Below, piece after piece: positions 1-64,000 of a stretch of 64,000 nucleotides of DNA. The translations under genes and the position numbers were made by a program. The notes beneath the pieces were generated by a model that was not told the DNA's origin, did no database searches, and was given only the letters and a program-made list of their open reading frames with translations. Positions within the stretch are counted from its first letter, which is position 1. Each line of letters starts with the position of its first letter. The DNA is from an uncultured Oscillospiraceae bacterium (GTDB lineage: Bacteria > Bacillota > Clostridia > Saccharofermentanales > UBA5734), in NCBI GenBank assembly GCA_964450865.1, contig CAYVHB010000014.1, positions 2,676-66,675 of the forward strand, given 5' to 3'.

Positions 1-798
1 GCGATCCCTGACAGTGTAACGACGATCGGAAGTGATTCATTCTTGGGTTGCCACGGTCTGAAGTCCGTGGTCATTCCAAATGGCGTGACGACGATCATGG
101 AAGGTACATTTTGGGGTTGCCACGGTCTGGAGTCCGTGGTGATCCCGGCCAGCGTGGCAACGATCGGTACCCGTGCATTCTGCAACTGCTGCAACTTGAA
201 GCGCGTGGTGCTCCCGAACGGATTGTTGAAGATTGAATACCAGGTGTTCAAGGATTGCTATAGCCTGACAAACTTGGTAATCCCGGTTCGTGTAACGAAG
301 ATTGCAAATGATGCCTTCTCAAACTGCCACAGCCTGACGCACATGGAGATCCCAGCTAGTGTGACGACGATTGAACCGCTTGGGTTCAGAGGATGCAGCG
401 GCCTAATGAGTATTACTGTGGAGCAAGATAATTCACATTATTCAAGTATTCAGGGCGTTCTTTACAACAAGCATCAAACAACCTTGATATTATGCCCACC
501 CGGCGTCACCTTGATCGAAATTCCGGACAGCGTGACCACGATCGGGTATGGTGCATTCATCGACTGTATAAACTTACTGAGTGTAAAATTCCCGAATAGC
601 GTGACGATAATCGAACGATATGCGTTCCATAACTGCACGAGCTTAACGAACGTGGTAATCTCAGCCAACATAACAACAATCGAAAGTTGTGCCTTCTCGG
701 GCTGCAGACACCTGACGGATGTCAAAGCCCCTGTTCAGTTTTATGATCGATTCAGTGATACACCTTGGTTTATGACTCGTCGTACCAATAATCCATAA
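1..798 (+). CDS. BspA-type leucine-rich repeat (LRR_5) protein, 5'-truncated by the window edge
   Basis: Frame is open from base 1 (AIPDSVTTIGSDSF...). Repeated ~23-aa units LxSVxIPxSVTTIxxxAFxxC. Stop TAA 796-798. Confidence 0.9.
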   Translation, partial: AIPDSVTTIGSDSFLGCHGLKSVVIPNGVTTIMEGTFWGCHGLESVVIPASVATIGTRAFCNCCNLKRVVLPNGLLKIEYQVFKDCYSLTNLVIPVRVTKIANDAFSNCHSLTHMEIPASVTTIEPLGFRGCSGLMSITVEQDNSHYSSIQGVLYNKHQTTLILCPPGVTLIEIPDSVTTIGYGAFIDCINLLSVKFPNSVTIIERYAFHNCTSLTNVVISANITTIESCAFSGCRHLTDVKAPVQFYDRFSDTPWFMTRRTNNP

Positions 799-851
799 CC
801 CATAACCCATAACCCATAACCATAACCCATAACCGATAACCGATAACCCAT
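793..851. repeat. 7-bp tandem repeat (CCATAAC / CGATAAC), about 8 units, overlapping the LRR stop codon
   Basis: ccataac x4, cataac, ccataac, cgataac x2, ccat read directly. Confidence 0.95.
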
Positions 852-978
852 GTCGTGTGCCTGACCTTGGACTGCTGCTTTCCCATTTATCGTGTGCGTC
901 ATGGCGGCGATTGCGGCGGATATGCTGCTTTATTTGGCGTTATAATGAAGAATAGCACTATGGCAGGAGGGACTGACT

Positions 979-2112
979 TTGAATATTCAATGTACGCAGA
1001 AATTGCTGGATAAACTGAAGTGCCCGGCCACCTCACCGACTGCCCAGAATGATTTTTTTGACTGGCATGCCAGCATTCTTCTGGTTGACCGCCGCAACAC
1101 GGTTCTGTTGACCAACAATCTGTGCCATTATTCGCTGGTCCTTTATGGCTTGAAATCTGCCGACTTCAAGAAGCTGGCCAGCCTTTTCCAGCAGGCCCTG
1201 ACCGAAGTCCTGCTCGCTGAGGCCGTGGACCAGGAGACCATTGAGAAATATTTCCAGGCGGCTGGCTCGATCCAGTTTACCCGGACCAGCAATCGGTCCA
1301 TCCTGTCCCAAATGACCCAGACTGGTACGGAGCTGCGCTACGCCGCAGAAGATTTGGATCAGAACCAGATTGTGCAAACTGATTTCAGCCTGATGCGGGG
1401 ATCTCTCCTGCACAGCGTTGGCCGGCAATTCATTTGCCCGCGTGAGCAGCTGCTGTCCGCCCTGTCACGATTCAAGCAGGACGGCCAAACTGTCTTTACA
1501 TCAGAGGCGCTGGATGCAGGCATAACCAGGCCCACCGGGGAACGGGCCTTCATTCTGTCGGTGCAGCTTCCTTGTGGTGACCGCCTGATCTGGCGTAAAC
1601 TGGCTGTGCCGGCACGATGCACGTTTGGCCAATTCCATCGCATGATTCAGGTCAGTTTCAACTGGCAGAACCGGCATCTTTATCAATTTCAGGTTGTATC
1701 TGACGACGGCGAAACCGTGGCTGAGTCGAAAAGCTATGATCGGGACGAATTTGACGATTACGGGCAGTCATTCATGGACTATTTCTCGGAGCGGAAACGG
1801 TTGGCGGCGTTTTTGTCCCAATACAGAAACCTCCGCTACCTCTATGATTTCGGTGATGATTGGCTGCATCTCATTAAGCTGGATGAGACAGTTGATTCTT
1901 TTGCCGGACCGCTGCCGTGCTGCCTCGACGGTGAGGGGACGGCGCCGCCCGAAGATGTGGGCGGCGAAGACGGATACCTCGCGTTTCTCTCGATCGTTGA
2001 AAATGACGCGGATACCGAAGAAAAGCGCGAGCTGCTGGCGTGGGCCGAAAGCGTGAGATGGCAGGCCTTTGGTCTGCAGCGGATCAACGAGCGTTTGCAG
2101 TGGCTTTCGTAA
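979..2112 (+). CDS. Two-domain protein: N-terminal DUF6933-like domain plus C-terminal plasmid pRiA4b ORF-3-like domain
   Basis: N-term MNIQCTQKLLDKL...W(H)A. C-term IWRKLAVP...FHRMIQVSFNWQNRHLYQF...YLYDFGDDWLHLI...GEGTAPPEDVGG. RBS GGAGG upstream. Confidence 0.75.
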   Translation: MNIQCTQKLLDKLKCPATSPTAQNDFFDWHASILLVDRRNTVLLTNNLCHYSLVLYGLKSADFKKLASLFQQALTEVLLAEAVDQETIEKYFQAAGSIQFTRTSNRSILSQMTQTGTELRYAAEDLDQNQIVQTDFSLMRGSLLHSVGRQFICPREQLLSALSRFKQDGQTVFTSEALDAGITRPTGERAFILSVQLPCGDRLIWRKLAVPARCTFGQFHRMIQVSFNWQNRHLYQFQVVSDDGETVAESKSYDRDEFDDYGQSFMDYFSERKRLAAFLSQYRNLRYLYDFGDDWLHLIKLDETVDSFAGPLPCCLDGEGTAPPEDVGGEDGYLAFLSIVENDADTEEKRELLAWAESVRWQAFGLQRINERLQWLS

Positions 2113-2120
2113 TAGGGCGA

Positions 2121-2756
2121 TCAGGCCTCGGCCAGGACAATCAATCCGACGTAAGATACCGTGTCCGGGCCGTTGTTGTATTTCAGGCCGCAGGCGGTCA
2201 GCATCGGCGTGACAAAAATACCGTAGGCTTCTACTGACGGGATGGCTTCTTCCGGATGGCGGCAAGGCTCATGGGGGTAGGTGCATTGCGGGCACAGGTC
2301 ACAGCAGCCGGCATCGAGAGCCAGCAGCTTGCGACCGGGGAAACGGGCCCGGACCGCGGCATAAATCTGGCGAAATATCGCAAAATGGCGCTCGCGGGCG
2401 GCCATCATACCCGGATAATCGAAGGAATCCTCCAGCTGGTCGATGGTCTGGACGACCAGGGCATACGGCAAGGCCTGGACGTTGGCCATCAGGTCTTCGA
2501 CTTCGCCGATGGCCGGTGGACCGACCCAGCTGGTTGCGAAGCGGCCGCAGGCATTCTGGGCACAGCTGCTGCGCAAGTCCGCCGAATAAGGGATATCCCT
2601 GGTCAGGATCATGGCCGCCCGGTCGGCGCCGCTGGCCAGGGCCAGGTCGAGCAGGATCTCTGCCTGCTCAGCCGGGATGGCGGGGGCTTTTGCTTGCCCT
2701 TCTGGGATCGCTGTTCCCTGGGCGGGATTGCTATTTAAAGCTGTCATTGATTGCAC
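2121..2756 (-). CDS. DUF2284 family predicted metal-binding protein
   Basis: Cys pattern CAQNACG...GCCDLCPQC...CRHP...SVEAYGI. Exact start uncertain. Confidence 0.8.
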   Translation of the reverse strand: MQSMTALNSNPAQGTAIPEGQAKAPAIPAEQAEILLDLALASGADRAAMILTRDIPYSADLRSSCAQNACGRFATSWVGPPAIGEVEDLMANVQALPYALVVQTIDQLEDSFDYPGMMAARERHFAIFRQIYAAVRARFPGRKLLALDAGCCDLCPQCTYPHEPCRHPEEAIPSVEAYGIFVTPMLTACGLKYNNGPDTVSYVGLIVLAEA

Positions 2757-2986
2757 GCTTCCTTTCAGCCAGCTACCTTGATTACGCGGGTTTCGTTAAC
2801 TTGCTTCTGACGGTTACTTCAATATGATAGCATGATCCCGGAATATAAGACACGGCAAGATGATTGCTGTAAAATTCAGGATTGTAGAGGGGTCGGGTAA
2901 ATTTGTCAAGAACCTCGGGCGAATATGATCGGCGGGTTCAATTGAAATCTTTATTTCCCCAGGGCTATTGGTTCATCTACTAGATA

Positions 2987-3045
2987 CTACCATACTACCT
3001 ACTCATCTACCAATTAAGTTGGCAGATGAGTAGGTAGTATGGTAG
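2987..3045. repeat. 27-bp near-perfect inverted repeat (26/27 paired, 5-nt loop) upstream of the AlbA_2 gene
   Basis: CTACCATACTACCTACTCATCTACCAA-ttaag-TTGGCAGATGAGTAGGTAGTATGGTAG. Confidence 0.9.
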
Positions 3046-3106
3046 AATTGGTAGTATTAGCATGAAACGTAACCGGGTAACCGGGTGAATATGAGTGGTG
3101 ATAAAC

Positions 3107-4459
3107 ATGTTCGAAACAAATAGACTGGAATGGAAAAGGGAATTTACTGAAGATATTAAAAAAGAACTGGTTGCTTTTGCCAATACACAGGGCGGTGAGC
3201 TCATTATCGGTTTAGCTGACGATGGCACAGTAATCGGCGTGACGAATCCAGATCAGGTATCAGCCCAGGTGACCAATATGATCCGTGATACAATCAGTCC
3301 GGATATTACGCTCCTTTCGGAAGTTGCAATTGAATATCGTGAAAACAAACCGCTCGTTCACATAACAGTTAATCGCGGTAGTAAGCGCCCCTACTTTATT
3401 GCTAAAAAGGGTATGACATCCTTGGGGGTTTACGTTCGGCAAGGCAATACGTCGGCACCGGCATCTGTCGATGCCATTCGCGAAATGATCCGTGAAACAG
3501 ATGGCTATAGCTATGAAAGTAATCTGTCGTTTGAGCAAAACCTGACCTTTGAGTATTGCCGGAAAGTTTTTGCCGATAAAGGCATTCGCTTCGGCCAGAA
3601 TCAGATGCAGACCATGAAATTGCTCACGCCAGATGGTATCTATACCAATTTGGGTCTACTTTTGTCGGATCAGTGCTTTCATAGCATCCAATTGGCCTGT
3701 TTCCAGGGAGCTGAAATTGGCACGTTCACGGATCGGCAACGATTCTCCGGTTCCATTTTAAAACAGCTGGACGAGGCTTTCGCCGTTATGAATCACTACA
3801 ATCGAACCCGTTCAGAGATTCATGGACTGCACCGCGTCGACAGCCGGGATTATCCGGAGACCGTCCTGCGGGAAGCGCTGATTAACGCCATTGTCCATCG
3901 GGATTATGACCGGGATGTCAGCACCAATATCCGGATCTTTGCAGATCGCATCGAAATTGCATCGTTCGGCGGCTTGCCGCCGAATACGACAATCGAGACA
4001 TTTCTGCTAGGTTTATCCATTCCGCGAAACAGAAATCTGGCAGATATCTTCTATCGGCTGCAACTGATCGAGGCATTTGGTTCTGGAATTCCCAAAATGA
4101 TCAATCTGTATCGCGAGGGCGGGCAGGAGATCCAGTTCAAGACATCACCCTCCGGTTTCTTGATCATATTGCCCAATCTCAATTACAGCAAAGAACTGCT
4201 ACCGGCTGGTTTGGATCAGACAACGTCCCGGACAGAAACATTGAGTATGAGAGAACAACGGATTAAGCTGGCCCTTGATTTAATCCAGCAAAGGGGTCTG
4301 GTCTCCCGGTCAGATCTGGAAACCGTCTGGAATCTCAGCCGCAGCTCAGCCACAATGTGGATTGAGAATCTGGTTCAAGCAGGTATTTTGGTCCGACAGG
4401 GCAGCGGCCGGAACACGCGTTATGGAAAGGGTGAATTGGCAACCCCAAGGGGATTATAG
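3107..4459 (+). CDS. Schlafen/AlbA_2 domain + HATPase_c_4 (RecG-C-like) + C-terminal winged-HTH protein
   Basis: ETNRLEWKR...ELVAFANTQGG.LIIG (AlbA_2). LREALINAIVHRDY...IEIASFGGLP...RNRNLADIF..L.LIEAFGSGIPKM. C-term HTH LVRQGSGRNTRY. Alternative start GTG 3095. Confidence 0.85.
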   Translation: MFETNRLEWKREFTEDIKKELVAFANTQGGELIIGLADDGTVIGVTNPDQVSAQVTNMIRDTISPDITLLSEVAIEYRENKPLVHITVNRGSKRPYFIAKKGMTSLGVYVRQGNTSAPASVDAIREMIRETDGYSYESNLSFEQNLTFEYCRKVFADKGIRFGQNQMQTMKLLTPDGIYTNLGLLLSDQCFHSIQLACFQGAEIGTFTDRQRFSGSILKQLDEAFAVMNHYNRTRSEIHGLHRVDSRDYPETVLREALINAIVHRDYDRDVSTNIRIFADRIEIASFGGLPPNTTIETFLLGLSIPRNRNLADIFYRLQLIEAFGSGIPKMINLYREGGQEIQFKTSPSGFLIILPNLNYSKELLPAGLDQTTSRTETLSMREQRIKLALDLIQQRGLVSRSDLETVWNLSRSSATMWIENLVQAGILVRQGSGRNTRYGKGELATPRGL

Positions 4460-4601
4460 TCCTCATAAGTTGCAGCACAAAGCCCGATCTTGCCTGGTTT
4501 GGCACCGGTGTGCCGGCGGCTGTGTTATACTTAAGCGAGGAAACCTAGCGTTGTCAAATAGTTTGCGAAAAAGTTGAAAACAATGACGGAGGCTTTGCAC
4601 C

Positions 4602-5069
4602 ATGATTGATGATGAAAAAATCAATGATAATCCTGCTGCAGATAACGAAGCCGAACAGCCAGGGACATCGGGCGATCAATCCGGCCAATCCGGCCAATCC
4701 GGCCAGGCCGGACAAGCCGGCCAGGCCGGACCAGACAGCGGCAAAAAGTCGTACAATCAGTTCCCGCCGGCCGAGGACATCATCGAGGCGATCAAGGAGA
4801 TCTGGCGCCGCGGCAATGCCAGCCGGCTGGAAATTGAAAAGGATGGACACACAGTCCTGAGCCTGTCCCTGACGGTGGGGACCATTGGCCTGATCATCGC
4901 GCCGGTCGCGTCCCTGATTGGCATCGGGGCTGCCCTGATCACCGACTATACGATCAAGATCACCCTCGATAATGGCGACGTCATCGACGTCAATGAATTC
5001 GCTATCCATCGCAGCAAGTCCACTAAAAGCAAAGACGCCAAGGATGTGACACCGGATGATCAACCATAA
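4602..5069 (+). CDS. DUF4342 domain protein with Q(S/A)G low-complexity N-terminus
   Basis: IKEIWRRGNASRLEI....VLSLSLTVGTIG...AALITDYTIKI. Six 9-bp repeats at 4677-4730 encode QSG/QAG. Confidence 0.75.
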   Translation: MIDDEKINDNPAADNEAEQPGTSGDQSGQSGQSGQAGQAGQAGPDSGKKSYNQFPPAEDIIEAIKEIWRRGNASRLEIEKDGHTVLSLSLTVGTIGLIIAPVASLIGIGAALITDYTIKITLDNGDVIDVNEFAIHRSKSTKSKDAKDVTPDDQP

Positions 5070-5176
5070 AACGGCGCCCACCACCTGAAATTCTTGACGC
5101 AGCAACTGGTGACAGCCTAGCTCTACCACGACGACCCGGATTGCGTTCCGACATGAACCGTCGCCGCGGCCTGAGC

Positions 5177-5215
5177 AATGACCCGGGCTGCCGCATCGGC
5201 AACCGGGTCATTTTT
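5177..5215 (+). terminator. Rho-independent terminator
   Basis: AATGACCCG...CGGGTCATT stem followed by T-run. Confidence 0.65.
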
Positions 5216-5227
5216 GCCCGTTTTCAT

Positions 5228-5298
5228 ATGAATATATGCTCATTCGTTATTGACAAGGTTTGAAAGAAGTTCTATTCTATAAATGAATGATTGCTCAT
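5228..5298 (+). promoter_or_regulatory. Sigma-70-type promoter with two ArsR/SmtB-type operator boxes
   Basis: TTGACA 5250-5255, 17-bp spacer, TATTCT 5273-5278. ATGA-N8-TCAT inverted repeats at 5228-5243 and 5283-5298. RBS GGAGGA at 5311. Confidence 0.75.
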
Positions 5299-5324
5299 AT
5301 ATTCAGTAATGGAGGAATTGAACG

Positions 5325-5693
5325 ATGTTCGATGATAAGACACCGCTAGAGCGCTGCAGCTGTGAGGTCATTCATCAGGATACAGTTGATCGGGTCAGAG
5401 AAAATATGCCGGCTGAGGAGACCTTGTATGATCTGGCCGAGCTGTTCAAGGTTTTTGGCGATTCGACGCGGATCAAGATCCTGTGGGCCCTCGATACGGC
5501 GGAAATGTGCGTCTGCGATATCGCCTTCCTGCTGAATATGACTCAGTCTGCCATCTCCCATCAGTTGCGCATCCTCAAGCAGGCTCACCTGGTTAAGTTC
5601 CGCAAAGATGGCAAGATCGTTTATTATTCGCTGGACGATGAACATGTGCGGCAGATCCTTGATCAGGGGATCATCCACCTGACGGAGAAGTGA
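5325..5693 (+). CDS. cadC: ArsR/SmtB family metal-responsive repressor (CadC-like)
   Basis: ELFKVFGDSTRIKIL...MCVCDIA..LNMTQSAISHQLRILK...RKDGKIVYYSL. N-terminal C-x-C-(E)VIH. Upstream of a P1B ATPase. Confidence 0.85.
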   Translation: MFDDKTPLERCSCEVIHQDTVDRVRENMPAEETLYDLAELFKVFGDSTRIKILWALDTAEMCVCDIAFLLNMTQSAISHQLRILKQAHLVKFRKDGKIVYYSLDDEHVRQILDQGIIHLTEK

Positions 5694-5992
5694 CAGGAAA
5701 TCGTCAGGACATACCAGCTGAAGACCGGGATCATCCACCCGATCGAGAAGTGACAGACAGGGGGCGGGGCTGCGAGTCCTGTCTGAACAGGGGAACAAGA
5801 AACGTTGAGCGGGTCGTTTACCTGGCTGGACAATATTTGATTTTAACGTGTTCTCGTGAGGCAAGAAGTCCCCCACCTCAAATCGCCGCAGCGATTAGGT
5901 GGGGGATGAATTCCCTCTCTTTTTATCGATTATTGCCTGCATAGTCTTGTCATGGTATAGTCAGTAGTAAGACTGTAAAGGTAAAAAATACA

Positions 5993-6394
5993 ATGGAATT
6001 AGATAATAATAACCATTCAGTGTTCTTAATGTATTATCATCTCGTTTTAGTTATAAAGTATCGCCGCAAGGCTATCGATGATAAAATTTCTACTCGGCTA
6101 AAAGAGATTTTTGAAAACATTGCACCCAATTACAACATAGAACTTCAAAAGTGGAATCACGACAGAGACCATGTTCATATTCTATTCAAGGCACAACCAA
6201 ACAGTGAGTTATCCAAATTCATCAACGCCTATAAGAGTGCGTCTTCTCGCTTAATCAAGAAGGAATATCCTGTGATTAGAAAAGCATTGTGGAAAGAATA
6301 TTTCTGGTCGAGAAGCTTCTGTTTGCTAACAACAGGCGGTGCGCCGATTTCAGTAATCAAACGCTATATTGAAAGCCAAGGTGAACAACTATGA
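5993..6394 (+). CDS. tnpA: IS200/IS605 Y1 (HUH) transposase TnpA
   Basis: YHLVLVIKYRR...DHVHILF (HUH)...FWSRSFCLLTTGG...IKRYIESQG (catalytic Y). Confidence 0.95.
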   Translation: MELDNNNHSVFLMYYHLVLVIKYRRKAIDDKISTRLKEIFENIAPNYNIELQKWNHDRDHVHILFKAQPNSELSKFINAYKSASSRLIKKEYPVIRKALWKEYFWSRSFCLLTTGGAPISVIKRYIESQGEQL

Positions 6395-7518
6395 ATAAGG
6401 CTTACAAATATCGCATTTACCCCAATCCTGAGCAAGAAATACTTATCAATAGAACATTTGGTTGTGTACGTTTTGTCTACAATCGAATGCTTGCCAATCG
6501 CAAGGAAGTTTATGAACAAATCAAAGATGATAAGGATTTTCTAAAACAGCAAAAATATATGCTTCCTGCTGATTTCAAGAAGGAATTTACCTGGCTGAAA
6601 GAAGTGGACAGTTTGGCACTGTCCAATGCTCAACTCAATTTGCAAACAGCTTACAAGAAATTTTTTCGCGACAAATCGGTCGGGTTCCCAAAATTCAAAA
6701 GTAAGCATCGCGATAAGAAGTCATATACCACCAACAATCAAGGTGGTACGATTCGACTCATCGACGATAAAACTATCCGATTACCGAAACTGAAAGATGT
6801 GCGTATTAAGTTGCATCGTCAACTGCCAAAAAACGCAATCGTCAAGTCAGCGACAATCAGCAAAACACCTACTGGTAAGTATCAAATCTCCATTCTCGTT
6901 GAGTACGAAGCCGAGATTAAGTCTGTAGCCTCGACAGCGGAGACAGTTTTGGGGCTGGATTATTCGTCTAAGACATTGTTTGTCGATAGCCAAGCAAACA
7001 GTGCGAACTACCCAAGATTCTACCGGCAAGCCGAAGCCAGACTGAAAAAAGCGCAACGCAAACTATCCAAACGCCAGAAGGGCGGCAAAAACCGTGATAA
7101 ACAACGCCTTAAGGTTGCCAAACTCCATGAAAAAATCGCCAATCAGCGCAAAGACTTCTTGCACAAGCTGTCAAGGCAGATAGCCAACGCCTATTCAGCA
7201 GTCGCAATCGAAGACCTGAATATGCGCGGAATAGCTCGAAGTCTGAATCTGGCAAAATCCACTAATGACAATGGTTTCGGGATGCTCAAAACCTTTTTAG
7301 CGTACAAACTTGCTGAACAGGGTAAACCGCTTATCACAATCGATAAGTGGTTCCCTTCGAGTAAAATGTGTCGTCATTGCGCAAGCATCAATGCCGAATT
7401 GATTCTTAGCGACAGAGTCTGGACTTGTGAACACTGTGGTGCAGAATTAGACCGTGATTTGAACGCCGCAATCAATATCAAGAATGAGGGTTGTCGAATC
7501 TTAGGATTGGCATTCTAA
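6391..7518 (+). CDS. tnpB: TnpB RNA-guided endonuclease (RuvC + Zn ribbon)
   Basis: KAYKYRIYP, FGCVRFVYN, RuvC-I LGLDY, RuvC-II AIEDLN, CRHC...CEHC, RuvC-III DRDLNAAINI. Confidence 0.95.
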   Translation: MNKAYKYRIYPNPEQEILINRTFGCVRFVYNRMLANRKEVYEQIKDDKDFLKQQKYMLPADFKKEFTWLKEVDSLALSNAQLNLQTAYKKFFRDKSVGFPKFKSKHRDKKSYTTNNQGGTIRLIDDKTIRLPKLKDVRIKLHRQLPKNAIVKSATISKTPTGKYQISILVEYEAEIKSVASTAETVLGLDYSSKTLFVDSQANSANYPRFYRQAEARLKKAQRKLSKRQKGGKNRDKQRLKVAKLHEKIANQRKDFLHKLSRQIANAYSAVAIEDLNMRGIARSLNLAKSTNDNGFGMLKTFLAYKLAEQGKPLITIDKWFPSSKMCRHCASINAELILSDRVWTCEHCGAELDRDLNAAINIKNEGCRILGLAF

Positions 7519-7652
7519 TCTGGAATAAGAACCGTTGGGCGAACGGGGATAGCTTGGTAATTATATTGGCATTAGCTGGTACGTCCCAAGAAGCCCCTAC
7601 CTCTAAGCGTTAGCGTAGGTGGTGGGAGTATGTCACAGGAAGGGAATGATTA
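7519..7652 (+). ncRNA. Putative TnpB reRNA/omegaRNA 3' portion (right end plus flanking guide); 5' end probably lies inside tnpB
   Basis: Structured right-end sequence AACCGTTGGGCGAACGGGGATAGCTTGG...GAAGCCCC...TCAC. Inferred from the known biology of IS605 TnpB. Confidence 0.55.
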
Positions 7653-9913
7653 TGGCTGCCGGCCTGAAGAAGGAACTCATCCTTGATAACCTGGATTGTG
7701 CAAATTGTGCCGCGCGGATCGAAAAAGCAGTCCAGGACATTGATGGCGTCACGGATGCCGTGGTTGATTTCACAACCAGAAAGCTCAGCTTCGAGATTAC
7801 GCATCCCGCCAGGCAAGCGCCTATCATGCGCGCTGTTACCGCGGCCGCTTTGCAGATCGAATCGGGACTGGAGATTTCGGAATCCGCGGCAGCCAGGCCA
7901 AAACCGGAGCCGGACAATCTGATCAAGCTGATCGCGCCCGCGAAAATGATCCGGCTGGGCCTGGGCCTTGTTTTATTCGTCCTGGGCCTGGCCTTCCAGT
8001 TTACCGAATGGATCGAGCTGGCGATATTTCTTGCCAGTTATGTGCTGATTGGCGGCGATGTCCTGCTGCGGGCCGTCCGCAATATCATCAGGGGCCAGGT
8101 TTTTGATGAGAGCTTCCTGATGAGTATTGCCACGCTTGGCGCCTTTGCGATTCGTGAATTCCCCGAAGCAGTCGCAGTCATGCTGTTTTATGAAGTGGGT
8201 GAGCTTTTTGAAAAGCTGGCGGTTGGCCGTTCCCGGCGCTCGATCAGCGCCCTGCTGGATATCCGGCCCGATTATGCCAATCTGCAAACAGGCGACACGA
8301 TCCGGCAAGTCTCACCGGAGGCCGTGCAGATTGGCGACCGGATTGTCATCAAACCAGGCGAGAAGGTCCCGCTTGACGGGTTAATTGTCGAGGGGACCTC
8401 GCTGCTGGACCTGTCTTCGCTAACCGGTGAATCCGTTCCTCGTTACGTAAAGCCGGGCGACGCGGTCTATTCAGGTTCGATCAATAGAAACGGCTTATTT
8501 TTCGTTGAAGTAACCAGGGCCTATCAGGATTCAACCGTCGCGAAAATCCTTGACCTGGTGCAGCATGCCAGCAGTAAAAAAGCCCCGACTGAAAAGTTCA
8601 TCACGAGCTTTGCCCGTTACTATACGCCGGCGGTTGTCATCATTGCCCTGGCCCTCGCGGTCATTCCACCGCTGGTCTGGCCGGGCACAGCCTTCGCGGA
8701 CTGGCTTTACCGGGCGCTGATATTCCTGGTTGTTTCTTGCCCCTGCGCCCTGGTCATTTCGATTCCCCTCGGCTACTTCGGCGGCATCGGCGGCGCATCC
8801 AGGCATGGCATCCTGATCAAGGGCAGCAACTACCTCGAAGCATTGAAAAATGTCGATACGATCGTCTTTGACAAGACTGGCACGTTAACCCGGGGTGTTT
8901 TCAAGGTAACCCGGATTCACAGCCGGCTGGCTGCGGACCAGGATTTGCTGGAAGTAGCAGCTTATGCGGAAAGTTATTCCAATCACCCGATTGCCCAGTC
9001 GATCCTGCTGGCCTATGGGCGCGAGATCAGAAAGGAACGGATTTCCAGCTATGACGAGATCCCCGGCCATGGCATCCAGGCCGTTATTGACGGCAGAACG
9101 GTCCTGGCCGGCAGCAGCCGGTTCCTGCAATCTTCAGGTGTTACGGTCGACGATCCTGTTGCGGCGGCCGCCGATTCTGTAGAATCAGGGACGATCGTTC
9201 ATTTCGCCATTGACCAGCATCATGCCGGCTATATCGTTATTGCCGATGAAATCAAAGCCGACGCGGCCCGGGCGATCAGTGAGCTCAAGGCGCTCGGCAT
9301 CCGGAAGACCGTCATGCTGACCGGTGACAGCAGGCTGGCGGGCGAGCAGATCGCCGCGCGGCTGGGCCTGGATGAGGTCTACGCCGAGCTGCTGCCCGAC
9401 CAGAAAGTCCAGCAATTTGAGCAGCTGGAAAAGGCGAAAACAACCCGGGGCAAGCTGCTGTTTGTCGGCGATGGCATCAACGACTCACCGGTCCTGGCCC
9501 GTTCGGACGTTGGCATTGCGATGGGCGGCCTGGGCTCGGATGCGGCCATTGAGGCGGCCGATGTTGTGATCATGACCGACCAGCCGTCAAAAGTTGGCGA
9601 GGCGATTCGGCTTGCCCGCAAAACCAGCCGGATTGTCCGCCAGAATATCGCCCTGGCCCTCGTGGTGAAGGTTAGCGTATTATTAATGGGTGCCGGTGGT
9701 ATAGCGTCGATGTGGGAGGCGGTCTTCGCTGACATGGGTGTGGCCTTGATCGCAATTTTTAATGCGATGCGGATCCTGAACGGGCCAAAGAACGGACCAA
9801 AGAATAAATCGAAAAACGAATCAAAAAACGAATCGAAGAACGAATCGAAAAATGAATCGAAAAATGAATCGAAAAATGAATCGAAAAATGAATCGCAAAA
9901 ACGGGCCGGATAA
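7652..9913 (+). CDS. cadA: Cd/Zn/Pb-translocating P1B-type ATPase (CadA/ZntA)
   Basis: HMA LDCANC, LTGES, CPC, DKTGTLT, SNHP, GDGINDSP. RBS GGAAGGGA before ATG 7652 (alternative 7646). Confidence 0.92.
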   Translation: MAAGLKKELILDNLDCANCAARIEKAVQDIDGVTDAVVDFTTRKLSFEITHPARQAPIMRAVTAAALQIESGLEISESAAARPKPEPDNLIKLIAPAKMIRLGLGLVLFVLGLAFQFTEWIELAIFLASYVLIGGDVLLRAVRNIIRGQVFDESFLMSIATLGAFAIREFPEAVAVMLFYEVGELFEKLAVGRSRRSISALLDIRPDYANLQTGDTIRQVSPEAVQIGDRIVIKPGEKVPLDGLIVEGTSLLDLSSLTGESVPRYVKPGDAVYSGSINRNGLFFVEVTRAYQDSTVAKILDLVQHASSKKAPTEKFITSFARYYTPAVVIIALALAVIPPLVWPGTAFADWLYRALIFLVVSCPCALVISIPLGYFGGIGGASRHGILIKGSNYLEALKNVDTIVFDKTGTLTRGVFKVTRIHSRLAADQDLLEVAAYAESYSNHPIAQSILLAYGREIRKERISSYDEIPGHGIQAVIDGRTVLAGSSRFLQSSGVTVDDPVAAAADSVESGTIVHFAIDQHHAGYIVIADEIKADAARAISELKALGIRKTVMLTGDSRLAGEQIAARLGLDEVYAELLPDQKVQQFEQLEKAKTTRGKLLFVGDGINDSPVLARSDVGIAMGGLGSDAAIEAADVVIMTDQPSKVGEAIRLARKTSRIVRQNIALALVVKVSVLLMGAGGIASMWEAVFADMGVALIAIFNAMRILNGPKNGPKNKSKNESKNESKNESKNESKNESKNESKNESQKRAG

Positions 9914-9934
9914 CGGACCGGAGAACGGGCCGGC
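9779..9934. repeat. 12-bp-period tandem array encoding (NESK)n at the cadA C-terminus and continuing past the stop
   Basis: AACGG(G/A)CCAAAG x2, AATAAATCGAAA, AA(C/T)GAATC(G/A)AAA-type x7, then nAACGG(G/A)CCGGn x3. Confidence 0.95.
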
Positions 9935-9973
9935 CTGAAGCTGCAGATCGTCCATGAAAGTCAGGTGAGTGAC

Positions 9974-10534
9974 ATGCGTGCCTATATTGATCCGCCGGGA
10001 AAATTCCCCTTGTTTTTAAGGTTTGGGATCTGGATTGCCGAGAAGATTACTGGCAAAAAGATGCTGGTCGCCAGGCTCTTGTCCTGGTATCCGCGAGCCG
10101 CGCTTGGTTCGGCTGTCCTGGAATCACTCGTCACCCATCACGATAAAATGATTGATGAGCGCATGCTCAAACTGCTGCGCATGCAAGCTTCTTTTGCTAC
10201 AGCCTGTCCGTTTTGTATGGATATGAATTCATTCGAATATGAAAAACTCAAGATCACGGCCCAGGAGTATTCTGCCTTGAAGAAACAAGGTCCGCTGGCC
10301 GGCATTGACACATTCAGTGAGCGGGAAAAGCTGGCCATTGAGTACGCCAGGCTGATTTCGCAGACGCCGCTGGGGATCACGGAGGATTTCATGCAGTCCT
10401 TGCGAACGGTGTTTCAGGAACGGGAAATTGTCATTCTGGCGACTACGGTAGCCCAGGTCAATTACTGGGCCAGGCTGTGCTCGGCTTTGGGCGTACCGCC
10501 GGCCGGGTTTACCGAAACCTGCAAGCTGGATTGA
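9974..10534 (+). CDS. Carboxymuconolactone decarboxylase / AhpD family protein
   Basis: KLLRMQAS..TACPFCMDMN CxxC motif; FSEREKLAIEYA...VAQVNYWAR. Alternative start GTG 9965. Confidence 0.8.
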   Translation: MRAYIDPPGKFPLFLRFGIWIAEKITGKKMLVARLLSWYPRAALGSAVLESLVTHHDKMIDERMLKLLRMQASFATACPFCMDMNSFEYEKLKITAQEYSALKKQGPLAGIDTFSEREKLAIEYARLISQTPLGITEDFMQSLRTVFQEREIVILATTVAQVNYWARLCSALGVPPAGFTETCKLD

Positions 10535-10672
10535 TTGCAAGCTGGCGTACGCGTGCCGCCAGTCGGGTTTAACGGATCTGCAAGTCGCTCTGTGACACCG
10601 AATCAACTGCTTCAGCGTGCTGTGCTGGTGAGGATGGATCGAAGATTGCGCTGCCCCCCCCCCGCCGCACGC

Positions 10673-10708
10673 AAAAAAACCGCTGAAGCCTGCAGCTGCA
10701 GCGGTTTT
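10673..10708 (-). terminator. Rho-independent terminator downstream of tRNA-Ser
   Basis: AAAACCGCTG/CAGCGGTTTT stem with an A7 run (U-tract on the minus strand). Confidence 0.75.
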
Positions 10709-10712
10709 CTGG

Positions 10713-10803
10713 TGGCGGAGAGAGTGGGATTTGAACCCACGGTAGACTCTCATCTACGCCGGTTTTCAAGACCGGTGCCATCAGCCAGCTCGACCATCTC
10801 TCC
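10713..10803 (-). tRNA. tRNA-Ser (anticodon UGA), CCA encoded
   Basis: Reverse complement GGAGAGATGGTCGAGCTGG...CCGGT-CTTGAAA-ACCGG, long variable arm, GGGTTCAAATCCC, TCTCTCC-G-CCA. Confidence 0.97.
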
Positions 10804-11034
10804 GTGATAGAATTTGCGAATGGCCCTCTTTCCCTCGTGCGTTGTGCGCACAATAGCCAATGAATCTGCCTGACCGGGTTGCCTGAGCCTGACTTCGCGT
10901 TGATAGTCTACATGAATCGAGTCTGAAAGTCAATGTGAATGAAACCCAAAATAAAGCTGGCCCGGCTGGCGATTCTTGACGGGTCAGCTTTGTTTTATCA
11001 GGATTTAAATAGAACCGGTTGCGGCAATGCCGTT

Positions 11035-11337
11035 TTATTCGATGGTCATGAAGTCGGCAAAGCCGGTGACGTCAAAGATCTCCTTGATGGTTTCGCTGCA
11101 GCCGGTAATTTTCATGGTGGTACCGATGGCGTTGACCTTCTTCTGGGCGGAGAGCAGGACGCGCAGGCCGGAGCTGCTGATGTATTCCAGATCGGCCAGG
11201 GCAAAGACCAGGTGGAAGCGGTCCTGCTCGTAGACCTTTTTCAGTTCTGCTTCCAGTTCGGGTGAGGTAATGGTGTCCAGGCGTCCGGTCAGGGCGAACA
11301 TAATGACGTCGTTTTCCTGGGTTTTGTTAATTTTCAT
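11035..11337 (-). CDS. STAS-domain anti-sigma factor antagonist
   Basis: LTGRLDT..SPELE...LEYISSSGLRVLL...IFDVTGF, with the phosphoacceptor Ser motif intact. Confidence 0.92.
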   Translation of the reverse strand: MKINKTQENDVIMFALTGRLDTITSPELEAELKKVYEQDRFHLVFALADLEYISSSGLRVLLSAQKKVNAIGTTMKITGCSETIKEIFDVTGFADFMTIE

Positions 11338-11362
11338 GGTCTGAACCTCCTCAATATTATCG

Positions 11363-11416
11363 CTGTCGGCATGTATGCAAGGATAAGGTCAGTCTGTCGG
11401 CATGTATGCAAGGATA
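11363..11416. repeat. 23-bp exact direct repeat (31-bp period) between the RsbW-like gene and the STAS gene
   Basis: CTGTCGGCATGTATGCAAGGATA at 11363-11385 and 11394-11416. Confidence 0.9.
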
Positions 11417-11505
11417 GGGCGGATACCTGTCATCTGGCGGCTGCATATTCAGCCAGCGGGCAGTGCGTTCGCTGCACTCGGGTCAGGGCGTCTGCAGGGG
11501 CTTGG

Positions 11506-12114
11506 TCAGAAGGCTTTCTTGACGATCATTTCCACACCGCCAGCCGTAACGGTGACCACGACGTCGTCAGCAAAGCGCTCGATGATTGATTTCTCCAGAC
11601 CGGTAGCCTCAAGGTCGGCCGCCCGCTCTTCAGCGGGTGCTTCCTGATTGTAAAGGGCCATGGACCAGGTCAGGGACGAACGCATCACCGGCATATAGGC
11701 TGCGCCCATGAAGCCATAGGCCATGGTCGAATAGAGCTCGGGCGTGTCAACCAGGGTGGGATCTGCCGCGAATAAACCGGCAAACAGATAGCTGATCTTG
11801 TTCTTGAGGCCTTTGGGCGGGGTGCTGCGCTTGGCCGACGAGACGGCGATGAAAGCCTCGCGGGCTGTCTCCGTCACGGAAGCCTTGACGGTTATGTGGA
11901 TATCAAATGCATTGTCAGTGCGTTCGAGCCAGAACAGTCCTTCGCTCTGCTTGAGAACATCCGTTGTCATCGCGATCGATTCTTCGGCCAGCAGGCGCAG
12001 GATATTGGTGTTCTTTGTATTAAGACCACAATAAACAGCGGCGCGTTCGACTTCGTCCAGGATATTGGCGATTACCTGCACATCCGCGCTGACAGGAAAG
12101 AGATCTGTTTTCAT
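11506..12114 (-). CDS. Hypothetical protein, degenerate RsbW/anti-sigma-like HATPase fold (inferred)
   Basis: LRLLAEESIAM resembles the N-box helix. C-term GLEKSIIERFADDVVVTVTAGGVEMIVKKAF resembles the RsbW C-terminus. Co-oriented with the STAS gene. Confidence 0.6.
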   Translation of the reverse strand: MKTDLFPVSADVQVIANILDEVERAAVYCGLNTKNTNILRLLAEESIAMTTDVLKQSEGLFWLERTDNAFDIHITVKASVTETAREAFIAVSSAKRSTPPKGLKNKISYLFAGLFAADPTLVDTPELYSTMAYGFMGAAYMPVMRSSLTWSMALYNQEAPAEERAADLEATGLEKSIIERFADDVVVTVTAGGVEMIVKKAF

Positions 12115-12357
12115 GAAGCCTCCTCATAGTTTGTTTTTGTTCGTTTTCCATCAGGCCGGGCCCGACCCAGCCTGGTTTTACCGTTATTATACCAGTTAAA
12201 TAGACTGATCGGATCTATTCTACTCTTTTCTGGGCTTACCGGCAAGGTAGGGTGATGAATTCCATGAATTTTGTGATATAACTCTGTACAAAAGCCTGTA
12301 AATCAGCATATAATCTACCTGAATAACCACAAAGGATTCATCACTTGCGGAGGATTT

Positions 12358-13212
12358 ATGGTGAAACTGCCCGGATTGACTTCCCTGGTGCTTGTACTGC
12401 TGATTGTTACCCTGGTCTTGCCGCTGGCCGCTTGTGGCGGCAATAAGGGACCGGTTGCACCGCTGGATGTCACCGATTTGCGCGGCCATCGCATCGGGGT
12501 CCTGATGGCCTGGAGCCCGGACTATATTCTTGAGGATTATGGCGGCATTGACCTGGTCCGCTTTGACGGTCTCAGTGATGCCCTGCTGGCCTTGAAGTAT
12601 CGGCGGATCGAGGCTTTTGCTATGGATACCATCGATGCCAAGTACCTGTGCAGCGTCCAGCCTGGTTACCAGATGCAGGAAACCCCCGTCGGGATGGACC
12701 GCTATGTCACCTTTGTCAATAATAACCGCACCGATCTCCTGGTGCAGTTCAATGAATTTGCCGCCGGATTCATGAATAGTGATGAATACCGTGACCTGCA
12801 TGAGCGGGTCATGAATGTCGATAACGGCGAGTTTGTCAACAATGATATCCCGGCCCATACCGAGGGGCCGCTGATCAACGTCGCCATTGACGCGGCCGCG
12901 ATGCCTTACACCTCCTATGACTTTGCATCGGACCGTTATATTGGCAGCGACGTCGAGGTGATCCAGATGTTTGCCTGGCAGTATGGTTACCGGCTAAATT
13001 TTATCGACAGTGATTATAATGGTTCGGTCATGAATCTGACGTCCGGCAAGGCCGACCTGTTTATCTGTGCCCTGTCGGAGGCTTATCGTTTTGAGGTGGA
13101 ATTGACCCATAAAGCGCTGGTCAGTGATCCATATTTTTCGACGTCGATCCTGCTCGTCGGGATGGGTGACCGCACGGCAATGAGCTTTGATAATCCGGAC
13201 CTCGGCTACTGA
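12358..13212 (+). CDS. Polar amino-acid ABC substrate-binding lipoprotein (SBP_bac_3), circularly permuted
   Basis: Lipobox LAAC. The GlnH C-half motifs (DLRGHRIGV, KYRRIEAFAMD) precede the N-half motifs (VAID...PY...GSDVEV...GKADL...SDPY). Confidence 0.85.
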   Translation: MVKLPGLTSLVLVLLIVTLVLPLAACGGNKGPVAPLDVTDLRGHRIGVLMAWSPDYILEDYGGIDLVRFDGLSDALLALKYRRIEAFAMDTIDAKYLCSVQPGYQMQETPVGMDRYVTFVNNNRTDLLVQFNEFAAGFMNSDEYRDLHERVMNVDNGEFVNNDIPAHTEGPLINVAIDAAAMPYTSYDFASDRYIGSDVEVIQMFAWQYGYRLNFIDSDYNGSVMNLTSGKADLFICALSEAYRFEVELTHKALVSDPYFSTSILLVGMGDRTAMSFDNPDLGY

Positions 13213-13290
13213 GGCCCAAAGGGCACCCTGTATGAGATTTTAACCGCAAGTAACCCCAAGCCACATACCATGTACTAGGAGGAGATATGG

Positions 13291-13989
13291 ATGGACTCGT
13301 TTTTCAAGTATCTGAATGACCTGTTGTATGCCAGCCTGATCTATGAAAATCGCTACCTGTTCTTGCTGAAAGGGCTGGGCAATACGCTGCTCCTGACGGT
13401 TTTTTCCTTCCTGCTCGGCACCTTGTTCGGCTGCCTGTTTACGCTGGGCAATCTGCGCGGCGGCAAACTCGTCCGCAAGCTGCTGCAGGTGCTGACGCAG
13501 TTCCTGGTGCGCATTCCCAGCCTGGTCCTGCTGATGGTTTTCTCCTATATTATTTTCGCCGAGGTCAACATGAGCGGCCTGATCCTGGCCATCCTGGCTT
13601 TTACGATGAAAACCGCGTCTTATATGAGCGATATTTTTACCTCGGCGATCCAGTCCCTTGATTCGGGCGAGGTCGAGGCGGCCCGTTCGCTGGGCTTCTC
13701 CAAGCTGAAGGCCTTTTTCTATATTACGTTGCCCCAGGCGGTGCAGGTGGCCCTGCCGGTGTACAAGAACCAGTTCATCACGACGCTGCAGGAGACTTCG
13801 ATTGTTGGTTTCCTGGCCATCCAGGACCTGACCCGGGCCAGCAATATCATCGCCAGCCGGACCCTGGATCCCTTTATTTCCCTGATCATTGTCTCGGTGG
13901 CCTACCTGACCATCGGCTGGGTGACGAATCTGCTGCTATCGCTCCTGGAACGCTCCCACCATATCAGTCCTGCGGAGGTTGCTGCATGA
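13291..13989 (+). CDS. Amino-acid ABC transporter permease (HisM/GlnP family)
   Basis: LLKGLGNTL, EAARSLG EAA loop, ITLPQA, LQETSIVGFLAIQDLTR. Confidence 0.92.
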   Translation: MDSFFKYLNDLLYASLIYENRYLFLLKGLGNTLLLTVFSFLLGTLFGCLFTLGNLRGGKLVRKLLQVLTQFLVRIPSLVLLMVFSYIIFAEVNMSGLILAILAFTMKTASYMSDIFTSAIQSLDSGEVEAARSLGFSKLKAFFYITLPQAVQVALPVYKNQFITTLQETSIVGFLAIQDLTRASNIIASRTLDPFISLIIVSVAYLTIGWVTNLLLSLLERSHHISPAEVAA

Positions 13990-15068
13990 TCCAGTTGAAG
14001 AATCTGGCCAAGTCGTTTGGTACTAATGTCATTTTCCAGAACGTGAATTATGAGATCAAGAAAGGCGACGCCGTGGTCATTATTGGCCCGTCCGGCTGTG
14101 GCAAGAGCACCATGCTGCGCTGTATCAATGGCCTGGAGAAGCCTACGGGCGGCGAGGTCTGGGTGAACAACCAGAACATCGCCGATCCGAAGGTGGCCAT
14201 TGACAAGATTCGCAGCAAGATGGGGATGGTTTACCAGTCCTTCAACTTGTTCAGCCACAAGAATGTCCTCGAGAACGTGATCGCCGCGCCCATGCTTGTC
14301 AATCGCCTGGGCCGCAAGGAAGCGATTGCCGAGGCCATGCAATATCTGCGGCTGGTCGGAATGGAGAACCGCGCGTTTCATATGCCCAACCAGCTGTCCG
14401 GCGGTCAGAAACAGCGGGTGGCGATTGCCCGTTGCCTGGCGATGCATCCGGAGGTCATTTTATTCGATGAGCCAACGTCCGCGCTCGATCCGACGATGGT
14501 CGACGAGGTGCTCGGCGTTATCCAGCGCCTGATCAAGGACAAGATGACCTGCGTGATTGTCACCCATGAGATGTCCTTTGCCCAGAAAGTAGCCACCCAG
14601 GTTATTTACCTGGATGACAGGGGCATCTACGAAACGGGCACGGCCGAGCAGATCTTTGCCCGGCCGCAGCGGGAGAAGACCCAGGCGTTCATTCACAAGC
14701 TGCGGGTCTTTGAGCGGACGATTACACCGGTCAATGCTGACCTGTACAGTTTCATGACGGAGGTTCGCTCCTATTGCGCCCAATATGGCTTTACCAATCG
14801 CCAGCTTGATACAGTCAACCTGATTTATGAGGAGCTGATTTATCCGCTGGTTGCGGATCTGGCACGGAATAAGGCTATTATCTTCCGTTTGCGCTGCAAT
14901 ACGGCCGGGGAGATGATCGAGGTAATATTGACCGATCCGCGGGCGGCCGGCGACTGGCTGACGGCCGAAGGGGTCGACGAGCTGGGCGTAAAAATTATCC
15001 GCAGCATGGCTAGGGAAATGGAATCGACGCTGAAAGACGGTGTGGCCGAGCTGCGGATGCTGCTGTAA
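13986..15068 (+). CDS. Amino-acid ABC ATPase (GlnQ-like) fused to a C-terminal RsbW-like domain
   Basis: GPSGCGKST, LSGGQKQR, ILFDEPTSALD, VTHEM. About 120 extra residues: VNLIYEELI...VILTD...DELGVKIIRSMA. Confidence 0.9.
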   Translation: MIQLKNLAKSFGTNVIFQNVNYEIKKGDAVVIIGPSGCGKSTMLRCINGLEKPTGGEVWVNNQNIADPKVAIDKIRSKMGMVYQSFNLFSHKNVLENVIAAPMLVNRLGRKEAIAEAMQYLRLVGMENRAFHMPNQLSGGQKQRVAIARCLAMHPEVILFDEPTSALDPTMVDEVLGVIQRLIKDKMTCVIVTHEMSFAQKVATQVIYLDDRGIYETGTAEQIFARPQREKTQAFIHKLRVFERTITPVNADLYSFMTEVRSYCAQYGFTNRQLDTVNLIYEELIYPLVADLARNKAIIFRLRCNTAGEMIEVILTDPRAAGDWLTAEGVDELGVKIIRSMAREMESTLKDGVAELRMLL

Positions 15069-15083
15069 GCTGGAAGTAAGCGG

Positions 15084-17417
15084 GTGAAAAAAGTGAAAAC
15101 GCCGGCGAAATCAGATGTCCTGATTGTACGACTACTGTCCCGGACCGTATGCCTGGCCCTGGTCCTGGCCTTGCTGCTGGCCGCACCGCTGGCCCTCGGT
15201 GGCTGTGCCCTGCAGCCGGCGGCCAAAGTGACGCTGGGCAGTGTCTATGACATGAACGCTGACAATTATATTATTGGTGTGCCGCAGGGCGCGGCGTCGA
15301 TGGTGGCCGTGGAAGCAGCCTTTCCCAAGGCCAGGATCGAGTATTTCCAGAGCAACCACGACGGTTACCTGGCCGTTCGCTCAGGCAAGATCGACGCTTA
15401 TGCCTATGACAAGGATCAGATGACCTTTGCCGCCGCCAACCTCGGCGATGTGGAGCTGCTGGATGAGGTGATCCATTCCACCCCCGTGGTGGCGGGGATC
15501 AATCCCCAGCGGACTGATCTGGTGGATCCGGTCAATGCCTTTATTGCCCAGATCAAGGCTGATGGCACTTATGCTGACATGTTCGACCGCTGGGTGACGA
15601 AAGCGACCGGGGTATTGCCCAGCATCCCTGATCCGGCCAGTCCGGTCGGGACTTTGCGCGTCGGTACAGCCGGAACGGTTGAGCCTTTCAGCTACTATGA
15701 CAAGAATCAGCAGCTTTGCGGCTTTGATATTGAGCTGATCCGGCGCCTGGCCCTGTTCATGAATGTGCGTGTTGAGCTGACCGCCCTGGATTTCGGGCCG
15801 ATGCTGGCCGCCCTGGAGGCCGGCAAGCTTGACCTGGTTATTTCCAATCTGCACGATCAGCAGCAAGTCCGGGATATTGTCCTGCTGTCTGATCCGTATA
15901 ATGTCTCGCGGACGGTGATGATGGTCAAAAAGGGCCGCTTCCAGCTGGCCGCCGGCATTCGCAGCATTGCCCAGCTGGCCGGCAAGCAAGTCGGGGTGCT
16001 GACCGGCAACATGCTCGACCAGATCCTGGCCAAGAGTGTGCCATCGGCCGTGCCGGTTTATTTCAATACCTATCCGGACCAGATCACGGCGATCAAGACT
16101 GGCCGCATTGACGCGATGATCCTGGACACGCCGATTGCTGTCCTGTATGCCGCCAATTCCGAGGGCGTATCACTGGTCCAGGAAAAAATGCAGAGTGATG
16201 ACTATGCCCTGGCCCTGAAGCTGGAGAACCAGGCGCTGTATGCCAAAGTCGACGCCGTTGTCGCGGCCCTGAAGGCTGACGGCACGCTGGACCAGATGGC
16301 GAAAAAATGGCTGGAAGGGCCAGCGGAGCAGAAAGTGCTGCCAGACCTGCCCCTGTCCGGCGCGAATGGCACCTTGCGCTTTGGCACCAGTTCCCTGACG
16401 GAGCCGTTTGCGTATCTCAATATCCAGAACCAGATCATCGGCTTCGATGTCGAACTGGCGCGGCGGATTGCCAGTGAGCTGGGCATGAACCTGGAAATTG
16501 TCGACATGGATTTCGCGGCCCTGATCCCGGCCTTGCAGTCCGGCAAGGCCGACATGATTGGTTCCTGTATCACCGTTACCCCGGAACGGTCCAAAATGGT
16601 GCACTTTACCCCCAGTTACTACGCCGGCGGTATCTCGGCGATTGTGGCCGCCCCCTCTGCTGGCAATACCGGTAATGGTAACGGCCAGTCCGGCCCGGCT
16701 GGCTTGAGTTTTTACCAGCGCCTGATCAATAGCTTCAACCGGACTTTTGTGATCGAGTCGCGCTATAAGCTGATCCTGCAGGGTCTGTGGGTGACGGTCC
16801 TGATCTCGGTTATGGCCGCGATCATCGGTTCGATCCTTGGTTTCCTGCTCAGCCTGATGCGCCGCTCCCGCAACAAATGGGCTAGTATCCCGGCCCGGAT
16901 CTACATCAAGGCCATGCAAGGCACGCCGATTGTCGTCCTGCTGCTGATTCTGTATTACATTATTTTCGGGAAAGTCAACATCAGTGCCATTGTCGTGGCC
17001 ATTCTGGCTTTTGCCCTGAACCTGGCCGCCTATGCCGCGGAAATCATCCGTTCCGGGATCGAGGCGGTGGACCGGGGACAGATCGAGGCTGCCAGTGCCC
17101 TGGGCTTTACAAAACTCCAGGTTTTTACACGCATCACCTTTCCCCAGGCCGCCCGTTATATCCTGCCTGTTTTCAAGGGGGAATTGGTTACGACGATCAA
17201 GATGACTTCGGTGGTCGGGTATATAGCGATCCAGGACCTGACGAAAATGAGCGACATCATCCGCAGCCGGACCTATGAAGCGTTCTTCCCGCTGATTGCG
17301 ACCGCGCTGATCTATTTCCTGGTGGCCGCTGCGCTGACATCGCTGCTGACCCGCCTGGAGTTCCGGATTGATCCGAAACGGCGCAAGCGGGCCATCAAGG
17401 GGGTGAGCAGCCGATGA
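15084..17417 (+). CDS. Lipoprotein with two tandem permuted SBP_bac_3 domains fused to an amino-acid ABC permease
   Basis: LALGGC lipobox; two copies of KADGT...W followed by LRxGT...EPFxY...GFD(I/V)EL. C-terminal permease with EAASALG and ITFPQA. Confidence 0.9.
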   Translation: MKKVKTPAKSDVLIVRLLSRTVCLALVLALLLAAPLALGGCALQPAAKVTLGSVYDMNADNYIIGVPQGAASMVAVEAAFPKARIEYFQSNHDGYLAVRSGKIDAYAYDKDQMTFAAANLGDVELLDEVIHSTPVVAGINPQRTDLVDPVNAFIAQIKADGTYADMFDRWVTKATGVLPSIPDPASPVGTLRVGTAGTVEPFSYYDKNQQLCGFDIELIRRLALFMNVRVELTALDFGPMLAALEAGKLDLVISNLHDQQQVRDIVLLSDPYNVSRTVMMVKKGRFQLAAGIRSIAQLAGKQVGVLTGNMLDQILAKSVPSAVPVYFNTYPDQITAIKTGRIDAMILDTPIAVLYAANSEGVSLVQEKMQSDDYALALKLENQALYAKVDAVVAALKADGTLDQMAKKWLEGPAEQKVLPDLPLSGANGTLRFGTSSLTEPFAYLNIQNQIIGFDVELARRIASELGMNLEIVDMDFAALIPALQSGKADMIGSCITVTPERSKMVHFTPSYYAGGISAIVAAPSAGNTGNGNGQSGPAGLSFYQRLINSFNRTFVIESRYKLILQGLWVTVLISVMAAIIGSILGFLLSLMRRSRNKWASIPARIYIKAMQGTPIVVLLLILYYIIFGKVNISAIVVAILAFALNLAAYAAEIIRSGIEAVDRGQIEAASALGFTKLQVFTRITFPQAARYILPVFKGELVTTIKMTSVVGYIAIQDLTKMSDIIRSRTYEAFFPLIATALIYFLVAAALTSLLTRLEFRIDPKRRKRAIKGVSSR

Positions 17418-18580
17418 AGATCCAGGTATCCCATCTGGTCAAGCAGTTTGGTTCAAATGTTGTGCTCAAGGATGTGAATGTCGAGATCGGCCGTGGCGAG
17501 ATTGTCTCGATCATTGGGCCGTCGGGGACCGGCAAAAGCACGCTGTTGCGCTGTATCAATCTGCTTGAGACGCCCTCAGGCGGTTCGATCCAGATTGATG
17601 GCGTCGATCTCCAGGCGCGCGGGACCAATATCCATAAGCTGCGCCAGAAAATGGGCATGGTTTTCCAGTCGTTCAACCTCTTCGCCCATCTGATGGTGAT
17701 TGAGAATATCATGCTCGGCCCGCTTGATCTGCTGAAAATGCCACCACAGACAGCCTATAATGAGGCGATGCAGCTGCTGGGCCAGGTTGGCCTGATCGAC
17801 AAGGCCCTCGCCTATCCGGATGAGCTTTCCGGCGGCCAGAAGCAGCGGGTGGCCATCGCCCGGGCCCTGGCGATGCATCCGGAGATCATCCTGCTCGATG
17901 AGCCGACCAGCGCCCTGGATCCGACGATGATTGGCGAGGTTCTGGCCGTGCTGCGCAATCTGGCCCGGGCCGGCCTGGCCATGATCATCGTTACCCATGA
18001 AATGAAATTTGCGGCAGAAATATCAACACGGGTCCTGTACATGGACGAGGGAATTATCTACGAGGACGGACCGCCGGCCCAGATTTTCCAGCATCCGCAA
18101 CGGGAGAAAACCCGGGCTTTTGTTAAGCGGATCAAGAGCTTTACGACGGAGATCCGCTCGCGGACCTTTGACTTTTACGGTCTTGTGTCCCAGATCGAGG
18201 ACTTTGGCCGGCGCCAGATCCTGGAGCTGCACCAGATTCATGACATCCAGCTGGTCCTTGAGGAACTGGTTGTTTTGCAGCTGCTGCCGCACCAGACCGG
18301 GAGCGAGCCGTATGTCAAGATCAATGTCAGTCACGTGGAAAGCAGCGGCGATATTGAGATCTCGCTGAATTATGGCGGACCGGCCTGGAATCCGCTGGCG
18401 TCCATGACGACTGAGCCGGCCGCCAGCCCAGCCGCCGCGGAGCCGGCCGCCAGCCCAGCCGCTGCGGAGCCTGGCGACGACCTGTCGCTACGGCTTTTGC
18501 GGCATAAGATCAAGACAGCCAGCTATTCTTATGCTGAAGCCGACGGAATGAACACGCTGCTCATCCTGATCCGGGGCTGA
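17414..18580 (+). CDS. Second amino-acid ABC ATPase (GlnQ-like) fused to a C-terminal RsbW-like domain
   Basis: GPSGTGKST, LSGGQKQR, LLDEPTSALD. C-term DIQLVLEELV...ISLNYGGPAWNPL...SYSYAEADGMNTLLI. 27-bp duplication at 18413-18466 (EPAASPAAA x2). Confidence 0.9.
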   Translation: MKIQVSHLVKQFGSNVVLKDVNVEIGRGEIVSIIGPSGTGKSTLLRCINLLETPSGGSIQIDGVDLQARGTNIHKLRQKMGMVFQSFNLFAHLMVIENIMLGPLDLLKMPPQTAYNEAMQLLGQVGLIDKALAYPDELSGGQKQRVAIARALAMHPEIILLDEPTSALDPTMIGEVLAVLRNLARAGLAMIIVTHEMKFAAEISTRVLYMDEGIIYEDGPPAQIFQHPQREKTRAFVKRIKSFTTEIRSRTFDFYGLVSQIEDFGRRQILELHQIHDIQLVLEELVVLQLLPHQTGSEPYVKINVSHVESSGDIEISLNYGGPAWNPLASMTTEPAASPAAAEPAASPAAAEPGDDLSLRLLRHKIKTASYSYAEADGMNTLLILIRG

Positions 18581-18638
18581 TCGGGCAAGAGAATATCCGG
18601 ATCGGCCAGCCGGTACAAGCACCCTCCCTGGCCAGGCC

Positions 18639-19427
18639 TCACAGGCCGAGCAGGCGGCGGGCGTTGCCATCGAAAATGGCGGCCTTTTCCATGTCGGTCA
18701 GCGGCAAATGCCGAAGCAGGCGCTGTTCCAGGGCTGGTACGCTCCATGGTGCGTCACTGCCATACAGGATGCGGCCGACGCCGTGATTGCGGATGATGCG
18801 GGTAGCCAGTGGCAGGGGGATATTGGCAAAGCTATAGGACGTATCCAGGTAGACGGGCTTGCCGACGAGCTCGCGTTCGACTTCTTCCCAGAGCATGTAG
18901 CCGCCAAAATGGGCTGCAACGACCGGCGCGCCGGCAAAGCAGGGGAGAATCCGTGCCAGGGCCCGTGGCCGGGAACGGCCCGGGACATCGAATCCGATAT
19001 CCAGTCCGGCGTGAAAGACCGTGATGAAACCCATTTCGGCGATCAGCTGATAAATGGGCAGCATCGCCGGATCGTCGACCTCAAAATTCTGGTATTCGGG
19101 ATGGAATTTGATCCCCTTGATGCCGGCTTCGCGCAACATATGCAATTGTTCGAGAATATTGGCTGACTGGGGATGAATGGAACCGAAGAAGAACAGATTA
19201 TCCGTATTGTTCTCGATGGCGAAGCGATTGACGGACGTCTCCTGCCCGGGTCGGGTCGCGATAGAAAGGACAACACCAAAGTCAACACCGTCACGCTGCA
19301 ACAGGTTCTTCAGCCCCTGGACCGTGCCATCAAAACACGACTCCATACCGCCGCTTTTATGAGAAAGCGTCGCCAGGGCGCGCTCAGCCAGCTGGTCAGG
19401 GAAAGCATGCAGGTGGAAATCGATCAT
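18639..19427 (-). CDS. Amidohydrolase_2 family metal-dependent hydrolase
   Basis: IDFHLH, GIKFHP, VFHAG, VAAHFG, YLDTS, LYGSDAPW. Confidence 0.85.
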   Translation of the reverse strand: MIDFHLHAFPDQLAERALATLSHKSGGMESCFDGTVQGLKNLLQRDGVDFGVVLSIATRPGQETSVNRFAIENNTDNLFFFGSIHPQSANILEQLHMLREAGIKGIKFHPEYQNFEVDDPAMLPIYQLIAEMGFITVFHAGLDIGFDVPGRSRPRALARILPCFAGAPVVAAHFGGYMLWEEVERELVGKPVYLDTSYSFANIPLPLATRIIRNHGVGRILYGSDAPWSVPALEQRLLRHLPLTDMEKAAIFDGNARRLLGL

Positions 19428-19624
19428 AAGTGCCTCCTGGTATGGCCGGGTTCCATCGTCCTTGGGCTACAGGAACCGGGTCAAGATTTCAGAACAAGAT
19501 TGAGAACAAGATTGATGGTCACGGCTGGCGCATGACAGGCGAACACGCTCAGCAGTCACGGCCTGAATAGATCAATATTCTAATCGTATCCGGTGCAAAT
19601 GACAATGAATTCGCGAGGTTTGTT

Positions 19625-19945
19625 ATGGGTATTTTTTATCAGGTGACAGATGGCCTGGTCACGATATTTCTCGGCGAACGCCTGGATATGGCCCAGTCCG
19701 CTGAATTTGAAGCTGAATTGGATACCTGCCTGCCCTTGGTTCGTCAGGGACTTTGCCTGGATTGCTCGCGTCTGGTATATTTGAGCAGTGCGGGCTTGCG
19801 GGTCATTTTGAAGGGAGCCCGGCTGATGAAGGCTGCCAGTCAGCCCTACCAGATGACGCAAGTGCAAGACGATGTCTATAAGGTTCTGAACCTGTCCGGA
19901 TTTACCCAGATCGTCAGGATCAGCCGGCAGACTCAAACCGATTGA
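19625..19945 (+). CDS. STAS-domain anti-sigma factor antagonist
   Basis: LGERLD...LDCSRLVYLSSAGLRVIL...VLNLSGF. Confidence 0.9.
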   Translation: MGIFYQVTDGLVTIFLGERLDMAQSAEFEAELDTCLPLVRQGLCLDCSRLVYLSSAGLRVILKGARLMKAASQPYQMTQVQDDVYKVLNLSGFTQIVRISRQTQTD

Positions 19946-20083
19946 CGGATGGTGCGGCTGTGGCTGAAGAGACCGATACAGACACCGCCGGATTAATGAT
20001 CAGGTATGGCCGGATCAATTTAATGATCAGGTTGTATCTATTATAACAGCGGTTCACAGCAGCGATCATGGGTGAGGGGCTTT

Positions 20084-21721
20084 ATGCTGATTAACGAAAG
20101 CTGGCAGCCGGTTGCGGCGACAGATGGCATCGAAATTTATCCATTCATCAGAAAACCCAATTTTTCCTGTTCCAATTCGTTTGTTTTATCGACGGATCAG
20201 TGGATCATTCTGATCGATCCGGGTGCCGATGCTGGCCAGATGAGTAAAATACGTCAGACTGTCAGCCAGGCCCTGGCGGCCCGGCCTCGTCCGGTCCTGG
20301 TCCTGCTGACCCATTGTCACGTCGACCACTGGGTGGCCGCTTTTGCTGATCCGCTTTTTCGCCAGCTGGGCGAGGTCAGAATCGCCGCCCATCAGCAGGG
20401 TGCGGCTTATATCATGGATAAAAACAAGGTCATGACCATGTCAGACCTGGCCGGCCTGCCGCTGCCGGACGCAATCGTTGATCTGCCATTGTTTGCCAGT
20501 CAGCCAGGTCCGCCCCATCGCCTGGCCCTGGCCATCGGCTCCCGGGATATTGCACTGATTGATCCCATGCCGGGACACAGCCCGGACAGTATATGTATCC
20601 AGATTGGCAACCTGCTTTTTGCCGGGGACTTCTTTTTCGCCCTTGATTATCTGATCGCCGGCCTCAATGGCTGGGATCGTGATGCCATGGGGCAATCCAT
20701 CGAGCGGATGCAGGAGCTGGCCCGGCAAGATCAGATCGGACTATTCTGTACCGGCCACGGCAATCCCTTTCCAGCCGCCGATGCCAGGCTGATCCTGCAA
20801 AAAATGCAGCGGCAGATAACCCGGATGCCGGTTTTACCCGAATTGAATATGCAGCATATCCGGACCTCGGCCGCCTATGCCGTGGAGATGATGAATGAGC
20901 TGCATGATACCATGGCGGTTATGACCGGGCGGCTGTATGCCCTGAGTTATTATCTGGAGATGCTCGGTGAAGAGGTGCGTTCAGCGAAATACACCGCACA
21001 GCTTGATACAGCCGCCCTGGATGATCTCGTGCAGACCTATCAGGAATTCGCCGAGCGTTACACCACTGGTGATCTGATCGATTTTCACCTGCTCAAAAAG
21101 GTTGGTCAGATCATCGCGAAAATGGAGCGTTTATTGTCAGGCCAGCAAGGGGAAAGCATCATCGATGCAAGGTTACTCCAGCGGCTCTCGTGGACATTTG
21201 GCGATTTTATCAAGGCAACCGGGGGTATGCCCCTGGAGGTTATCGGCGAGGATACCGATCTGGATAGCCTGGTGGCTGATCTGTTGCAATCACTGCAGAG
21301 AAAGGCCGATCCTGGGCAAATGATGGCCGCGCTGGACAGCGAGACACAGTTTGTGGATGGGCTGGTGAACCGGCTGGCTGACGCGACCCTATTCCGGAAA
21401 GTCAAGCTGGATTTTAAGGCGGCTGGCAGATTGCCCGCTGTCAACTTGCATCGGGCCCGGTTCCGCGATGCCCTGAGCGGCCTGCTCGAGGAAATCGCCG
21501 CGCTTGACACCCGCCGGATTGAGCTGCAAACCCGGATTGCCGACGGCACCCCGGCAGCAGTCTGGCTGACGGTGAGCAGCCCCGATGGTATGGATGAGGC
21601 CGCGCTCAATGCCCGGAAATGGCCGATGTATCAACGCAAATTTGCCTTGCAGGGCATCAGCCTGACCCTTGAGCAAGGGCAAAACGGCCAGGTCATACAC
21701 CTGGCCCTGCCAGTGAGCTGA
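20084..21721 (+). CDS. MBL-fold metallohydrolase fused to a degenerate histidine-kinase-like (HisKA/HATPase) region
   Basis: LIDPG, THCHVDH, PGHSPD, FAGD, GHG. Then NELHDTMAVMTG (H-box-like) and a HATPase-like C-terminus lacking N/G boxes. Alternative start GTG 20072. Confidence 0.75.
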   Translation: MLINESWQPVAATDGIEIYPFIRKPNFSCSNSFVLSTDQWIILIDPGADAGQMSKIRQTVSQALAARPRPVLVLLTHCHVDHWVAAFADPLFRQLGEVRIAAHQQGAAYIMDKNKVMTMSDLAGLPLPDAIVDLPLFASQPGPPHRLALAIGSRDIALIDPMPGHSPDSICIQIGNLLFAGDFFFALDYLIAGLNGWDRDAMGQSIERMQELARQDQIGLFCTGHGNPFPAADARLILQKMQRQITRMPVLPELNMQHIRTSAAYAVEMMNELHDTMAVMTGRLYALSYYLEMLGEEVRSAKYTAQLDTAALDDLVQTYQEFAERYTTGDLIDFHLLKKVGQIIAKMERLLSGQQGESIIDARLLQRLSWTFGDFIKATGGMPLEVIGEDTDLDSLVADLLQSLQRKADPGQMMAALDSETQFVDGLVNRLADATLFRKVKLDFKAAGRLPAVNLHRARFRDALSGLLEEIAALDTRRIELQTRIADGTPAAVWLTVSSPDGMDEAALNARKWPMYQRKFALQGISLTLEQGQNGQVIHLALPVS

Positions 21722-21766
21722 TTGTTCAAATTTCAGACAATATCACGTTTATCAATGACCGGTGTA

Positions 21767-23575
21767 TCAGACCGGTTCGCCAGGGGTCACGAATTCCGGC
21801 TTCGGACTGCCGGACCCTTCCCTGTAGAAGACGCTGTGGCCGCTGGTTTTTTTCGCGGTGTACATGGCGTGATCGCTCTGGCGGATGATGCTCTCCAGGT
21901 CTTCGCCCGGCTCATAGCGGGAGACCCCGATACTGATGCCCGCTTCATAGGCTCGCGCATCAATCACGATCGGTTCACAAAATTGCCCGACTACCTGGTT
22001 GACAGTCTGGGAGATATCTCCCGTCTGGCGGTTGAGCCAGGTAAAGATCACGAACTCGTCTCCGCCATAACGGCAGACCAGGTCCCGCTCGTGAAAGCAG
22101 GCCTGGATGCGCCGGCTGGCCTCGATCAGGACGCCATCGCCGACGCCGTGGCCGTACTGGTCGTTGATAGCCTTGAATTTGTCCAGATCCATAAACAGGA
22201 TATAAAGCGCCTGACCGGGCGGGACGGATATGCCCTTGTCGAGGATGGCATTCAGGCAGAAGCGATTCTTGAGACCGGTCAGGGGATCGATGTTGATCGA
22301 CATCTCCAGCTGGTTCTTCTGTCGATAGGCGTCGAAGAAGTTCATCATCGTCAGATAGGAAAAGAGGATCAGCATATACAGGAATGCGTAGGGAATAAGG
22401 CTAAAATCCGGCTCGGTATACAGCTCATGCAAGACCGCCGGTATCACAACGGCATAGGACAGAAGCATCAGGACCGCGCCCTTGCGGTGCTGGCGCAACC
22501 CCTGAATCAGGATATAGGAGAAATAAACCAGGCTAAGCACGACCAGGTTGACAAAGTACGGGTATAGTCTGCCGTATACTGTATTGGGCGTGAACAGGGT
22601 CAGGAACACGATCGCCAGGATCAGGCCGCGTGCGCTCCATTTGATGGCCGCGTAGCGGGGCGTGAACTGCAGGTGAAAAAACATCAGGACCAGAACGGGT
22701 AATAGCAGGTAGCCGACCATGAACTCGATGCGGACCGCCAGATCCCAGGGCATTGTTGGCAGGTAATCATAAATCTGGCGATGACCGCGCACAATCACCC
22801 GCACCACCAGCAGGAAACAGGCAATGGAGAGGTGCAGTGAGGCGATGAAGTCGCGATTGACGGTAAAGGTGGACAGAAAAAACAGCCCCAGGACCAGGCT
22901 GAAGGTCAGCAGGAAAATTTCCAGGTTTTTCTGCGCGGTGACATGGGCGTTGAGCACGGATTCGGTTCCCAGCCGTATTGCTTTCCAGAAACCGCCATCC
23001 ATGTAGTCAAAGTTGGCAACCTCCAGCAGGAACAGGGCCTGGCCGTTCGCATCCGCGTGAAAATAGCCAGTCTGGCTGTGCCAGGCGGGTACGTAGTCCG
23101 CCTGGCGGTCAGCGACCGTGCCGTTTTCGATGATCAGTCTCCCGTTGATCAGCAGCCGGTAAGCGCTGGCCTGATCGAGAATATTGACTGCATAATGCGT
23201 GTCCGGATTGAGCCCGCTCACTCGCAGCCGGTAGGTGGCCACGCCGGTGACGCCACCGCCTGGTCCGGGCTGTCTCAGCCAGTGGTCGGGTACGGTGCGA
23301 TATTCGCTGGTCCGGGTGCCGGCCATATTGGCAATATCATTAATCCGCAGATTGGGGTAATATTGCCATTGACCGCCCAGTATGACGACGTCACGGCCGG
23401 GCCAGTTGCCCAGGTCAAGCTGGCCCGCTGTCGCCTGTACCGATCTGGATGTTGCTTCGAGATGAAGCGTCTGGCTGATGAGCATCGCTGCGGTTGCAAG
23501 CAAAATCAGTGCCAGGATCACCCAGGGCACGAGTCTGCTTGCTATTTGTGCGGTCGATCGGCTTGCGATTGGCAT
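21767..23575 (-). CDS. 7TM-DISM-type sensor diguanylate cyclase (GGDEF)
   Basis: Extracellular LGGQWQYYP...VPDHW...GVATYRL, multiple TM helices, DPLTGLKNR...MDLDKFKAIND.YGH..GD...RYGGDEF. Confidence 0.88.
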   Translation of the reverse strand: MPIASRSTAQIASRLVPWVILALILLATAAMLISQTLHLEATSRSVQATAGQLDLGNWPGRDVVILGGQWQYYPNLRINDIANMAGTRTSEYRTVPDHWLRQPGPGGGVTGVATYRLRVSGLNPDTHYAVNILDQASAYRLLINGRLIIENGTVADRQADYVPAWHSQTGYFHADANGQALFLLEVANFDYMDGGFWKAIRLGTESVLNAHVTAQKNLEIFLLTFSLVLGLFFLSTFTVNRDFIASLHLSIACFLLVVRVIVRGHRQIYDYLPTMPWDLAVRIEFMVGYLLLPVLVLMFFHLQFTPRYAAIKWSARGLILAIVFLTLFTPNTVYGRLYPYFVNLVVLSLVYFSYILIQGLRQHRKGAVLMLLSYAVVIPAVLHELYTEPDFSLIPYAFLYMLILFSYLTMMNFFDAYRQKNQLEMSINIDPLTGLKNRFCLNAILDKGISVPPGQALYILFMDLDKFKAINDQYGHGVGDGVLIEASRRIQACFHERDLVCRYGGDEFVIFTWLNRQTGDISQTVNQVVGQFCEPIVIDARAYEAGISIGVSRYEPGEDLESIIRQSDHAMYTAKKTSGHSVFYREGSGSPKPEFVTPGEPV

Positions 23576-23669
23576 ACAGCGCCCCTGTTATCGTTTGCGT
23601 GCCGGATACTTTATGATGTGCCCGTAGCCGGTCCACCCGCCGGCCGCCGCGAATTTGCCGTCCGATCAT

Positions 23670-24455
23670 TCACATGTAAGTGATTTTGACTTCGGCGAAG
23701 TTGACCGTTCCGGTCAGTTTCAGGCGGGGGGCGTCAGGCGCCGGTGTTACGCCACCCGGATCGGTCACCGCTCCGGCAAAGGTACTGATCTGGTTGCTGA
23801 CCTGCCAGGTTCGCGGCACAGTCAGCACGACGCCGGAGAAATGAACGCTGACGATAACCTCAAGGCCTTCCGGACTGATCCGGCATTGATCAAAATAGAC
23901 GCGTGTCGAAGCAAAGTGGCTGTTGATCAGGACCTTGCGCAGATTATTGCCTTGCAGATGGCGGATATGTTCGCCAAAGCTGGAATCAATGCTGACAAAC
24001 TCATCATCGGTCAGGATGGTTTCCGAACGGCTGGCGGTACCTTCAGCCGCAGGACCGCCGGCGCCGTCGGCCGGGTGGCCGCCCGTGTAGACATATTGGC
24101 CTGCAGGCTGGCCGGTTGACGATGGCCCCTGGCCGGTCCGGTGTGAGCGCCGCGGGTGAAAGAGTACGGTCAGGCCGATGCCCAGCAAGGCGGTACCGCC
24201 CAGCAGCCAGTAAGGATTGAGGGTGGCCAATCCGAGCGCATCGCGCCAGAGGTAGACAATCAGGGCCAGCGGCAGCATAATCAGCAGAAAACGGACCCTG
24301 GGTATACCGGTTGCCGCCAGGCCGAGCAGCAGGATGCTGCCGACAATCCGGAAGATGTCGTAGGTTTCACCCAGGCCCATGGCCTTGAGTACCAGCAGGA
24401 TACCCGCGCCGATGACCAATATGCCCCAGAACCACTTGTGTGCTTTCATTTCCAA
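23670..24455 (-). CDS. LiaF-like membrane protein (LiaF TM + DUF2154-like C-domain)
   Basis: Four N-terminal TM helices. C-term SSFGEHIRH...HFSGVVLTVPRTWQV...LTGTVNFAEVKITY. Confidence 0.7.
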   Translation of the reverse strand: MEMKAHKWFWGILVIGAGILLVLKAMGLGETYDIFRIVGSILLLGLAATGIPRVRFLLIMLPLALIVYLWRDALGLATLNPYWLLGGTALLGIGLTVLFHPRRSHRTGQGPSSTGQPAGQYVYTGGHPADGAGGPAAEGTASRSETILTDDEFVSIDSSFGEHIRHLQGNNLRKVLINSHFASTRVYFDQCRISPEGLEVIVSVHFSGVVLTVPRTWQVSNQISTFAGAVTDPGGVTPAPDAPRLKLTGTVNFAEVKITYM

Positions 24456-24840
24456 TCAAACCTCACTTCCTGCCGTATGGAAACCACAACATCCCCGCAG
24501 CGTCTGGCGGCGTTGTTATTGTGGCCAATGTCATTATTGTACGCCAGATCGGGCATAAAACACAGGGGGATCTGCAATTCAGCAGGTCCCGGGCGATGCT
24601 GATCCGTGTCAGCCAGTTCGAACTGGCCCGCGTCAGCTGCTGGTCGGCGCCAGTCTGCCCGGATCCGATTTTGTCAGCAACTGGGCCTCCTGGCAACCGG
24701 CCAGTGCCAGTGTTTTCATTTGCGCTGCAGCCCCTGACCTGATTTGTGCTATGATTGAATCAGGACGACGAAGCTTGAGAGCCTCATGACGGATCACCTG
24801 AAGATGATGACAAATCGCACAAAGTTGGAAAGAACTAAAT

Positions 24841-24916
24841 TGGCAGATGGGCATGAACGGGACAAAAGGCTGGCAGATGGGCATGAATGAGCAAAAGGTT
24901 GGCGGATAATCATGAA
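24841..24916. repeat. Three ~30-bp imperfect tandem repeats, the last containing the CDF start codon
   Basis: TGGCAGATGGGCATGAA at 24841 and 24871; TGGCGGATAATCATGAA at 24900. Confidence 0.85.
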
Positions 24917-26057
24917 TAAACAGCAAAGGAAAAGTCCCTCAGACTGCGCCGACGACGATTCCTGCAGACGCATACACGACCAGGGTGAAAGTGATGCCGG
25001 AGCGCACAGCCACGACTCGCACGCATACCGCCTCACCGACAGCCGTGCCGGTGCCCACAGCCACGATGCCCACGGCCATGATGCCCACGGCCATGATGCG
25101 CACAGCCACGATGCCCACGGCCATGACGCCCACAGCCATGATCACGGCCACAGGCCGGGCCACGTCCATGCTCATGGTCACAGTCATGATGCTGCCAATT
25201 TGTCCGGTCGCAAGATTTTCTGGGTAACGGTACTCAATGTGACGATTACGCTGGCCGAGCTGGCCGGTGGCCTGATTTCCGGTAGCCTGGCACTTTTATC
25301 GGACAGCATGCATAATTTCAGCGATTCGGTGGCGATTGTCATGAGTTATCTGGCTAACCAGATTGCCCGGCGCCCGAAGAATGCCCGCAAAACCTTCGGC
25401 TACCAGCGGGCGGAGATTCTGGCGGCCTTTGTCAATGCCGCCGTCCTGCTGGCCATTTCCCTCTTCCTGATCGTCGAAGCGGTGCGCCGCTGGCGCCAGC
25501 CGGAGACCATCAATGGCACCCTGATGATGGTAGTGGCAATCATTGGCCTGGCGGCCAACCTGTTTTCGGTTTATCTGCTGGAAAAAGATTCACACCATAA
25601 TCTGAATATCAAATCGAGTTATCTGCATCTGCTTGGCGACACTGTATCCTCTGTCGGCGTTGTGCTTGGCGGCCTGGCCATTCGCTTTTGGGGTGTTCTC
25701 TGGCTGGATCCGCTGATCACGATCCTGATCTCGCTGTATATTGGTAAGGAAACCTGGGGAATCCTGCGCAAAACTGTGGATATTCTCATGCAGGGATCCG
25801 CTGACCTTGATTATCCGTCCATCGTACAGGACATCGAAGCCATTGACCGTGTTCGCAATATTCATCACATCCATTCCTGGATGATTAACGACCGGACGAT
25901 TCATTTTGAAGCTCATCTGGACCTCGATGACATGCCCCTGCATGATGTACAGCTGATTTACGGGCAGGTCGAAGAACTGCTAGCTGAACGCTACGGGATC
26001 AGTCACGTCACCTTGCAGGCTGAAGTGGACAAATGTGCCAACAAAAACGTGTTCTGA
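24912..26057 (+). CDS. Cation diffusion facilitator (CzcD-like) with His-rich N-terminal extension
   Basis: SLALLSDSMHNFSD, TFGYQRAEILAA, YLHLLGD, IHHIHSW, HVTLQ. Six 15-bp repeats at 25056-25145 encode H(S/G)HDA. Confidence 0.92.
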   Translation: MNKQQRKSPSDCADDDSCRRIHDQGESDAGAHSHDSHAYRLTDSRAGAHSHDAHGHDAHGHDAHSHDAHGHDAHSHDHGHRPGHVHAHGHSHDAANLSGRKIFWVTVLNVTITLAELAGGLISGSLALLSDSMHNFSDSVAIVMSYLANQIARRPKNARKTFGYQRAEILAAFVNAAVLLAISLFLIVEAVRRWRQPETINGTLMMVVAIIGLAANLFSVYLLEKDSHHNLNIKSSYLHLLGDTVSSVGVVLGGLAIRFWGVLWLDPLITILISLYIGKETWGILRKTVDILMQGSADLDYPSIVQDIEAIDRVRNIHHIHSWMINDRTIHFEAHLDLDDMPLHDVQLIYGQVEELLAERYGISHVTLQAEVDKCANKNVF

Positions 26058-26163
26058 AAGATGGACAAACCCCGCCAGCCGCTGACCCGGTTTGCTGTGC
26101 GACGACTGCAGCTTCGATCATCCCGCTTGAAGATACATCTGTCCCGGTCTCAGTTGTATCCGT

Positions 26164-27336
26164 TCATTTTGCTGCCACATCCGCTCCGCCCGCCGGCGCA
26201 ACTGAGCGTTTGCGGTTTTTCGCGGCGTACATCTTTCCGTCGATGCGGCGGACAAAGTCCTGGACAATCACGTCTGACTTCGGATCAAACAGGTCATAGC
26301 CGATACTGAACGCCAGCTGGAAGGGGTAGCGCTGTTGCGCATTAAAGGCATCCAGCCCGGCCTCGATGCGTTGCTCAATCATGGCCAGATCGGCAACATT
26401 CTGTACCTCGGCCAGCACGGCGAACTCGTCACCGCCAAAACGACAGATCAGGTCATCTTTGCGCAAGCTGCGCCGCAGCACATCCGCCGCCTCCTCCAGG
26501 GCCCGGTCGCCCAGGTCATGGCCGTAAAGGTCGTTGATTTGCTTGAAATAATCCAGGTCGATCATAAAACCACCCAGATGATACTGGGGACGGGCATTGG
26601 CCTGGTACATTTCCAGATAGCGGTCAAACTGCCGCCGGTTGGCCAATCCAGTCAGGTGATCGGTGAGCAGCGCTTTATTCTGGATGTACAGGTAGACTAT
26701 CAGGATGGAAAAGCTCATAGCCAGCCAGAGCAGGCTCAGGCCGAAAAAGAGAACCTGCAAGGTGCCACAGATAAAGGGTGGCGCGGCAAACAGCAGAAAG
26801 GCATAAAACTCTTTGCGGCGGATTTCATTTTTCCTGATCATCACCATAACAATCGAAACGATAATATAACCATAATCGAGGATCGTCAACAGATGAAAGA
26901 AAGGGCCGCGCTGGTATCGATTGGCCGCGTCAATTACAAACATGTATCCGCCGGACAAACTGGCCAGGGCCAGTAGTGCATTCAGCAGCAAAGGCAGGAT
27001 GATCAGCCGCTCCACCCGGCTATCGTGCCGGGCGCGGCGTCCGGAATGCAGCTCGGCATAACTGCGGATAAAAAGCGTCCAGAAGGCGACGGGCGCCGGA
27101 TTCAGGATGTAAAAGACACAGACGATAAACAACATCGGCCCTCGTCCGCCCACGACGGTCTGCCCGTTGTAGACATTCAGCAGCAGTTCGAACAGCAGTA
27201 GCAGAGCCGTACTGGCCATCATGCCCAGGAAATAGCGCTGCGTGGCATCATCGCGGTTGTGGCGCCGGTCCATATGGAAATAAATCAACGTCAGGATCGC
27301 CAGGCCGGTGAGGCCGGTCTGGATATAATACCCCAT
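26164..27336 (-). CDS. Membrane-anchored diguanylate cyclase (7 TM + GGDEF)
   Basis: Hydrophobic N-terminal half. DHLTGLANRR...IDLDYFKQIND.YGH..GD...RFGGDEF. Confidence 0.9.
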   Translation of the reverse strand: MGYYIQTGLTGLAILTLIYFHMDRRHNRDDATQRYFLGMMASTALLLLFELLLNVYNGQTVVGGRGPMLFIVCVFYILNPAPVAFWTLFIRSYAELHSGRRARHDSRVERLIILPLLLNALLALASLSGGYMFVIDAANRYQRGPFFHLLTILDYGYIIVSIVMVMIRKNEIRRKEFYAFLLFAAPPFICGTLQVLFFGLSLLWLAMSFSILIVYLYIQNKALLTDHLTGLANRRQFDRYLEMYQANARPQYHLGGFMIDLDYFKQINDLYGHDLGDRALEEAADVLRRSLRKDDLICRFGGDEFAVLAEVQNVADLAMIEQRIEAGLDAFNAQQRYPFQLAFSIGYDLFDPKSDVIVQDFVRRIDGKMYAAKNRKRSVAPAGGADVAAK

Positions 27337-27352
27337 ATGTAGCTATCTCCTT

Positions 27353-28201
27353 TCACGGCTGTATCGGCGGTTTTCGCCTGAGACGGCGGATTTCGGCCTT
27401 GCTGGCCGGATCAATGCGCCGGGATTCAGCGATTTTCTGCAAGGCTTTGTTGAACGTGCTATCGTCGAGCACCGGTGTTCGCAGCCAGGCGCCGGTTGGG
27501 CCGGGCTGTTTGTCAAAACTGGTGGCAACGGTCCAGGCGATGGCCATTTTGACATAATAACCGGGGTGGCCGATGCTGGCCATGGCGGCCAGGGACCGGT
27601 CGATATAGGCGTTGTCCAGATAATATTGCAGCAGCATGACGATGCCAAAGCGGACGGTATACTCCTGGCTGGAAAACAGGCAGGGTTGAATAAAATCCCA
27701 GACGATCGCCTGGTTCTGCCGGGCAAAATGAAGCGCGCTGGCAAAGCTGTCGCAGATTGCCCAATTGCTGATTTTAGGCACGAAAGCAGCGATCCGCTCC
27801 AGGCGTTCGGCCGCTGTCATTTTGGCCTGGCCGATAACCAGCCCCTGCAGCAGGGCTTCCTCGTGTGTATCTGCTGTAGCTGTTGCCAGATAGTTGCGCC
27901 AGTCACCCTGGGCCAACTGGCGGGCCAGCCGGCGCAGCTCGGGCATGCGGATGCCCAGGATTGTCCCGGCGCCTGGTATCAGGCCGGCGATAAATTGCCG
28001 GTATTGGCTGTCAGCCAGGGCCAGCAGCTGGTCCCGGAGCTGGCTGGCCAGCAGTGCCGCAGGCTGCAGCTGGTCCGTGAGCTGGCTGGACGCTGGCGGT
28101 ACCGGCCTGTTGCGAATCTGCTTGATCTCTTTTGGCTCGTGCTGTTTCCTCATCTGTTTTTCCGGACATTCACGTGGTGGATGGTCAAGTAGCGACGTCA
28201 T
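27353..28201 (-). CDS. DNA alkylation repair protein (AlkD-like HEAT repeat)
   Basis: GIRMPELRRLA, ISNWAICDS, RFGIVMLL, YYVKMAIAW, NKALQKIAES. Start uncertain. Confidence 0.85.
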   Translation of the reverse strand: MTSLLDHPPRECPEKQMRKQHEPKEIKQIRNRPVPPASSQLTDQLQPAALLASQLRDQLLALADSQYRQFIAGLIPGAGTILGIRMPELRRLARQLAQGDWRNYLATATADTHEEALLQGLVIGQAKMTAAERLERIAAFVPKISNWAICDSFASALHFARQNQAIVWDFIQPCLFSSQEYTVRFGIVMLLQYYLDNAYIDRSLAAMASIGHPGYYVKMAIAWTVATSFDKQPGPTGAWLRTPVLDDSTFNKALQKIAESRRIDPASKAEIRRLRRKPPIQP

Positions 28202-28215
28202 GCGCGCGGCCCGCC

Positions 28216-29094
28216 TCAGGGTAGTGGCTGAACACCGTCATAGGTGCAGATAGACCGATAAAGGTCCGGACGGCGATCGCGGAAGATGCCCCATTCGCTG
28301 CGCTGCCAGGCGAGACGATTCAGGTCGAATTCAGCAGTCAGGATCGTTTCACTGACGCGGTCAGCTTCCTGCAGCTTGTTGCCCTGCGGACCGGCGATAA
28401 AGGACGAGCCGTAGAAGTCGATCGTCGAGTCCTCGTCTGATTCAGTACCAATACGATTGGCGGCAATAACCGGGATCAGATTGGCGGCGGCATGGCCGAG
28501 CATGCACATCTGCCAGTGATCCCTGGAGTCAACGGTCCTGTCGAGCGGCTCGGAACCGATGGCCGTCGGGTAGAATAGCAACTCGGCGCCCTGCAGGGTC
28601 ATGCAGCGCGCTGCTTCCGGAAACCACTGGTCCCAGCAAATGCCGACGCCAATCCGGGCATAGCGTGTCTGCCAGACTTTAAAGCCTGTATCGCCGGGAT
28701 TGAAGTAGAACTTTTCTTCATAGCCGGGACCATCAGGAATGTGACTTTTGCGATAAGTTCCCAGCACCTCGCCGTCAGCATCGATGATAGCCACGGTATT
28801 ATAGCGGGCACAATTTTTCTTTTCATAAAAGCTGATCGGCAGCACGATGGCCAGCTCGCGGGCGATCGGACGAAAATGATGGACTGCCTGGTTGGCAGAC
28901 AGTTCACTGGCGTAGGCGTAATAATCGGCCTTTTCCTTCTGGCAGAAGTAAGGGGTCTCGAAAAGCTCCTGCAGCAGAATGATCTGGGCTCCCCGGGCTG
29001 CGGCCGCGCGGACCAGTTTCTCGGCGCGGGCGATGTTTTCGCTGATGTTGGCAGAACAGGCCATCTGGGTGGCGGCGACTGTCACTTTGCGCAT
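28216..29094 (-). CDS. aguB: N-carbamoylputrescine amidase
   Basis: Nitrilase triad QELF, YRKSHIPDGPGYEEKFYF, ICWDQWFPE. Directly downstream of agmatine deiminase. Confidence 0.93.
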   Translation of the reverse strand: MRKVTVAATQMACSANISENIARAEKLVRAAAARGAQIILLQELFETPYFCQKEKADYYAYASELSANQAVHHFRPIARELAIVLPISFYEKKNCARYNTVAIIDADGEVLGTYRKSHIPDGPGYEEKFYFNPGDTGFKVWQTRYARIGVGICWDQWFPEAARCMTLQGAELLFYPTAIGSEPLDRTVDSRDHWQMCMLGHAAANLIPVIAANRIGTESDEDSTIDFYGSSFIAGPQGNKLQEADRVSETILTAEFDLNRLAWQRSEWGIFRDRRPDLYRSICTYDGVQPLP

Positions 29095-29235
29095 GGGATA
29101 ACTTCCCTCCGATCCGGTCATGATGTGAATGGGTAATCTGACTTGTCTCATCGGAACGCGACATGATCCGCGTCGTTCCGATCAGGCTGGCTTTTGATGA
29201 ACGGGCAGTCGGTGCCGCGGGCTTGGCGGCTGTGT

Positions 29236-30390
29236 TTAGCGGGGGGCCGTCCAGCCGGCGGCCGGCATCTGCTGGGTTGTGCAGTGGACGTTGCCACCTT
29301 CGGCGATGATGCCAAGGCCGTTGACCGGGCGGATGCGCCGTCCGGGGAAGAGCCCCGCAAGGATTTGTGTGGCCATCTGGTCTGTCACAGCAGCCTCGCC
29401 GCCAAAAACCGGCAGAATGAGGCCGTCGTTGACCAGGTAAAAATTGAGGTAACTAAGCGTCAGGCGTTTGCCCCGATATTCACGGCGGGGTGGCTGGGGG
29501 ATGGGGATGATCGTCAGCGGTCGTCCCCGGGCATCGGTAGCCTGGCCCAGAATAGCCAGGTTCTCCTGCGTGATGGCATAATTTTCGTCGGCCGGGTCGT
29601 CGCAGACCTGGATGATGATGGCGCCTGGTGCGGCAAAGCAGGCGATATTGTCGACATGGCCGTCGGTTTCATCACCATTGAGACCTCGTTTCAGCCAGAT
29701 AAACTGGCTGACTTGCAGGTACTGCCGCAGACATTGCTCGATCCGGGTGCGGCTCATCTTGGGATTGCGATTGGGATTAAGCAGGCATTCCTCGGTCGTC
29801 AGCAGGGTGCCTTCACCGTCGACATGCAATGAGCCGCCCTCCATCACCAGCGGCGCGTCAAGGCGCGGTACCTGATAATGCGCCAGGATGGCCGGGGCAA
29901 CCTGGTCATCTTTGTCCCATGGTGCATATTTGCCACCCCAGGCGTTGAAACGCCAGTTCACGCCAGCCAGCTTTCCCGCTGGATCGACCAGGAAGGTCGG
30001 GCCGTTATCCCGCAGCCAGGCGTCATTATGGGGGATGGCCAGGCAATCGATCGGGTAAAGCGGCTGCGCCGCGCTGGTGGAATTTGCCGGCTCAAGCAGG
30101 CTTTTGGGGTCCGCCACGACCGTCGTGACAAACTGGCGGACGATGTCGGTTTCGTCAGGGTTGGTGATGATTGTAACGGGTTCGAATTCGGCGATAGCCC
30201 GGATGATTTCCCTGTAGCCTTCGGCAACCTGGGCGTAATTTTCTGGATAAACCATCGAGTCCTGGACCGGCCAGGCAACGAAAGTGCGCTGATGGCGCTG
30301 CCATTCCGGCGGCATCCGGTAATCGCTGACAAAGGGCATCTCATGGGACAACTCGCCGGGTAACTGGCCTGGCAACTCAATGGGCAGCAT
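29236..30390 (-). CDS. aguA: Agmatine deiminase
   Basis: MPPEW, DAWLRDNGP, FNAWGGK, EGGSLHVDG, TDGHVDN, SYLNFY, GGNVHCTTQQ. Confidence 0.95.
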   Translation of the reverse strand: MLPIELPGQLPGELSHEMPFVSDYRMPPEWQRHQRTFVAWPVQDSMVYPENYAQVAEGYREIIRAIAEFEPVTIITNPDETDIVRQFVTTVVADPKSLLEPANSTSAAQPLYPIDCLAIPHNDAWLRDNGPTFLVDPAGKLAGVNWRFNAWGGKYAPWDKDDQVAPAILAHYQVPRLDAPLVMEGGSLHVDGEGTLLTTEECLLNPNRNPKMSRTRIEQCLRQYLQVSQFIWLKRGLNGDETDGHVDNIACFAAPGAIIIQVCDDPADENYAITQENLAILGQATDARGRPLTIIPIPQPPRREYRGKRLTLSYLNFYLVNDGLILPVFGGEAAVTDQMATQILAGLFPGRRIRPVNGLGIIAEGGNVHCTTQQMPAAGWTAPR

Positions 30391-30440
30391 AGAATGCCTC
30401 GCTTCGTTTTCATTTTGCTGTCCATTATAACATGTATGTC

Positions 30441-30559
30441 CCTCAATGAATAATCCTTTACTGATATGAAAACAGGTCTTCTCAATGAAAAAATCACAAC
30501 TGATATGAAAACAGGCCTTTCAACGAAAAAATCTGCAACTGATGAAAAAACAAACCTCT
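30441..30559. repeat. Three ~39-40-bp imperfect tandem repeats upstream of aguA
   Basis: Units of TCAA(T/C)GAAaAAATC....ACTGATATGAAAACAGG. No spacers. Confidence 0.85.
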
Positions 30560-30635
30560 TGATCAGAACACCGGTCTTTTCTGGCAAAATAAAACCTGTT
30601 CCATGTCAGAAAGGTTTTACACCCGGTGTCATGAA

Positions 30636-30670
30636 GAGAACCCTGCAAATCCAGGGTTTGCAGGGTTCTC
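30636..30670. terminator. 14-bp perfect hairpin between melA and aguA, probable terminator
   Basis: GAGAACCCTGCAAA-7nt-TTTGCAGGGTTCTC. U-tract is weak. Confidence 0.55.
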
Positions 30671-30817
30671 CGGGTTTTGGGATTCAGAATGGAAGTATAG
30701 TGCCATAACAAGGACAAGGATCACGGACGGAGACGGCTCATAGCATATAGCCCGGAATGGCTCGACATTTTATCAGGAGACTTCAGGCGATCCGGTCTTC
30801 AGGAAGCAGCCTGGTCT

Positions 30818-32143
30818 TCAGCGGAAGGCGGGCAGCATGTCGCCGTGAGCGGCAATGAGTTCGTCGACCATGGCCCGGATGTCGTCGATGGAGAGCTGGG
30901 CGGCTGTGTGCGGATCGAGCATGGCTGCCTGATAGACAAATTCTTTTTTACCGGTGACAGCGGCTTCGATTGTCAGCATCTGCGGATTGATGTTGGTCAT
31001 GTTCATGGCTGCCAGCTGCGGGGGCAGGGCTCCGACATAGCAGGGATGGATGCCCATGCCGTCCACCAGGCAGGGCACCTCGACACAAGCTTCACGGGGC
31101 AGGTTTTCGATCAGGCCGCCACGATTGATGACATTGCCGCCGATTTTGTAAGGCGTATTGTTGACAATGGCTTCCATGATATAAGATGCGTATTCATGAG
31201 AGCGGGTGTGGCTGAGGTTGGGATTGGTGACCAGGTCATTGCGCAGCTTCTCCCAGCGGGCGATCTGTTCGACACAGCGGCGGGGATATTCATCGAGCGG
31301 GATGTTGTAGCGTTCAATCAGCTCAGGATAAGCCGGCTTGATGAAATAGGGGTTGTATTCGGCGTTGTGTTCGCTCGATTCGGTGCAGTAATAACCAAAC
31401 TGGTTGATATACTCGAACCGGACCATGTCGGTGTGCTTTTCGCTGCTGTTCTTGGCGCGGGCCCGGCGGCGGATTTCCGGATAGAGGTCATTGCCATCGC
31501 GGTCCCTGATCTCCAGCAGCCAGCCCATGTGATTGATACCGGCGATCAGCTCCTTGCGGTTCTCCAGCTGATCAGCCATGTCCAGTTCCTTGAGCAGATC
31601 GGCCGAACAGACCTGGACGCTGTGGCACAGGCCGACGGTCTTGACCTTGGTATAGCGCTGCATATAGCCGGTCAGCATGGCCATCGGGTTGGTATAATTG
31701 AGGAACCAGGCATCCGGGCAGACTTCCTCGATGTCACGGGCGAAGTCAGCCAGGACCGGGATGGTGCGCAGAGCCCGCATGATGCCGCCGATGCCCAGGG
31801 TGTCGGCGATCGTCTGGCGCAAGCCGAATTTCTTCGGGATCTCAAAGTCGATGATGGTCGCCGGATCATAGCCGCCAACCTGGATGGCATTGACAACAAA
31901 GGTTGCACCACGCAAGGCTTCTTTGCGGTTTTCCACGCCCAGGTAAGCCTGGATCGTGGCCCGGCCCTGATTGACGTTGTTGTTGATGGCCTTGAGCATC
32001 TGGGCCGACTCCTGCAGACGACCGTTATCAATATCGTACAGGGCAATCTGCGCATTGGCGAAAGTTTCTGTTGACAGGCAATCGCCGAGGATATTCTTGG
32101 CGAAGACGGTGCTGCCGGCACCCATAAATGTGATTTTGACCAT
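30818..32143 (-). CDS. melA: NAD+-dependent alpha-galactosidase, glycoside hydrolase family 4
   Basis: KITFMGAGS, QTIADTLGIGG, LNYTNPM, VGLCHSV, AGINHM, ESSEHNAEY. Confidence 0.92.
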   Translation of the reverse strand: MVKITFMGAGSTVFAKNILGDCLSTETFANAQIALYDIDNGRLQESAQMLKAINNNVNQGRATIQAYLGVENRKEALRGATFVVNAIQVGGYDPATIIDFEIPKKFGLRQTIADTLGIGGIMRALRTIPVLADFARDIEEVCPDAWFLNYTNPMAMLTGYMQRYTKVKTVGLCHSVQVCSADLLKELDMADQLENRKELIAGINHMGWLLEIRDRDGNDLYPEIRRRARAKNSSEKHTDMVRFEYINQFGYYCTESSEHNAEYNPYFIKPAYPELIERYNIPLDEYPRRCVEQIARWEKLRNDLVTNPNLSHTRSHEYASYIMEAIVNNTPYKIGGNVINRGGLIENLPREACVEVPCLVDGMGIHPCYVGALPPQLAAMNMTNINPQMLTIEAAVTGKKEFVYQAAMLDPHTAAQLSIDDIRAMVDELIAAHGDMLPAFR

Positions 32144-32464
32144 GTTCGTTCTCCTTGCAGAAATTTTAAAATTTTACTTATATTGCGGATAAGCTGGACT
32201 AAATCAAGGTTTATTGCTGAAAATAATGACCTTATGGACTTGATTATAGCTGTTTATTCGCAGAAATAAATTGATTTAGGGAATCTAAACATGTCATAAT
32301 GTAACCAGGGGTCTCTCATTGATGTAAAGATATCCCGTGGATGTAAGAACTCTTGATGGAAGGTCTCTCATGGATGTGCTGGTTGCCCGGAGCTGCAAAG
32401 GTCATTCATGAACAAAACGGCCGGGCATGGATATCCAGGCTGAATATGCGCCGCGAGAGGACCG

Positions 32465-33283
32465 GTGACCGATGTCATGAACGCTGTGAGTGTTTCAATT
32501 CTGAATCAGCAATTTCACGATCTCAATCCTCTGGTGTGTGGCTGGGAGGATTGTTCACCTGGCCATGGCTGGGGCCCGGCAGCCCGCGATTATTATCTGG
32601 TACACTATATTCAGTCTGGCCGGGGCGTCTTCGAGCGCAAGGGGATACAGGCTCATCTGAGTAGCGGGTCAATCTTTCTGATCCGCCCGGAGGAACTGAC
32701 TTTCTACCAGGCTGACAGCGACGACCCCTGGCATTATGTCTGGATTGGCTTCTCCGGAGCGCGCTGCGCGGAATTGCTGGCCAATACTGCGCTGGCCGAT
32801 GATCGGGCGACCCTTGCCGAGCCTCGCCTGGGCCGGCTTTTTGCCGATATCCGCACCGAAACCGAGCTGCAATCATCCGTTGAGCTGTATTTGTGTGCCC
32901 GTCTCTATGAGTTCTTTGCCTTGCTGCAACGGCCCCGTGACAATCAGCCGGTGAAGAATGAATACGTCCGCCGGGCTGCTGACTATATCAAGGCCAACTA
33001 TGCCCAGCCGGTCAGCATCGAGAGCATGGCCCGCCTGATTGGTATTGATCGCCGCTACCTATGTCGCATTTTTGCCGCCGAAACAGGCCAGACCCCCCGG
33101 GATTACCTGATTCAATACCGCCTGGAGCGTGCTGCCTACTATCTCACTGAACGTGGCTATGCCGTCCAGGATGCTGCGCGCAGTGTCGGCTATGAGGATG
33201 TGTTCAACTTTTCCAAAGCCTTCAAGCGGCACTTCGGGCTGGCGCCGCGGCAATACCGCAACCAGGGCCAGGGCCGGATCTGA
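32465..33283 (+). CDS. AraC family transcriptional regulator (MelR/MsmR-like), divergent from melA
   Basis: AraC_binding cupin (LVHYIQSGRG...FYQAD..DPW.Y.WIGF) plus double HTH (YL.RIF...VGY.DVFNFSKAFK). Confidence 0.92.
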   Translation: MTDVMNAVSVSILNQQFHDLNPLVCGWEDCSPGHGWGPAARDYYLVHYIQSGRGVFERKGIQAHLSSGSIFLIRPEELTFYQADSDDPWHYVWIGFSGARCAELLANTALADDRATLAEPRLGRLFADIRTETELQSSVELYLCARLYEFFALLQRPRDNQPVKNEYVRRAADYIKANYAQPVSIESMARLIGIDRRYLCRIFAAETGQTPRDYLIQYRLERAAYYLTERGYAVQDAARSVGYEDVFNFSKAFKRHFGLAPRQYRNQGQGRI

Positions 33284-33348
33284 AAAGCGGCGGCGATACA
33301 ATCAACAAGATCATTGTCATCTGCTTCGGCTAACAGGAGGATACATCC

Positions 33349-33741
33349 ATGAATTTACCAGACCTGATCGCCCAGACCCGAACCATCCTTGAATACCCTG
33401 GTTATAAGGGAGCCCTGTCCCGCTGCTGGCTGGTTTGCCATGCACCTGTATGCCTGGTCGGTGACCTGCCCGATAATCCGGGGACCGGCATCCATGACGC
33501 CATTGAGATTATCGCGACCCGGATCGTCGAGACTTTCGCGATCGATCCAGCTGATTTGCTGCTGATTGCGGCCGGGTCGGATTCGGCTGGCCAGGGTTCT
33601 TATGCCCGGATCAGCCTGACTCCCGGCGATAATTTCATGCATATTCAGCGCGTGAAATTTATCGGCGCGAGCTTCGAACGCATTGAACCGCAAGCCGTGG
33701 CAATGTTGCTCGGCCTGAATGATGGCGGATCAGGTGACTGA
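33349..33741 (+). CDS. Hypothetical protein
   Basis: Strong RBS AGGAGG, globular composition, DLPDNPGTGIHDAIE motif. Function not recognised. Confidence 0.6.
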   Translation: MNLPDLIAQTRTILEYPGYKGALSRCWLVCHAPVCLVGDLPDNPGTGIHDAIEIIATRIVETFAIDPADLLLIAAGSDSAGQGSYARISLTPGDNFMHIQRVKFIGASFERIEPQAVAMLLGLNDGGSGD

Positions 33742-33760
33742 AGCCCGGGGGAGCCCAGAC

Positions 33761-34507
33761 CTATGCAGCCCGCACTGGCCGGCGTGCCAGCCACAGCCAG
33801 GGCAGATAAAAGACCAGCCAGATCAGCAAGATCAGGCCCAATAATGGCAACAGGTAGCCGGGATTGCCGCACCAGGTTTCGAAAATTGCCAGCGGCGTAT
33901 CAGGCGGTGCGAAACGCAGAAACATGTAATTGCTGCCAAGCAGCTGATTGACCAGGGCTGCAATGCCGGCCAGGCCAGCCAGCAAGCCGAGGCACCGCGG
34001 CAACTGCCGGATATCAGGGCGAAAACCTTCGCCCCAGATCCAGAAGACCGGTATCAGAATGAGCAGGGTATGGGTGGTGATCGATTGCAGGTACTGGAAA
34101 CTGAGCAGCGGATAAGCCCCCCAGTCCGGGGTCAGCAGGGCAGCCAGCGCGCCCGGCATCCCGCAGGCATAGGAAAATTCCTTGAGAAAGCGGCGATTGC
34201 TGAAAACGGCGGCTATCTCAACATACATGGTGACACCGCATAGATGAAGGGGGAGCATTTCGGCTGCCGAGTAGTGGCTGATCAGGGCAGCCCAGAGCCA
34301 GCGGGCCGGCTCAATAACCAGCAGAACCAGCGCCAGCACCTGCATGAGCCGCCGGCGCCGCAATGCCGGCTGATGCCGGTACCAGATGACTGCAAAGACC
34401 ACAACCAGCAGATCAATGAGCAGCCAGGCGAAATGAAGCGGACTGAAATTGGCTGTGCCGACACCTGGCGGCAGCTCGGTCTGGTACATCCAGAAATATC
34501 TGAACAT
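33761..34507 (-). CDS. YwaF / TMEM164 family integral membrane protein
   Basis: FSPLH, LPLHLCG, ALLTPD, HTLL, LGSNYMFL. Confidence 0.85.
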   Translation of the reverse strand: MFRYFWMYQTELPPGVGTANFSPLHFAWLLIDLLVVVFAVIWYRHQPALRRRRLMQVLALVLLVIEPARWLWAALISHYSAAEMLPLHLCGVTMYVEIAAVFSNRRFLKEFSYACGMPGALAALLTPDWGAYPLLSFQYLQSITTHTLLILIPVFWIWGEGFRPDIRQLPRCLGLLAGLAGIAALVNQLLGSNYMFLRFAPPDTPLAIFETWCGNPGYLLPLLGLILLIWLVFYLPWLWLARRPVRAA

Positions 34508-34875
34508 AGAAACGTCCTTTCAAACCGGATCAAGCCGGAATTGCAGTAAATTCATTATAGTTGATTCAGGTACTTTCGCCAACGCTGCCTGGTCATCTCT
34601 TTTTCACGATGACCAGGCACCGCGTTTTCAGGCCCGGAAGCTCTATGCATTTTTTGGATAACTTTGGAAAGCGCACGTTTCAATTGACTTTACTGGTTGG
34701 ATGCCATAAAATAACGATCGTTCGACTAATCATTTAATCAGGCCGGCCGTGACCTGCCAACTGGGCCCGTCAGGTTGGCCAACCGGTTCAGCCGGGACCT
34801 GCATGCAATATTGCCCCACAATGGACCGCCCGGCCAGGCTGGAAATTTTTGGCCTGGCTAACTGACAGGTGGATT

Positions 34876-35589
34876 ATGGAATCAGTAATTGTCTCTTTTT
34901 TTACGATGGGCGCCTTCGATATGCTGGACATTTACGGCTTGACGACGCTCCTGGTGCTGTTGCAGCTCGTCCGCAAGGACTGGCATGTGCTCGTCAAGGT
35001 TATCAGTACCTATGTCGCATATTGGTGGACTGCAATTGCTATTTATTACGGGATCGACAAGATCATCTATCGCCATCTGGCTCATCTGCCACGGACTTAT
35101 CCGACGGAATTTGCCCTGGTCAAGATCGGGCTGGGCGTCCTGTCACTCATTCTGGCCGTTGTGCTGGGAATCCGGGTTGTGCGCAACTGGCGCCATCTCG
35201 ACAATGATCTGAGTAAAGTTATTTTCATCAAATCAGTTCATCCGGTTTTTCTTGCCATATTTGGTGTCTGGTCAGTCTGGACGAATATCCCGGTTCTTTG
35301 GCCGCTGTTCAGCTTCCTCTCGGTGCTGATTCCAATGCGGCCGTCGTTTGTTCAGGTCGTGCTGGTCCTGGCCGTATTCACCTTTTTTTCCATTGTACCG
35401 CAGCTGGCGGTCTATCTGCTCTATCGCCGCCTGGAGGCTGACCGCTTTGCCAAAGTGATGGGCCGCATGAAATTCTGGCTGTCCCGCGCACTCCTGATCC
35501 TGATACCGCTCTTCTTTTTCGCGGGAGGCATCTGGATTCTGGCCGGCGGTTTTGCCCATTTTCAGAACGGGGGACCGCCACCAGCCTGA
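34876..35589 (+). CDS. GAP/Sap (SfLAP)-like six-TM membrane protein
   Basis: Hydrophobicity pattern plus motifs GAFDMLD, IKSVHP, WPLFSFLSVL, FFSIVPQL resembling Firmicute GAP-family proteins. Confidence 0.55.
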   Translation: MESVIVSFFTMGAFDMLDIYGLTTLLVLLQLVRKDWHVLVKVISTYVAYWWTAIAIYYGIDKIIYRHLAHLPRTYPTEFALVKIGLGVLSLILAVVLGIRVVRNWRHLDNDLSKVIFIKSVHPVFLAIFGVWSVWTNIPVLWPLFSFLSVLIPMRPSFVQVVLVLAVFTFFSIVPQLAVYLLYRRLEADRFAKVMGRMKFWLSRALLILIPLFFFAGGIWILAGGFAHFQNGGPPPA

Positions 35590-35613
35590 CCGCCTCCCAG
35601 GCTATGCAAAAGT

Positions 35614-35650
35614 AAAACAGCCCGGCCCGTTGATGGCTGAGCTGTTTTTT
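35614..35650. terminator. Bidirectional terminator between convergent genes
   Basis: AAAACAGC...GCTGTTTT. Confidence 0.65.
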
Positions 35651-35713
35651 AATGTTTTTTTAATTGAGCGGGCCTGACTGTTAACGGAATCCGCTGATGG
35701 TGAAGTCCGGCGA

Positions 35714-37099
35714 TTACAACGACAGGTCGAGCAGCGTTTTCAGCTTGATTTCCGGATTAGCCAAGCCAGCACGCATGACTTTGACAATATAGCGGTGCAT
35801 GTTGGCGACGGTTTCCTCAGAGATAATCTTGTCGAGGTATTCATAATAACAGCGCAAGGCGCCCGTCCCATCGCCGTCCATGACGGTCAGATACATTGAA
35901 TTGCTGGCCGCGCCGGTACTGTGCCAGCGGGTCGAGGCTTTCATCCCGTTTTCAAAGGTCATCGGCACCGGCTGGAAGGTGACTGAAAGACCGTGATAGC
36001 CCTCGTTACTCTTGATATTCCAGCGCTTTTTGCTCAGAGCGATGAATTCGAACGGGCTGATATCGGCATGGCGGTAGATGCTGTTTTGCTTCTCCAGCAT
36101 CAGGTTGCAGGCATCCTTGAAGCTGATGTCCTCGTCCATGATGGTCCGATAGGACAAGAAGTGAACGCGCGTGCCGCCGGACAGCTTCTCCTCCAGGGTC
36201 CCGCGCCGGGCCACGACATTATAAAAGCTGACGTCTTTTTCACGGTTGTTGACCTTGGCCAGGAAGGTGCGGACAGCCAGCAGGAAAAGCGCCTGCGGCG
36301 TCGGTATATTGTTGGCCACGCAGTATTCGCGCATGGCATCCACATCATCCTTGCTGATCATCTGCACATAATGACTGGCAGTTGTCCGCAGATAAAAACA
36401 GTTGCTGGCCCGCTGATTGGGATTCTTGGTCTTCTTGCGATATTTTTCGAGCATAATGGAACCGTTGACATGGGTAAATATCGGCTCGCTGACATCATTG
36501 ATCTCCTTTTGCCAGAATTCGAGGTCCTTCTGATGCCGGTCCGATGTCATATAGGCAATGTCCTTTTGCAGGCAAGACTCCGCGCTGCGTGGTGGCTTGG
36601 GCATAGGTGTATTGTTCTGCAGGGCAAAGTAGATCTCCATGATGTCTTTATAAAACATACTGATGGCCCAGGAATCCATGACCAGGTGGCTGATGCAGGA
36701 AAACATGCCGCTTTTGCCGCCGGGCGCCTTGACGATATAGATCTTGGCCATCGGCGTATCATAGATCTTGAGCGCCCTGGAGCCGACCTTGCGGAAAAAC
36801 GCCTCCATGACTTCCGGAGACTTGTTGCTGAAATCAATGATTTCCAGCGTCAGGACCTGGCGGTCAGTGAAATACTGGACCTTTTGTTTGTCCTGTCTGG
36901 TGAGGCGGATTCCGAACGCGTCATTGCGCTGAACCGCCTCAGCAGCGGCCTTTTTCAACAATTCAAGGTCCAGCAAGGTATCAACAAAAAACGAAGTGGG
37001 AATGTTGATGACCTGTTTATGAAGGGAGTACTGCTGGGCCAGGAACATGGCCAGCTGGGATGGTGTTAACGGGTAATACTTTCTGTTTTGGGTATCCAT
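35714..37099 (-). CDS. Stand-alone NRPS-type condensation-domain protein
   Basis: YPLTPSQ, QRNDAFGIRL, active-site motif SHLVMDS (HHxxxDG variant). RBS AGGAGG before ATG 37099. Confidence 0.82.
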   Translation of the reverse strand: MDTQNRKYYPLTPSQLAMFLAQQYSLHKQVINIPTSFFVDTLLDLELLKKAAAEAVQRNDAFGIRLTRQDKQKVQYFTDRQVLTLEIIDFSNKSPEVMEAFFRKVGSRALKIYDTPMAKIYIVKAPGGKSGMFSCISHLVMDSWAISMFYKDIMEIYFALQNNTPMPKPPRSAESCLQKDIAYMTSDRHQKDLEFWQKEINDVSEPIFTHVNGSIMLEKYRKKTKNPNQRASNCFYLRTTASHYVQMISKDDVDAMREYCVANNIPTPQALFLLAVRTFLAKVNNREKDVSFYNVVARRGTLEEKLSGGTRVHFLSYRTIMDEDISFKDACNLMLEKQNSIYRHADISPFEFIALSKKRWNIKSNEGYHGLSVTFQPVPMTFENGMKASTRWHSTGAASNSMYLTVMDGDGTGALRCYYEYLDKIISEETVANMHRYIVKVMRAGLANPEIKLKTLLDLSL

Positions 37100-37174
37100 C
37101 GGACAAATACCTCCTCGGGTAAAATGAAAATGCCTATATTCAGCATTCGGGCGCGAAAGCAGCAGATGCGATAT

Positions 37175-37211
37175 GTGAGCCCCCGACATATGACACGTGA
37201 GCCCCGGACAT
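37175..37211. promoter_or_regulatory. 15-bp direct repeat (14/15) with 22-bp period in the divergent intergenic region; putative regulator site
   Basis: GTGAGCCCCCGACAT at 37175 and GTGAGCCCCGGACAT at 37197. Confidence 0.45.
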
Positions 37212-37404
37212 GATATAGCCTATAATATCTGCTGATTTCTTGCAAGCCTGAAGCCGTCCTCTGATGCAATTAAATTGCAAATATCCAGAAAATGTGTGAT
37301 AATATTTCCGCAATTGGTCAAGTTGCATAGAAAAAGCATTTGTGTCTATATAACACCACTGATTGCCAGGCCCGGTTGAGAGCCTGGTTAAAAGGAGCCA
37401 CTTT

Positions 37405-38805
37405 ATGTCGATGAAGCAATTGGGATTTTTAAAGTGTTGTCAGCTGGTTCTCAAAGCCAACAAAATGTCGCGTGAGCAGCTTGAAGCGCTCCAGCAGCAG
37501 CGCCTGCGCGAAATAATCGCCCACGCGCGGGCTCACAGTCCGTATTATCGGGAGCTTTATAAAGACCTGGGTGATAACCCCGATTTCCAGTCTTTGCCAA
37601 TCACGACCAAACAGGGCCTGATGCAGAACTTTGACCGCTGGCTGACCGATCCGTCGATTACGCTCGACAAGGTCAGGACCTTCATGGCCAATGATGACAA
37701 CATCGGCCGGGAGTTCGAAGGTAAAGGTATCCTGAATTATACCTCGGGCTCGACAGGTACCCAGTGTGTGGTTCTCTATGATCATACGACTTCCAATATT
37801 ACCTATGCCTTGAACTACTTCCGCTCTTTTGCCCATTCGCCTGATTTTCTCAAGGCCATTTTCAAAGGGGCCAAATACACGGCGATTGTCGACGATGGTT
37901 TTTATGTCGAATACACTGAATTTCGCAGCCAGGTCCTGTCATCACCTTATAATAAGCATCGCACGCAATTCATTGATGTGGCCGAGTCAACAGCGGATAT
38001 TGTCAGGAAGCTGAATACCTTCCAGCCCAATTTCATCGGCGCCTATCCCAGTGTCATGGAATTGCTGCTGCCGGAAATCCAGGCGGGCCGTCTCAGGATC
38101 AAACCGAATATTGTCGTCATTGGCGGTGAGAATTCAAGTCCGAAATTACGTGATGAACTGCGCGATGCCCTGAAATGCTCGGTCTTCAATACCTATGGTG
38201 CCACCGAAGGCGGAATGATGGCTTTCGAATGCTCTGAAGGCAATTCGCATATCAATATTGACTGGGTCGTGCTTGAGGCCGTCGATGAGGAATACCGGCC
38301 GGTACCGCCGGGTGTCCGGTCGCACAAGATCCTGATAACAAATTTGTCCAACTCCCTGCAGCCCTTCATCCGCTATGAAGTGACCGACCGGGTTATCATG
38401 GGTGGCGACCGCTGCAAGTGCGGCTCACCCTTGCCCTACCTGATCGTAGAAGGCCGGACCGATGATATCCTGGAGTTTGAAGGCAAGAACGGGCCGGTGA
38501 AAATCATTCCGATGAATCTGGTGCCCGAGGCCAAATACGAGGGGCTGTTGCGCTACCAGCTCGTGCAAAAGGATCCCTATACCCTGGAGATGCGCCTGGA
38601 CTGTGTCGACGCGGCCAGCCGGGATTATGCGTTCCAGGAAGCCCGCAAAATGATTCTGCACCATCTGCAGATCAATGGAGTCAGCAACGTCACCGTCTAT
38701 CTCGCTGACATCAAGCCCCAGCTCGTTACCAAAAGCGGCAAATTCAAGTCAGTCTTCAAGGAGCGAAAGCTGGCTGAGCCCGTCATCACCGACGAGAATG
38801 ACTGA
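37405..38805 (+). CDS. Phenylacetate-CoA ligase (PaaK)-like adenylate-forming enzyme
   Basis: HARAHSPYYRELY, LPITTK, YTSGSTG, YGATE, PFIRYEVTD, EGRTDD. Confidence 0.85.
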   Translation: MSMKQLGFLKCCQLVLKANKMSREQLEALQQQRLREIIAHARAHSPYYRELYKDLGDNPDFQSLPITTKQGLMQNFDRWLTDPSITLDKVRTFMANDDNIGREFEGKGILNYTSGSTGTQCVVLYDHTTSNITYALNYFRSFAHSPDFLKAIFKGAKYTAIVDDGFYVEYTEFRSQVLSSPYNKHRTQFIDVAESTADIVRKLNTFQPNFIGAYPSVMELLLPEIQAGRLRIKPNIVVIGGENSSPKLRDELRDALKCSVFNTYGATEGGMMAFECSEGNSHINIDWVVLEAVDEEYRPVPPGVRSHKILITNLSNSLQPFIRYEVTDRVIMGGDRCKCGSPLPYLIVEGRTDDILEFEGKNGPVKIIPMNLVPEAKYEGLLRYQLVQKDPYTLEMRLDCVDAASRDYAFQEARKMILHHLQINGVSNVTVYLADIKPQLVTKSGKFKSVFKERKLAEPVITDEND

Positions 38806-38927
38806 ACCGGCTTCTGGCTGACATGGCCCGGCCCGGAGAGCCTGCCGCAGCCGTGCCGGTGCCAGGCAGGGCCGGTCCCGGCTACCTGTCAGCTGAGTGG
38901 TTGTCCTGCTTATCCGGATGTGGTTTT

Positions 38928-40295
38928 TCAATTCATGAAAAGCCGCAGCCATTTCATTTTTCCGGTATAGGGCGGGTAGCGAACCGGTATATCGAGCAGA
39001 TTGGACTTGATCAGGATGCTTTTCTGACGGGAAAAAGTACTGAAACTGGCCTGGCCATGGTAAGTACCGATCCCGCTGGCCCCGATGCCACCGAATGGCA
39101 GATGGGGATTGGCCAGATGGACGACCGTGTCATTGATGCAGCCCCCGCCGAATGGCATTTGCCGGATGATCTGGTCCTGGCGCTTTCGATCGTTACTGAA
39201 ATAATAGAATGCCAGCGGTTTGGGCCGCTCCCTGATCTGCGTGAGGGCACTGTCCAGGTCGGTATATTCAATCAGCGGCAGGAGCGGTCCGAAGATTTCT
39301 TCCTGCATCAGGGTACTGTCCCAGCTGACCGGATCGAAAACAGTTGGGGCGATCTGCCGGGTCTGTTCATTGCAGGCGCCGCCAATGGCAACCGGATTGG
39401 CGGCCATCAGGCGGGCCAGGCGGGCGAAGTGCTTTTCGTTGATGATTTTGGGGAAACTGGCATTGGCTGCCGGTGACGGGCCGTAGAACTGGTGGATGTA
39501 TTTGGCCAGGGACTGCAGCAGTGCGGCCTTGACCCTGGTTTGGACCACCAGGTAATCGGGGGCCACACAAGTCTGGCCGGCATTGAGGAATTTACCCCAG
39601 ACGATGCGGCGGGCTGCCAGGTCGATGTCGGCCGTTTCGTCGACGATACAGGGGCTTTTGCCCCCCAGCTCCAGCGTCACCGGAGTCAGGTGACGGGCAG
39701 CCGATTCCATAACCAGGCGGCCGACGGCCTCACTGCCAGTGAAAAAGATATAGTCAAAGCGTTCGGCGAGCAGCGAGCTGTTGGCCTGGCGGCCACCCAG
39801 CACCGTTGTGATGTAGTCAGCCGGGAAACATTCGCTGACGATACGGGCGATGACAATGGAGGTCTGCCGGGCATAATCGGATGGTTTGACAATGGCACAA
39901 TTGCCGGCGGCAATCGCTCCGATCAGCGGAGCCATGGCCAGCTGGAACGGATAATTCCAGGGAGAGAGGATCAGGACGACCCCGTAAGGTTCAGCATAGA
40001 TGCGGCTGCTTGACAGCACGTGGGCCAGCGGGGTCGGAACCGGGCGCGGCCGGGCCCAGCGGGAAAGATGGCGTAGCGCGTGCTTGATTTCTTCACGAAT
40101 AAAGCCGATTTCGGTGGCATATGATTCAAAGGCATCCTTGTTCAGGTCGTGCTGCAAGGCGGCCGTAATGGCCGCTTCGTTGCTGATAATGGCCGCCCGC
40201 AGTTTTTGCAGCATTGTCCGGCGAAAGGCAAGGTCCCGGGTCACCCCGGTCAGGAAAAAAGCCTGCTGTTTCTCGATCATTTTTGCAATTTCCAT
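38928..40295 (-). CDS. NAD(P)-dependent aldehyde dehydrogenase (ALDH3-like)
   Basis: SPWNYP, FTGS, LELGGKSP, NAGQTCVAPD, EEIFGP, PFGGIGASG. Confidence 0.93.
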   Translation of the reverse strand: MEIAKMIEKQQAFFLTGVTRDLAFRRTMLQKLRAAIISNEAAITAALQHDLNKDAFESYATEIGFIREEIKHALRHLSRWARPRPVPTPLAHVLSSSRIYAEPYGVVLILSPWNYPFQLAMAPLIGAIAAGNCAIVKPSDYARQTSIVIARIVSECFPADYITTVLGGRQANSSLLAERFDYIFFTGSEAVGRLVMESAARHLTPVTLELGGKSPCIVDETADIDLAARRIVWGKFLNAGQTCVAPDYLVVQTRVKAALLQSLAKYIHQFYGPSPAANASFPKIINEKHFARLARLMAANPVAIGGACNEQTRQIAPTVFDPVSWDSTLMQEEIFGPLLPLIEYTDLDSALTQIRERPKPLAFYYFSNDRKRQDQIIRQMPFGGGCINDTVVHLANPHLPFGGIGASGIGTYHGQASFSTFSRQKSILIKSNLLDIPVRYPPYTGKMKWLRLFMN

Positions 40296-40472
40296 GGCGG
40301 ACTCTTTCTGGCCGCAAAGCTGGCCGGGCAATTGATTTGGCGAATATGGGATCCTGACACGCAATCAGCCAATCTCATCTGCGCTGCGAGTCCCCTGCGA
40401 TTCAGTCAATCTCACGCGACTGGCGAATTACTTGAGCACTGCGAATTCGCGCCTTTTGCACGAATCCGGCTG

Positions 40473-41678
40473 TCACGGCTGAAGCTGCTCGAAAAGCTGC
40501 CGGAACTCGCCGCGCTGGATAATGCGGGGGACCGGATAGAACGGATTGGCCTCGCGGAAGCTGCGCTCAACCAGTAGCGGCAGATCGGCAGCCTGGATCT
40601 GGACAATTTTATCCGGGATCTGCAGCAGCGCGTTGAGTTTGCGGATTGAATCGAGAAATAAGGCAGCCTTGTGCGGTGTACTGTCACCGGCACCGCCCAG
40701 TCCGACATGGTCTGCCAGCTCGGCCAGTGGCCGGCTGATGTCTTCGCCATAGAAGGCCAGGACATGCGGCAGCAGCACCGCATTTGCCAGCCCGTGGGGG
40801 ACCGCGTACAGGCCGCCGAGGGCGTGGGCCATGGCATGCACATTGCCAACATAGGCCCGGGTAAAGGCCCGGCCGGCCAGGTAGGCGGCCTGCTGCATGG
40901 CAGCCCGGGCCTGCAGGTCCTGGCCATCATCCCAGGCCCGCGGCAAATGCTGAAATATCAGGGCGCAGGCTTCCTTCGCCCAGCGCCGGGTCTGCGGGGT
41001 GTTGGACTGGCCAATATAGGCCTCAACAGCGTGGGTCAGCGCGTCAAGCCCGGTTGTGGCTGTCAGGTGAGGCGGCAGGCCGGTGGTCAGGCCCGGTTCA
41101 TGGACAGCAACGTGCGGCAGCAGGGATATATCCGTGATCGCGTACTTTTCATGGGACTGTGCATCCATGATCACTGCCACGATCGTGCTCTCGCTGCCGG
41201 TACCGGCGGTCGTCGGCACGACAAATAACGGTGGAATGAAGCCCAGGACTTTCAACAGGCCCCGCATCCGGGCGATTGGCTTGCGCGGCCGGGCCAGGCG
41301 GGCGGCAACGCCCTTGGCACAATCGATCGGCGAACCGCCGCCGGCGGCGATAATGCCCTGGCAGCTTTCCTGGCGGTAAATCAGCAGGGCCGCCTCGATG
41401 TTTTCGATCGTGGGATTGGGATGGGTCTGGTCATAGATCGCGCAGCGGATCCCGGCCTGGTCCAGATCCGCCTGCAGGCCTGTCAGCAAGCCGAGCGCCG
41501 TGACCCCCTTGTCCGTGACAAGCAGGACCGACTGGATCCGGCGCTGGCTGATCAAGAGCGGCAGCTGCCGCAGGCTGCCTGGCCCGGACAGGATAACCTG
41601 CCGTCGCCAGGGCAGCAAGTACGCCACCAGGCGCATCACCGCCTGATAGACCCGACAATAGATTTCAAACCAGAACAT
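40473..41678 (-). CDS. Iron-containing alcohol dehydrogenase
   Basis: GGGSPID, VPTTAGTGSE, DALTHAVE, HAMAH, HG. Alternative start 41699. Confidence 0.92.
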   Translation of the reverse strand: MFWFEIYCRVYQAVMRLVAYLLPWRRQVILSGPGSLRQLPLLISQRRIQSVLLVTDKGVTALGLLTGLQADLDQAGIRCAIYDQTHPNPTIENIEAALLIYRQESCQGIIAAGGGSPIDCAKGVAARLARPRKPIARMRGLLKVLGFIPPLFVVPTTAGTGSESTIVAVIMDAQSHEKYAITDISLLPHVAVHEPGLTTGLPPHLTATTGLDALTHAVEAYIGQSNTPQTRRWAKEACALIFQHLPRAWDDGQDLQARAAMQQAAYLAGRAFTRAYVGNVHAMAHALGGLYAVPHGLANAVLLPHVLAFYGEDISRPLAELADHVGLGGAGDSTPHKAALFLDSIRKLNALLQIPDKIVQIQAADLPLLVERSFREANPFYPVPRIIQRGEFRQLFEQLQP

Positions 41679-41971
41679 AAATCCTGCCCCCCACGCCATT
41701 TCTTTTATATTATCACGCCTGCCTGATAAAATAATGCAGATTCATGTAAAAATCCGGATCGGCGAAACGGTCATGGCATTCGGCGAAATATTTTTTTATA
41801 ATGTAATATAATCACGGAACAAACGCTTACGGAAAGGGTAAGATAGCAACAGTCAGCCAGACGTGATCCGGATTCAACCCCGATACAAACTGGTTCCATA
41901 CACCGGTCCGGCCAGGCTGACGTTGCAGGACGACCAGCCCCAACACGGGATTCCATATTCAGGAGGATGTT

Positions 41972-42304
41972 ATGTTCGGATTATTCGGAAAAAGAGCGCA
42001 CTCGATGTCAATGGCAGAAGCCCAGAAGGAACTGGCCAAGAGCCAGGACATCATTTTGCTGGATGTCAGGACCAGGGAAGAACACAAGCAAGGCCACATC
42101 AAGGGCAGCATCAATGTGCCGCTTGACCAGGTGCCGGTCCAGCTGGCCAAGAAAGTTCCCGACAAGAGCGCCCGTATTTTCGTCTATTGCCTCAGTGGCG
42201 GCCGCAGCAGCCAGGCCTGCAGCTGGATGGTCAGCAATGGCTATGAAAACGTCACCAATATCGGCGGCATTTCCAGCTGGCCGGGATCAGTCGTCAGGGG
42301 GTAA
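41972..42304 (+). CDS. Rhodanese-like domain protein
   Basis: LLDVRT.EE...HIKGSINVP...YCLSGGRS...NIGGI..W. Confidence 0.92.
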   Translation: MFGLFGKRAHSMSMAEAQKELAKSQDIILLDVRTREEHKQGHIKGSINVPLDQVPVQLAKKVPDKSARIFVYCLSGGRSSQACSWMVSNGYENVTNIGGISSWPGSVVRG

Positions 42305-43992
42305 TGAACATGAAAGCTATTATCGTTGGTGGTGTCGCCGGTGGCGCCGGTACAGCCGCCCGCTTGCGCCGCAATAATGAAACCGCGGAAATCATCATGC
42401 TGGAGAAGGGCCCGTACATTTCTTTTGCCAACTGTGGCCTGCCCTATTACATCGGCGGCGTGATTACCGACAAAGACGAACTGCAGCTGCAAACACCGGA
42501 AAGTTTCAACGCCCGCTTCAATGTTGATGTCCGGGTTTTGCACGAAGTCACCGCGATTGATACTGCCGCCAGGACTGTGACGGTCCAGGACCTGCGCAAC
42601 CAGACAAGCTATACCGAATCCTATGACGTCCTGGTTCTCTCGCCGGGGGCCCGGCCGATCCTGCCGCCGATCAGCGGCTACAACCTGCCTCATGTCTTCA
42701 CGCTGCGGACGATCCCTGACACCTACAAGATCAAGGATTTCATCACTGAAAAGCAGCCCAGACGGGCCGCGATCATCGGCAGTGGTTACATCGGTGTGGA
42801 AATGGCGGAAAATCTCCACCACGCCGGCCTGCAGGTGGCGATGATTGAAGCGCAGAATCATGTGATCGGCTCACTGGACGCGGATATGGCCGCCCTGGTG
42901 CACAATGAAATCCGCCAAAACAGCGTTGAGCTGTACCTGGAAAGTAAAGTCGTCGCCATCGATCAAACCGGCCTGACCCTTGAGGATGGGCGGCGGATCG
43001 AGGCCGACCTGGTCCTGATGAGCATCGGTGTACAGCCGGAAACCGGCTTCATCAAGGGCAGCGGCATTGAGCTCGGCCCGCGCGGTGAACTGCTGATCGA
43101 TGACCAGATGAAGACCAACATCCCGGATGTCTACGCCCTTGGCGATGCCGCGGTCATCACGAACTTTGTCTCCGGCAAAAAGATGATCATTCCGCTGGCT
43201 TCGCCGGCCAACAAGCAGGCCCGCCTGGTTGCTGATATCATCAGTGGCAAGAATGTCCGCTACACCGGTACCCAGGGCACGGCCATCGCCCAGATCTTCG
43301 GCCAGACTGTCGCCGTAACCGGTGAAAGCGAAACCAGCCTGCAGCGCAATGGTGTTGCCTATCGCAAATCCTACACCTTCAGCGGCTCCAATGCCGGTTA
43401 TTATCCCGGGGCTAAAACCATGACCATCAAGCTGCTGTATACCGATGATGGTCATCTGCTTGGCGCCCAGATTGTTGGCCCGAAGGGCGTCGACAAACGG
43501 ATGGATGTACTGGCCACGGCGATTCGCGCCAGGATGACCGTCTATGATCTGCAAGAACTTGAGCTGGCCTACGCCCCGCCGTTCTCATCGGCCAAGGATC
43601 CGGTCAATATGGCCGGCTATGTAGCCGCCAATCTCCTCGAGGGCAAATCCAGGCTGTTCTATGTTGAGGACCTGGCCAAAGTGACCGATGCTGACCTGCT
43701 GCTTGACGTCCGGACGCCGGGTGAATTCCAGGCCGGTCATCTGCCCGGGGCGGTCAACATCCCGGTGGACAGCTTGCGCCAGCGCCTGGCTGAGATCGAT
43801 CCCGGCAAGAAGGTCTATATCTATTGCGGCATTGGCCTGCGCGGCTATATTGCCCAGCAGATCCTGACTGCCCATGGGATCGACTCGCTCAACCTGAGCG
43901 GTGGTTATACCCTGTGGAAAGCCATTGACCGTGACCGCCAGGCCCAGGCCGCCGCCGCCGTTGATTGCACTCACTGCGGCGCGCCGAAGTAA
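42304..43992 (+). CDS. CoA-disulfide/persulfide reductase family FAD oxidoreductase with C-terminal rhodanese
   Basis: GGVAGG, SFANCGLPY, GSGYIG, YAPPFS, LDVR...YCGIGLRG. Confidence 0.92.
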   Translation: MNMKAIIVGGVAGGAGTAARLRRNNETAEIIMLEKGPYISFANCGLPYYIGGVITDKDELQLQTPESFNARFNVDVRVLHEVTAIDTAARTVTVQDLRNQTSYTESYDVLVLSPGARPILPPISGYNLPHVFTLRTIPDTYKIKDFITEKQPRRAAIIGSGYIGVEMAENLHHAGLQVAMIEAQNHVIGSLDADMAALVHNEIRQNSVELYLESKVVAIDQTGLTLEDGRRIEADLVLMSIGVQPETGFIKGSGIELGPRGELLIDDQMKTNIPDVYALGDAAVITNFVSGKKMIIPLASPANKQARLVADIISGKNVRYTGTQGTAIAQIFGQTVAVTGESETSLQRNGVAYRKSYTFSGSNAGYYPGAKTMTIKLLYTDDGHLLGAQIVGPKGVDKRMDVLATAIRARMTVYDLQELELAYAPPFSSAKDPVNMAGYVAANLLEGKSRLFYVEDLAKVTDADLLLDVRTPGEFQAGHLPGAVNIPVDSLRQRLAEIDPGKKVYIYCGIGLRGYIAQQILTAHGIDSLNLSGGYTLWKAIDRDRQAQAAAAVDCTHCGAPK

Positions 43993-44090
43993 TCGGCCGG
44001 AAATCTGCATACCTGCGGAATTTCATATCGCAATTCCCCGGCGGATACGCCCCCGCGAACTGCCCCTTGATCGAGCTGAACGTTTCTCAC

Positions 44091-44128
44091 AAGCCCGGCT
44101 GCAGCCAACCTGCAGGCCGGGCTTTTTT
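44091..44128 (+). terminator. Rho-independent terminator
   Basis: AAGCCCGGC TGCAG...CTGCA GCCGGGCTT plus T6. Confidence 0.8.
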
Positions 44129-44340
44129 GGCGTGAGGATCTTCAGCGCCGGGAATTTCACAGACTGGCGTTTTTCCGCAGCCGTAAATTCTCGCGAGCCT
44201 GATTATTCACGGGTCGTGATTTCTCGCGCCCGTTTTTGATGGTCATTATTCAAGCTATTCTCTGGCCGGTTTTTGATAATCTTTCGATCATCAAAACAAC
44301 ATTGCGCAAATCCATTGAATGTTGACCGGATTTCCGCTAG

Positions 44341-44352
44341 ATTGTCGACAAT
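44341..44352. promoter_or_regulatory. 12-bp perfect palindrome upstream of the symporter operon; putative operator
   Basis: ATTGTCGACAAT, about 90 bp before ATG 44444. Confidence 0.4.
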
Positions 44353-44443
44353 ACCATTATTAAAGGCTAAAAATATCCGGTTTTGTCTAAGTATTCACAA
44401 GGTAGCAGTAGAACGGTAGAGCCACTGGAAAGGCGGTAGAAGC

Positions 44444-44626
44444 ATGGTACTGGGAATTCCTGATTTCTGGATCTGGAGCGCGTTTTTGCTTTGCATCGGT
44501 AGCGCGGTTGCCTGCGTTGTGTATGGCATCGTGAACTGGAACAAAGGGTCTGACGATGAAAGCAAGCAAATCAACGAGGAGGTACGCTGGGAGGTCACGG
44601 AAAAGGAAGTCGAAGCCAACCTTTGA
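44444..44626 (+). CDS. Small single-TM symporter accessory protein
   Basis: MVLGIPDFWIWSAFLLCIGSAVACVVYGIVNWNKG, immediately upstream of an SSS gene. Confidence 0.75.
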   Translation: MVLGIPDFWIWSAFLLCIGSAVACVVYGIVNWNKGSDDESKQINEEVRWEVTEKEVEANL

Positions 44627-44722
44627 TGGAGCGGAAGGTCGACAGGCTCTCGTTGTATGCGGACAGATCTCATTGCTGTTCAGGCGTGCAGCAGGTGCAG
44701 ACTGTGTAGAATGGAGAATTTG

Positions 44723-46342
44723 ATGTTACTACCAATTGTTGCCTCGGTTATTTATCTGTTTATCCTGATCTGGCTGGGCTATATCGGCTATCGTGGCACG
44801 AAGACAGCCCGTGATTATATGCTGGCCGGTCGCCAGATTCACCCGATGATCATGGCATTGTCCTATGGGGCCACGTTTATCAGTACATCAGCCATCGTCG
44901 GATTTGGCGGCAATGCCGGCCTGTTTGGTTTTTCCCTGCTCTGGCTGACCTTCCTTAATATCCTGGTTGGCGTTTTTATTGCTTTTATTGTCTTTGGCAA
45001 GCGGACCCGCAAAATGGGCCATAATGTTGATGCCCATACCTTTGCCGAATTGCTGGGTGTGCGCTTCCAGTCCAGGTTTATCCAGGGCTTTTCTGCCGCG
45101 GTCGTTTTCATTTTCATGCCCGTTTATGCCGCTGCCGTGCTTAAGGGCGGCGTGGCCTTCATCGCAACCCAATTCAATGTCGATTTTAATGTGGCGCTGC
45201 TGTTCTTTACGATGATTGTGGCTGTCTACGTCCTGATGGGCGGGATGAAGGGCGTCATGTACACCGATGCCTTCCAGGGCATGATTATGTTTGCCGGGAT
45301 GCTCTTCCTGCTGATCTATACCTACACCAGGCTTGGCGGCGTCACATCTGCCCATACGGCCCTGACCAACATGATGCAGGATCCGGGCGTCCAGGCACAG
45401 ACCGCCAAGCTGACCGCCAATGGCTTCAAAGGCTGGACTTCAATGCCGACGTTTGGTTCGCCCTACTGGTGGACGGTCGTCACTTCCGTGGTTATGGGCG
45501 TCGGTATTGGCGTGCTGGCTCAGCCACAACTGGCCGTGCGTTTCATGACTGTCAAGAGCAACCGGGAATTGAACCGGGCTGTGGCCTCCGGTGGCGTGTT
45601 TATCCTGATGATGACTGGCGTGGCCTTTGTGGTCGGTGGTCTGTCCAATGTCTACTTCTTCCAGCAAAGCGGCTCGACAGCGATGGTTGCCGCCAAAGGC
45701 GTAATCGACAACATCATTCCGCTGTTCCTTAAAGGCTTCATGCCCGACTGGTTCAGCACGGTCTTCCTGCTGACGCTGATGTCGGCGGCGATGTCAACGC
45801 TAAGTTCCCAGTATCATGTAGTTGGCACATCGATTGGCCGCGACCTGTTCGAAAAGAGCCTGAATCTGCGGGGCAACTCGGTATTGATCACCCGAATTGG
45901 TATCCTGTTCTCAATCCTGGTCAGTGCCGTGCTGGCCTATCTGGGCAACCAGCTCAAGACCGATATCGGCGTTATTGCCCAGGCTACCTCGATTTTCTTC
46001 GGTATTTGTGCCGCGGCGTTCCTGCCGACCTATATTGGCGCACTCTACTTCCGCCGCCTGACACGCAAAGCCGCCATTGCCAGTATCCTGACCGGATCGC
46101 TGGCCAGCTTCTTCTGGATCTTCTTTATTCATGCCAAAAACGCCTCAACCATCGGCCTGTGCCAGCTGCTGACCGGCAAACCGCACTTGCTGGCCGGGAC
46201 GGCCCTCGTCAAGCTGTCAATGGTCGATGCGGTTATTGTTACCTTCCCGCTGGCAGTCCTGGTGATTATCGTCGTTGGCCTGCTCACCCGGCCCGATGTC
46301 GATGCCGGGCACGTTGAGCGCTGCTTCAGCGGCATCCGCTGA
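44723..46342 (+). CDS. Sodium:solute symporter (SSS family)
   Basis: YMLAGR, ATFISTSAIVG, GGMKGVMYTD.FQG, QPQL..RF, SAAMST. RBS GGAG before ATG 44723. Confidence 0.92.
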   Translation: MLLPIVASVIYLFILIWLGYIGYRGTKTARDYMLAGRQIHPMIMALSYGATFISTSAIVGFGGNAGLFGFSLLWLTFLNILVGVFIAFIVFGKRTRKMGHNVDAHTFAELLGVRFQSRFIQGFSAAVVFIFMPVYAAAVLKGGVAFIATQFNVDFNVALLFFTMIVAVYVLMGGMKGVMYTDAFQGMIMFAGMLFLLIYTYTRLGGVTSAHTALTNMMQDPGVQAQTAKLTANGFKGWTSMPTFGSPYWWTVVTSVVMGVGIGVLAQPQLAVRFMTVKSNRELNRAVASGGVFILMMTGVAFVVGGLSNVYFFQQSGSTAMVAAKGVIDNIIPLFLKGFMPDWFSTVFLLTLMSAAMSTLSSQYHVVGTSIGRDLFEKSLNLRGNSVLITRIGILFSILVSAVLAYLGNQLKTDIGVIAQATSIFFGICAAAFLPTYIGALYFRRLTRKAAIASILTGSLASFFWIFFIHAKNASTIGLCQLLTGKPHLLAGTALVKLSMVDAVIVTFPLAVLVIIVVGLLTRPDVDAGHVERCFSGIR

Positions 46343-46495
46343 TAAGACAGCTGGCCGCTGTAAAGAGCAACTGCGTTAAAAGGTCAAATTACAATCGGCG
46401 ACGGTGTATGGGAAAGCCAGATTGGCCATGCCCTGCAGAGGTCCCGATCTGGGACAGAACAGTTCGTAAAATCACGCATTCAGCACATATCCGCG

Positions 46496-46527
46496 CAAGA
46501 CACCCGTTCAACAGAGCGGGTGTCTTG
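46496..46527. terminator. Hairpin/terminator downstream of the SSS gene
   Basis: CAAGACACCCG...CGGGTGTCTTG. Confidence 0.55.
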
Positions 46528-46980
46528 TGATAGATGATCATGGGCGAGAACGGGCCGTTACAGATCGTGGGATAGCGCATGATGTCCGGATCACGGGCTA
46601 GAACGTTTTTATCGCATGCTTATCAGGTCGCCTGTCTGCGCACATCGCCGGGTGTCGAATCCATCCATTCCGGCCTTCGTTATTCTGAGTTGAATGGCAT
46701 TTATTTGCTGCCGATATATGCAAGATTATTTAATATCGATTGTAAAGCTATAACTGCAAGGCGATTAATCTGTTTTTTAATGTTGATGACCGGACGGAGG
46801 CTGTCTGGTTGAGAATAAGATAAAATGAAATTGAACCAGAAATGTGCAAAAATGGCGGATATTGGTGATAAATTAAACAAAAATCTGACATCGCTCTTTA
46901 CTAAATGAATTGTGTCCGCTAAAATATGCTTTGTTATGTCAAGCGTTTGGCAGAATGAAAAGCTGTTCGCCTGACGAGTA

Positions 46981-47682
46981 GTGGCCGGCTGGAAGAATGA
47001 CAGGATGATTTTAAAAATGAAAAATGAGAATGCAAGTATGTCAAGCAGAGGATTCAGTACGTCGGACGATACAGCAATATCAGGCCCTGACGAAGCCAGG
47101 CCAGGCCTGTTGCCCGAAGTGTCCGCAGGATCCGGCATCACAACAGCAGATTCGCCGCTGATCCTGCCTGACGCGATATCCGAGCAAGCCGTCAATAACG
47201 AGAAGACCCTGCTTGGACCAGATCCTGACTCTGAAATATTTACGAATCCAGCCTGGGAAAAAGTCAATCCCGAAATGGCCCGGACGCTCGGCGTCTATGT
47301 TGCGAAGTATCCTTGTGCAAAGCGCCTGATGTTCGGCAGCCCCGTTTACTTTGTCCGTGACCGGATGTGGACCGGTATCAAGGGTAACGTTGTCTTTTTG
47401 CACCTGGATGCTGTGAGCCGTACCGCCGTCAGTCAGCTATCTCCCGAAATCATAGCTTTTGAGCCCCGACCGGGCCGGCTGCTCAAGGAGTATGTTGCCA
47501 TGCCGGAGTCGCTCCTGAATGAAGCGTCCTTTTTCAGTGAGTGGCTGGAACAAGCCTATCAGACGGTTATCGCCATGCCGGATAAATCTGCCGCAGCCAA
47601 TACATCCGAAAAGCCGGCAACGGCCCGGCGGACGGCCCGGCGCGCAACAAAAACGGACAAAACGTCCCGTTCGAAGCCGTAA
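46981..47682 (+). CDS. TfoX/Sxy N-terminal-like domain protein with low-complexity extensions; start uncertain
   Basis: KRLMFGSPVYFV...VFLHL...FEPRPGRLLKEYV..P...WLEQA. Confidence 0.7.
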   Translation: MAGWKNDRMILKMKNENASMSSRGFSTSDDTAISGPDEARPGLLPEVSAGSGITTADSPLILPDAISEQAVNNEKTLLGPDPDSEIFTNPAWEKVNPEMARTLGVYVAKYPCAKRLMFGSPVYFVRDRMWTGIKGNVVFLHLDAVSRTAVSQLSPEIIAFEPRPGRLLKEYVAMPESLLNEASFFSEWLEQAYQTVIAMPDKSAAANTSEKPATARRTARRATKTDKTSRSKP

Positions 47683-47777
47683 AGCCGGGAATCCGGACCC
47701 GGCTGATCCATGAAGGCAGCCGTGAATGATCTTCAGGAGAGCCTGGCATATCGCGTGAAAGCAGAGATAGCCTGGCC

Positions 47778-48788
47778 TCAGGCTTTTTGAAGCGACGGCA
47801 GGTCAGGAATGGAGATTCTGCCACCCTCCCGCTGGACAGACCAGGCTGCTGTCCGGGTTGCCAGTTCCAGTGATTTTTCAAAAGACAGGTGACGCAGCAA
47901 GCCGTAGACAAAAGCTCCATGAAAGATATCGCCGGCTGCGGTGGTATCAATCGCCCGGACCGGCTCGGCTGGCATCGCACAGACCTGCAACTGGCCGTCT
48001 GGCGCGACCTGGGCATAAATCAAGCCCCGTTCACCCAATGTGATCACGACTTGCCGGCCATTCAGCCGATAGAGGGCAGCCAGGGCTTGCTCCTGATGCT
48101 GCGGGGAATTCAAGTCCGGTAACCCGCTCAGCTGAAGCGCAAACCGTTCGGAGCTGACCAGATAATCAACCTTTTGACCCAGCAGGACGGTGCCTTCCCG
48201 CACCGATCCGGCATCCAGCACCGTTATGGCTTGTGGAAAACGCTCCATAGCCTGCAGGGAGGCCGCCATTTCGTGGCCGTCAAAAAGCATGATTTGCGGG
48301 GCGCCAGTCACTTCGCCGGGAGATCCACCGGCCGCTTCGCCAGTCGTCGCACCCATATAGATATGGGTTGATTGGCTTGCCGGCAAGTCTGTAAACTTGT
48401 TGAAAAATTCGCCGTTGAGCCATTGCCGGGGCAGGCGGCGATTGATGATGGTCCGGCTGCCGTTCTGGCGATTGACGAGAATAACCGATAAGGGCGTCGG
48501 GTAGCCCGGCCGAATCTCCAGCATTGACAGATCTGCCTGCACAGCCCTGAATTCGGCGACGATTTGGTCACCGTAGCGATCGTCACCAATCAGGCCAGCC
48601 AGAGCACATGACACGCCCCATTTCGCGAGCAGATACGCGGCATTGGCTGCCGGCCCGCCGCCAGACTCGAGCAGCTGGCTGATCTCTATCTTGCTGTTTT
48701 CCTGGGGAAATGTCGCCATAAACAGGTTGATATCGTAACAGACCATGCCAATACAGATAACGTGTGATTGCTGCAGCATTGTCGCCAC
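47778..48788 (-). CDS. PfkB family carbohydrate kinase
   Basis: GGGPAANAA, GDDRYG, VITLGERG, DTTAAGDIFHGAF. Confidence 0.92.
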   Translation of the reverse strand: MATMLQQSHVICIGMVCYDINLFMATFPQENSKIEISQLLESGGGPAANAAYLLAKWGVSCALAGLIGDDRYGDQIVAEFRAVQADLSMLEIRPGYPTPLSVILVNRQNGSRTIINRRLPRQWLNGEFFNKFTDLPASQSTHIYMGATTGEAAGGSPGEVTGAPQIMLFDGHEMAASLQAMERFPQAITVLDAGSVREGTVLLGQKVDYLVSSERFALQLSGLPDLNSPQHQEQALAALYRLNGRQVVITLGERGLIYAQVAPDGQLQVCAMPAEPVRAIDTTAAGDIFHGAFVYGLLRHLSFEKSLELATRTAAWSVQREGGRISIPDLPSLQKA

Positions 48789-48835
48789 CTCGCCTTCACC
48801 AAACAGGACTGCTTCTGACCAGGACCACTCAGGTT

Positions 48836-49453
48836 TTATTTTTTCCTGACAAAGCGCTTCTTGTAAAAGAGGTAGGCCAGGACCGCAATGACCGCGATCA
48901 GGATAACCAGGACAATCGTAGAGAAAGTGTCAAAGTAGACGGCGATGCGTTCCCAGGAGGCCCCGGCCGCCGCGCCAAGCATGACCAGCAGGGTATTCCA
49001 GACTATGGTACCTGTGACTGTAAAGAGCAGGAATTTGGCCATAGGCATCCGGGCCATACCGGCCGGGATTGAAACAAGACTGCGGATAATGGGCACACAG
49101 CGGCCAATCAGGACCGAGGATTCGCCACGGCTGACAAACTTGTCGCGAGCCAGCAGCACATCACCATGTTTAAAATGTAAAAGCCGGCCCCATTTGCTGT
49201 TGATCCATTGCTCAAGCCGCTCCGGGGTCAGAATCCGGCCCACCCCATACAGGAGCAGCGCGCCACCAACCGAGCCGATGGTAGCGGCCAGGATGACGCC
49301 CCATGTCGTCATGTTCGAGGATGTGGTCAGGAAACCGGCGAAAGTCAGAATGACTTCTGAAGGAATCGGCGGGAAAATGTTTTCGATCAGGATCAGCAAG
49401 AGGACGCCCAGATAGCCAAATTGATTGATCATGCTGATAATCCAGGTTTGCAT
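48836..49453 (-). CDS. DedA family membrane protein
   Basis: ENIFPPIPSE, GRCVPIIRSLVSIPAG. Confidence 0.93.
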   Translation of the reverse strand: MQTWIISMINQFGYLGVLLLILIENIFPPIPSEVILTFAGFLTTSSNMTTWGVILAATIGSVGGALLLYGVGRILTPERLEQWINSKWGRLLHFKHGDVLLARDKFVSRGESSVLIGRCVPIIRSLVSIPAGMARMPMAKFLLFTVTGTIVWNTLLVMLGAAAGASWERIAVYFDTFSTIVLVILIAVIAVLAYLFYKKRFVRKK

Positions 49454-49667
49454 TGGAAATAATACCTCCGGTTTTTAACGCCCGATTTTACTGTTGCTAT
49501 AGTACCATAATCTCCATCAAGATACTGCCTCAAGATACCAAAACGCTCGAAAGTGATGAAATTTTCGGATTTTCGTCACATTGCGCTGATATCACCTTAA
49601 GGAATATTTGCTATGATCACAATTGTAGCAGCGTGCTTCATCATATAAATAAAGGAGGCAGCCAAGC

Positions 49668-50357
49668 ATGATTAAACAAGCAATTCAACCAGCCATGGGC
49701 TGGACCTTTTCTTTCCGGATTTTTGTGATCCTGGGCATCAGCCTCGGCCTGACGCTGACCCTGACCCTGGGAGGCAATTTCTGGCAAATGCTGACATTTT
49801 ATACTGTCCAAAGCAATATTCTCAACTGGCTGATTTTCGTCATTCTCGTTGTCCGTGATTTCCTGCAGCTGCGGCAGCGCGAGCTGCATCCGCCCGGCCG
49901 GTTGCTGAGCCTGGCCAAGCATTCATTCATGATGGGTGTGATGGTTACCATGCTGGTCTACCATTTTGTCCTGCGCCCCTATATCGAGCAGAGTGGCCTG
50001 CCCTATGACACGCTGGGCCCTGGTGACCTGCTTGTCCATTATTTCATCGCAATCATGGCGGTCCTTGATTACCTGTTATTCGACGAAAAGGGCAAGTTCA
50101 AGCTATGGGATCCGTTGCTCTGGGCCCTGCTGCCGCTGGCGTATCTGGCTTTCATTTTTATCTATACCAATGCCGGCGGCAGTTTCCTGAACTACTTTGG
50201 CAACAGTGAGTCACCTTATTTCTTTCTGAGCATCAAGACGCTGGGACTGGTTGGCGTTGCCCGCTGGGTTGGTGGTATCACCGCTATTTTCCTGACCGTC
50301 GCCTACGGACTGGTCGGCCTGGACTACCTCCTCGGCCGGCGTACTCGCCAGCACTAG
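49668..50357 (+). CDS. Pr6Pr / FAR-17a-like membrane protein
   Basis: FYTVQSNIL, VTMLVYHFVL, LVHY, YL.F, SPYFFL. Confidence 0.75.
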   Translation: MIKQAIQPAMGWTFSFRIFVILGISLGLTLTLTLGGNFWQMLTFYTVQSNILNWLIFVILVVRDFLQLRQRELHPPGRLLSLAKHSFMMGVMVTMLVYHFVLRPYIEQSGLPYDTLGPGDLLVHYFIAIMAVLDYLLFDEKGKFKLWDPLLWALLPLAYLAFIFIYTNAGGSFLNYFGNSESPYFFLSIKTLGLVGVARWVGGITAIFLTVAYGLVGLDYLLGRRTRQH

Positions 50358-50584
50358 CCCCTTATCTGAATGACCAGCCGGGGCATCGATCCGGCAGTAT
50401 CTCCCCGTCCGGCGTACTAGCCGGCGCGAGCCCGGCTTTTTCTCCTGGCAAACGGTGCCAGGCCCTCCAATGGCCCCCGGATGGCCCCTGGCCCCTGGCC
50501 AGCAGTATCTGCATCAGTCTGGCAATGTGATATAATGGGCTGCGGTGCCAGCGACCGTTATCCATGGCACCGGGAGGTTGGTCC

Positions 50585-51361
50585 ATGGTCAAGCACATTG
50601 CCAGGCAGAAAAATAAGCAAACTTCACAGCCCAACCCGGTCCCGGCTGCCGACCCGGCAGGCCAACCGGGTTTTTTCGCCGTTTTGCATGCTGTTTTCCC
50701 CATTACAATCCCGGTCCTGTCCGGTTACCTGTTCCTGGGCTTTGCCTATGGCATCCTGATGAGCAGCCGCGGCTACGGCCCCGGCTGGACATTCCTGATG
50801 AGTCTGGCTGTATTTGCCGGATCGGCGCAGTACGTGGCCATCACATTCCTGACCACGGCCTTCAACCCGCTTAACGCCCTGTTGCTGACCTTGCTGGTGA
50901 ATGCCCGCCATCTTTTTTATGGCATTTCAATGCTGGACAAGTATAAAGGAACTGGCCGGGCTAAGTTTTACCTGATTTTCGGCCTGACTGACGAGACCTT
51001 TTCGATCAATTGCGCCACGGAGCCCCCCGCCGGCTTGAGCCGCCAGCGCTTTTACCTGCTGGTCACGCTGCTCAATCACAGCTACTGGGTCACCGGCTCC
51101 GTTCTCGGCAGCGTGCTTGGTTCGCTGATCCACTTCAACACCAAAGGATTGGACTTCGTTCTGACGGCACTTTTTGTCGTTATCTTTCTCAATCAGTGGC
51201 AAACCAGCCGTGACCATCGGCCGGCCATGATTGGTATCGCCTGTTCTGTCGTCTGCGTCTGGATTTTCGGCCCCAATCAGTTTATCATCCCGGCGATGCT
51301 GGCCATCGTTGCCGTCCTGGCCCTACTGCGCCATAAGCTGCGTGAGGAGGTGGCACCGTGA
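50585..51361 (+). CDS. azlC: Branched-chain amino acid exporter AzlC
   Basis: TIPV..GYLFLG.AYG, FAGSAQY, LVNARH.FYG, LTDETFS, LDFVLTALF. Confidence 0.92.
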   Translation: MVKHIARQKNKQTSQPNPVPAADPAGQPGFFAVLHAVFPITIPVLSGYLFLGFAYGILMSSRGYGPGWTFLMSLAVFAGSAQYVAITFLTTAFNPLNALLLTLLVNARHLFYGISMLDKYKGTGRAKFYLIFGLTDETFSINCATEPPAGLSRQRFYLLVTLLNHSYWVTGSVLGSVLGSLIHFNTKGLDFVLTALFVVIFLNQWQTSRDHRPAMIGIACSVVCVWIFGPNQFIIPAMLAIVAVLALLRHKLREEVAP

Positions 51362-51693
51362 CCCTGACTCCCGGACAGACGCTGATCATCATCCTGATGA
51401 TGGTTCTCGCCACGCTGACCACCCGTTTCCTGCCGTTTATTTTATTTCCCGACCATAAGGAAAACCACCCGTTTATCACCTGGCTGGGCCAGGTGTTGCC
51501 CTACGCGGCCATTGGCCTGCTGGTGGTATATTGCCTGAAAAATGTCAGACTGCTGGCCGCGCCGCACGGATTGCCCGAGCTGATCGCCATTGGCTGCATC
51601 GCCATTCTCCATCACTGGCGCAAAAATACTCTGCTCAGCATCGGAGCCGGCACTCTCATCTATATGGTCCTGGTGCAATTTGTATTCACCTGA
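51358..51693 (+). CDS. azlD: Branched-chain amino acid exporter AzlD
   Basis: TRFLPF, LPYAAIGLLVVYCL, LLSIGAGT. Overlaps the azlC stop. Confidence 0.92.
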   Translation: MTLTPGQTLIIILMMVLATLTTRFLPFILFPDHKENHPFITWLGQVLPYAAIGLLVVYCLKNVRLLAAPHGLPELIAIGCIAILHHWRKNTLLSIGAGTLIYMVLVQFVFT

Positions 51694-51962
51694 GCCGGAG
51701 CAACCGGTTGCGGCAGCTGCCTAAAGGTGTCATCCGTTTCCTTTTTTGCAATGATCTGCCGCTATAATGGAAACGAACATCAAGGCAAACGAAAATCAGG
51801 AACCCCTGTTATGTAAACAAAGCTGATAGCCTCATATCAATAAAAGCAGAAGAAAAATTGCAGATGAGAAACAACAGACGCAACCGCCAGGCGTTATAAA
51901 CACCTGGAGCCGATCTGCCGGGCCGTAGCAGATACGGCCCGCATTGACCAGGGAGCAAGCAT

Positions 51963-52181
51963 ATGAGTGAAATCAATGAAGCTGTGATGGATAAACTGAC
52001 CAAAGTCTGCCTGTGTAAAAGTATTTCTCGGGCGACGATCAAACAGGCAATCGCCAATGGAGCCGATACCGTCGCCAAAGTCAATCAGGCGGTTGGTTCC
52101 GGTTCCGGACCGTGCCGGGGCCGGCGCTGCGGGCCCAAAATCCAGGCGATTCTTGATCAGATGAAACAGGAGACGGTCTAG
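51963..52181 (+). CDS. BFD-like (2Fe-2S)-binding protein
   Basis: VCLCKSIS...I.QAI..GA.T...GSG.C.GRRC. Confidence 0.8.
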   Translation: MSEINEAVMDKLTKVCLCKSISRATIKQAIANGADTVAKVNQAVGSGSGPCRGRRCGPKIQAILDQMKQETV

Positions 52182-52307
52182 CCTGCCGGTACCAGCCGCC
52201 GGTGCTGTTTAGCGGGAAAAAATGGCCGGCCTGTTTTGCATCCAGGCCGGCCATTGCTGTTCAGGCATCATTGGAGTTGTCGCTGATCGGCGATCTTGTC
52301 CCGTTCT

Positions 52308-53756
52308 TTACAGACTGTCCCCGAAATCGGCACGGAACTTGGCAACGAGCTTCTCCTGCCAGTCAGAATCAGGGGCCAGGCGCCCGAAGAAGAAGCGCAG
52401 GATGCTGGGCTCCTCAATAAAGGTCAGGCCGCCGACCAGGTCACGATTTTCATACAGCCAGACCAGGCGGTCAACGGCGTATTTTACCTGCGACATCGTG
52501 AAAACGCGGCGCGGCATGGCCAGGCGCAGCAGTTCCATATCGGCAAATTTCTCGGTACCATCGGCGTATCGTTGCTCGGAAAGGGTACCGCGCTCCATGC
52601 CGCGCACGCCACTGACAAGGTAAACGGCTGATGCCAGCGCGCCGGCCGGATACTGCTGCTGGCTCAGATGGGGCAGGAAGGCACCGGCATTGACATGACA
52701 GCCCAGGCCACCGGGCGGCGTGATCACCGGCACATCCTTTTTCTCCAGTTCCTCGACCATGAATTTGATGAACTGCGGACCCTGGCTGATCATGTTGATA
52801 TCCATGGTCTCATCCAGTCCGACCGTGATCGCCTCCATTTCCCGCACGGACATACCGCCATAAGTCAGAAAGCCTTCATAGAGGGTGATTTTCTCGCGGA
52901 TTTTCTTGTAAAGCTCATCGCTGCTGGTGCAGATACCGCCGCCGCGGGCGCTGCCCAGCTTGCGGGCCGAGAAATAGATCAGGTCAAACTGATCGGCGAT
53001 AGCCCGGGTGATCTCGCGCAGGCTCATCTCCTGGCATTCAGCTTCGCGGATCTTGTTGAAATAGAGGTTGTCAGACAGCAGGCTGGCGTCGAGTACCATC
53101 AGGATGTTGTGCTCATTGCAGATGGTCCGGGCCTGGCGCATATTGGCCAGGGATACCGGCTGGCCGCCAATCAGATTGGTGCCGACCTCGAAGCGCAGGA
53201 AGGCAATTTTCCCGGCACCGTGCTCGGCGATCATAGCCTGCAGTTTGTCCAGGTCGATGTCACCCTTGAACGGCTTGTCGCTTTTCACCTCCATGGCATC
53301 TGCCTTGAAGATTTCTTCCACTGAACCGCCGTTGAGCGTGATATGGGCCTTGGTCGTGGTGAAGTGGTAGTTCATCGGCACAAACGTCCCGGGCTGCACC
53401 ATGACCTGGGAAATAATATTCTCGGCCGCCCGGCCCTGATGGGTGGGCAGGAAATATTTCGTACCAAAGATTTCCTGGATTTTCTTCTCCAGACGATAAA
53501 AGGTCTCGGATCCGGCATAGCTGTCATCGGCGATCATCATCGCGGCCTGCTGCTGGTCGCTCATCGCGTTCACACCACTGTCCGTCAGCATGTCCAGGAA
53601 TACATCGCGATTCTTGAGCAGGAATGTATTGTTACCTGCCTCTGCGACCCTGGCCAGACGCTCCTCGATCGGAATCAGGTTGAGCTTTTGCACAATACGC
53701 ACTTTGTGCATCTCCAGCGGCACAGATTCACCCGAGTAAAATTTAACTTCAGACAC
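52308..53756 (-). CDS. PLP-dependent beta-eliminating lyase (tryptophanase / tyrosine phenol-lyase family)
   Basis: DMLTDSG, DDSYAGS, PTHQGRAAE, SARK (PLP lysine), YEGFLTYGG, PRRV, LRFF. RBS AGGAGG before GTG 53756. Confidence 0.88.
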   Translation of the reverse strand: MSEVKFYSGESVPLEMHKVRIVQKLNLIPIEERLARVAEAGNNTFLLKNRDVFLDMLTDSGVNAMSDQQQAAMMIADDSYAGSETFYRLEKKIQEIFGTKYFLPTHQGRAAENIISQVMVQPGTFVPMNYHFTTTKAHITLNGGSVEEIFKADAMEVKSDKPFKGDIDLDKLQAMIAEHGAGKIAFLRFEVGTNLIGGQPVSLANMRQARTICNEHNILMVLDASLLSDNLYFNKIREAECQEMSLREITRAIADQFDLIYFSARKLGSARGGGICTSSDELYKKIREKITLYEGFLTYGGMSVREMEAITVGLDETMDINMISQGPQFIKFMVEELEKKDVPVITPPGGLGCHVNAGAFLPHLSQQQYPAGALASAVYLVSGVRGMERGTLSEQRYADGTEKFADMELLRLAMPRRVFTMSQVKYAVDRLVWLYENRDLVGGLTFIEEPSILRFFFGRLAPDSDWQEKLVAKFRADFGDSL

Positions 53757-53855
53757 CGTTCTTCCCTCCTGCAAAGCCCCCGTGCGGGAGCATAAGTTGT
53801 ATATATTATACTGATTTTTTCATAGAATGCATCTTTTTTTATATCTTTCACCCAA

Positions 53856-53955
53856 ACTTTTTCTGTCAGGATCAGGACAGCGCGACATATAAACCGCAAA
53901 CCGATAAAAGCTGATCTTTCAATACGCCAGCACTTTTTCTGTCAGGATCCGGACA
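53856..53955. repeat. 24-bp near-exact duplication (23/24) of the 3' end of the HD-GYP gene, 76-bp period
   Basis: ACTTTTTCTGTCAGGATC(A/C)GGACA at 53856 and 53932. Confidence 0.85.
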
Positions 53956-56063
53956 ACTGCCGGATCAAACTGGCTGCCTGCGTTGTTATGCAATTCCTCA
54001 ACAGCCGCAGCCATGGAGATGCCCTGCCGATAACTGGTGTCACGGGTCATCAGGTCAAAGGCATCCGCCACGCTGATAATCCGGGCCAGCAGGGGGATCT
54101 TGTCCAGCGAGAGGCCCCGCGGGTAGCCGGTACCGTCCGGACGCTCATGGTGGGACAGCACATACTCGGCAATTTCGACAAAGTCACTGACCGAGCGCAG
54201 GATCTGATAGCCGATTTCCGGATGACGCTGGATGTCCTCAATCTCGGTTTGAGTCAAGGTGTCGCGTTTGTTCAGCAGCTTTTCATCAACGCCGATTTTG
54301 CCAATATCATGAAACAGGCCAGCCAGCTTGAGATCATTCAGCATATCCTTGGGCAGATCCATGGCTGTGCCAATTGCCAGGCACAGATCACTGACTCGCT
54401 CACCGTGGCGCTGCTCAAACGGGTCTTTCTCGAAAAGGCTTTGCGTAATCAGGCGCAAGGTATTATTCTTATGGCTTTTGCTCTCCAGCAGCTTATGCCG
54501 ATACATGGCATCTTCCGCCAGTTTGTAGATTGTATCCAGCCCTTCGGCCAGCCGCTGGCGGGTGCGCCAGCCGAATGATACCGACAGCATTCCCCGTTCA
54601 ACTCCCGTTGTGGCAATGCTGCGGGTTAACCGGGCAATAAACTGTTCAGCCTGTTCCGCACTGGTATTGGTCATCAAAATGACGAATTCGTCGCCCCCGA
54701 TGCGGGCAATGATGTCCCCGGGGCGGCATGACACCTTCAGGATCTCGGCAAACGCGACGAGCAGGCGATCCCCGGCGCGATGGCCGAATGCGTCATTGGT
54801 CAGTTTCAGGCCGTTGACATCGGCCATGATCAGCGTCAGCGGCAGATAGTCCTGCCGCTCCAGGCGGATCAGGCTGTCCTCGTAGTAGTAACGGTTGTAA
54901 AGACCGGTCAGCTGGTCGTGTTCACTCAGAAAACGGGCCTCCCGCTCCAGCTTTTTCCGGTTTTCAATATTGCGGCTGACGCCTACTGCCTCGATCTCGG
55001 AATCGGCATTGAAACGGAACCGCACCGAAATTTCAATCCAGACGAGTGACCCATCTTTGCAGGACTGCTGCACCTCTGCTACATAGGAGGTCGGGATATC
55101 CGGATGATGGACAAATTCTTGCAGGATCGAACCCAGATGCTGATGGATCTGCTGGGCTGAATCTGGACTGAGTGACTCATCCATGGTCTGGTTCATCGCC
55201 TCCTCGACAGTCAAGCCGCGCAACTGGTAAACGGCTGGACTGATGAAAACAAAACGATCCTGACTCAGGTTTAGAATCCAGATGACATCTGAGGCATATT
55301 CAGTGATAAGGCGGTACTTCTCCTCGCTCAGCCGCAAATCCTGTTCGATGGCCCTTTCATTGGTGATATCCCGGGCCGATGCGTAAATAAACCGGCCAAT
55401 TGGCTGGGCCTGCCAGGAAAAAAACCGCAAGGATCCATCCTTGCAGCGATAGCGGTTCTGAAAGCCCATGATCGGATTTTGCCCGGCCAGCGTTCGCATG
55501 GTCCGGGCCGTTTCCGGCCAGTCCGCCTCCACAATAAAGTCACGAATATTGGCGGCCTCCAGTTCGTCCTGCCGATAACCAAGGACATCCTGAAACCGCT
55601 GATTGACCTTGATCAGCCAGCCATCGATGTCCACGACGCAGAGCAAGTCGACGTTGACTTTCATGAAAGTCTCCAGTTCCAGGATAAAATCATGTTCCCG
55701 GGTCGTATCCTGGTAAAAACAGCCAAAATGACTGATCCCGAGCGGGAAGCAGTGCGTGCGCAACCACTTCTGGAGCCGGGGATAAAAGGCATCAAACTCA
55801 ACTGGCTGCTGGCTGCTCATGACCTTCATCCAGACCGGGTGCAAGGGATTGTGATCTGGCCGGGCCGCTTCCCCCGGGACCGGTTCGCCCGGGGCCGTGT
55901 ACGGGTTATGTGCCTGACAGGACTCCATCAGGCTTTCATAGGCTTGATTCTTGTCGATGACCTCGAAGGCGCAAGGTAGGCCCGCGTTGTCACGAATCAC
56001 GCGCTGACAAGAAAAGGCTGCTGGCGTGTTGTGAAAAAAGGTTTCAAAAAGCTGCTGATCCAT
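53919..56063 (-). CDS. PAS/PAC - GGDEF - HD-GYP signalling protein
   Basis: PAS/PAC motifs (RYRCKDGS, QQSCKDGS), DQLTGLYNR, RIGGDEF, FHDIGK, HHERPDGTGYP. Confidence 0.92.
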   Translation of the reverse strand: MDQQLFETFFHNTPAAFSCQRVIRDNAGLPCAFEVIDKNQAYESLMESCQAHNPYTAPGEPVPGEAARPDHNPLHPVWMKVMSSQQPVEFDAFYPRLQKWLRTHCFPLGISHFGCFYQDTTREHDFILELETFMKVNVDLLCVVDIDGWLIKVNQRFQDVLGYRQDELEAANIRDFIVEADWPETARTMRTLAGQNPIMGFQNRYRCKDGSLRFFSWQAQPIGRFIYASARDITNERAIEQDLRLSEEKYRLITEYASDVIWILNLSQDRFVFISPAVYQLRGLTVEEAMNQTMDESLSPDSAQQIHQHLGSILQEFVHHPDIPTSYVAEVQQSCKDGSLVWIEISVRFRFNADSEIEAVGVSRNIENRKKLEREARFLSEHDQLTGLYNRYYYEDSLIRLERQDYLPLTLIMADVNGLKLTNDAFGHRAGDRLLVAFAEILKVSCRPGDIIARIGGDEFVILMTNTSAEQAEQFIARLTRSIATTGVERGMLSVSFGWRTRQRLAEGLDTIYKLAEDAMYRHKLLESKSHKNNTLRLITQSLFEKDPFEQRHGERVSDLCLAIGTAMDLPKDMLNDLKLAGLFHDIGKIGVDEKLLNKRDTLTQTEIEDIQRHPEIGYQILRSVSDFVEIAEYVLSHHERPDGTGYPRGLSLDKIPLLARIISVADAFDLMTRDTSYRQGISMAAAVEELHNNAGSQFDPAVVRILTEKVLAY

Positions 56064-56250
56064 CGCAGTTCCCCCGTTCATATCAGTCAACAGCAACTGC
56101 TTTTAACAATAATTTCATCATAGCACGAACACTGATAAAATAAAGCGCGATTTTATGATTACTGGCCAGCCGCATGGCCGCGGCCGGCTGCAGTGTATAT
56201 AATGTTTGTGTTACACTGCCGGTTCCAGATCTGCTCTGGATCAGTAGCAA

Positions 56251-56316
56251 AGCGTATATATGTAAAACTGCCAGGTTACCTTCAGCGTATATAAGCGTAT
56301 ATAATTAAGGTATAAT
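56251..56316 (+). promoter_or_regulatory. Three AGCGTATATA direct repeats upstream of a TATAAT -10 box
   Basis: Repeats at 56251, 56284 and 56294; TATAAT at 56311-56316. Confidence 0.5.
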
Positions 56317-56379
56317 ACACAGGCAAAATGGTTCAATGAGCGGTAAGGTGAAAGCGCAAGAGCAAGAGGTAATGCATTT

Positions 56380-56703
56380 ATGAAACATATTTTTGAAATA
56401 ATCATGCTGGTTTGTTTTGGCCTGGCCTGGCCGATTTCCATCGTCAAATCTTATCGTTCCCGCAGCACCCGCGGCCGCAGCCTGTTTTTCCTGATTGTGC
56501 TGCAGCTGGGCTACTTGTCCGGTATCTTGCATAAATACTTCAATTCACGCGACCTGGTCATGATCTGCTACATCATCAATCTGACAATGGTCAGCATCGA
56601 TGTCGGGCTGTTCTTTCGCAATCGTCGGATCGAAAAACGCGAAGAGGCCAGGCTCAGGCAGTCAGCTGATGTGCAGAAACAGCCGGCCGGTACGCCCAGA
56701 TAG
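56380..56703 (+). CDS. Small PQ-loop/SemiSWEET-like membrane protein
   Basis: FEIIMLVCFGLAWP.SI.KS.RSRST.GRS..FL, three TM segments. Confidence 0.65.
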   Translation: MKHIFEIIMLVCFGLAWPISIVKSYRSRSTRGRSLFFLIVLQLGYLSGILHKYFNSRDLVMICYIINLTMVSIDVGLFFRNRRIEKREEARLRQSADVQKQPAGTPR

Positions 56704-56893
56704 CCAGCTGCCAGGGCGAACCATCACTACCATGCGCAACGTGACTCCCGAACTATACGCCTGGTTTCTGATCGAACCGGCGAGTGGCCCGTCCGATCAG
56801 AAACCAGGCGTGTCAAGCAGGGAAGAGGCCGCTTTATCGGATAATCTGACCTGTCAATATCTGTTATACTGCTGACAAGGAGGGTTCATCACC

Positions 56894-57352
56894 ATGGGCA
56901 AGACAGTCTTTGTTACGATCACCGGTATGGATCACTACTATGGCATCACACCATACAAAATTGGCCGGGTGATCCGGCTGCGCAAAGATCCCGCTAATGA
57001 CCACGATAGCGAGGCTATTCGCGCCGAGCTGCCTTTCATCGGCACAATCGGCTATGTTGCGAACAGCACCTTTACCGTTGCCCGGGGCACATCCAGTGCC
57101 GGCCGGATTTATGACTGTTTTGATACGGATGTTTTTGCCCAGATTCTCTTCATTGTTGGCAAGAGCGTGATCTGCGTGCTGGGTCTCGACGATGAAAATG
57201 ATCCGCCCGAGTGCAGCAACAGCCGTTTCTTCGCCAGACGTTTCAAGGATGGGGTTACCCAGTCGGGGAATGGCAGCTTTGAAGACCTGGCCAAGGATGC
57301 TGATGACTGTGAGGTGCTGCATATCCAGCCGCCCCGAGATTTCAGGGTATAA
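56894..57352 (+). CDS. HIRAN domain protein
   Basis: FVTITG..HYYG...LRKDPAN.HDSEAI....GTIGYVANS. Confidence 0.85.
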   Translation: MGKTVFVTITGMDHYYGITPYKIGRVIRLRKDPANDHDSEAIRAELPFIGTIGYVANSTFTVARGTSSAGRIYDCFDTDVFAQILFIVGKSVICVLGLDDENDPPECSNSRFFARRFKDGVTQSGNGSFEDLAKDADDCEVLHIQPPRDFRV

Positions 57353-57355
57353 ACG

Positions 57356-57706
57356 TTATTGCGCAAGGCGGCTCCGGTCACGCGACCGGACTGACAGCCA
57401 GAGGTGGCTGATGGCCAGCAGCGGATGATAAAGCAACATACGCGGGCCCGCATAGCGCATGACCGCGCGAATCTGCTGACGCCTCTGGGGATTATAGCAA
57501 TGCACCGGGCACTGGCTGCAAAATGGCTTGGCCGGACCAAACCGGCATCGTTCGACTCTGGTCCTGGCATACTCAGCCAGCGCCTGGCATTCGGCGCAAA
57601 GCGCTGGCGTGGATTTGGCCAGGTGACGCTGATGCCGGCAATAAAGCGTGATCATCTGCGTCACAACCTGCTGTTCAAACTGAATTTTCTTTAACTGGCT
57701 GCGCAT
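57356..57706 (-). CDS. Nitrous oxide-stimulated promoter (YgbA) family protein
   Basis: MI.LYCR.....LC.EC..L..YA..R..RC.FG..KPFCSQCPVHCY...MRYAGPRML..HP. Confidence 0.88.
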   Translation of the reverse strand: MRSQLKKIQFEQQVVTQMITLYCRHQRHLAKSTPALCAECQALAEYARTRVERCRFGPAKPFCSQCPVHCYNPQRRQQIRAVMRYAGPRMLLYHPLLAISHLWLSVRSRDRSRLAQ

Positions 57707-58700
57707 CGGTATTTTGCCGGTCCCCTTCATACATGGCATACTGTTCGGCAATCATGGCCCGCATCCGGCGGACAACCTCAGACGGCCCGATGATCTGGGC
57801 ATTGACCCCAAATTGAAAAATCCAGGACAGGAAGGTCTGGCTGACATTGACCGGCAAATCAGCCAGGAAATGCTGGTTGTCAGCCTTGCGCACGATAATA
57901 TCGTTGCCGAAACGGTCAATCACCACGCCGATCAGGTCATTGGCAAAACGGACTGTCACCATCTCATCGTCGCCGACAAACATCGAGAATGTTCGCTTGA
58001 CATACTGAACCAGATTCAGGTCCTCGGCCATGGGGATGCGGCTGACCTCCACTGTCTTGATCCCCGATATCTTATCAACCCGGAAATGAACCAGGCCGCG
58101 TTCCGGATTGTGGGCAATCAGGTAGTAATTGTCACCATCCCAGTGCAGGGCGTAAGGGCTGATCGTATATATATGCCCATTGCGGCGATAACGCATTTTC
58201 TTGCTCAGGGTATACTCATAATATTTAAAGGATACCTGGCGGTCCGCGGCAATGGCTTCATAGAGCTGATCTATCGAATAATAGATCGATTCATTGGGCG
58301 CCTTGACCCGGCCCGTCACAAATATCTGGCGCTTGAGGCGGCCGGCCTCATGGATACTGACCAGTCCCTCCAGCTTGGCGAGGAGCTGCAGGCTTTTTCT
58401 GGCTGTAATAAAGCGGGATGACTGGACGGCATCCATCAGCAGCTTCAGCTCCGGCAGCTCGAAAATGCGATTGGCTACAAAATAGCCGAAATGACTGCCT
58501 TTGGTGAGAATGATCTCCAGGCCGAACTGGCGCAGCGTTTCGATGTCGCTGTAGAGAGACTTGCGCTCAAAGACGATGCCCAGCTGGTTGAGGCGGTTGC
58601 CCAGTTCAGCCAGGGTCATCGGATTCTGCTCATCGGTATTCTCCTGCAAGATCTTCATCACATGCAGCAGGCGCAGTTTCTGATTGGGATTTTTCGGCAT
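57675..58700 (-). CDS. wHTH-WYL-WCX transcriptional regulator (YafY family)
   Basis: ERKSLYSDIETL, VSFKY, ISPYAL.W....YYL, FRVDKI, W.FQFG..A.I.GP. RBS AGGAGG before ATG 58700. Confidence 0.92.
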   Translation of the reverse strand: MPKNPNQKLRLLHVMKILQENTDEQNPMTLAELGNRLNQLGIVFERKSLYSDIETLRQFGLEIILTKGSHFGYFVANRIFELPELKLLMDAVQSSRFITARKSLQLLAKLEGLVSIHEAGRLKRQIFVTGRVKAPNESIYYSIDQLYEAIAADRQVSFKYYEYTLSKKMRYRRNGHIYTISPYALHWDGDNYYLIAHNPERGLVHFRVDKISGIKTVEVSRIPMAEDLNLVQYVKRTFSMFVGDDEMVTVRFANDLIGVVIDRFGNDIIVRKADNQHFLADLPVNVSQTFLSWIFQFGVNAQIIGPSEVVRRMRAMIAEQYAMYEGDRQNTDAQPVKENSV

Positions 58701-58715
58701 GATCAAGCCTCCTGT

Positions 58716-58811
58716 CCGTATCCGGACGCCGTATCTGTATTTGTATTCGGATCCGTATCTATGACCATATCCAGATCTGTTTCGGATCCGTAACCGTGCC
58801 TGTGCCCGTAT
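58716..58811. repeat. Degenerate 6-bp-period low-complexity tract (CCGTAT / CGGATC) upstream of the WYL gene
   Basis: ccgtat ccggac gccgtat ctgtat ttgtat tcggat ccgtat ... cggatccgt. Confidence 0.6.
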
Positions 58812-59211
58812 ATGTTTATCCTTATTATAGGACAATGATCCCGAAAAGCAAGAGAATTTGTAAATTCGTCGTGCAATTATTTGACATAGTCTTATCGATC
58901 ATGATAAATAATACCTAAAAATAATATTCAATTTCTGCAGTTTCCCGCTCGCATTGTTACCGGATCAGGACTATACTATATGAGTTAGCTACACAAGCAT
59001 GGCTGCGAAACGGAATGAATTGTCAATCAATAAAAGGAACGCGGTGACAGGGCCTGCATAGCCAGAAGCTGAAAAGCTCAGCGCTGAGTTGTTAGCCACA
59101 TGGCCAGGTTGTGAAAGCAAGCAGCATTGGGTCGTGAAGAACAGCAAGGCAGTCAAAGTATACAAGGTAGCAGTACAAGGTAGCAGTAAAATATGAAAGG
59201 TGATGATAGAG

Positions 59212-60219
59212 ATGAAAAACAATCATTCACTGCATCTGATTTCCCGGAAATGGTTCTGGATCGCCGGCCTGGTTATCCTGGCCGTGAGCATGACCCTGAC
59301 TGGCTGCAGCCAGGCCGGGGCAGTGGTTCAATTTGAATCGGCCCTCTAAAGCCACAATGCCGCCGCGGCCAGGGAAATCTACAGCCAGGATATCCGCGGG
59401 AACTCCGATCTGGAGCAGCAGGCCAGCAGTGCGGTTTCAGCGGTCCTGGCCAATACATACAGCCAGTATCAGACCGGCCAGCTCAGTGATGACGAGGCGG
59501 CGAAATTTTACGCCGCCTGTACCGGGATCGAGGCATACCGTCTCCAGGCGACAGCGGCTTTTATCGACTTTAAAGACCTGCAGTCATCCAAAGAAGCTTT
59601 CAACACGGCATCCACGGCGATGCAGACCGGAGATTACCAGACGGCTATTGCAGCTTTTGGCAGCGTGATCCCGGTTGACCCGCAGTATACCAAAGCCCAG
59701 GCATTCCTGGCCGATTGCCAGGCCAAGTTCGTCGATGGATTTGTGGCGGACATCGAAGCCAAGGTCAGGGCCCAGATTGCAGCCGGCCAGCTGGCTGACG
59801 CCCAGACGACCGTGAATGATGCCCTGGCGGTATGCCCGGATTCGGCCGAGCTTCTGGCTCTCAGTCAAGGTGTCACCGATGAATTTATCCGTTATTATGG
59901 CGCCGAGATTGAACAGCTGATGGGCAAGGAAGAATATGCCAGGGCGCTGGCCGCAGTCAAGGAAGCACAGAACTACATCCAGAATGTCGACAAGGTCAAA
60001 TCCTGGATCAGTCAGATCTATCAGGGTGCCGGCCGCCATTATAGCAGCCTGATGAAAAATGCTTCCAGCAGCAACGATCAGGCAACCCTTCAACAACTGG
60101 AAAATGCGCTGCAGGATTTGCCCGGACTTGAAAAATATATTCCGGACTGGAATCATTATTCGGACAAATTCGACTTCGGTGGCTACAGCCTGCCATCTGG
60201 ATTCGACTTCTCCTGGTAA
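59212..60219 (+). pseudogene. Helical (TPR-like) lipoprotein gene interrupted by an in-frame TAA at codon 46
   Basis: ATG 59212, signal peptide with LTGC lipobox, TAA 59347-59349. The frame then stays open and is continuous with ORF 59620-60219. Confidence 0.8.
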
Positions 60220-60298
60220 GTAAAGAGCGCGGGCCGGTCTGACCCTCCTGGCATTTATGTTAAGGGTTCGATCTCTGCTGCAATACCAAATTATGAAC

Positions 60299-60342
60299 AG
60301 GCCGTCCTGAAAGCTGATTTCAAGACGGCCTTTCTTGTTTTT
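60299..60342. terminator. Terminator between convergent genes
   Basis: AGGCCGTC...GACGGCCT followed by a T-rich tract. Confidence 0.7.
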
Positions 60343-60354
60343 AGAATAGGTTGC

Positions 60355-61257
60355 CTAGTAAATGAGTTCCGGATTGTCAAAGGTAATCTGGGAACGGTCG
60401 CTGATGACCACCAGCACAATGGATGTAGAAAAATACGGCTCACTGATCATGGCCTTGTGGGTCAGTTCCACTTCGAAGCGATAAGCCTGGGAAAGGGCCA
60501 GAATACGCAGGTCGGCCTTGCCTGTCGTCAGATTGAGAATACCAGCCTCGTAATCACCATCGAGAAAATGAATCTGGTAGCCGTAGCGCCAGGCAAAATG
60601 TTCAATGATTTCCACAGAACTGCCGAAAAACTCACCGGTCTGCAAATCAATTGACGCATACGGGTAGGCCAGGGAATTCGTTGCCACATTCAGAACCGGG
60701 CCGGTGGTGTGTTTGGGCCACTCGCGCCGGACGTACTCGCCACGATCGACCGCCATTATCCGCGCATAAATATCCTGGTACTCCTCGCTGGTCCGGAAGT
60801 CGGCTGCAAATTCATTGAATTGCTGCAAGATATCCTGACGTTTATTGGTGACGAAGATGATATAGTCATCAAAGGCTACTGGTTCTTCCAGTATTTTGTA
60901 GCCTGGATGCATGCGGCAGAAATTTTTTGCATTGATAATATCCATGGCCAGGGCCTCGATCCGTCTGTATTTCAAGGCCAGGATCGCATCTGACGTGGTA
61001 TCGTAGCGTTGCAGCTCGATGCCAGGAACATCTTCAAGAATGTAATCCGGACTCCAGGACATCAGAACCCCGATACGCCGGCCCGCCAGATTATGAACGT
61101 CCAGCGGTGTAACCGGTGCTGGCTGCTTGCCGGCGCAACCGGTCAGCGGATAGAACAGCAGCGTGAGCAACAGCATCAGGATGAGCAGGAACAGCCGGCC
61201 CTGTTGATATAAAGTGGCAGCGGGCGAACTGACCCGCTGATTGACTGTGCTGTACAT
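60355..61257 (-). CDS. Orphan circularly permuted SBP_bac_3 lipoprotein, paralog of 12358-13212
   Basis: LTGC lipobox. Shared blocks WSPDYILED, LALKYRRIEA, YRFEVELTHKA, PYFSTSI. Confidence 0.88.
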   Translation of the reverse strand: MYSTVNQRVSSPAATLYQQGRLFLLILMLLLTLLFYPLTGCAGKQPAPVTPLDVHNLAGRRIGVLMSWSPDYILEDVPGIELQRYDTTSDAILALKYRRIEALAMDIINAKNFCRMHPGYKILEEPVAFDDYIIFVTNKRQDILQQFNEFAADFRTSEEYQDIYARIMAVDRGEYVRREWPKHTTGPVLNVATNSLAYPYASIDLQTGEFFGSSVEIIEHFAWRYGYQIHFLDGDYEAGILNLTTGKADLRILALSQAYRFEVELTHKAMISEPYFSTSIVLVVISDRSQITFDNPELIY

Positions 61258-61518
61258 AAGTACATCCTCCGTCAGGAAAAGAATCCTGCCGCTGCAGCGG
61301 TGGGAAGGTTGCAGACCGGGCTTGCCTCGCCGGAACGGATCTGATCCCGGAATCGATCCAGGACAGGTGATCCGGGGCAGATGGTCCAGGACAAGTTATA
61401 CAGGCATCATGATTGATTATAGCTTCCATTTTATCATATGAATTAGTCCGATAAACAGTACATAAAACTGAAAAGCGTGAAATTGGACTTTAACTGAAAC
61501 AGGTTTTATGATATAGTC

Positions 61519-61623
61519 GGCTCAGAACAAAAGTTCTGAGCCTGCGAACCCTGCTGACGCCAGGTTAATACCCTGCTGACGCCAGGTTAATACCCTGCGG
61601 ATGCCTGCGAAACCCTGCTGACC
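61519..61623. repeat. 10-bp hairpin followed by interleaved 22-bp direct repeats upstream of the helicase-nuclease gene
   Basis: GGCTCAGAAC-aaaa-GTTCTGAGCC; CCCTGCTGACGCCAGGTTAATA x2 (61549, 61571); CCTGCGAA(A)CCCTGCTGAC x2. Confidence 0.85.
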
Positions 61624-61666
61624 GCACTTGTCCATTGGTGAAAGCGTCTGGAAAGAGAGGCCATTC

Positions 61667-64000
61667 ATGCTTAAACCGGGTTTCTATGAGCAAGTCATTG
61701 ACCTGGCCTTGCGGCATGCCCTGCAGGCCAGCCCCGATGCTGCGCACTTCGATTCGCAGATTGAGCGTATCGATGAGGCAGAGGCTGCCCAGATCCTGAC
61801 CCAGTATCTGGCCGGCATTATCAAGGACAGCCTGCATCTGATTCGCGAGAAGCCTGACTGCCAATCAGCAGAATTGGAGCGGTGTGGGGAACAGATTGAT
61901 CGGGCTGACCCCGGTTTGCAGCAGGATCAGGCCCTTGCGCCCGGTTTGCGGCGCCAGATTGACCTGGCCAATCAGCTGATCCGGACCATTTCGCGCGCGA
62001 CTGGTGAACCATCGTATCAGGAGCGGCTGGTTGATCACCGGGCCGAGCAGCTGCTGGCCCTGCTTGACACTACCAATCGTACCCCCGATCAGCACAAACG
62101 CCGGACTTTGCCGCGACCCGCGACCTCATTGACCCTCAGCTCACTCTTTACCGGGACTGTCCATGAGCCCAGCCTGTTTGGCGAGCTCAAGCGGGAAATT
62201 GCGACGGCCGACCGGATCGACTGGCTGGTTTCATTTATCAGATGGAGCGGCCTCATTATACTCCTCGATGATCTGCGGGAATTCACCCGCAATGGCGGCC
62301 GTTTGCGGGTGATCACGACGGCCTATATGGGTGCCAGCGATGTCAAGGCGATTGATGTGCTCAGCCAGCTGCCCCATACCGAGATCCTGGTTTCTTACGA
62401 TACCAGCCGGACCCGGCTGCATGCCAAGTCCTATATTTTCCATCGCCAGACCGGCTTCACGACGGCCTATGTTGGCTCATCCAATCTGTCCAATGCGGCC
62501 ATCAGCGCGGGCCTTGAATGGAATGTCAAGGTCACGGCCCAGGATATGCCCGAGGTCTTGCGCAAAATCGAAGCGACCTTTGAGTCCTATTGCCAAAGCC
62601 GGGAATTTGAGCATTATACAAGCGCAGACCGGGAGCGGCTGGCCGACGCCATCCGCCGTGAGCGCAACAGGGATCCGGGTGCCGGCCTGGCTGCCGATAT
62701 TCAATATTATTTCCAGATCACGCCTTATCCTTATCAGCAGGAGATTCTCGACCGCCTGACAGCCGAGCGTGATATCCGCGGCCATTTCCGCAATCTGGTT
62801 GTCGCGGCGACTGGTACCGGCAAGACGGTGATTGCCGCTTTTGACTATCAGCGCTTTTGCCGGGCTCATCCGGAGCAGGCCAATCGCCTGCTGTTCGTGG
62901 CCCATCGCGAAGAGATCCTGGTCCAGAGCCTGAATTGTTTCCGGGGTGTCCTGCGTGATCCGAACCTGGGTGAATTGTGGGTCGGCGAGCATCGGCCGGC
63001 CAGTCTCGACCATCTGTTTGTCTCGATCCAGACCTTCCATGCCCAGGGTCTGCAAGACCGGCTCCGGCCTGACTTTTATGACTATATTGTCGTCGATGAG
63101 TTCCATCGTGCTGCCACTCCGACCTACCAGCAGCTGCTCAGCGTGCTGCAGCCGCGGATTCTCCTGGGGCTGACCGCTACACCGGAACGCATGGACGAAA
63201 AGGACGTTCTCGACTATTTTGACCAGCGGATTGCCGCCGAGATCCGCCTGCCGGAGGCGATTGAGCGCAAGCTGCTCTGCCCGTTTGTGTATTTTGGCGT
63301 GACCGACGAGGTCGACCTGCGGCAGTTGCGCTGGACACAGGGCGGCTACGACCCGGTCGAGCTGTCCCGGATCCTGACCCTGGATCGGGCTGTGGCCGGG
63401 CGCCGGGCCGCCCTGATCATGGCCTCGCTGGAGCGCTACATCGCTGACCTGGCATCCATGAAGGCGCTCGCTTTCTGCGTCTCGGTCGAGCATGCCCGGT
63501 TCATGGCCGGGCAGTTCAAACGCTATCAGATTCCGGCGCTGGCCCTGACCGCCCTGTCCAGTCCTGCCAAGCGGGCCGACGCCCGGTCCAGCCTTGAGCG
63601 TGGCCAGATCCAGATCCTCTGCGTGGTGGATCTCTTCAATGAGGGCGTCGATATTCCGGCCATCAATACAGTTCTCTTCCTGCGACCAACGGAAAGCCTG
63701 ACCGTCTTTCTCCAGCAGCTCGGGCGTGGCCTGCGCCTGGCTCCCGGCAAGGATTGTCTGACCGTTCTCGATTTTATTGGCCAGGCCCATCAGCGCTTCA
63801 GCTTCGAGGACCGCTTCCGGGCCTTGCTCACCCACACCCGTACCAGTATTGAGCATGAGGTCAGAAACGGCTTTATCCATGTCCCGACGGGCTGCTATAT
63901 TCAGCTGGAACGAGTGGCCAGGGATTATGTGCTTGAGAATATCCGCCAGTCAATCCAGGCCCGGGATGGTCTGCGCTCCCGGTTGCGCACCTTTGCAGCC
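61667..64000 (+). CDS. PLD-nuclease + SF2 helicase (SauUSI/DUF3427-type), 3'-truncated by the window edge; absent from the ORF track
   Basis: ATG 61667, frame appears open to base 64000. RLHAKSYIF...YVGSSNLS (PLD HxK), PYPYQQE, AATGTGKT, DEFH, GLTATPER, VDLFNEGVDIP, QQLGRGLR. Confidence 0.88.
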   Translation, partial: MLKPGFYEQVIDLALRHALQASPDAAHFDSQIERIDEAEAAQILTQYLAGIIKDSLHLIREKPDCQSAELERCGEQIDRADPGLQQDQALAPGLRRQIDLANQLIRTISRATGEPSYQERLVDHRAEQLLALLDTTNRTPDQHKRRTLPRPATSLTLSSLFTGTVHEPSLFGELKREIATADRIDWLVSFIRWSGLIILLDDLREFTRNGGRLRVITTAYMGASDVKAIDVLSQLPHTEILVSYDTSRTRLHAKSYIFHRQTGFTTAYVGSSNLSNAAISAGLEWNVKVTAQDMPEVLRKIEATFESYCQSREFEHYTSADRERLADAIRRERNRDPGAGLAADIQYYFQITPYPYQQEILDRLTAERDIRGHFRNLVVAATGTGKTVIAAFDYQRFCRAHPEQANRLLFVAHREEILVQSLNCFRGVLRDPNLGELWVGEHRPASLDHLFVSIQTFHAQGLQDRLRPDFYDYIVVDEFHRAATPTYQQLLSVLQPRILLGLTATPERMDEKDVLDYFDQRIAAEIRLPEAIERKLLCPFVYFGVTDEVDLRQLRWTQGGYDPVELSRILTLDRAVAGRRAALIMASLERYIADLASMKALAFCVSVEHARFMAGQFKRYQIPALALTALSSPAKRADARSSLERGQIQILCVVDLFNEGVDIPAINTVLFLRPTESLTVFLQQLGRGLRLAPGKDCLTVLDFIGQAHQRFSFEDRFRALLTHTRTSIEHEVRNGFIHVPTGCYIQLERVARDYVLENIRQSIQARDGLRSRLRTFAA

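Follow-up and report, generated by a model that had tools for sequence, protein, structure and literature searches.

A putative RsbW-like pseudo-kinase tail on a GlnQ-type ABC ATPase and its possible connection to STAS partner switching

Organization of the transporter cluster

The 64,000-nucleotide stretch analyzed here (the window) contains a transporter cluster with two ABC ATPase genes. ATPase no. 1 (13986..15068, + strand; 360 aa) follows genes for the separate substrate-binding protein and permease that serve it, identified by Pfam (12358-13212 and 13291-13989; 12358..13989 overall, + strand), and this arrangement recurs at a related locus, L005. ATPase no. 2 (17414..18580, + strand; 388 aa) is an intact open reading frame encoding a polar-amino-acid-type nucleotide-binding domain (NBD) followed by a C-terminal GHKL-like tail. 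It overlaps by 4 bp a gene encoding a 777-residue GlnP-like fusion of substrate-binding domains and permease (15084..17417, + strand), with Pfam matches to SBP_bac_3 over three stretches and to BPD_transp_1. The order of GlnP-like fusion followed by tail-bearing ATPase is kept in every related locus examined, and tandem substrate-binding domains fused to a permease are likewise a feature of Lactococcus lactis GlnPQ (PMC8025302).

The NBD proper of ATPase 2 comprises residues 1-236 (17414..18121, + strand), as defined by structural alignment of an AF2 model, and the protein matches PF00005 with an E value of 8e-38. The Walker A motif (GPSGTGKST), Q-loop (Q85), LSGGQ (residues 138-142), Walker B (D162-E163) and H-loop (H195) all occupy invariant alignment columns. 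In the full-length model about 237 columns align to ArtN (4yms_A), ArtP (2olj) and HisP (1b0u) with rmsd of 0.9-1.5, the value for 4yms_A being 0.9. The ArtN, ArtP and TTHA1159 structures are 51-59% identical to the NBD and HisP is 43% identical, but these best-matching solved PAAT ATPases are only 240-258 residues long, which leaves no room for a tail of ~125 residues. The best NCBIfam matches are TcyN (NF008428; 290 bits against a cut-off of 406) and GlnQ (NF007027; 284 against 379), and because neither equivalog cut-off is met the substrate cannot be assigned; judged by these scores, 'GlnQ' is a family-level label only. An Rfam scan revealed no riboswitch or leader hinting at the importer substrate, and a promoter and terminator scan gave nothing above shuffled expectation.

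A STAS gene lies on either side of the transporter cluster, each no more than 1.1 kb away and in a separate transcription unit. The leftmost (11035..11337, - strand; 100 aa; PF01740, E 3e-19) is a candidate partner of the tail, in which the Asp of GRLD and the Ser of the SSSG motif are kept; it is 42% identical to the STAS protein encoded after the tail-bearing glnQ in L009, and 51% identical to its L044 counterpart. Lying beside it in the same orientation, divergent from the ABC cluster, is orf202 (11506..12114, - strand; 202 aa), which is of unknown family, with no Pfam match and no significant match to RsbW profiles. It is 44% identical (E 3e-49) to the gene after STAS in L044, where the STAS-orf202 pair recurs directly after the tail-bearing glnQ. 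The second STAS gene (19625..19945, + strand; 106 aa; PF13466 and PF01740, E ~1e-9) is ~1 kb downstream of ATPase 2. A tblastn search of the 64 kb recovered neither a PP2C phosphatase nor a canonical RsbW kinase, and these may lie elsewhere in the genome.

The C-terminal domain of ATPase 2

The tail (residues 237-388; 18122..18577, + strand) is predicted by AF2, Foldseek and hhalign to be a SpoIIAB/RsbW-like pseudo-kinase domain with the topology b-a-a-b-b-[loop]-a-b-b. Its start by reading frame falls at ~18122-18134; position 18135 is one base off the codon boundary. A sequence-only reading of this DNA had likened the tail to RsbW-type proteins on the strength of three strings, DIQLVLEELV, IEISLNYGGPAWNPL and ASYSYAEADGMNTLLI, all of which are present in the product of the ORF at 17414..18580 (+ strand). 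The AF2 model of the tail (pLDDT 86.7, pTM 0.78) has the alpha/beta sandwich of the Bergerat (GHKL) fold, and its top Foldseek matches in the PDB (8ih8_C, 1tid_A, 1th8_A and 6m37_C; probability 1.00, E 3e-5 to 1e-3, TM 0.62-0.73) are anti-sigma kinases. The proteins matched include UsfX, SpoIIAB, RsbW and SiaB. GHKL proteins are the only structural neighbours recovered. Tails of the TOBE, NIL, CBS or ACT type are ruled out by the fold searches, and Pfam gives no TOBE, NIL or CBS match in the tail.

At the sequence level the relationship is apparent only through the family. The ATPase 2 tail alone has no match to Pfam HATPase_c_2 (PF13581) even at E<=10 and none to any other Pfam or NCBIfam entry; a tail-only word-index protein search gave zero matches, and the PDB yielded nothing relevant when searched by sequence with either the tail or its profile. 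However, a profile built solely from the tails of homologues scores it at 130 bits, and 50 of 53 family tails match PF13581 at E<=1, the best at 4.2e-8 (the gathering score of this entry is 27.4 bits). With hhalign, the family tail profile matches an RsbW-type kinase encoded in a linked operon (95.6% probability, E 1.2e-8) and a second canonical kinase (93.6%); significance is reached only against the operon-encoded kinase and not against single SpoIIAB or RsbW sequences, for which the matches are weak (5% and 3%) though in the correct register. Taken together, the profile comparisons indicate that the resemblance to RsbW-type proteins is not due to chance, and the proposal of an RsbW-like fold is supported by Pfam at the family level, by hhalign and by Foldseek.

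The tail-only profile, a check that the sequence-only reading had itself suggested, retrieves 1,837 cluster representatives at E<=1e-3. All 17 sequences that were read among these matches have the domain either at the C-terminus of an NBD or in an SBD-TMD-NBD-tail fusion. The tail-bearing family spans at least four phyla; the genome scan for it used a 10-row alignment. The ATPase 1 tail (14691-15065) belongs to the same domain family and scores 60 bits end to end against a tail HMM built without window sequences. BLASTP between the two window tails aligns 34 residues only (E 0.005), so that an HMM was needed to establish their kinship. By these scores the RsbW-like tail is a family trait present in both window ATPases, as had been surmised, but the suggestion that the second tail is the clearer of the two holds only in part: it is nearer to the family consensus (130 versus 60 bits), whereas a direct match to HATPase_c_2, albeit a weak one (15.5 bits, E 0.018, profile positions 9-125 of 127), is seen for the ATPase 1 tail only. 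No solved structure or paper describing an RsbW-like tail on an ABC ATPase was found.

The nucleotide-binding motifs

A survey of the N and G boxes across homologues, also called for by the earlier reading, reveals that little of the kinase site survives. The N-box-equivalent helix, EELVVL (18260..18277, + strand), was placed by hhalign, which aligns EELvxN with EEIFVN, and by column counts. Its Glu283 and Glu284 are invariant in the family (116 of 116 close homologues and 118-119 of 119 representatives), but the position of the Mg-ligand Asn is variable, with Asn in 76, Gln in 26, His in 11 and Leu in one of the 116 close homologues, and Gln in 45, Asn in 26, Glu in 17, His in seven and Leu in five of the representatives. 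A functional N box requires both the catalytic Glu and the Asn, and in ATPase 2 the Glu is kept but the Asn is replaced by Leu288.

In the G1-box equivalent, NYGGPAWNP (18368..18394, + strand), hhalign pairs Tyr320 with the adenine-binding Asp of DQGKPYNP, DEGVG and DEGDS in the sequences compared. Tyr occupies this position in 114/116 close homologues, and in the 119 representatives the residues commonest there include Tyr (86), Trp (13), Cys (7) and Phe (4), with Asp not among the top seven; of the DxGxG box, the tail thus lacks the Asp and keeps only the first Gly. The G2-box equivalent, DDLSL (18476..18490, + strand), is mapped by hhalign as dDLS against GGLG, and both glycines are gone, as column counts confirm. 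The lid, which is needed at full length, is ~11 residues shorter than in the operon-encoded kinases. In the column surveys the Glu-Glu pair of the N box is the only invariant kinase motif left in the tail family. With Tyr in place of the G1 Asp, no G2 glycines and a short lid, the tail is interpreted as a pseudo-kinase without the usual ATP site, an assignment made from motifs and models and without nucleotide-binding data.

The lid loop and the 27-bp duplication

The vestigial ATP-lid loop of ATPase 2 (18395..18475, + strand) is 27 residues long (LASMTTEPAASPAAAEPAASPAAAEPG), the longest seen in a loop-length survey in which 116 of 119 representatives have 3-11 residues. Tandem Repeats Finder identifies a 27-bp tandem duplication within it (18413..18471, + strand; period 27, 2.2 copies, 96% matches, score 111). 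Only one synonymous C>T change separates the two full copies, and the product reads EPAASPAAA-EPAASPAAA-EP. That this duplication sits at the position of the ATP lid, as the sequence-only reading had it, is borne out by hhalign, which puts the insert in the gap between the G1 (YGGPAWNP) and G2 (DDLS) equivalents, and by an AF2 pLDDT below 50 over residues 336-352. Its description of the tail as a pseudo-ATPase also agrees with the motif survey, with one qualification on relaxed constraint: since the loop in the family is short and conserved in length, the 27-residue loop is a private, recent expansion of ATPase 2 and not a sign of relaxed constraint family-wide. In the model the insert forms a disordered loop at the surface, and it is probably of little consequence. 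The closest homologue, P0002, has Ala/Pro/Ser-rich additions of its own.

Linkage of the tail to STAS genes

A STAS gene lies immediately downstream of the tail-bearing ATPase gene at 12 loci, in 5 of 18 evaluable lineages (defined at 60% tail identity). In L007/L009/L019, L015/L021/L024, L022, L023, L026, L044 and L045 it starts 13-50 nt after the ATPase gene, and in most STAS-linked loci it is followed by genes for a SpoIIE-type PP2C and/or a canonical HATPase_c_2 kinase; an active-type kinase and a PP2C are both present in L007/L009/L015/L022/L045. Across 45 loci (398 kb) every STAS match is right after the tail-bearing ATPase gene and none is elsewhere. No STAS gene was found within 5-6 kb in the other 13 lineages, including the closest relative (L004/L005), and the PVC-clade loci L008, L020 and L030 have a PP2C gene directly after glnQ with no intervening STAS.

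Partner switching calls for a STAS antagonist encoded with an RsbW-like component, which is what the 12 loci have; it also calls for a cognate active kinase and PP2C, which tblastn did not recover from the window. The gene neighbourhoods suggest that the tail docks a small STAS protein, although there are no interaction data. In a ColabFold model of the SypA-SypE complex the N-box Glu is predicted to hydrogen-bond the STAS phospho-Ser, and the interface is called nearly identical to those of the canonical SpoIIAA and RsbV complexes (PMC10120452). A precedent for a STAS protein that regulates an ABC ATPase is MlaB-MlaF (PMC7367683).

Possible roles of the tail

We propose an explanation which, taken whole, we would put at an even chance: that ATPase 2 powers a GlnPQ-type amino-acid importer with substrate-binding domains fused to the permease; that its tail (~125 residues after the ABC domain) descends from an RsbW/SpoIIAB-type anti-sigma serine kinase and keeps the Bergerat fold; that its lid remnant has been lengthened again by a low-complexity Ala/Pro/Ser insert including a recent 27-bp duplication; and that the tail is a non-phosphorylating docking site for STAS, inferred without interaction data, which ties the importer to a partner-switching circuit. 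The two tails of a GlnQ dimer would form a cytoplasmic regulatory module able to dock an unphosphorylated SpoIIAA/RsbV-like STAS protein, much as RsbW binds RsbV but without phosphorylating it. At loci that also encode a PP2C and a true RsbW kinase, these would set the phosphorylation state of the STAS protein, which could in turn activate or shut off the importer or, in the reverse direction, signal the status of the transporter. More tentatively, and a little short of even, we suggest that in a large family of GlnPQ-type importers the decoy RsbW domain on the ATPase is an output receiver for partner switching, such that docked, unphosphorylated STAS gates ATP hydrolysis and transport, or that STAS is sequestered by the transporter, which would thereby signal nutrient flux to the cascade. 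Against STAS docking in the window copy are the Leu at the Asn position and the 27-residue loop near the expected docking face, and this copy may behave atypically. By analogy with MlaB, STAS could also bind the NBD itself instead of the tail.

Without exception the tail is attached to a type I importer NBD and goes with a permease fused to substrate-binding domains, neighbouring STAS genes are absent in most lineages, and the former nucleotide pocket is lined by the residues that are conserved best (EE, Y, G, NP and DDLS). All of this would suit a self-contained regulatory or dimerization tail like those of MetN (C2/NIL), ModC and MalK (TOBE), in which tails dimerizing under the NBDs, as SpoIIAB and RsbW are dimeric (PMC10120452), would bind a small cytoplasmic ligand in the remodelled pocket, for example a cation or the amino acid being transported, and trans-inhibit uptake, with no need for STAS. 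We consider this unlikely, though deserving of attention, as it leaves unexplained both the position-specific recurrence of STAS, PP2C and RsbW genes after the ATPase gene in five lineages and the origin of the tail from the same kinase subfamily that those operons encode, and its ligand is not known. Little credence is given to the view that the tail is a relic with a structural or stabilizing role only, its insert and duplication reflecting neutral drift in a GC-rich gene. The insert is certainly unique, low-complexity and disordered, with repeat copies one synonymous change apart, and the additions in P0002 fit too, but the domain is kept in 1,837 clusters and in at least four phyla, and its invariant surface and pocket residues, together with its fixed loop length, imply purifying selection for a function.

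The fold originally served to bind sigma factors, as SpoIIAB does with sigmaF and UsfX with SigF, both among the top structural matches, so the tail might sequester a sigma factor or another transcription regulator at the membrane depending on what the transporter is doing, as a 'trigger transporter' like MalK-MalT, with STAS acting as the release factor in the role of a classical antagonist. No sigma-factor Pfam family is present among the called neighbour genes of the inspected loci, however, and we see only a slim chance of this. That the tail remains an active, if atypical, ATP-binding serine kinase acting on STAS or on the transporter is rejected on motifs (G1, G2 and lid) and seems to us very improbable: the invariant Glu-Glu pair, the Asn retained in many relatives and the Asp at the G1 position of the ATPase 1 tail speak for it, but have to be set against the near-uniform loss of the G1 Asp, the missing G2 glycines and shortened lid, the further loss of the Asn in ATPase 2, and the true kinases encoded separately in the linked operons.

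Relation to known systems

Among the known systems nearest to the tail are SpoIIAB, RsbW and UsfX (HATPase_c_2, PF13581), with which it shares the Bergerat fold, the order of secondary structure elements, the 'EE..xN' N-box helix, 'G..YNP' after strand 3 and a 'DGKN.L.I' C-terminal hairpin; these motifs are present too in the RsbW-type subfamily of the linked operons. Like the tail in several lineages, these kinases are often encoded beside a STAS protein and a PP2C phosphatase. Unlike them, the tail is the C-terminus of an ABC ATPase and not free-standing, has no neighbouring sigma factor, and with Tyr/Trp for the G1 Asp, no G2 glycines and the shorter lid lacks a canonical ATP site. SiaB/SiaC-SiaD and SypE/SypA are alike in that an RsbW-like kinase and a PP2C set STAS phosphorylation for a non-transcriptional target (SiaB is one of the structural matches of the tail, and SypA is treated in PMC10120452), but here the proposed target is an ABC importer that itself carries a decoy kinase domain.

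In the MlaFEDB lipid transporter a single-domain STAS protein encoded with the ABC transporter, MlaB, regulates the ATPase, and its conserved Ser/Thr phospho-site position lies at the MlaF interface. MlaB differs in that it binds directly to the NBD, and an RsbW-like domain is lacking in MlaF; so far as that study reports, MlaB has not been shown to be phosphoregulated, and neither a kinase nor a phosphatase is assigned to it (PMC7367683). ATPase 2, compared with MlaF, carries a canonical STAS receptor fold, and some of the related operons have a kinase and phosphatase. If the STAS-docking reading is correct, this would be the first partner-switching circuit to act on an ABC importer, and the tail the first regulatory domain of GHKL fold attached to an ABC ATPase. 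STAS docking on an importer would amount to a form of nutrient-uptake control not described before, and would connect anti-sigma partner switching and nutrient import, which are well studied but separate. It would also yield testable predictions on tail-STAS binding and phospho-dependent transport, and explain an unannotated region of ~125 residues in thousands of proteins labelled 'amino acid ABC transporter ATP-binding protein'.

To our knowledge, only a few kinds of tail, namely TOBE, NIL/C2 and CBS, are known to control ABC importers post-translationally. An RsbW-like tail would be a fourth kind, and a widespread one, occurring in anaerobes from several phyla; the surveys of importer ATPase regulatory domains consulted list no tail of the GHKL type. 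The TOBE domain of MalK, the NIL/C2 domain of MetN, the ModC tail and the CBS domains of OpuAA are alike in being placed directly after the NBD in the same kind of transporter and in the role expected of them, post-translational control and holding of the NBD dimer (PMC11466899; PMC7367683), but their folds are unrelated to that of the GHKL-like tail. Full-length Foldseek searches with ATPase 2 do return longer alignments to MetN, MalK-type and SugC chains, at rmsd of 7-10 Å.

An RsbW-like domain at the C-terminus of an amino-acid ABC transporter ATPase

The 388-residue product of ATPase 2 (17414..18580, +) begins with an intact ABC nucleotide-binding domain (NBD; residues 1-236, Pfam ABC_tran E 8e-38), in which the Walker A, Q-loop, LSGGQ, Walker B and H-loop residues form invariant columns in a 76-sequence alignment. 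TcyN and GlnQ are the top NCBIfam matches, but both score under the equivalog cut-offs and 'GlnQ' is thus a family-level label only. The C-terminal domain (tail 2) has no match on its own in Pfam or NCBIfam, in a word-index protein search, or by sequence in the PDB. Searching with the whole of ATPase 2 identifies thousands of ~360-aa relatives (55-68% identity) with the same C-terminal extension; when these extensions were excised and aligned, 50 of 53 family tails matched Pfam HATPase_c_2 (PF13581) at E<=1, the best at 4.2e-8.

An AlphaFold2 model of tail 2 built from the family alignment (pLDDT 86.7, pTM 0.78) has the topology b-a-a-b-b-[disordered loop]-a-b-b, and its top Foldseek matches in the PDB are the anti-sigma kinases UsfX (8ih8), SpoIIAB (1tid, 1th8, 1l0o) and RsbW (6m37), with SiaB next (E from 3e-5, probability 1.00, TM 0.62-0.73). 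In profile-profile alignment, a genuine RsbW-type kinase encoded at L009 8551-8955, a related locus (Pfam E 3.5e-24), matches the tail family with 95.6% probability (E 1.2e-8), and a set of three RsbW-type kinases plus SpoIIAB and RsbW, the latter two taken from PDB alignments, does so with 93.6% (E 2.2e-7). There is thus very little doubt that tail 2 is of RsbW/SpoIIAB type in fold and homology, as the sequence-only reading had proposed; the motif strings that it quoted all lie within the last 150 residues of ATPase 2, although the start it gave, 18135, is one base away from a codon boundary. In the full-length model (pLDDT 89.9, pTM 0.70) only the NBD aligns, over ~237 columns, to ArtN, ArtP and HisP; where alignments to MetN, sugar-transporter and SugC chains run longer, the rmsd is 7-10 A, and this Foldseek search found no RsbW-like tail on any solved ABC ATPase.

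Distribution of the tail family

A tail-only profile searched against 1.84 billion cluster representatives matches 1,837 proteins at E<=1e-3 (294 at E<=1e-10). All 17 matches inspected are ~360-aa ATPases, fragments retaining the NBD C-terminus, or polypeptides of up to 1,150 aa with two substrate-binding domains, permease, NBD and tail; no free-standing tail was seen among them. Against a tail HMM built without the window sequences, tail 2 reaches 130 bits and the C-terminus of the upstream ATPase 1 (tail 1, 14691-15065) aligns end to end with 60 bits, so that the domain is present in both window ATPases, tail 1 being a divergent member with 16-18% identity to tail 2. The suggestion that the domain is common to both ATPases and a conserved trait is borne out, and the tail is almost certainly family-wide. 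Named organisms carrying it belong to Syntrophomonadales, Kiritimatiellia, Lentisphaeraceae, Smithellaceae/Syntrophus and Oscillospiraceae. At all loci examined, the tail-bearing ATPase gene (glnQ-tail) directly follows, or overlaps by 4 bp, a permease gene that also encodes one to several substrate-binding domains. In P0166 (1150 aa), P0172 (907 aa), P0228 (728 aa) and P0138 the whole transporter, from substrate-binding domains through permease and NBD to the RsbW-like tail, is a single polypeptide. Operons for tail-bearing amino-acid ABC systems are often found as tandem paralogues, two or three together (L005, L038, L039 and window 12358-18580), and L005 has three tail-bearing ATPases within 7.7 kb.

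Probable loss of the canonical ATP site

With the motif register taken from hhalign alignments, the kinase N box EEIFVN corresponds to EELvxN in the tail family, the adenine-binding Asp of the G1 box to Tyr320 of ATPase 2, and the G2 box GGLG to DDLS, while the ATP lid has a deletion of ~11 residues. The two N-box Glu residues are invariant across 116 close homologues and essentially so in 119 diverse 50%-cluster representatives (118/119 and 119/119). The N-box Asn position is occupied by N (76), Q (26) or H (11) in the close homologues, with Leu in the window copy alone, and by Q (45), N (26), E (17), H (7) or L (5) in the representatives. The G1 Asp is Tyr in 114 of the 116; among the representatives Y (86), W (13), C (7) and F (4) are commonest, Asp being absent from the seven residues listed; D/E and S occupy the G2 positions. 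Tail 1 departs from the rest of the family: its G1 position is Asp and one of its G2 positions is Gly (DELGV). It has neither the N-box Asn nor the first Gly of G1. The inference of a pseudo-ATPase therefore stands at the sequence level, and, judged from sequence alone, the canonical ATP site has probably been lost across the family.

The previously noted 27-bp tandem duplication is recovered by Tandem Repeats Finder at 18413-18471 (+; 2.2 copies, 96% matches, score 111), the two full copies differing by one synonymous change and each encoding EPAASPAAA. It lies within an expanded loop of 27-28 residues between 'NP' and 'DDLS', the longest among the homologues surveyed and predicted to be disordered (pLDDT <50 at residues 336-352 of the full-length model). 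The same loop is 5-10 residues long in 115/116 close homologues and 3-11 in 116/119 representatives, and because it is short in P0002, the closest homologue (64% identity), the expansion is recent and private. The insert is thus at the ATP-lid position as described, but the relaxed constraint inferred from it does not extend to the family, whose loop is otherwise length-conserved and acidic; we regard it as a local expansion.

Partner-switching genes near the tail-bearing ATPases

The window ABC cluster (12358-18580) has a STAS gene on each side, at 11035-11337 (-; 42-51% identical to operonic STAS proteins) and 19625-19945 (+). Searching related loci with the window STAS protein gave matches in 12 of 45 loci (398 kb), all directly after glnQ-tail and none elsewhere in the flanks; this corresponds to 5 of 18 evaluable lineages (60% tail identity), and in several the STAS gene starts 13-50 nt past the ATPase gene. 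Kiritimatiellia and Lentisphaeraceae loci have the order glnP, glnQ-tail, STAS, PP2C (SpoIIE-type with a HAMP domain) and canonical HATPase_c_2 kinase, with tiny gaps or overlaps; L026 has STAS then a kinase, L044 STAS then a 214-aa protein, and L045, of a different subfamily, STAS, a 152-aa ORF, a QueT-SpoIIE PP2C and HATPase_c_2. The 152-aa ORF (L045 4175-4633; no Pfam match) may belong to the module as well, and so may a 530-aa ORF that follows the kinase and runs to the contig end (6801-8390; no Pfam match on record). The two window STAS proteins, five operonic ones and that of L044 all retain the GRLD Asp and the Ser two residues ahead of Gly in the S-S-A/S-G motif, which we take to be in register with the phosphorylated SpoIIAA S58 and RsbV S56.

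Adjoining the first STAS gene is orf202 (11506-12114, -), which encodes a 202-aa protein of no Pfam family with 44% identity (E 3e-49) to the protein after STAS in L044. In the window the pair (11035-12114, -) points away from the ABC cluster, whereas in L044 it directly follows glnQ-tail (5322-6468; STAS 51% identical); its association with the transporter has therefore persisted through rearrangement. Motifs of orf202 ('LLAEE.IAMTTDVL' in a helix and 'G.EKSII..FADDV.V' at the C-terminus) loosely recall N-box and G2 regions, but hhalign does not support an RsbW relationship (probability <2%).

Possible roles of the tail

The closest canonical relatives of the tail are the RsbW-type kinases of glnQ-tail operons, with EE..xN, G..YNP and DGKN.L.I in common, which suggests that an ancestral rsbW copy joined glnQ and subsequently lost catalysis. 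The N-box Glu is the part of the kinase site that survives unchanged. A ColabFold model of SypA-SypE predicts a hydrogen bond between this Glu and the STAS serine, at an interface that its authors consider nearly identical to those in the canonical complexes of SpoIIAA and RsbV (PMC10120452). On the simplest interpretation, the tail would be a decoy kinase domain that binds unphosphorylated STAS protein without phosphorylating it, which would make amino-acid import either an output or an input of a partner-switching circuit. MlaB-MlaF provides a precedent for control of an ABC ATPase by a STAS protein (PMC7367683).

Docking of a STAS protein is inferred without interaction data, and we consider it a tentative proposal whose chances are at best even. 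Most lineages, including the closest relative of the window, lack an adjacent STAS gene, and we found neither a PP2C nor a true RsbW within the 64-kb window. In L008, L020 and L030, one sub-lineage of a Kiritimatiellia-like clade, a SpoIIE-type PP2C directly follows or overlaps glnQ-tail with no STAS gene between, and L030 still has an RsbW-type kinase; this is a misfit to a simple STAS-docking model. The main alternative is that the tail is an autonomous ligand-sensing or dimerisation domain; that it is an active kinase is unlikely. Regulatory tails on importer ATPases are of a known kind, with TOBE, NIL and CBS examples (PMC11466899), and the pseudo-GHKL build is the new element. Full-text searches, limited to open-access papers and bioRxiv, found no paper on an ABC ATPase with a HATPase_c_2-type tail, or linking STAS or partner switching to an amino-acid importer; earlier mention of such a tail elsewhere is possible.

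Other features of the window

The second STAS gene and the gene after it together span 19625-21721 (+); the latter encodes a 549-aa protein whose N-terminus has a metallo-beta-lactamase fold and whose C-terminal ~300 residues lack a Pfam match. Next, on the opposite strand, is a 7TMR-DISM/GGDEF diguanylate cyclase gene (21767-23575). A tRNA-Ser gene (anticodon TGA; 10713-10803, -) is the sole RNA gene found by ARAGORN and Rfam. The ORF at 7619-9913 encodes a heavy-metal P-type ATPase with HMA, E1-E2_ATPase and Hydrolase domains, and it ends in KNES repeats (…KNESKNESKNES…) encoded by ~8 tandem copies of a 12-bp unit (9778-9933).

Follow-up and report, generated by a model that had tools for sequence, protein, structure and literature searches.

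Six neighbouring genes in a 64,000-nucleotide stretch of DNA from an uncultured Oscillospiraceae bacterium (the whole of which we call the window), among them genes for a stand-alone condensation (C) enzyme, an adenylate-forming ligase and a Gap-like membrane protein, raise two questions: (i) whether all six belong to a single biosynthetic pathway; and (ii) from where a C enzyme with no carrier protein encoded beside it would obtain its acyl group.

Gene content of the locus

The original prediction had identified six open reading frames, and both their positions and their family assignments are confirmed. With the spacer between the two central genes, the features are:

33761–34507, minus strand: TMEM164/YwaF-family integral membrane protein (putative acyltransferase family; PF14808, TIGR02206); neighbour gene
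34876–35589, plus strand: integral membrane protein, a divergent relative of Gap/Sap (SfLAP, PF11139); ATG start at 34876, 237 aa
35714–37099, minus strand: stand-alone FAA-type condensation enzyme (OaaC-like, putative N-acyl amide synthase); ATG start at 37099, 461 aa
37100–37404, no strand: divergent C/ligase intergenic region, holding a 20-nt direct repeat (37170–37189 and 37192–37211)
37405–38805, plus strand: PaaK-like/F390-synthetase-related adenylate-forming ligase; ATG start at 37405, 466 aa
38928–40295 (alternative 40364), minus strand: class-3-type NAD(P)+ ALDH, MdlD-like (PF00171); neighbour gene
40473–41699, minus strand: group III Fe-ADH (PF00465 and PF25137), the upstream partner of the ALDH; neighbour gene

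The reading frames of the three central genes extend beyond these starts: that of the membrane protein opens at the TTG at 34849 (giving 237–246 aa, depending on the start), the longest frame of the C enzyme reaches 37189, and that of the ligase opens at the TTG at 37363. The C and ligase genes are transcribed divergently, as had been noted, and the six genes, which lie in mixed orientation, make up four or more transcription units. An Rfam scan of 30000–46000 returned zero RNA families, and a promoter/terminator scan gave signals not usefully above background. The direct repeat in the spacer is genuine and occurs only once in the genome; because it is genome-unique and is not kept in the orthologous spacer of locus L006, we set it aside as evidence (here and below, C, L and G followed by a number denote contigs, related loci and relatives' genomes, respectively).

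Recurrence of three of the six genes

Co-occurrence elsewhere, the check proposed in the original prediction, was found for three of the genes. The C enzyme, the ligase and the membrane protein are again encoded together on independent metagenomic contigs (L041, L039 and L006), at 42–60% identity. At L041 the identities are 42% for the C enzyme, 48% for the ligase and 46% for the membrane protein; at L039 a ligase with 60% identity overlaps a C gene by 4 bp and the membrane protein gene follows, with genes for a DltA/DltC-like adenylating enzyme and carrier protein adjoining the trio; L006 is the orthologous locus of the trio. A functional link among the C enzyme, the ligase and the Gap-like membrane protein is thereby supported.

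The remaining genes had been read as part of one linear pathway, in which an alcohol is oxidized by the Fe-ADH and the ALDH, the resulting acid is activated by the ligase and transferred by the C enzyme, and the product leaves via the Gap-like protein, YwaF serving as accessory acyltransferase. We consider this highly doubtful. All six genes are contiguous in the window and in L006/L007 (52–71% protein identity), a class-3/MdlD-like ALDH, a type that handles aryl and fatty aldehydes, could yield acids for a PaaK-like ligase, and contig C3 of the same genome has a second PaaK-like gene, immediately upstream of adhE. However, the retention of the six genes in L006 is uninformative, since synteny extends well beyond them (AraC, GH4 and rhodanese/CoA-disulfide reductase flanks), and the mixed orientation of the transcription units also speaks against a single pathway. 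Furthermore, the Fe-ADH/ALDH pair is absent from L039, L040, L041 and C22; in G034 it is kept alone on contig C10, beside the housekeeping genes asnS/gatA/gatB and on a different contig from the C/ligase cluster; and an ALDH orthologue is present in 18 of 60 relatives, the majority of them without the C enzyme. As these two genes travel separately from the C enzyme, the proposed alcohol–aldehyde–acid front end loses its footing, and they are probably neighbours outside the module. Their retention beside the ligase in L006, where they overlap by 7 bp, makes a supply role possible.

The ALDH itself (PF00171, 8.6e-83) has the catalytic Cys and Glu motifs (ELGGKS, GQTCVAP) and scores 457.4 bits against MdlD (NF045701), below the cut-off of 550; the Fe-ADH reaches no NCBIfam equivalog cut-off. 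A weak match of the ALDH to LuxC (E 3.9e-4) was considered as a sign of LuxC/LuxE-like acid reduction and rejected, the protein being a conventional class-3-type ALDH.

The YwaF assignment is firm (PF14808: 3.1e-46, 158.1 bits, cut-off 25; TIGR02206: 116.7 bits, cut-off 75), but its suggested accessory role finds no support: the gene adjoins the module only in the window and in the fully syntenic L006/L007 and is missing from all other C, ligase or membrane-protein loci examined. The region is thus most likely a three-gene core plus neighbours rather than a single six-gene pathway.

An FAA-type condensation enzyme

The C enzyme matches PF00668 (1.5e-36, residues 36–486). In a phmmer search of PDB sequences it aligned over its full length with OaaC (PDB 12KH; E 5.5e-58, residues 6–456 on chain residues 5–461), at an identity of about 38% as estimated by eye from the alignment. 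The next-best match, PvdL, reached only 1.8e-11, and PapA proteins were absent from the PDB sequence matches. OaaC is the fatty-acid-amide (FAA) condensation enzyme of gut Clostridia (PMC13310621; structure PDB 12KH); it joins acyl-ACP and a free small amine to an amide, a reaction established for OaaC only, and it requires acyl-ACP, having formed no product from oleoyl-CoA (PMC13310621). Like members of the OaaC clade, the window's enzyme is a free-standing single Condensation domain with homology over the whole length of OaaC.

The retention of the catalytic His and Asp, as originally claimed, is read directly from the sequence: the motif SHLVMDS keeps the His, the Asp and the trailing Ser of the family's xHxxxDS, with S rather than D/H at position 1. 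Across 119 homologues the consensus is (S/N/C)HxxxD(S), in which the His and Asp are kept; position 1 is S in 70, N in 36 and C in 10, and the final position is S in 106. S/N/C at position 1 looks like the signature of a distinct sub-clade.

A scan of genome contigs for the C enzyme returned only seven loci, owing to the narrowness of the back-translated patterns. The window's genome has six dispersed C_FAA paralogues, the window's gene among them, which probably differ in substrate. In a tree with little branch resolution within the clade, the window's enzyme falls inside the clade of operon-linked C genes.

A divergent Gap/Sap-like membrane protein

The membrane protein had been called a member of the GAP family. 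Searched alone against Pfam and NCBIfam, it gave no match, for PF11139 not even at E ≤ 10, and so does not reach the PF11139 gathering cut-off (35 bits). The family call is borne out indirectly. The best paralogue in the same genome (C11) matches PF11139 at 25.2 bits over its full length (model positions 2–211), and three of 12 family members match it, at best with E 2.9e-6. A family profile retrieved 140 proteins at E ≤ 1e-3 from among 1.84 billion; of the full-length proteins so retrieved, 88 of 89 match PF11139 (best E 1.4e-29), which ties the membrane protein to Gap/Sap by profile search. As a test of Gap/Sap homology, hhalign of A1 against A2 gave a probability of 100%, in a comparison that is partly circular.

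The architecture also corresponds to that of Gap/Sap proteins (about 230–280 aa, with six helices, the third and fourth of which are separated by a hydrophilic segment): the protein has about six hydrophobic segments, with a polar stretch at about residues 98–114 between segments 3 and 4. Its AlphaFold2 model is of moderate quality (pLDDT 70.6), and Foldseek found no match to this model in the PDB at E ≤ 0.001, so that the structural comparison is uninformative. The profile searches and the architecture support a divergent member of the Gap/Sap family.

The family is rare, comprising 12 clusters among 5.8 billion proteins, and is absent from 398 other class-level genomes. Every copy with readable neighbours (C14, C5, C11, L006, L025, L027, L028, L039 and L041) adjoins a stand-alone C gene or lies within about 2 kb of one. 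In mycobacteria, Sap, a protein of 237 aa with six helices, is needed for sulfolipid transport (PMC3318749). Since the window's protein appears to be a divergent Gap/Sap member linked to a C enzyme, the PapA/Sap analogy drawn by the original prediction is apt, and we regard the protein as a putative partner of the C enzyme in export or 'addressing'.

A carrier protein encoded elsewhere in the genome

The locus had been described as free of carrier protein, TE and A domains. No TE and no canonical NRPS A domain is present at the locus, and no PP-binding domain is encoded anywhere on the window's contig. A phmmer search of stop-to-stop frames of at least 45 aa in 33200–42400 with four divergent carriers gave no credible match to a hidden carrier gene; the sole match below 0.01 (10.9 bits) lies within the rhodanese ORF and was dismissed. 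The description holds for the locus, but not for the genome. The stand-alone fatty-acid-activating A enzyme and free ACP that go with the OaaC clade are missing from the locus and present on contig C28, in an operon encoding a FAAL, ACP, PPTase, ABC and MacB (C28:52–6722; 51–84% identity to the L008 proteins); the locus lacks a carrier gene while the genome has one because this operon sits on another contig. Its carrier is 76 aa long, and it is the only such loading module in the genome, against six C_FAA paralogues.

The end of C28 and the start of C22 share no direct sequence overlap, but they map collinearly on the relative L040, 70 bp apart, and because of this synteny we take the two contigs to be adjacent. 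C22 carries two further C paralogues and a ligase paralogue. Relatives show a similar arrangement: one or two C genes lie directly 3' of the FAAL-ACP-PPTase-ABC-MacB genes in L008, L010, L011, L013, L015, L016 and L040, six tandem copies follow MacB in L009, and in L029 the FAAL end of the operon borders a divergently oriented C gene.

A ligase of the PaaK superfamily

The ligase matches PF00501 (2.1e-11), and its best PDB match is the phenylacetate-CoA ligase 4R1L (E 1.7e-20). It has readable adenylation motifs (TSGSTG, YGATEGG, GRTDD and SGKFK) and shares both these and the fold family with PaaK and F390-related enzymes (4R1L/2Y27, 6SIW and AjiA1, 6WUQ). The best NCBIfam matches are TIGR02304 'F390 synthetase-related' (111.5 bits, cut-off 251.9) and the DVU_1553 family, and the scores against the PaaK equivalogs are far under their cut-offs (TIGR02155, 50.6 against 646.3 bits; NF041878, 66.8 against 700 bits). 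By these profile scores, the ligase is a member of the PaaK superfamily only. Several members of this group, to which the NCBIfam families TIGR02304, DVU_1553, BagE/FevW and DdaG also belong, act in natural-product pathways; the window's protein falls below every equivalog cut-off.

Relatives of the ligase adjoin C genes in C22, L006, L029/G034, L039, L040 and L041. In L042 and L043 the ligase is paired with EamA transporters, with no C gene in the region examined, and in G044 (as in G051, there by tblastn only) the same subfamily follows an A-T-C-A-T-C-A-T-R NRPS and MatE.

The position after an NRPS, and within complete FAAL-ACP operons, suggests an accessory rather than a loading role. This would suit a ligase that is itself a bond-forming, ATP-dependent amide or ester ligase (cf. 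NatL2, BagE and DdaG), building the amine or acid substrate or derivatizing the carboxylate of an N-acyl amino-acid product, beside a conventional C enzyme that uses acyl-ACP. The matches to BagE/FevW and DdaG in NCBIfam, and to the PaaK-like ligase 6SIW and AjiA1 in the PDB, point the same way; however, all of them lie far under the family cut-offs, and we think this role improbable. Such a ligase would be compatible with, and not exclusive of, a carrier supplied in trans.

Source of the acyl group

The original prediction had the C enzyme take acyl-CoA with no carrier involved. This is weakened by the placement of the enzyme in the OaaC clade, by the inactivity of oleoyl-CoA with OaaC (PMC13310621) and by the operon on C28. 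With middling confidence, we propose that the trio is a satellite module that makes and exports FAA-type acyl amides with an acyl carrier supplied in trans, the Fe-ADH/ALDH pair and YwaF being unrelated. The OaaC-like enzyme would condense an activated acyl group with a small free amine or similar nucleophile; the PaaK-like ligase would activate a carboxylic acid that is used by, or made by, the C reaction; and the Gap/Sap-like six-helix protein may help the lipophilic product, by transport or 'addressing', to cross the membrane. The carrier protein would come from the sole FAAL-ACP-PPTase-ABC-MacB operon, on C28 and continuing into C22. We infer that the Fe-ADH and ALDH act as an independent alcohol-to-acid oxidation pair and that YwaF is an unrelated neighbour.

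Some observations sit less easily with a carrier in trans. In the window, L006 and L041 no carrier gene adjoins the trio, an unusual arrangement for a system with an obligatory ACP; the translational coupling of the ligase to a C gene in L039, through their overlap, suggests direct supply of the C enzyme by the ligase; the starter C domains, which typically take acyl-CoA donors, are the sister group of the FAA C domains (PMC13310621); and the modest identity to OaaC is accompanied by S at motif position 1. Apart from the last, these points also favour a self-contained, carrier-independent trio, in which an acyl-CoA or acyl-adenylate produced by the ligase is used directly by the C enzyme, as by PapA enzymes and starter C domains, to acylate an amine or alcohol, and the Gap/Sap-like protein exports the product. 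CoA ligation is moreover the typical activity of the PaaK family, and in mycobacterial sulfolipid synthesis a Gap/Sap protein is known to work with C-fold PapA acyltransferases (PMC3318749). Against such a trio stand the failure of OaaC to use oleoyl-CoA and the presence in the genome of the family's dedicated FAAL-ACP-PPTase module. Furthermore, in G034 and C22/L040 a ligase paralogue lies inside or beside a complete ACP-containing operon, and therefore does not replace the FAAL and ACP there; an adenylating enzyme and carrier adjoin the trio in L039; and the ligase also occurs apart from C genes (L042 and L043, in the region examined). On balance, we judge a self-contained trio of this kind somewhat unlikely. 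Its boldest form, a carrier-free machine in which the ligase hands the acyl-CoA or acyl-adenylate directly to an FAA-type (or HHxxxDG-type) C enzyme for export by the Gap/Sap-like protein, we judge unlikely. If true, it would be a Bacillota counterpart of the mycobacterial PapA-Sap/Gap systems and the first ACP-independent C enzyme of the FAA clade.

Relation to known systems

By homology and gene neighbourhood, the trio is a recurring module related to the known fatty-acid-amide pathway of gut Clostridia. That NRPS-like pathway is represented by OaaA, OaaACP and OaaC of Coprococcus eutactus (Chang et al. 2021, as cited in PMC13310621) and by the ebf/ecf clusters of Enterocloster, which include an SCP2-like protein and a hydrolase (PMC10871352). 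Shared with it are a free-standing C enzyme of about 460 aa with full-length homology to OaaC and a non-canonical xHxxxDS motif retaining the His and Asp, and, elsewhere in the genome, a stand-alone fatty-acyl-AMP-ligase-like enzyme, a small carrier and a PPTase. In contrast to the known pathway, the window's C gene is detached from the ligase and ACP genes, position 1 of the motif in its family is S/N/C rather than D/H, and the main operon of its family includes an ABC/MacB pump and as many as six C paralogues where ebf/ecf have the SCP2-like protein and hydrolase. The pairing of the C enzyme with a PaaK-like ligase and a Gap/Sap-like protein also sets the locus apart from the FAA clusters, as far as the cluster descriptions consulted extend.

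The mycobacterial systems comprise PapA1/PapA2, MmpL8 and the Sap Rv3821 for sulfolipid-1, and Gap for glycopeptidolipids (PMC3318749). As there, a condensation-fold enzyme is encoded beside a six-helix Gap/Sap (PF11139, LysE-superfamily) protein of about 237 aa. However, the window is from a member of the Bacillota, MmpL, PKS and FadD partners are not at the locus, the membrane protein alone is too divergent for the PF11139 threshold, and the C enzyme is of the FAA type. Our literature search found nothing relevant on a Gap-like/condensation pairing outside Actinobacteria.

The starter (lipoinitiation) C domains of lipopeptide NRPSs, the nearest clade to the FAA C domains, likewise use an acyl donor, in many cases acyl-CoA (PMC13310621). 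They form part of multidomain synthetases and transfer the acyl group to an amino acid bound to a carrier, whereas the window's enzyme stands alone, with no gene for an acceptor carrier close by.

The arrangement described here indicates that the FAA family can disperse into several paralogues that apparently share one loading/export operon. Relative to the FAA cluster descriptions consulted, the PaaK-like ligase and the Gap/Sap-like membrane protein are new accessories, and the occurrence of a Gap/Sap relative by stand-alone C genes in Bacillota suggests that the logic of an acyltransferase with an addressing protein is older or wider than mycobacteria. The locus also offers a concrete test case for the use of a non-ACP donor by an FAA-clade C enzyme. 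Some of the N-acyl amides made by FAA-type C enzymes act on human receptors and in gut inflammation (PMC13310621, PMC10871352, bioRxiv 10.64898/2026.08.24.746719).

Gene content of the locus

The original prediction had placed a six-gene, carrier-protein-free pathway at positions 33761-41678 of the window. ORF coordinates and family matches confirmed all six reading frames and their family assignments.

Genes of the locus; alternative starts are separated by a slash, and values follow the Pfam family matched
33761-34507, minus strand: TMEM164/YwaF protein (PF14808, 3.1e-46)
34849/34876-35589, plus strand: membrane protein, 237-246 aa, without a direct Pfam or NCBIfam match
35714-37099/37189, minus strand: free-standing Condensation domain, the C enzyme (PF00668, 1.5e-36; SHLVMDS read directly)
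37363/37405-38805, plus strand: PaaK-like/F390-synthetase-related adenylating enzyme, the ligase (PF00501, 2.1e-11)
38928-40295/40364, minus strand: class-3/MdlD-like ALDH (PF00171, 8.6e-83)
40473-41699, minus strand: group III Fe-ADH (PF00465 and PF25137)

The lengths of homologues favour internal ATG starts, at 37099 for the C enzyme, 37405 for the ligase, 34876 for the membrane protein and 40295 for the ALDH. A PF00550 scan detected no PP-binding domain on the window's contig, and when four divergent carrier proteins served as queries in a sensitive search of all open frames of 45 aa or more between 33200 and 42400, no carrier-like ORF emerged. The locus therefore truly has no gene for a carrier and neither a TE nor a canonical A domain, as had been proposed.

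The spacer between the divergent C enzyme and ligase genes contains a 20-nt direct repeat (37170-37211; GATATGTGAGCCCCCGACAT / GACACGTGAGCCCCGGACAT, 22-bp spacing). It occurs only once in the genome, has no conserved counterpart in the orthologous spacer at the homologous locus L006, and is a possible regulator site.

The C enzyme belongs to a known clade of fatty-acid-amide enzymes

In a PDB sequence search, the C enzyme matched OaaC, a fatty-acid-amide (FAA) condensation enzyme, end to end (PDB 12KH, E 5.5e-58), the next match being PvdL (1.8e-11). OaaC, from the gut-Clostridia FAA pathway of Coprococcus eutactus, is free-standing like the C enzyme; it couples an ACP-bound fatty acyl group with a free amine, gives no product with oleoyl-CoA as donor, and belongs to a clade that is characterised by a (D/H)HxxxDS motif and has starter C domains as its sister group (PMC13310621). 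Among 119 sequences homologous to the window's C enzyme, the motif reads (S/N/C)HxxxD(S) and keeps its His and Asp, which looks like the mark of a sub-clade of the OaaC/FAA kind. In a maximum-likelihood tree, the window's C enzyme falls within a well-supported clade of operon-linked C genes, although the branching inside this clade is largely unresolved. The C enzyme is an additional member of the already known FAA clade.

Encoded 4-8 kb upstream (28216-30390) are a PAD_porph-family deiminase (agmatine-deiminase-type) and a carbon-nitrogen hydrolase; from their Pfam families, we infer these functional names and an agmatine-to-putrescine route. Putrescine is a candidate acceptor, since Enterocloster clusters of the FAA type are reported to yield N-oleoylputrescine (bioRxiv 10.64898/2026.08.24.746719).

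A single loading/export operon accompanies six C paralogues

In Proteiniclasticum, in 'Eubacteriales'/'Clostridiaceae' MAGs and in metagenomic contigs, one or two C genes lie directly 3' of a conserved operon encoding, in this order, a fatty-acyl-AMP-ligase-like enzyme (FAAL, ~570 aa), a 76-aa carrier protein, a PPTase, an ABC ATPase and a double-FtsX MacB-type permease (~1080 aa). In one related genome (G034), the C gene instead adjoins FAAL in divergent orientation. One MAG (L009:1963-11374) has, directly after the permease gene, a tandem array of six paralogous C genes of the FAA type, each of 457 aa, which suggests diversified acceptor or donor specificity.

The window's own genome encodes this operon on the minus strand of contig C28 (52-6722), with 51-84% identity to the proteins of homologous locus L008. 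C28 ends 51 bp beyond the MacB stop codon, while contig C22 starts 127 bp ahead of two tandem C paralogues. On the homologous locus L040, the two contig ends are collinear and 70 bp apart (78% and ~70% nucleotide identity), and the gene order MacB-C-C-GDSL lipase-GT4 glycosyltransferase-AMP-binding-PaaK-like paralogue is exactly that of C22. This synteny, rather than sequence overlap, indicates that the predicted operon (C28:1-6722) breaks at the contig end and continues into C22:1-9333.

A paralogue survey found six C_FAA genes in the genome: the one in the window (C14), two on C22, and one each on C5, C13 and C59. Operon, synteny and survey therefore describe one loading/export operon in this genome as opposed to six C_FAA paralogues. 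Since an operon with a carrier is present elsewhere in the genome, the term 'carrier-protein-free' applies to the window and not to the organism: it is accurate for the locus, where no carrier was found, but fails for the genome, which has the ACP operon on C28. As a headline, it is probably an artefact of viewing one window.

The membrane protein is a divergent relative of Gap/Sap

The window's membrane protein comes from a very rare family, with 12 clusters in a set of 5.8 billion proteins and no member in 398 other class-level genomes, and yet three copies are present in the window's own genome. The window's protein had no match to PF11139 at E<=10. Weak matches were obtained for three of 12 relatives, and the C11 paralogue, aligned over the full model, reached 25.2 bits where the cut-off is 35 bits. 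A profile of the family retrieved 140 proteins at E<=1e-3 among 1.84 billion representatives, and 88 of the 89 full-length proteins from this search matched PF11139 (best E 1.4e-29). In size and topology, the window's protein (237 aa, about six helices, a polar stretch past helix 3) is like Sap (237 aa, six helices), which is needed together with MmpL8 for sulfolipid transport (PMC3318749). By profile, and not by Pfam alone, the protein is a member of a divergent Gap/Sap subfamily; the profile evidence and the Sap-like size and topology therefore uphold the original GAP-family call in this form.

Every copy with readable neighbours has a stand-alone C gene beside it or within ~2 kb. The partner is an FAA-type C in the window, L006 and L041, and an HHxxxDG-type C in the genome's own C5 (171-4287) and C11 (53782-58615) and in L025, L027, L028 and L039, where the membrane protein flanks the C gene. 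This second stand-alone C subfamily, with the canonical HHxxxDG motif, is ~21% identical to the window's C enzyme. Frequent companions are a 79-89-aa carrier-like protein (WDS[MI]AH motif), which escaped the PF00550 scan, an SDR and a 465-aa AMP-binding enzyme. We know of no description of a cassette combining these genes.

The C enzyme, ligase and membrane protein form a recurring module

The ligase is found with C genes in the window and in L006 (68% identity), in L039 (60%, with a 4-bp overlap with a C gene) and in L041 (48%, immediately 3' of an FAA-type C). On C22 and L040 (50-53%), it closes the main operon, and in G034 (38%) it abuts MacB. Several of the gene contexts compared here were read on short metagenomic contigs. 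Membrane protein and ligase thus recur beside C genes, so the trio is a genuine module, and its co-occurrence elsewhere was observed in L006, L039 and L041. The trio is real and testable; the literature searched contained no description of a module that combines dispersed C paralogues with a PaaK-like ligase and a Gap/Sap-like partner.

The ligase is not obligatory for the system, being present in only four of 60 relatives. In L042 and L043 its neighbours include EamA transporters, and the stretch examined there contains no C gene. EamA (DMT) genes are repeatedly paired with this ligase subfamily (L029:4472-6589, L042:9001-11162, L043:8047-10382); in L029 and L042, EamA is divided between two half-size ORFs, and in L043 the ligase itself is broken into 361-aa and 99-aa pieces. 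In the related genome G044 (L038:6836-15817, L031:7817-11008), ligase homologues (36-38% identity) follow a 2993-aa A-T-C-A-T-C-A-T-R NRPS that has a PPTase ahead and a MatE-HATPase fusion behind; G051 (L032) has the same AMP-binding match pattern upstream of the ligase, by tblastn only.

A dlt-like operon on contig C6 (50638-55169), recognised from homology and visual inspection, encodes a DltA-like 506-aa enzyme, a 75-aa carrier, and MBOAT-like and DltD-like proteins. Its first two genes have homologues immediately 3' of the trio in L039.

Our favoured reading, to which we give roughly even chances, is N-acyl amide/ester synthesis with a carrier in trans. The C enzyme would make an N-acyl amide, or a related ester, from an acyl donor borne by the C28 ACP; the ligase would activate a carboxylic acid, as an alternative ACP loader, a CoA ligase or a tailoring amide ligase; and the Gap/Sap-like protein would assist product translocation at this satellite locus, which itself lacks an ABC/MacB pump. 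The main rival, the originally proposed carrier-free route via acyl-CoA, seems to us rather unlikely: it accords with the lack of an adjoining carrier gene in three contexts of the trio, with the coupling of the ligase to a C gene in L039, and with the sister relationship of FAA C domains to acyl-CoA-using starter C domains, but is opposed by the behaviour of OaaC with oleoyl-CoA, by the trans operon in the genome itself, and by ligase paralogues inside complete ACP-containing operons.

The dehydrogenases and YwaF are separable from the module

Two further parts of the proposed pathway were not supported. The Fe-ADH and ALDH genes are a two-gene unit of their own: they overlap by 7 bp in L006; in G034, they lie on contig C10 beside asnS, gatA and gatB, while contig C52 carries the FAA operon and ligase; and the pair is absent from L039, L040, L041 and C22. 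Of 60 relatives, 18 have an ALDH orthologue, and the C enzyme is missing from the majority of these 18. YwaF, the suggested accessory, adjoins the module only in L006/L007 besides the window. As synteny of these loci with the window reaches both far flanks (AraC/GH4 and rhodanese/CoA-disulfide-reductase), this adjacency is uninformative on function.

A second ligase-dehydrogenase juxtaposition is present in the genome at C3:115257-119818, where a bifunctional AdhE-type aldehyde/alcohol dehydrogenase gene has, ~0.5 kb upstream and on the same strand, a further PaaK-like/F390-synthetase-related gene that shares 29% identity with the window's ligase. Between YwaF and AraC, L006 (13517-15513) contains a radical SAM/LAM_C-family (lysine-2,3-aminomutase-type) gene and a 200-aa ORF, both missing from the window; if this assignment holds, the putative aminomutase could be the source of a beta-amino-acid acceptor.
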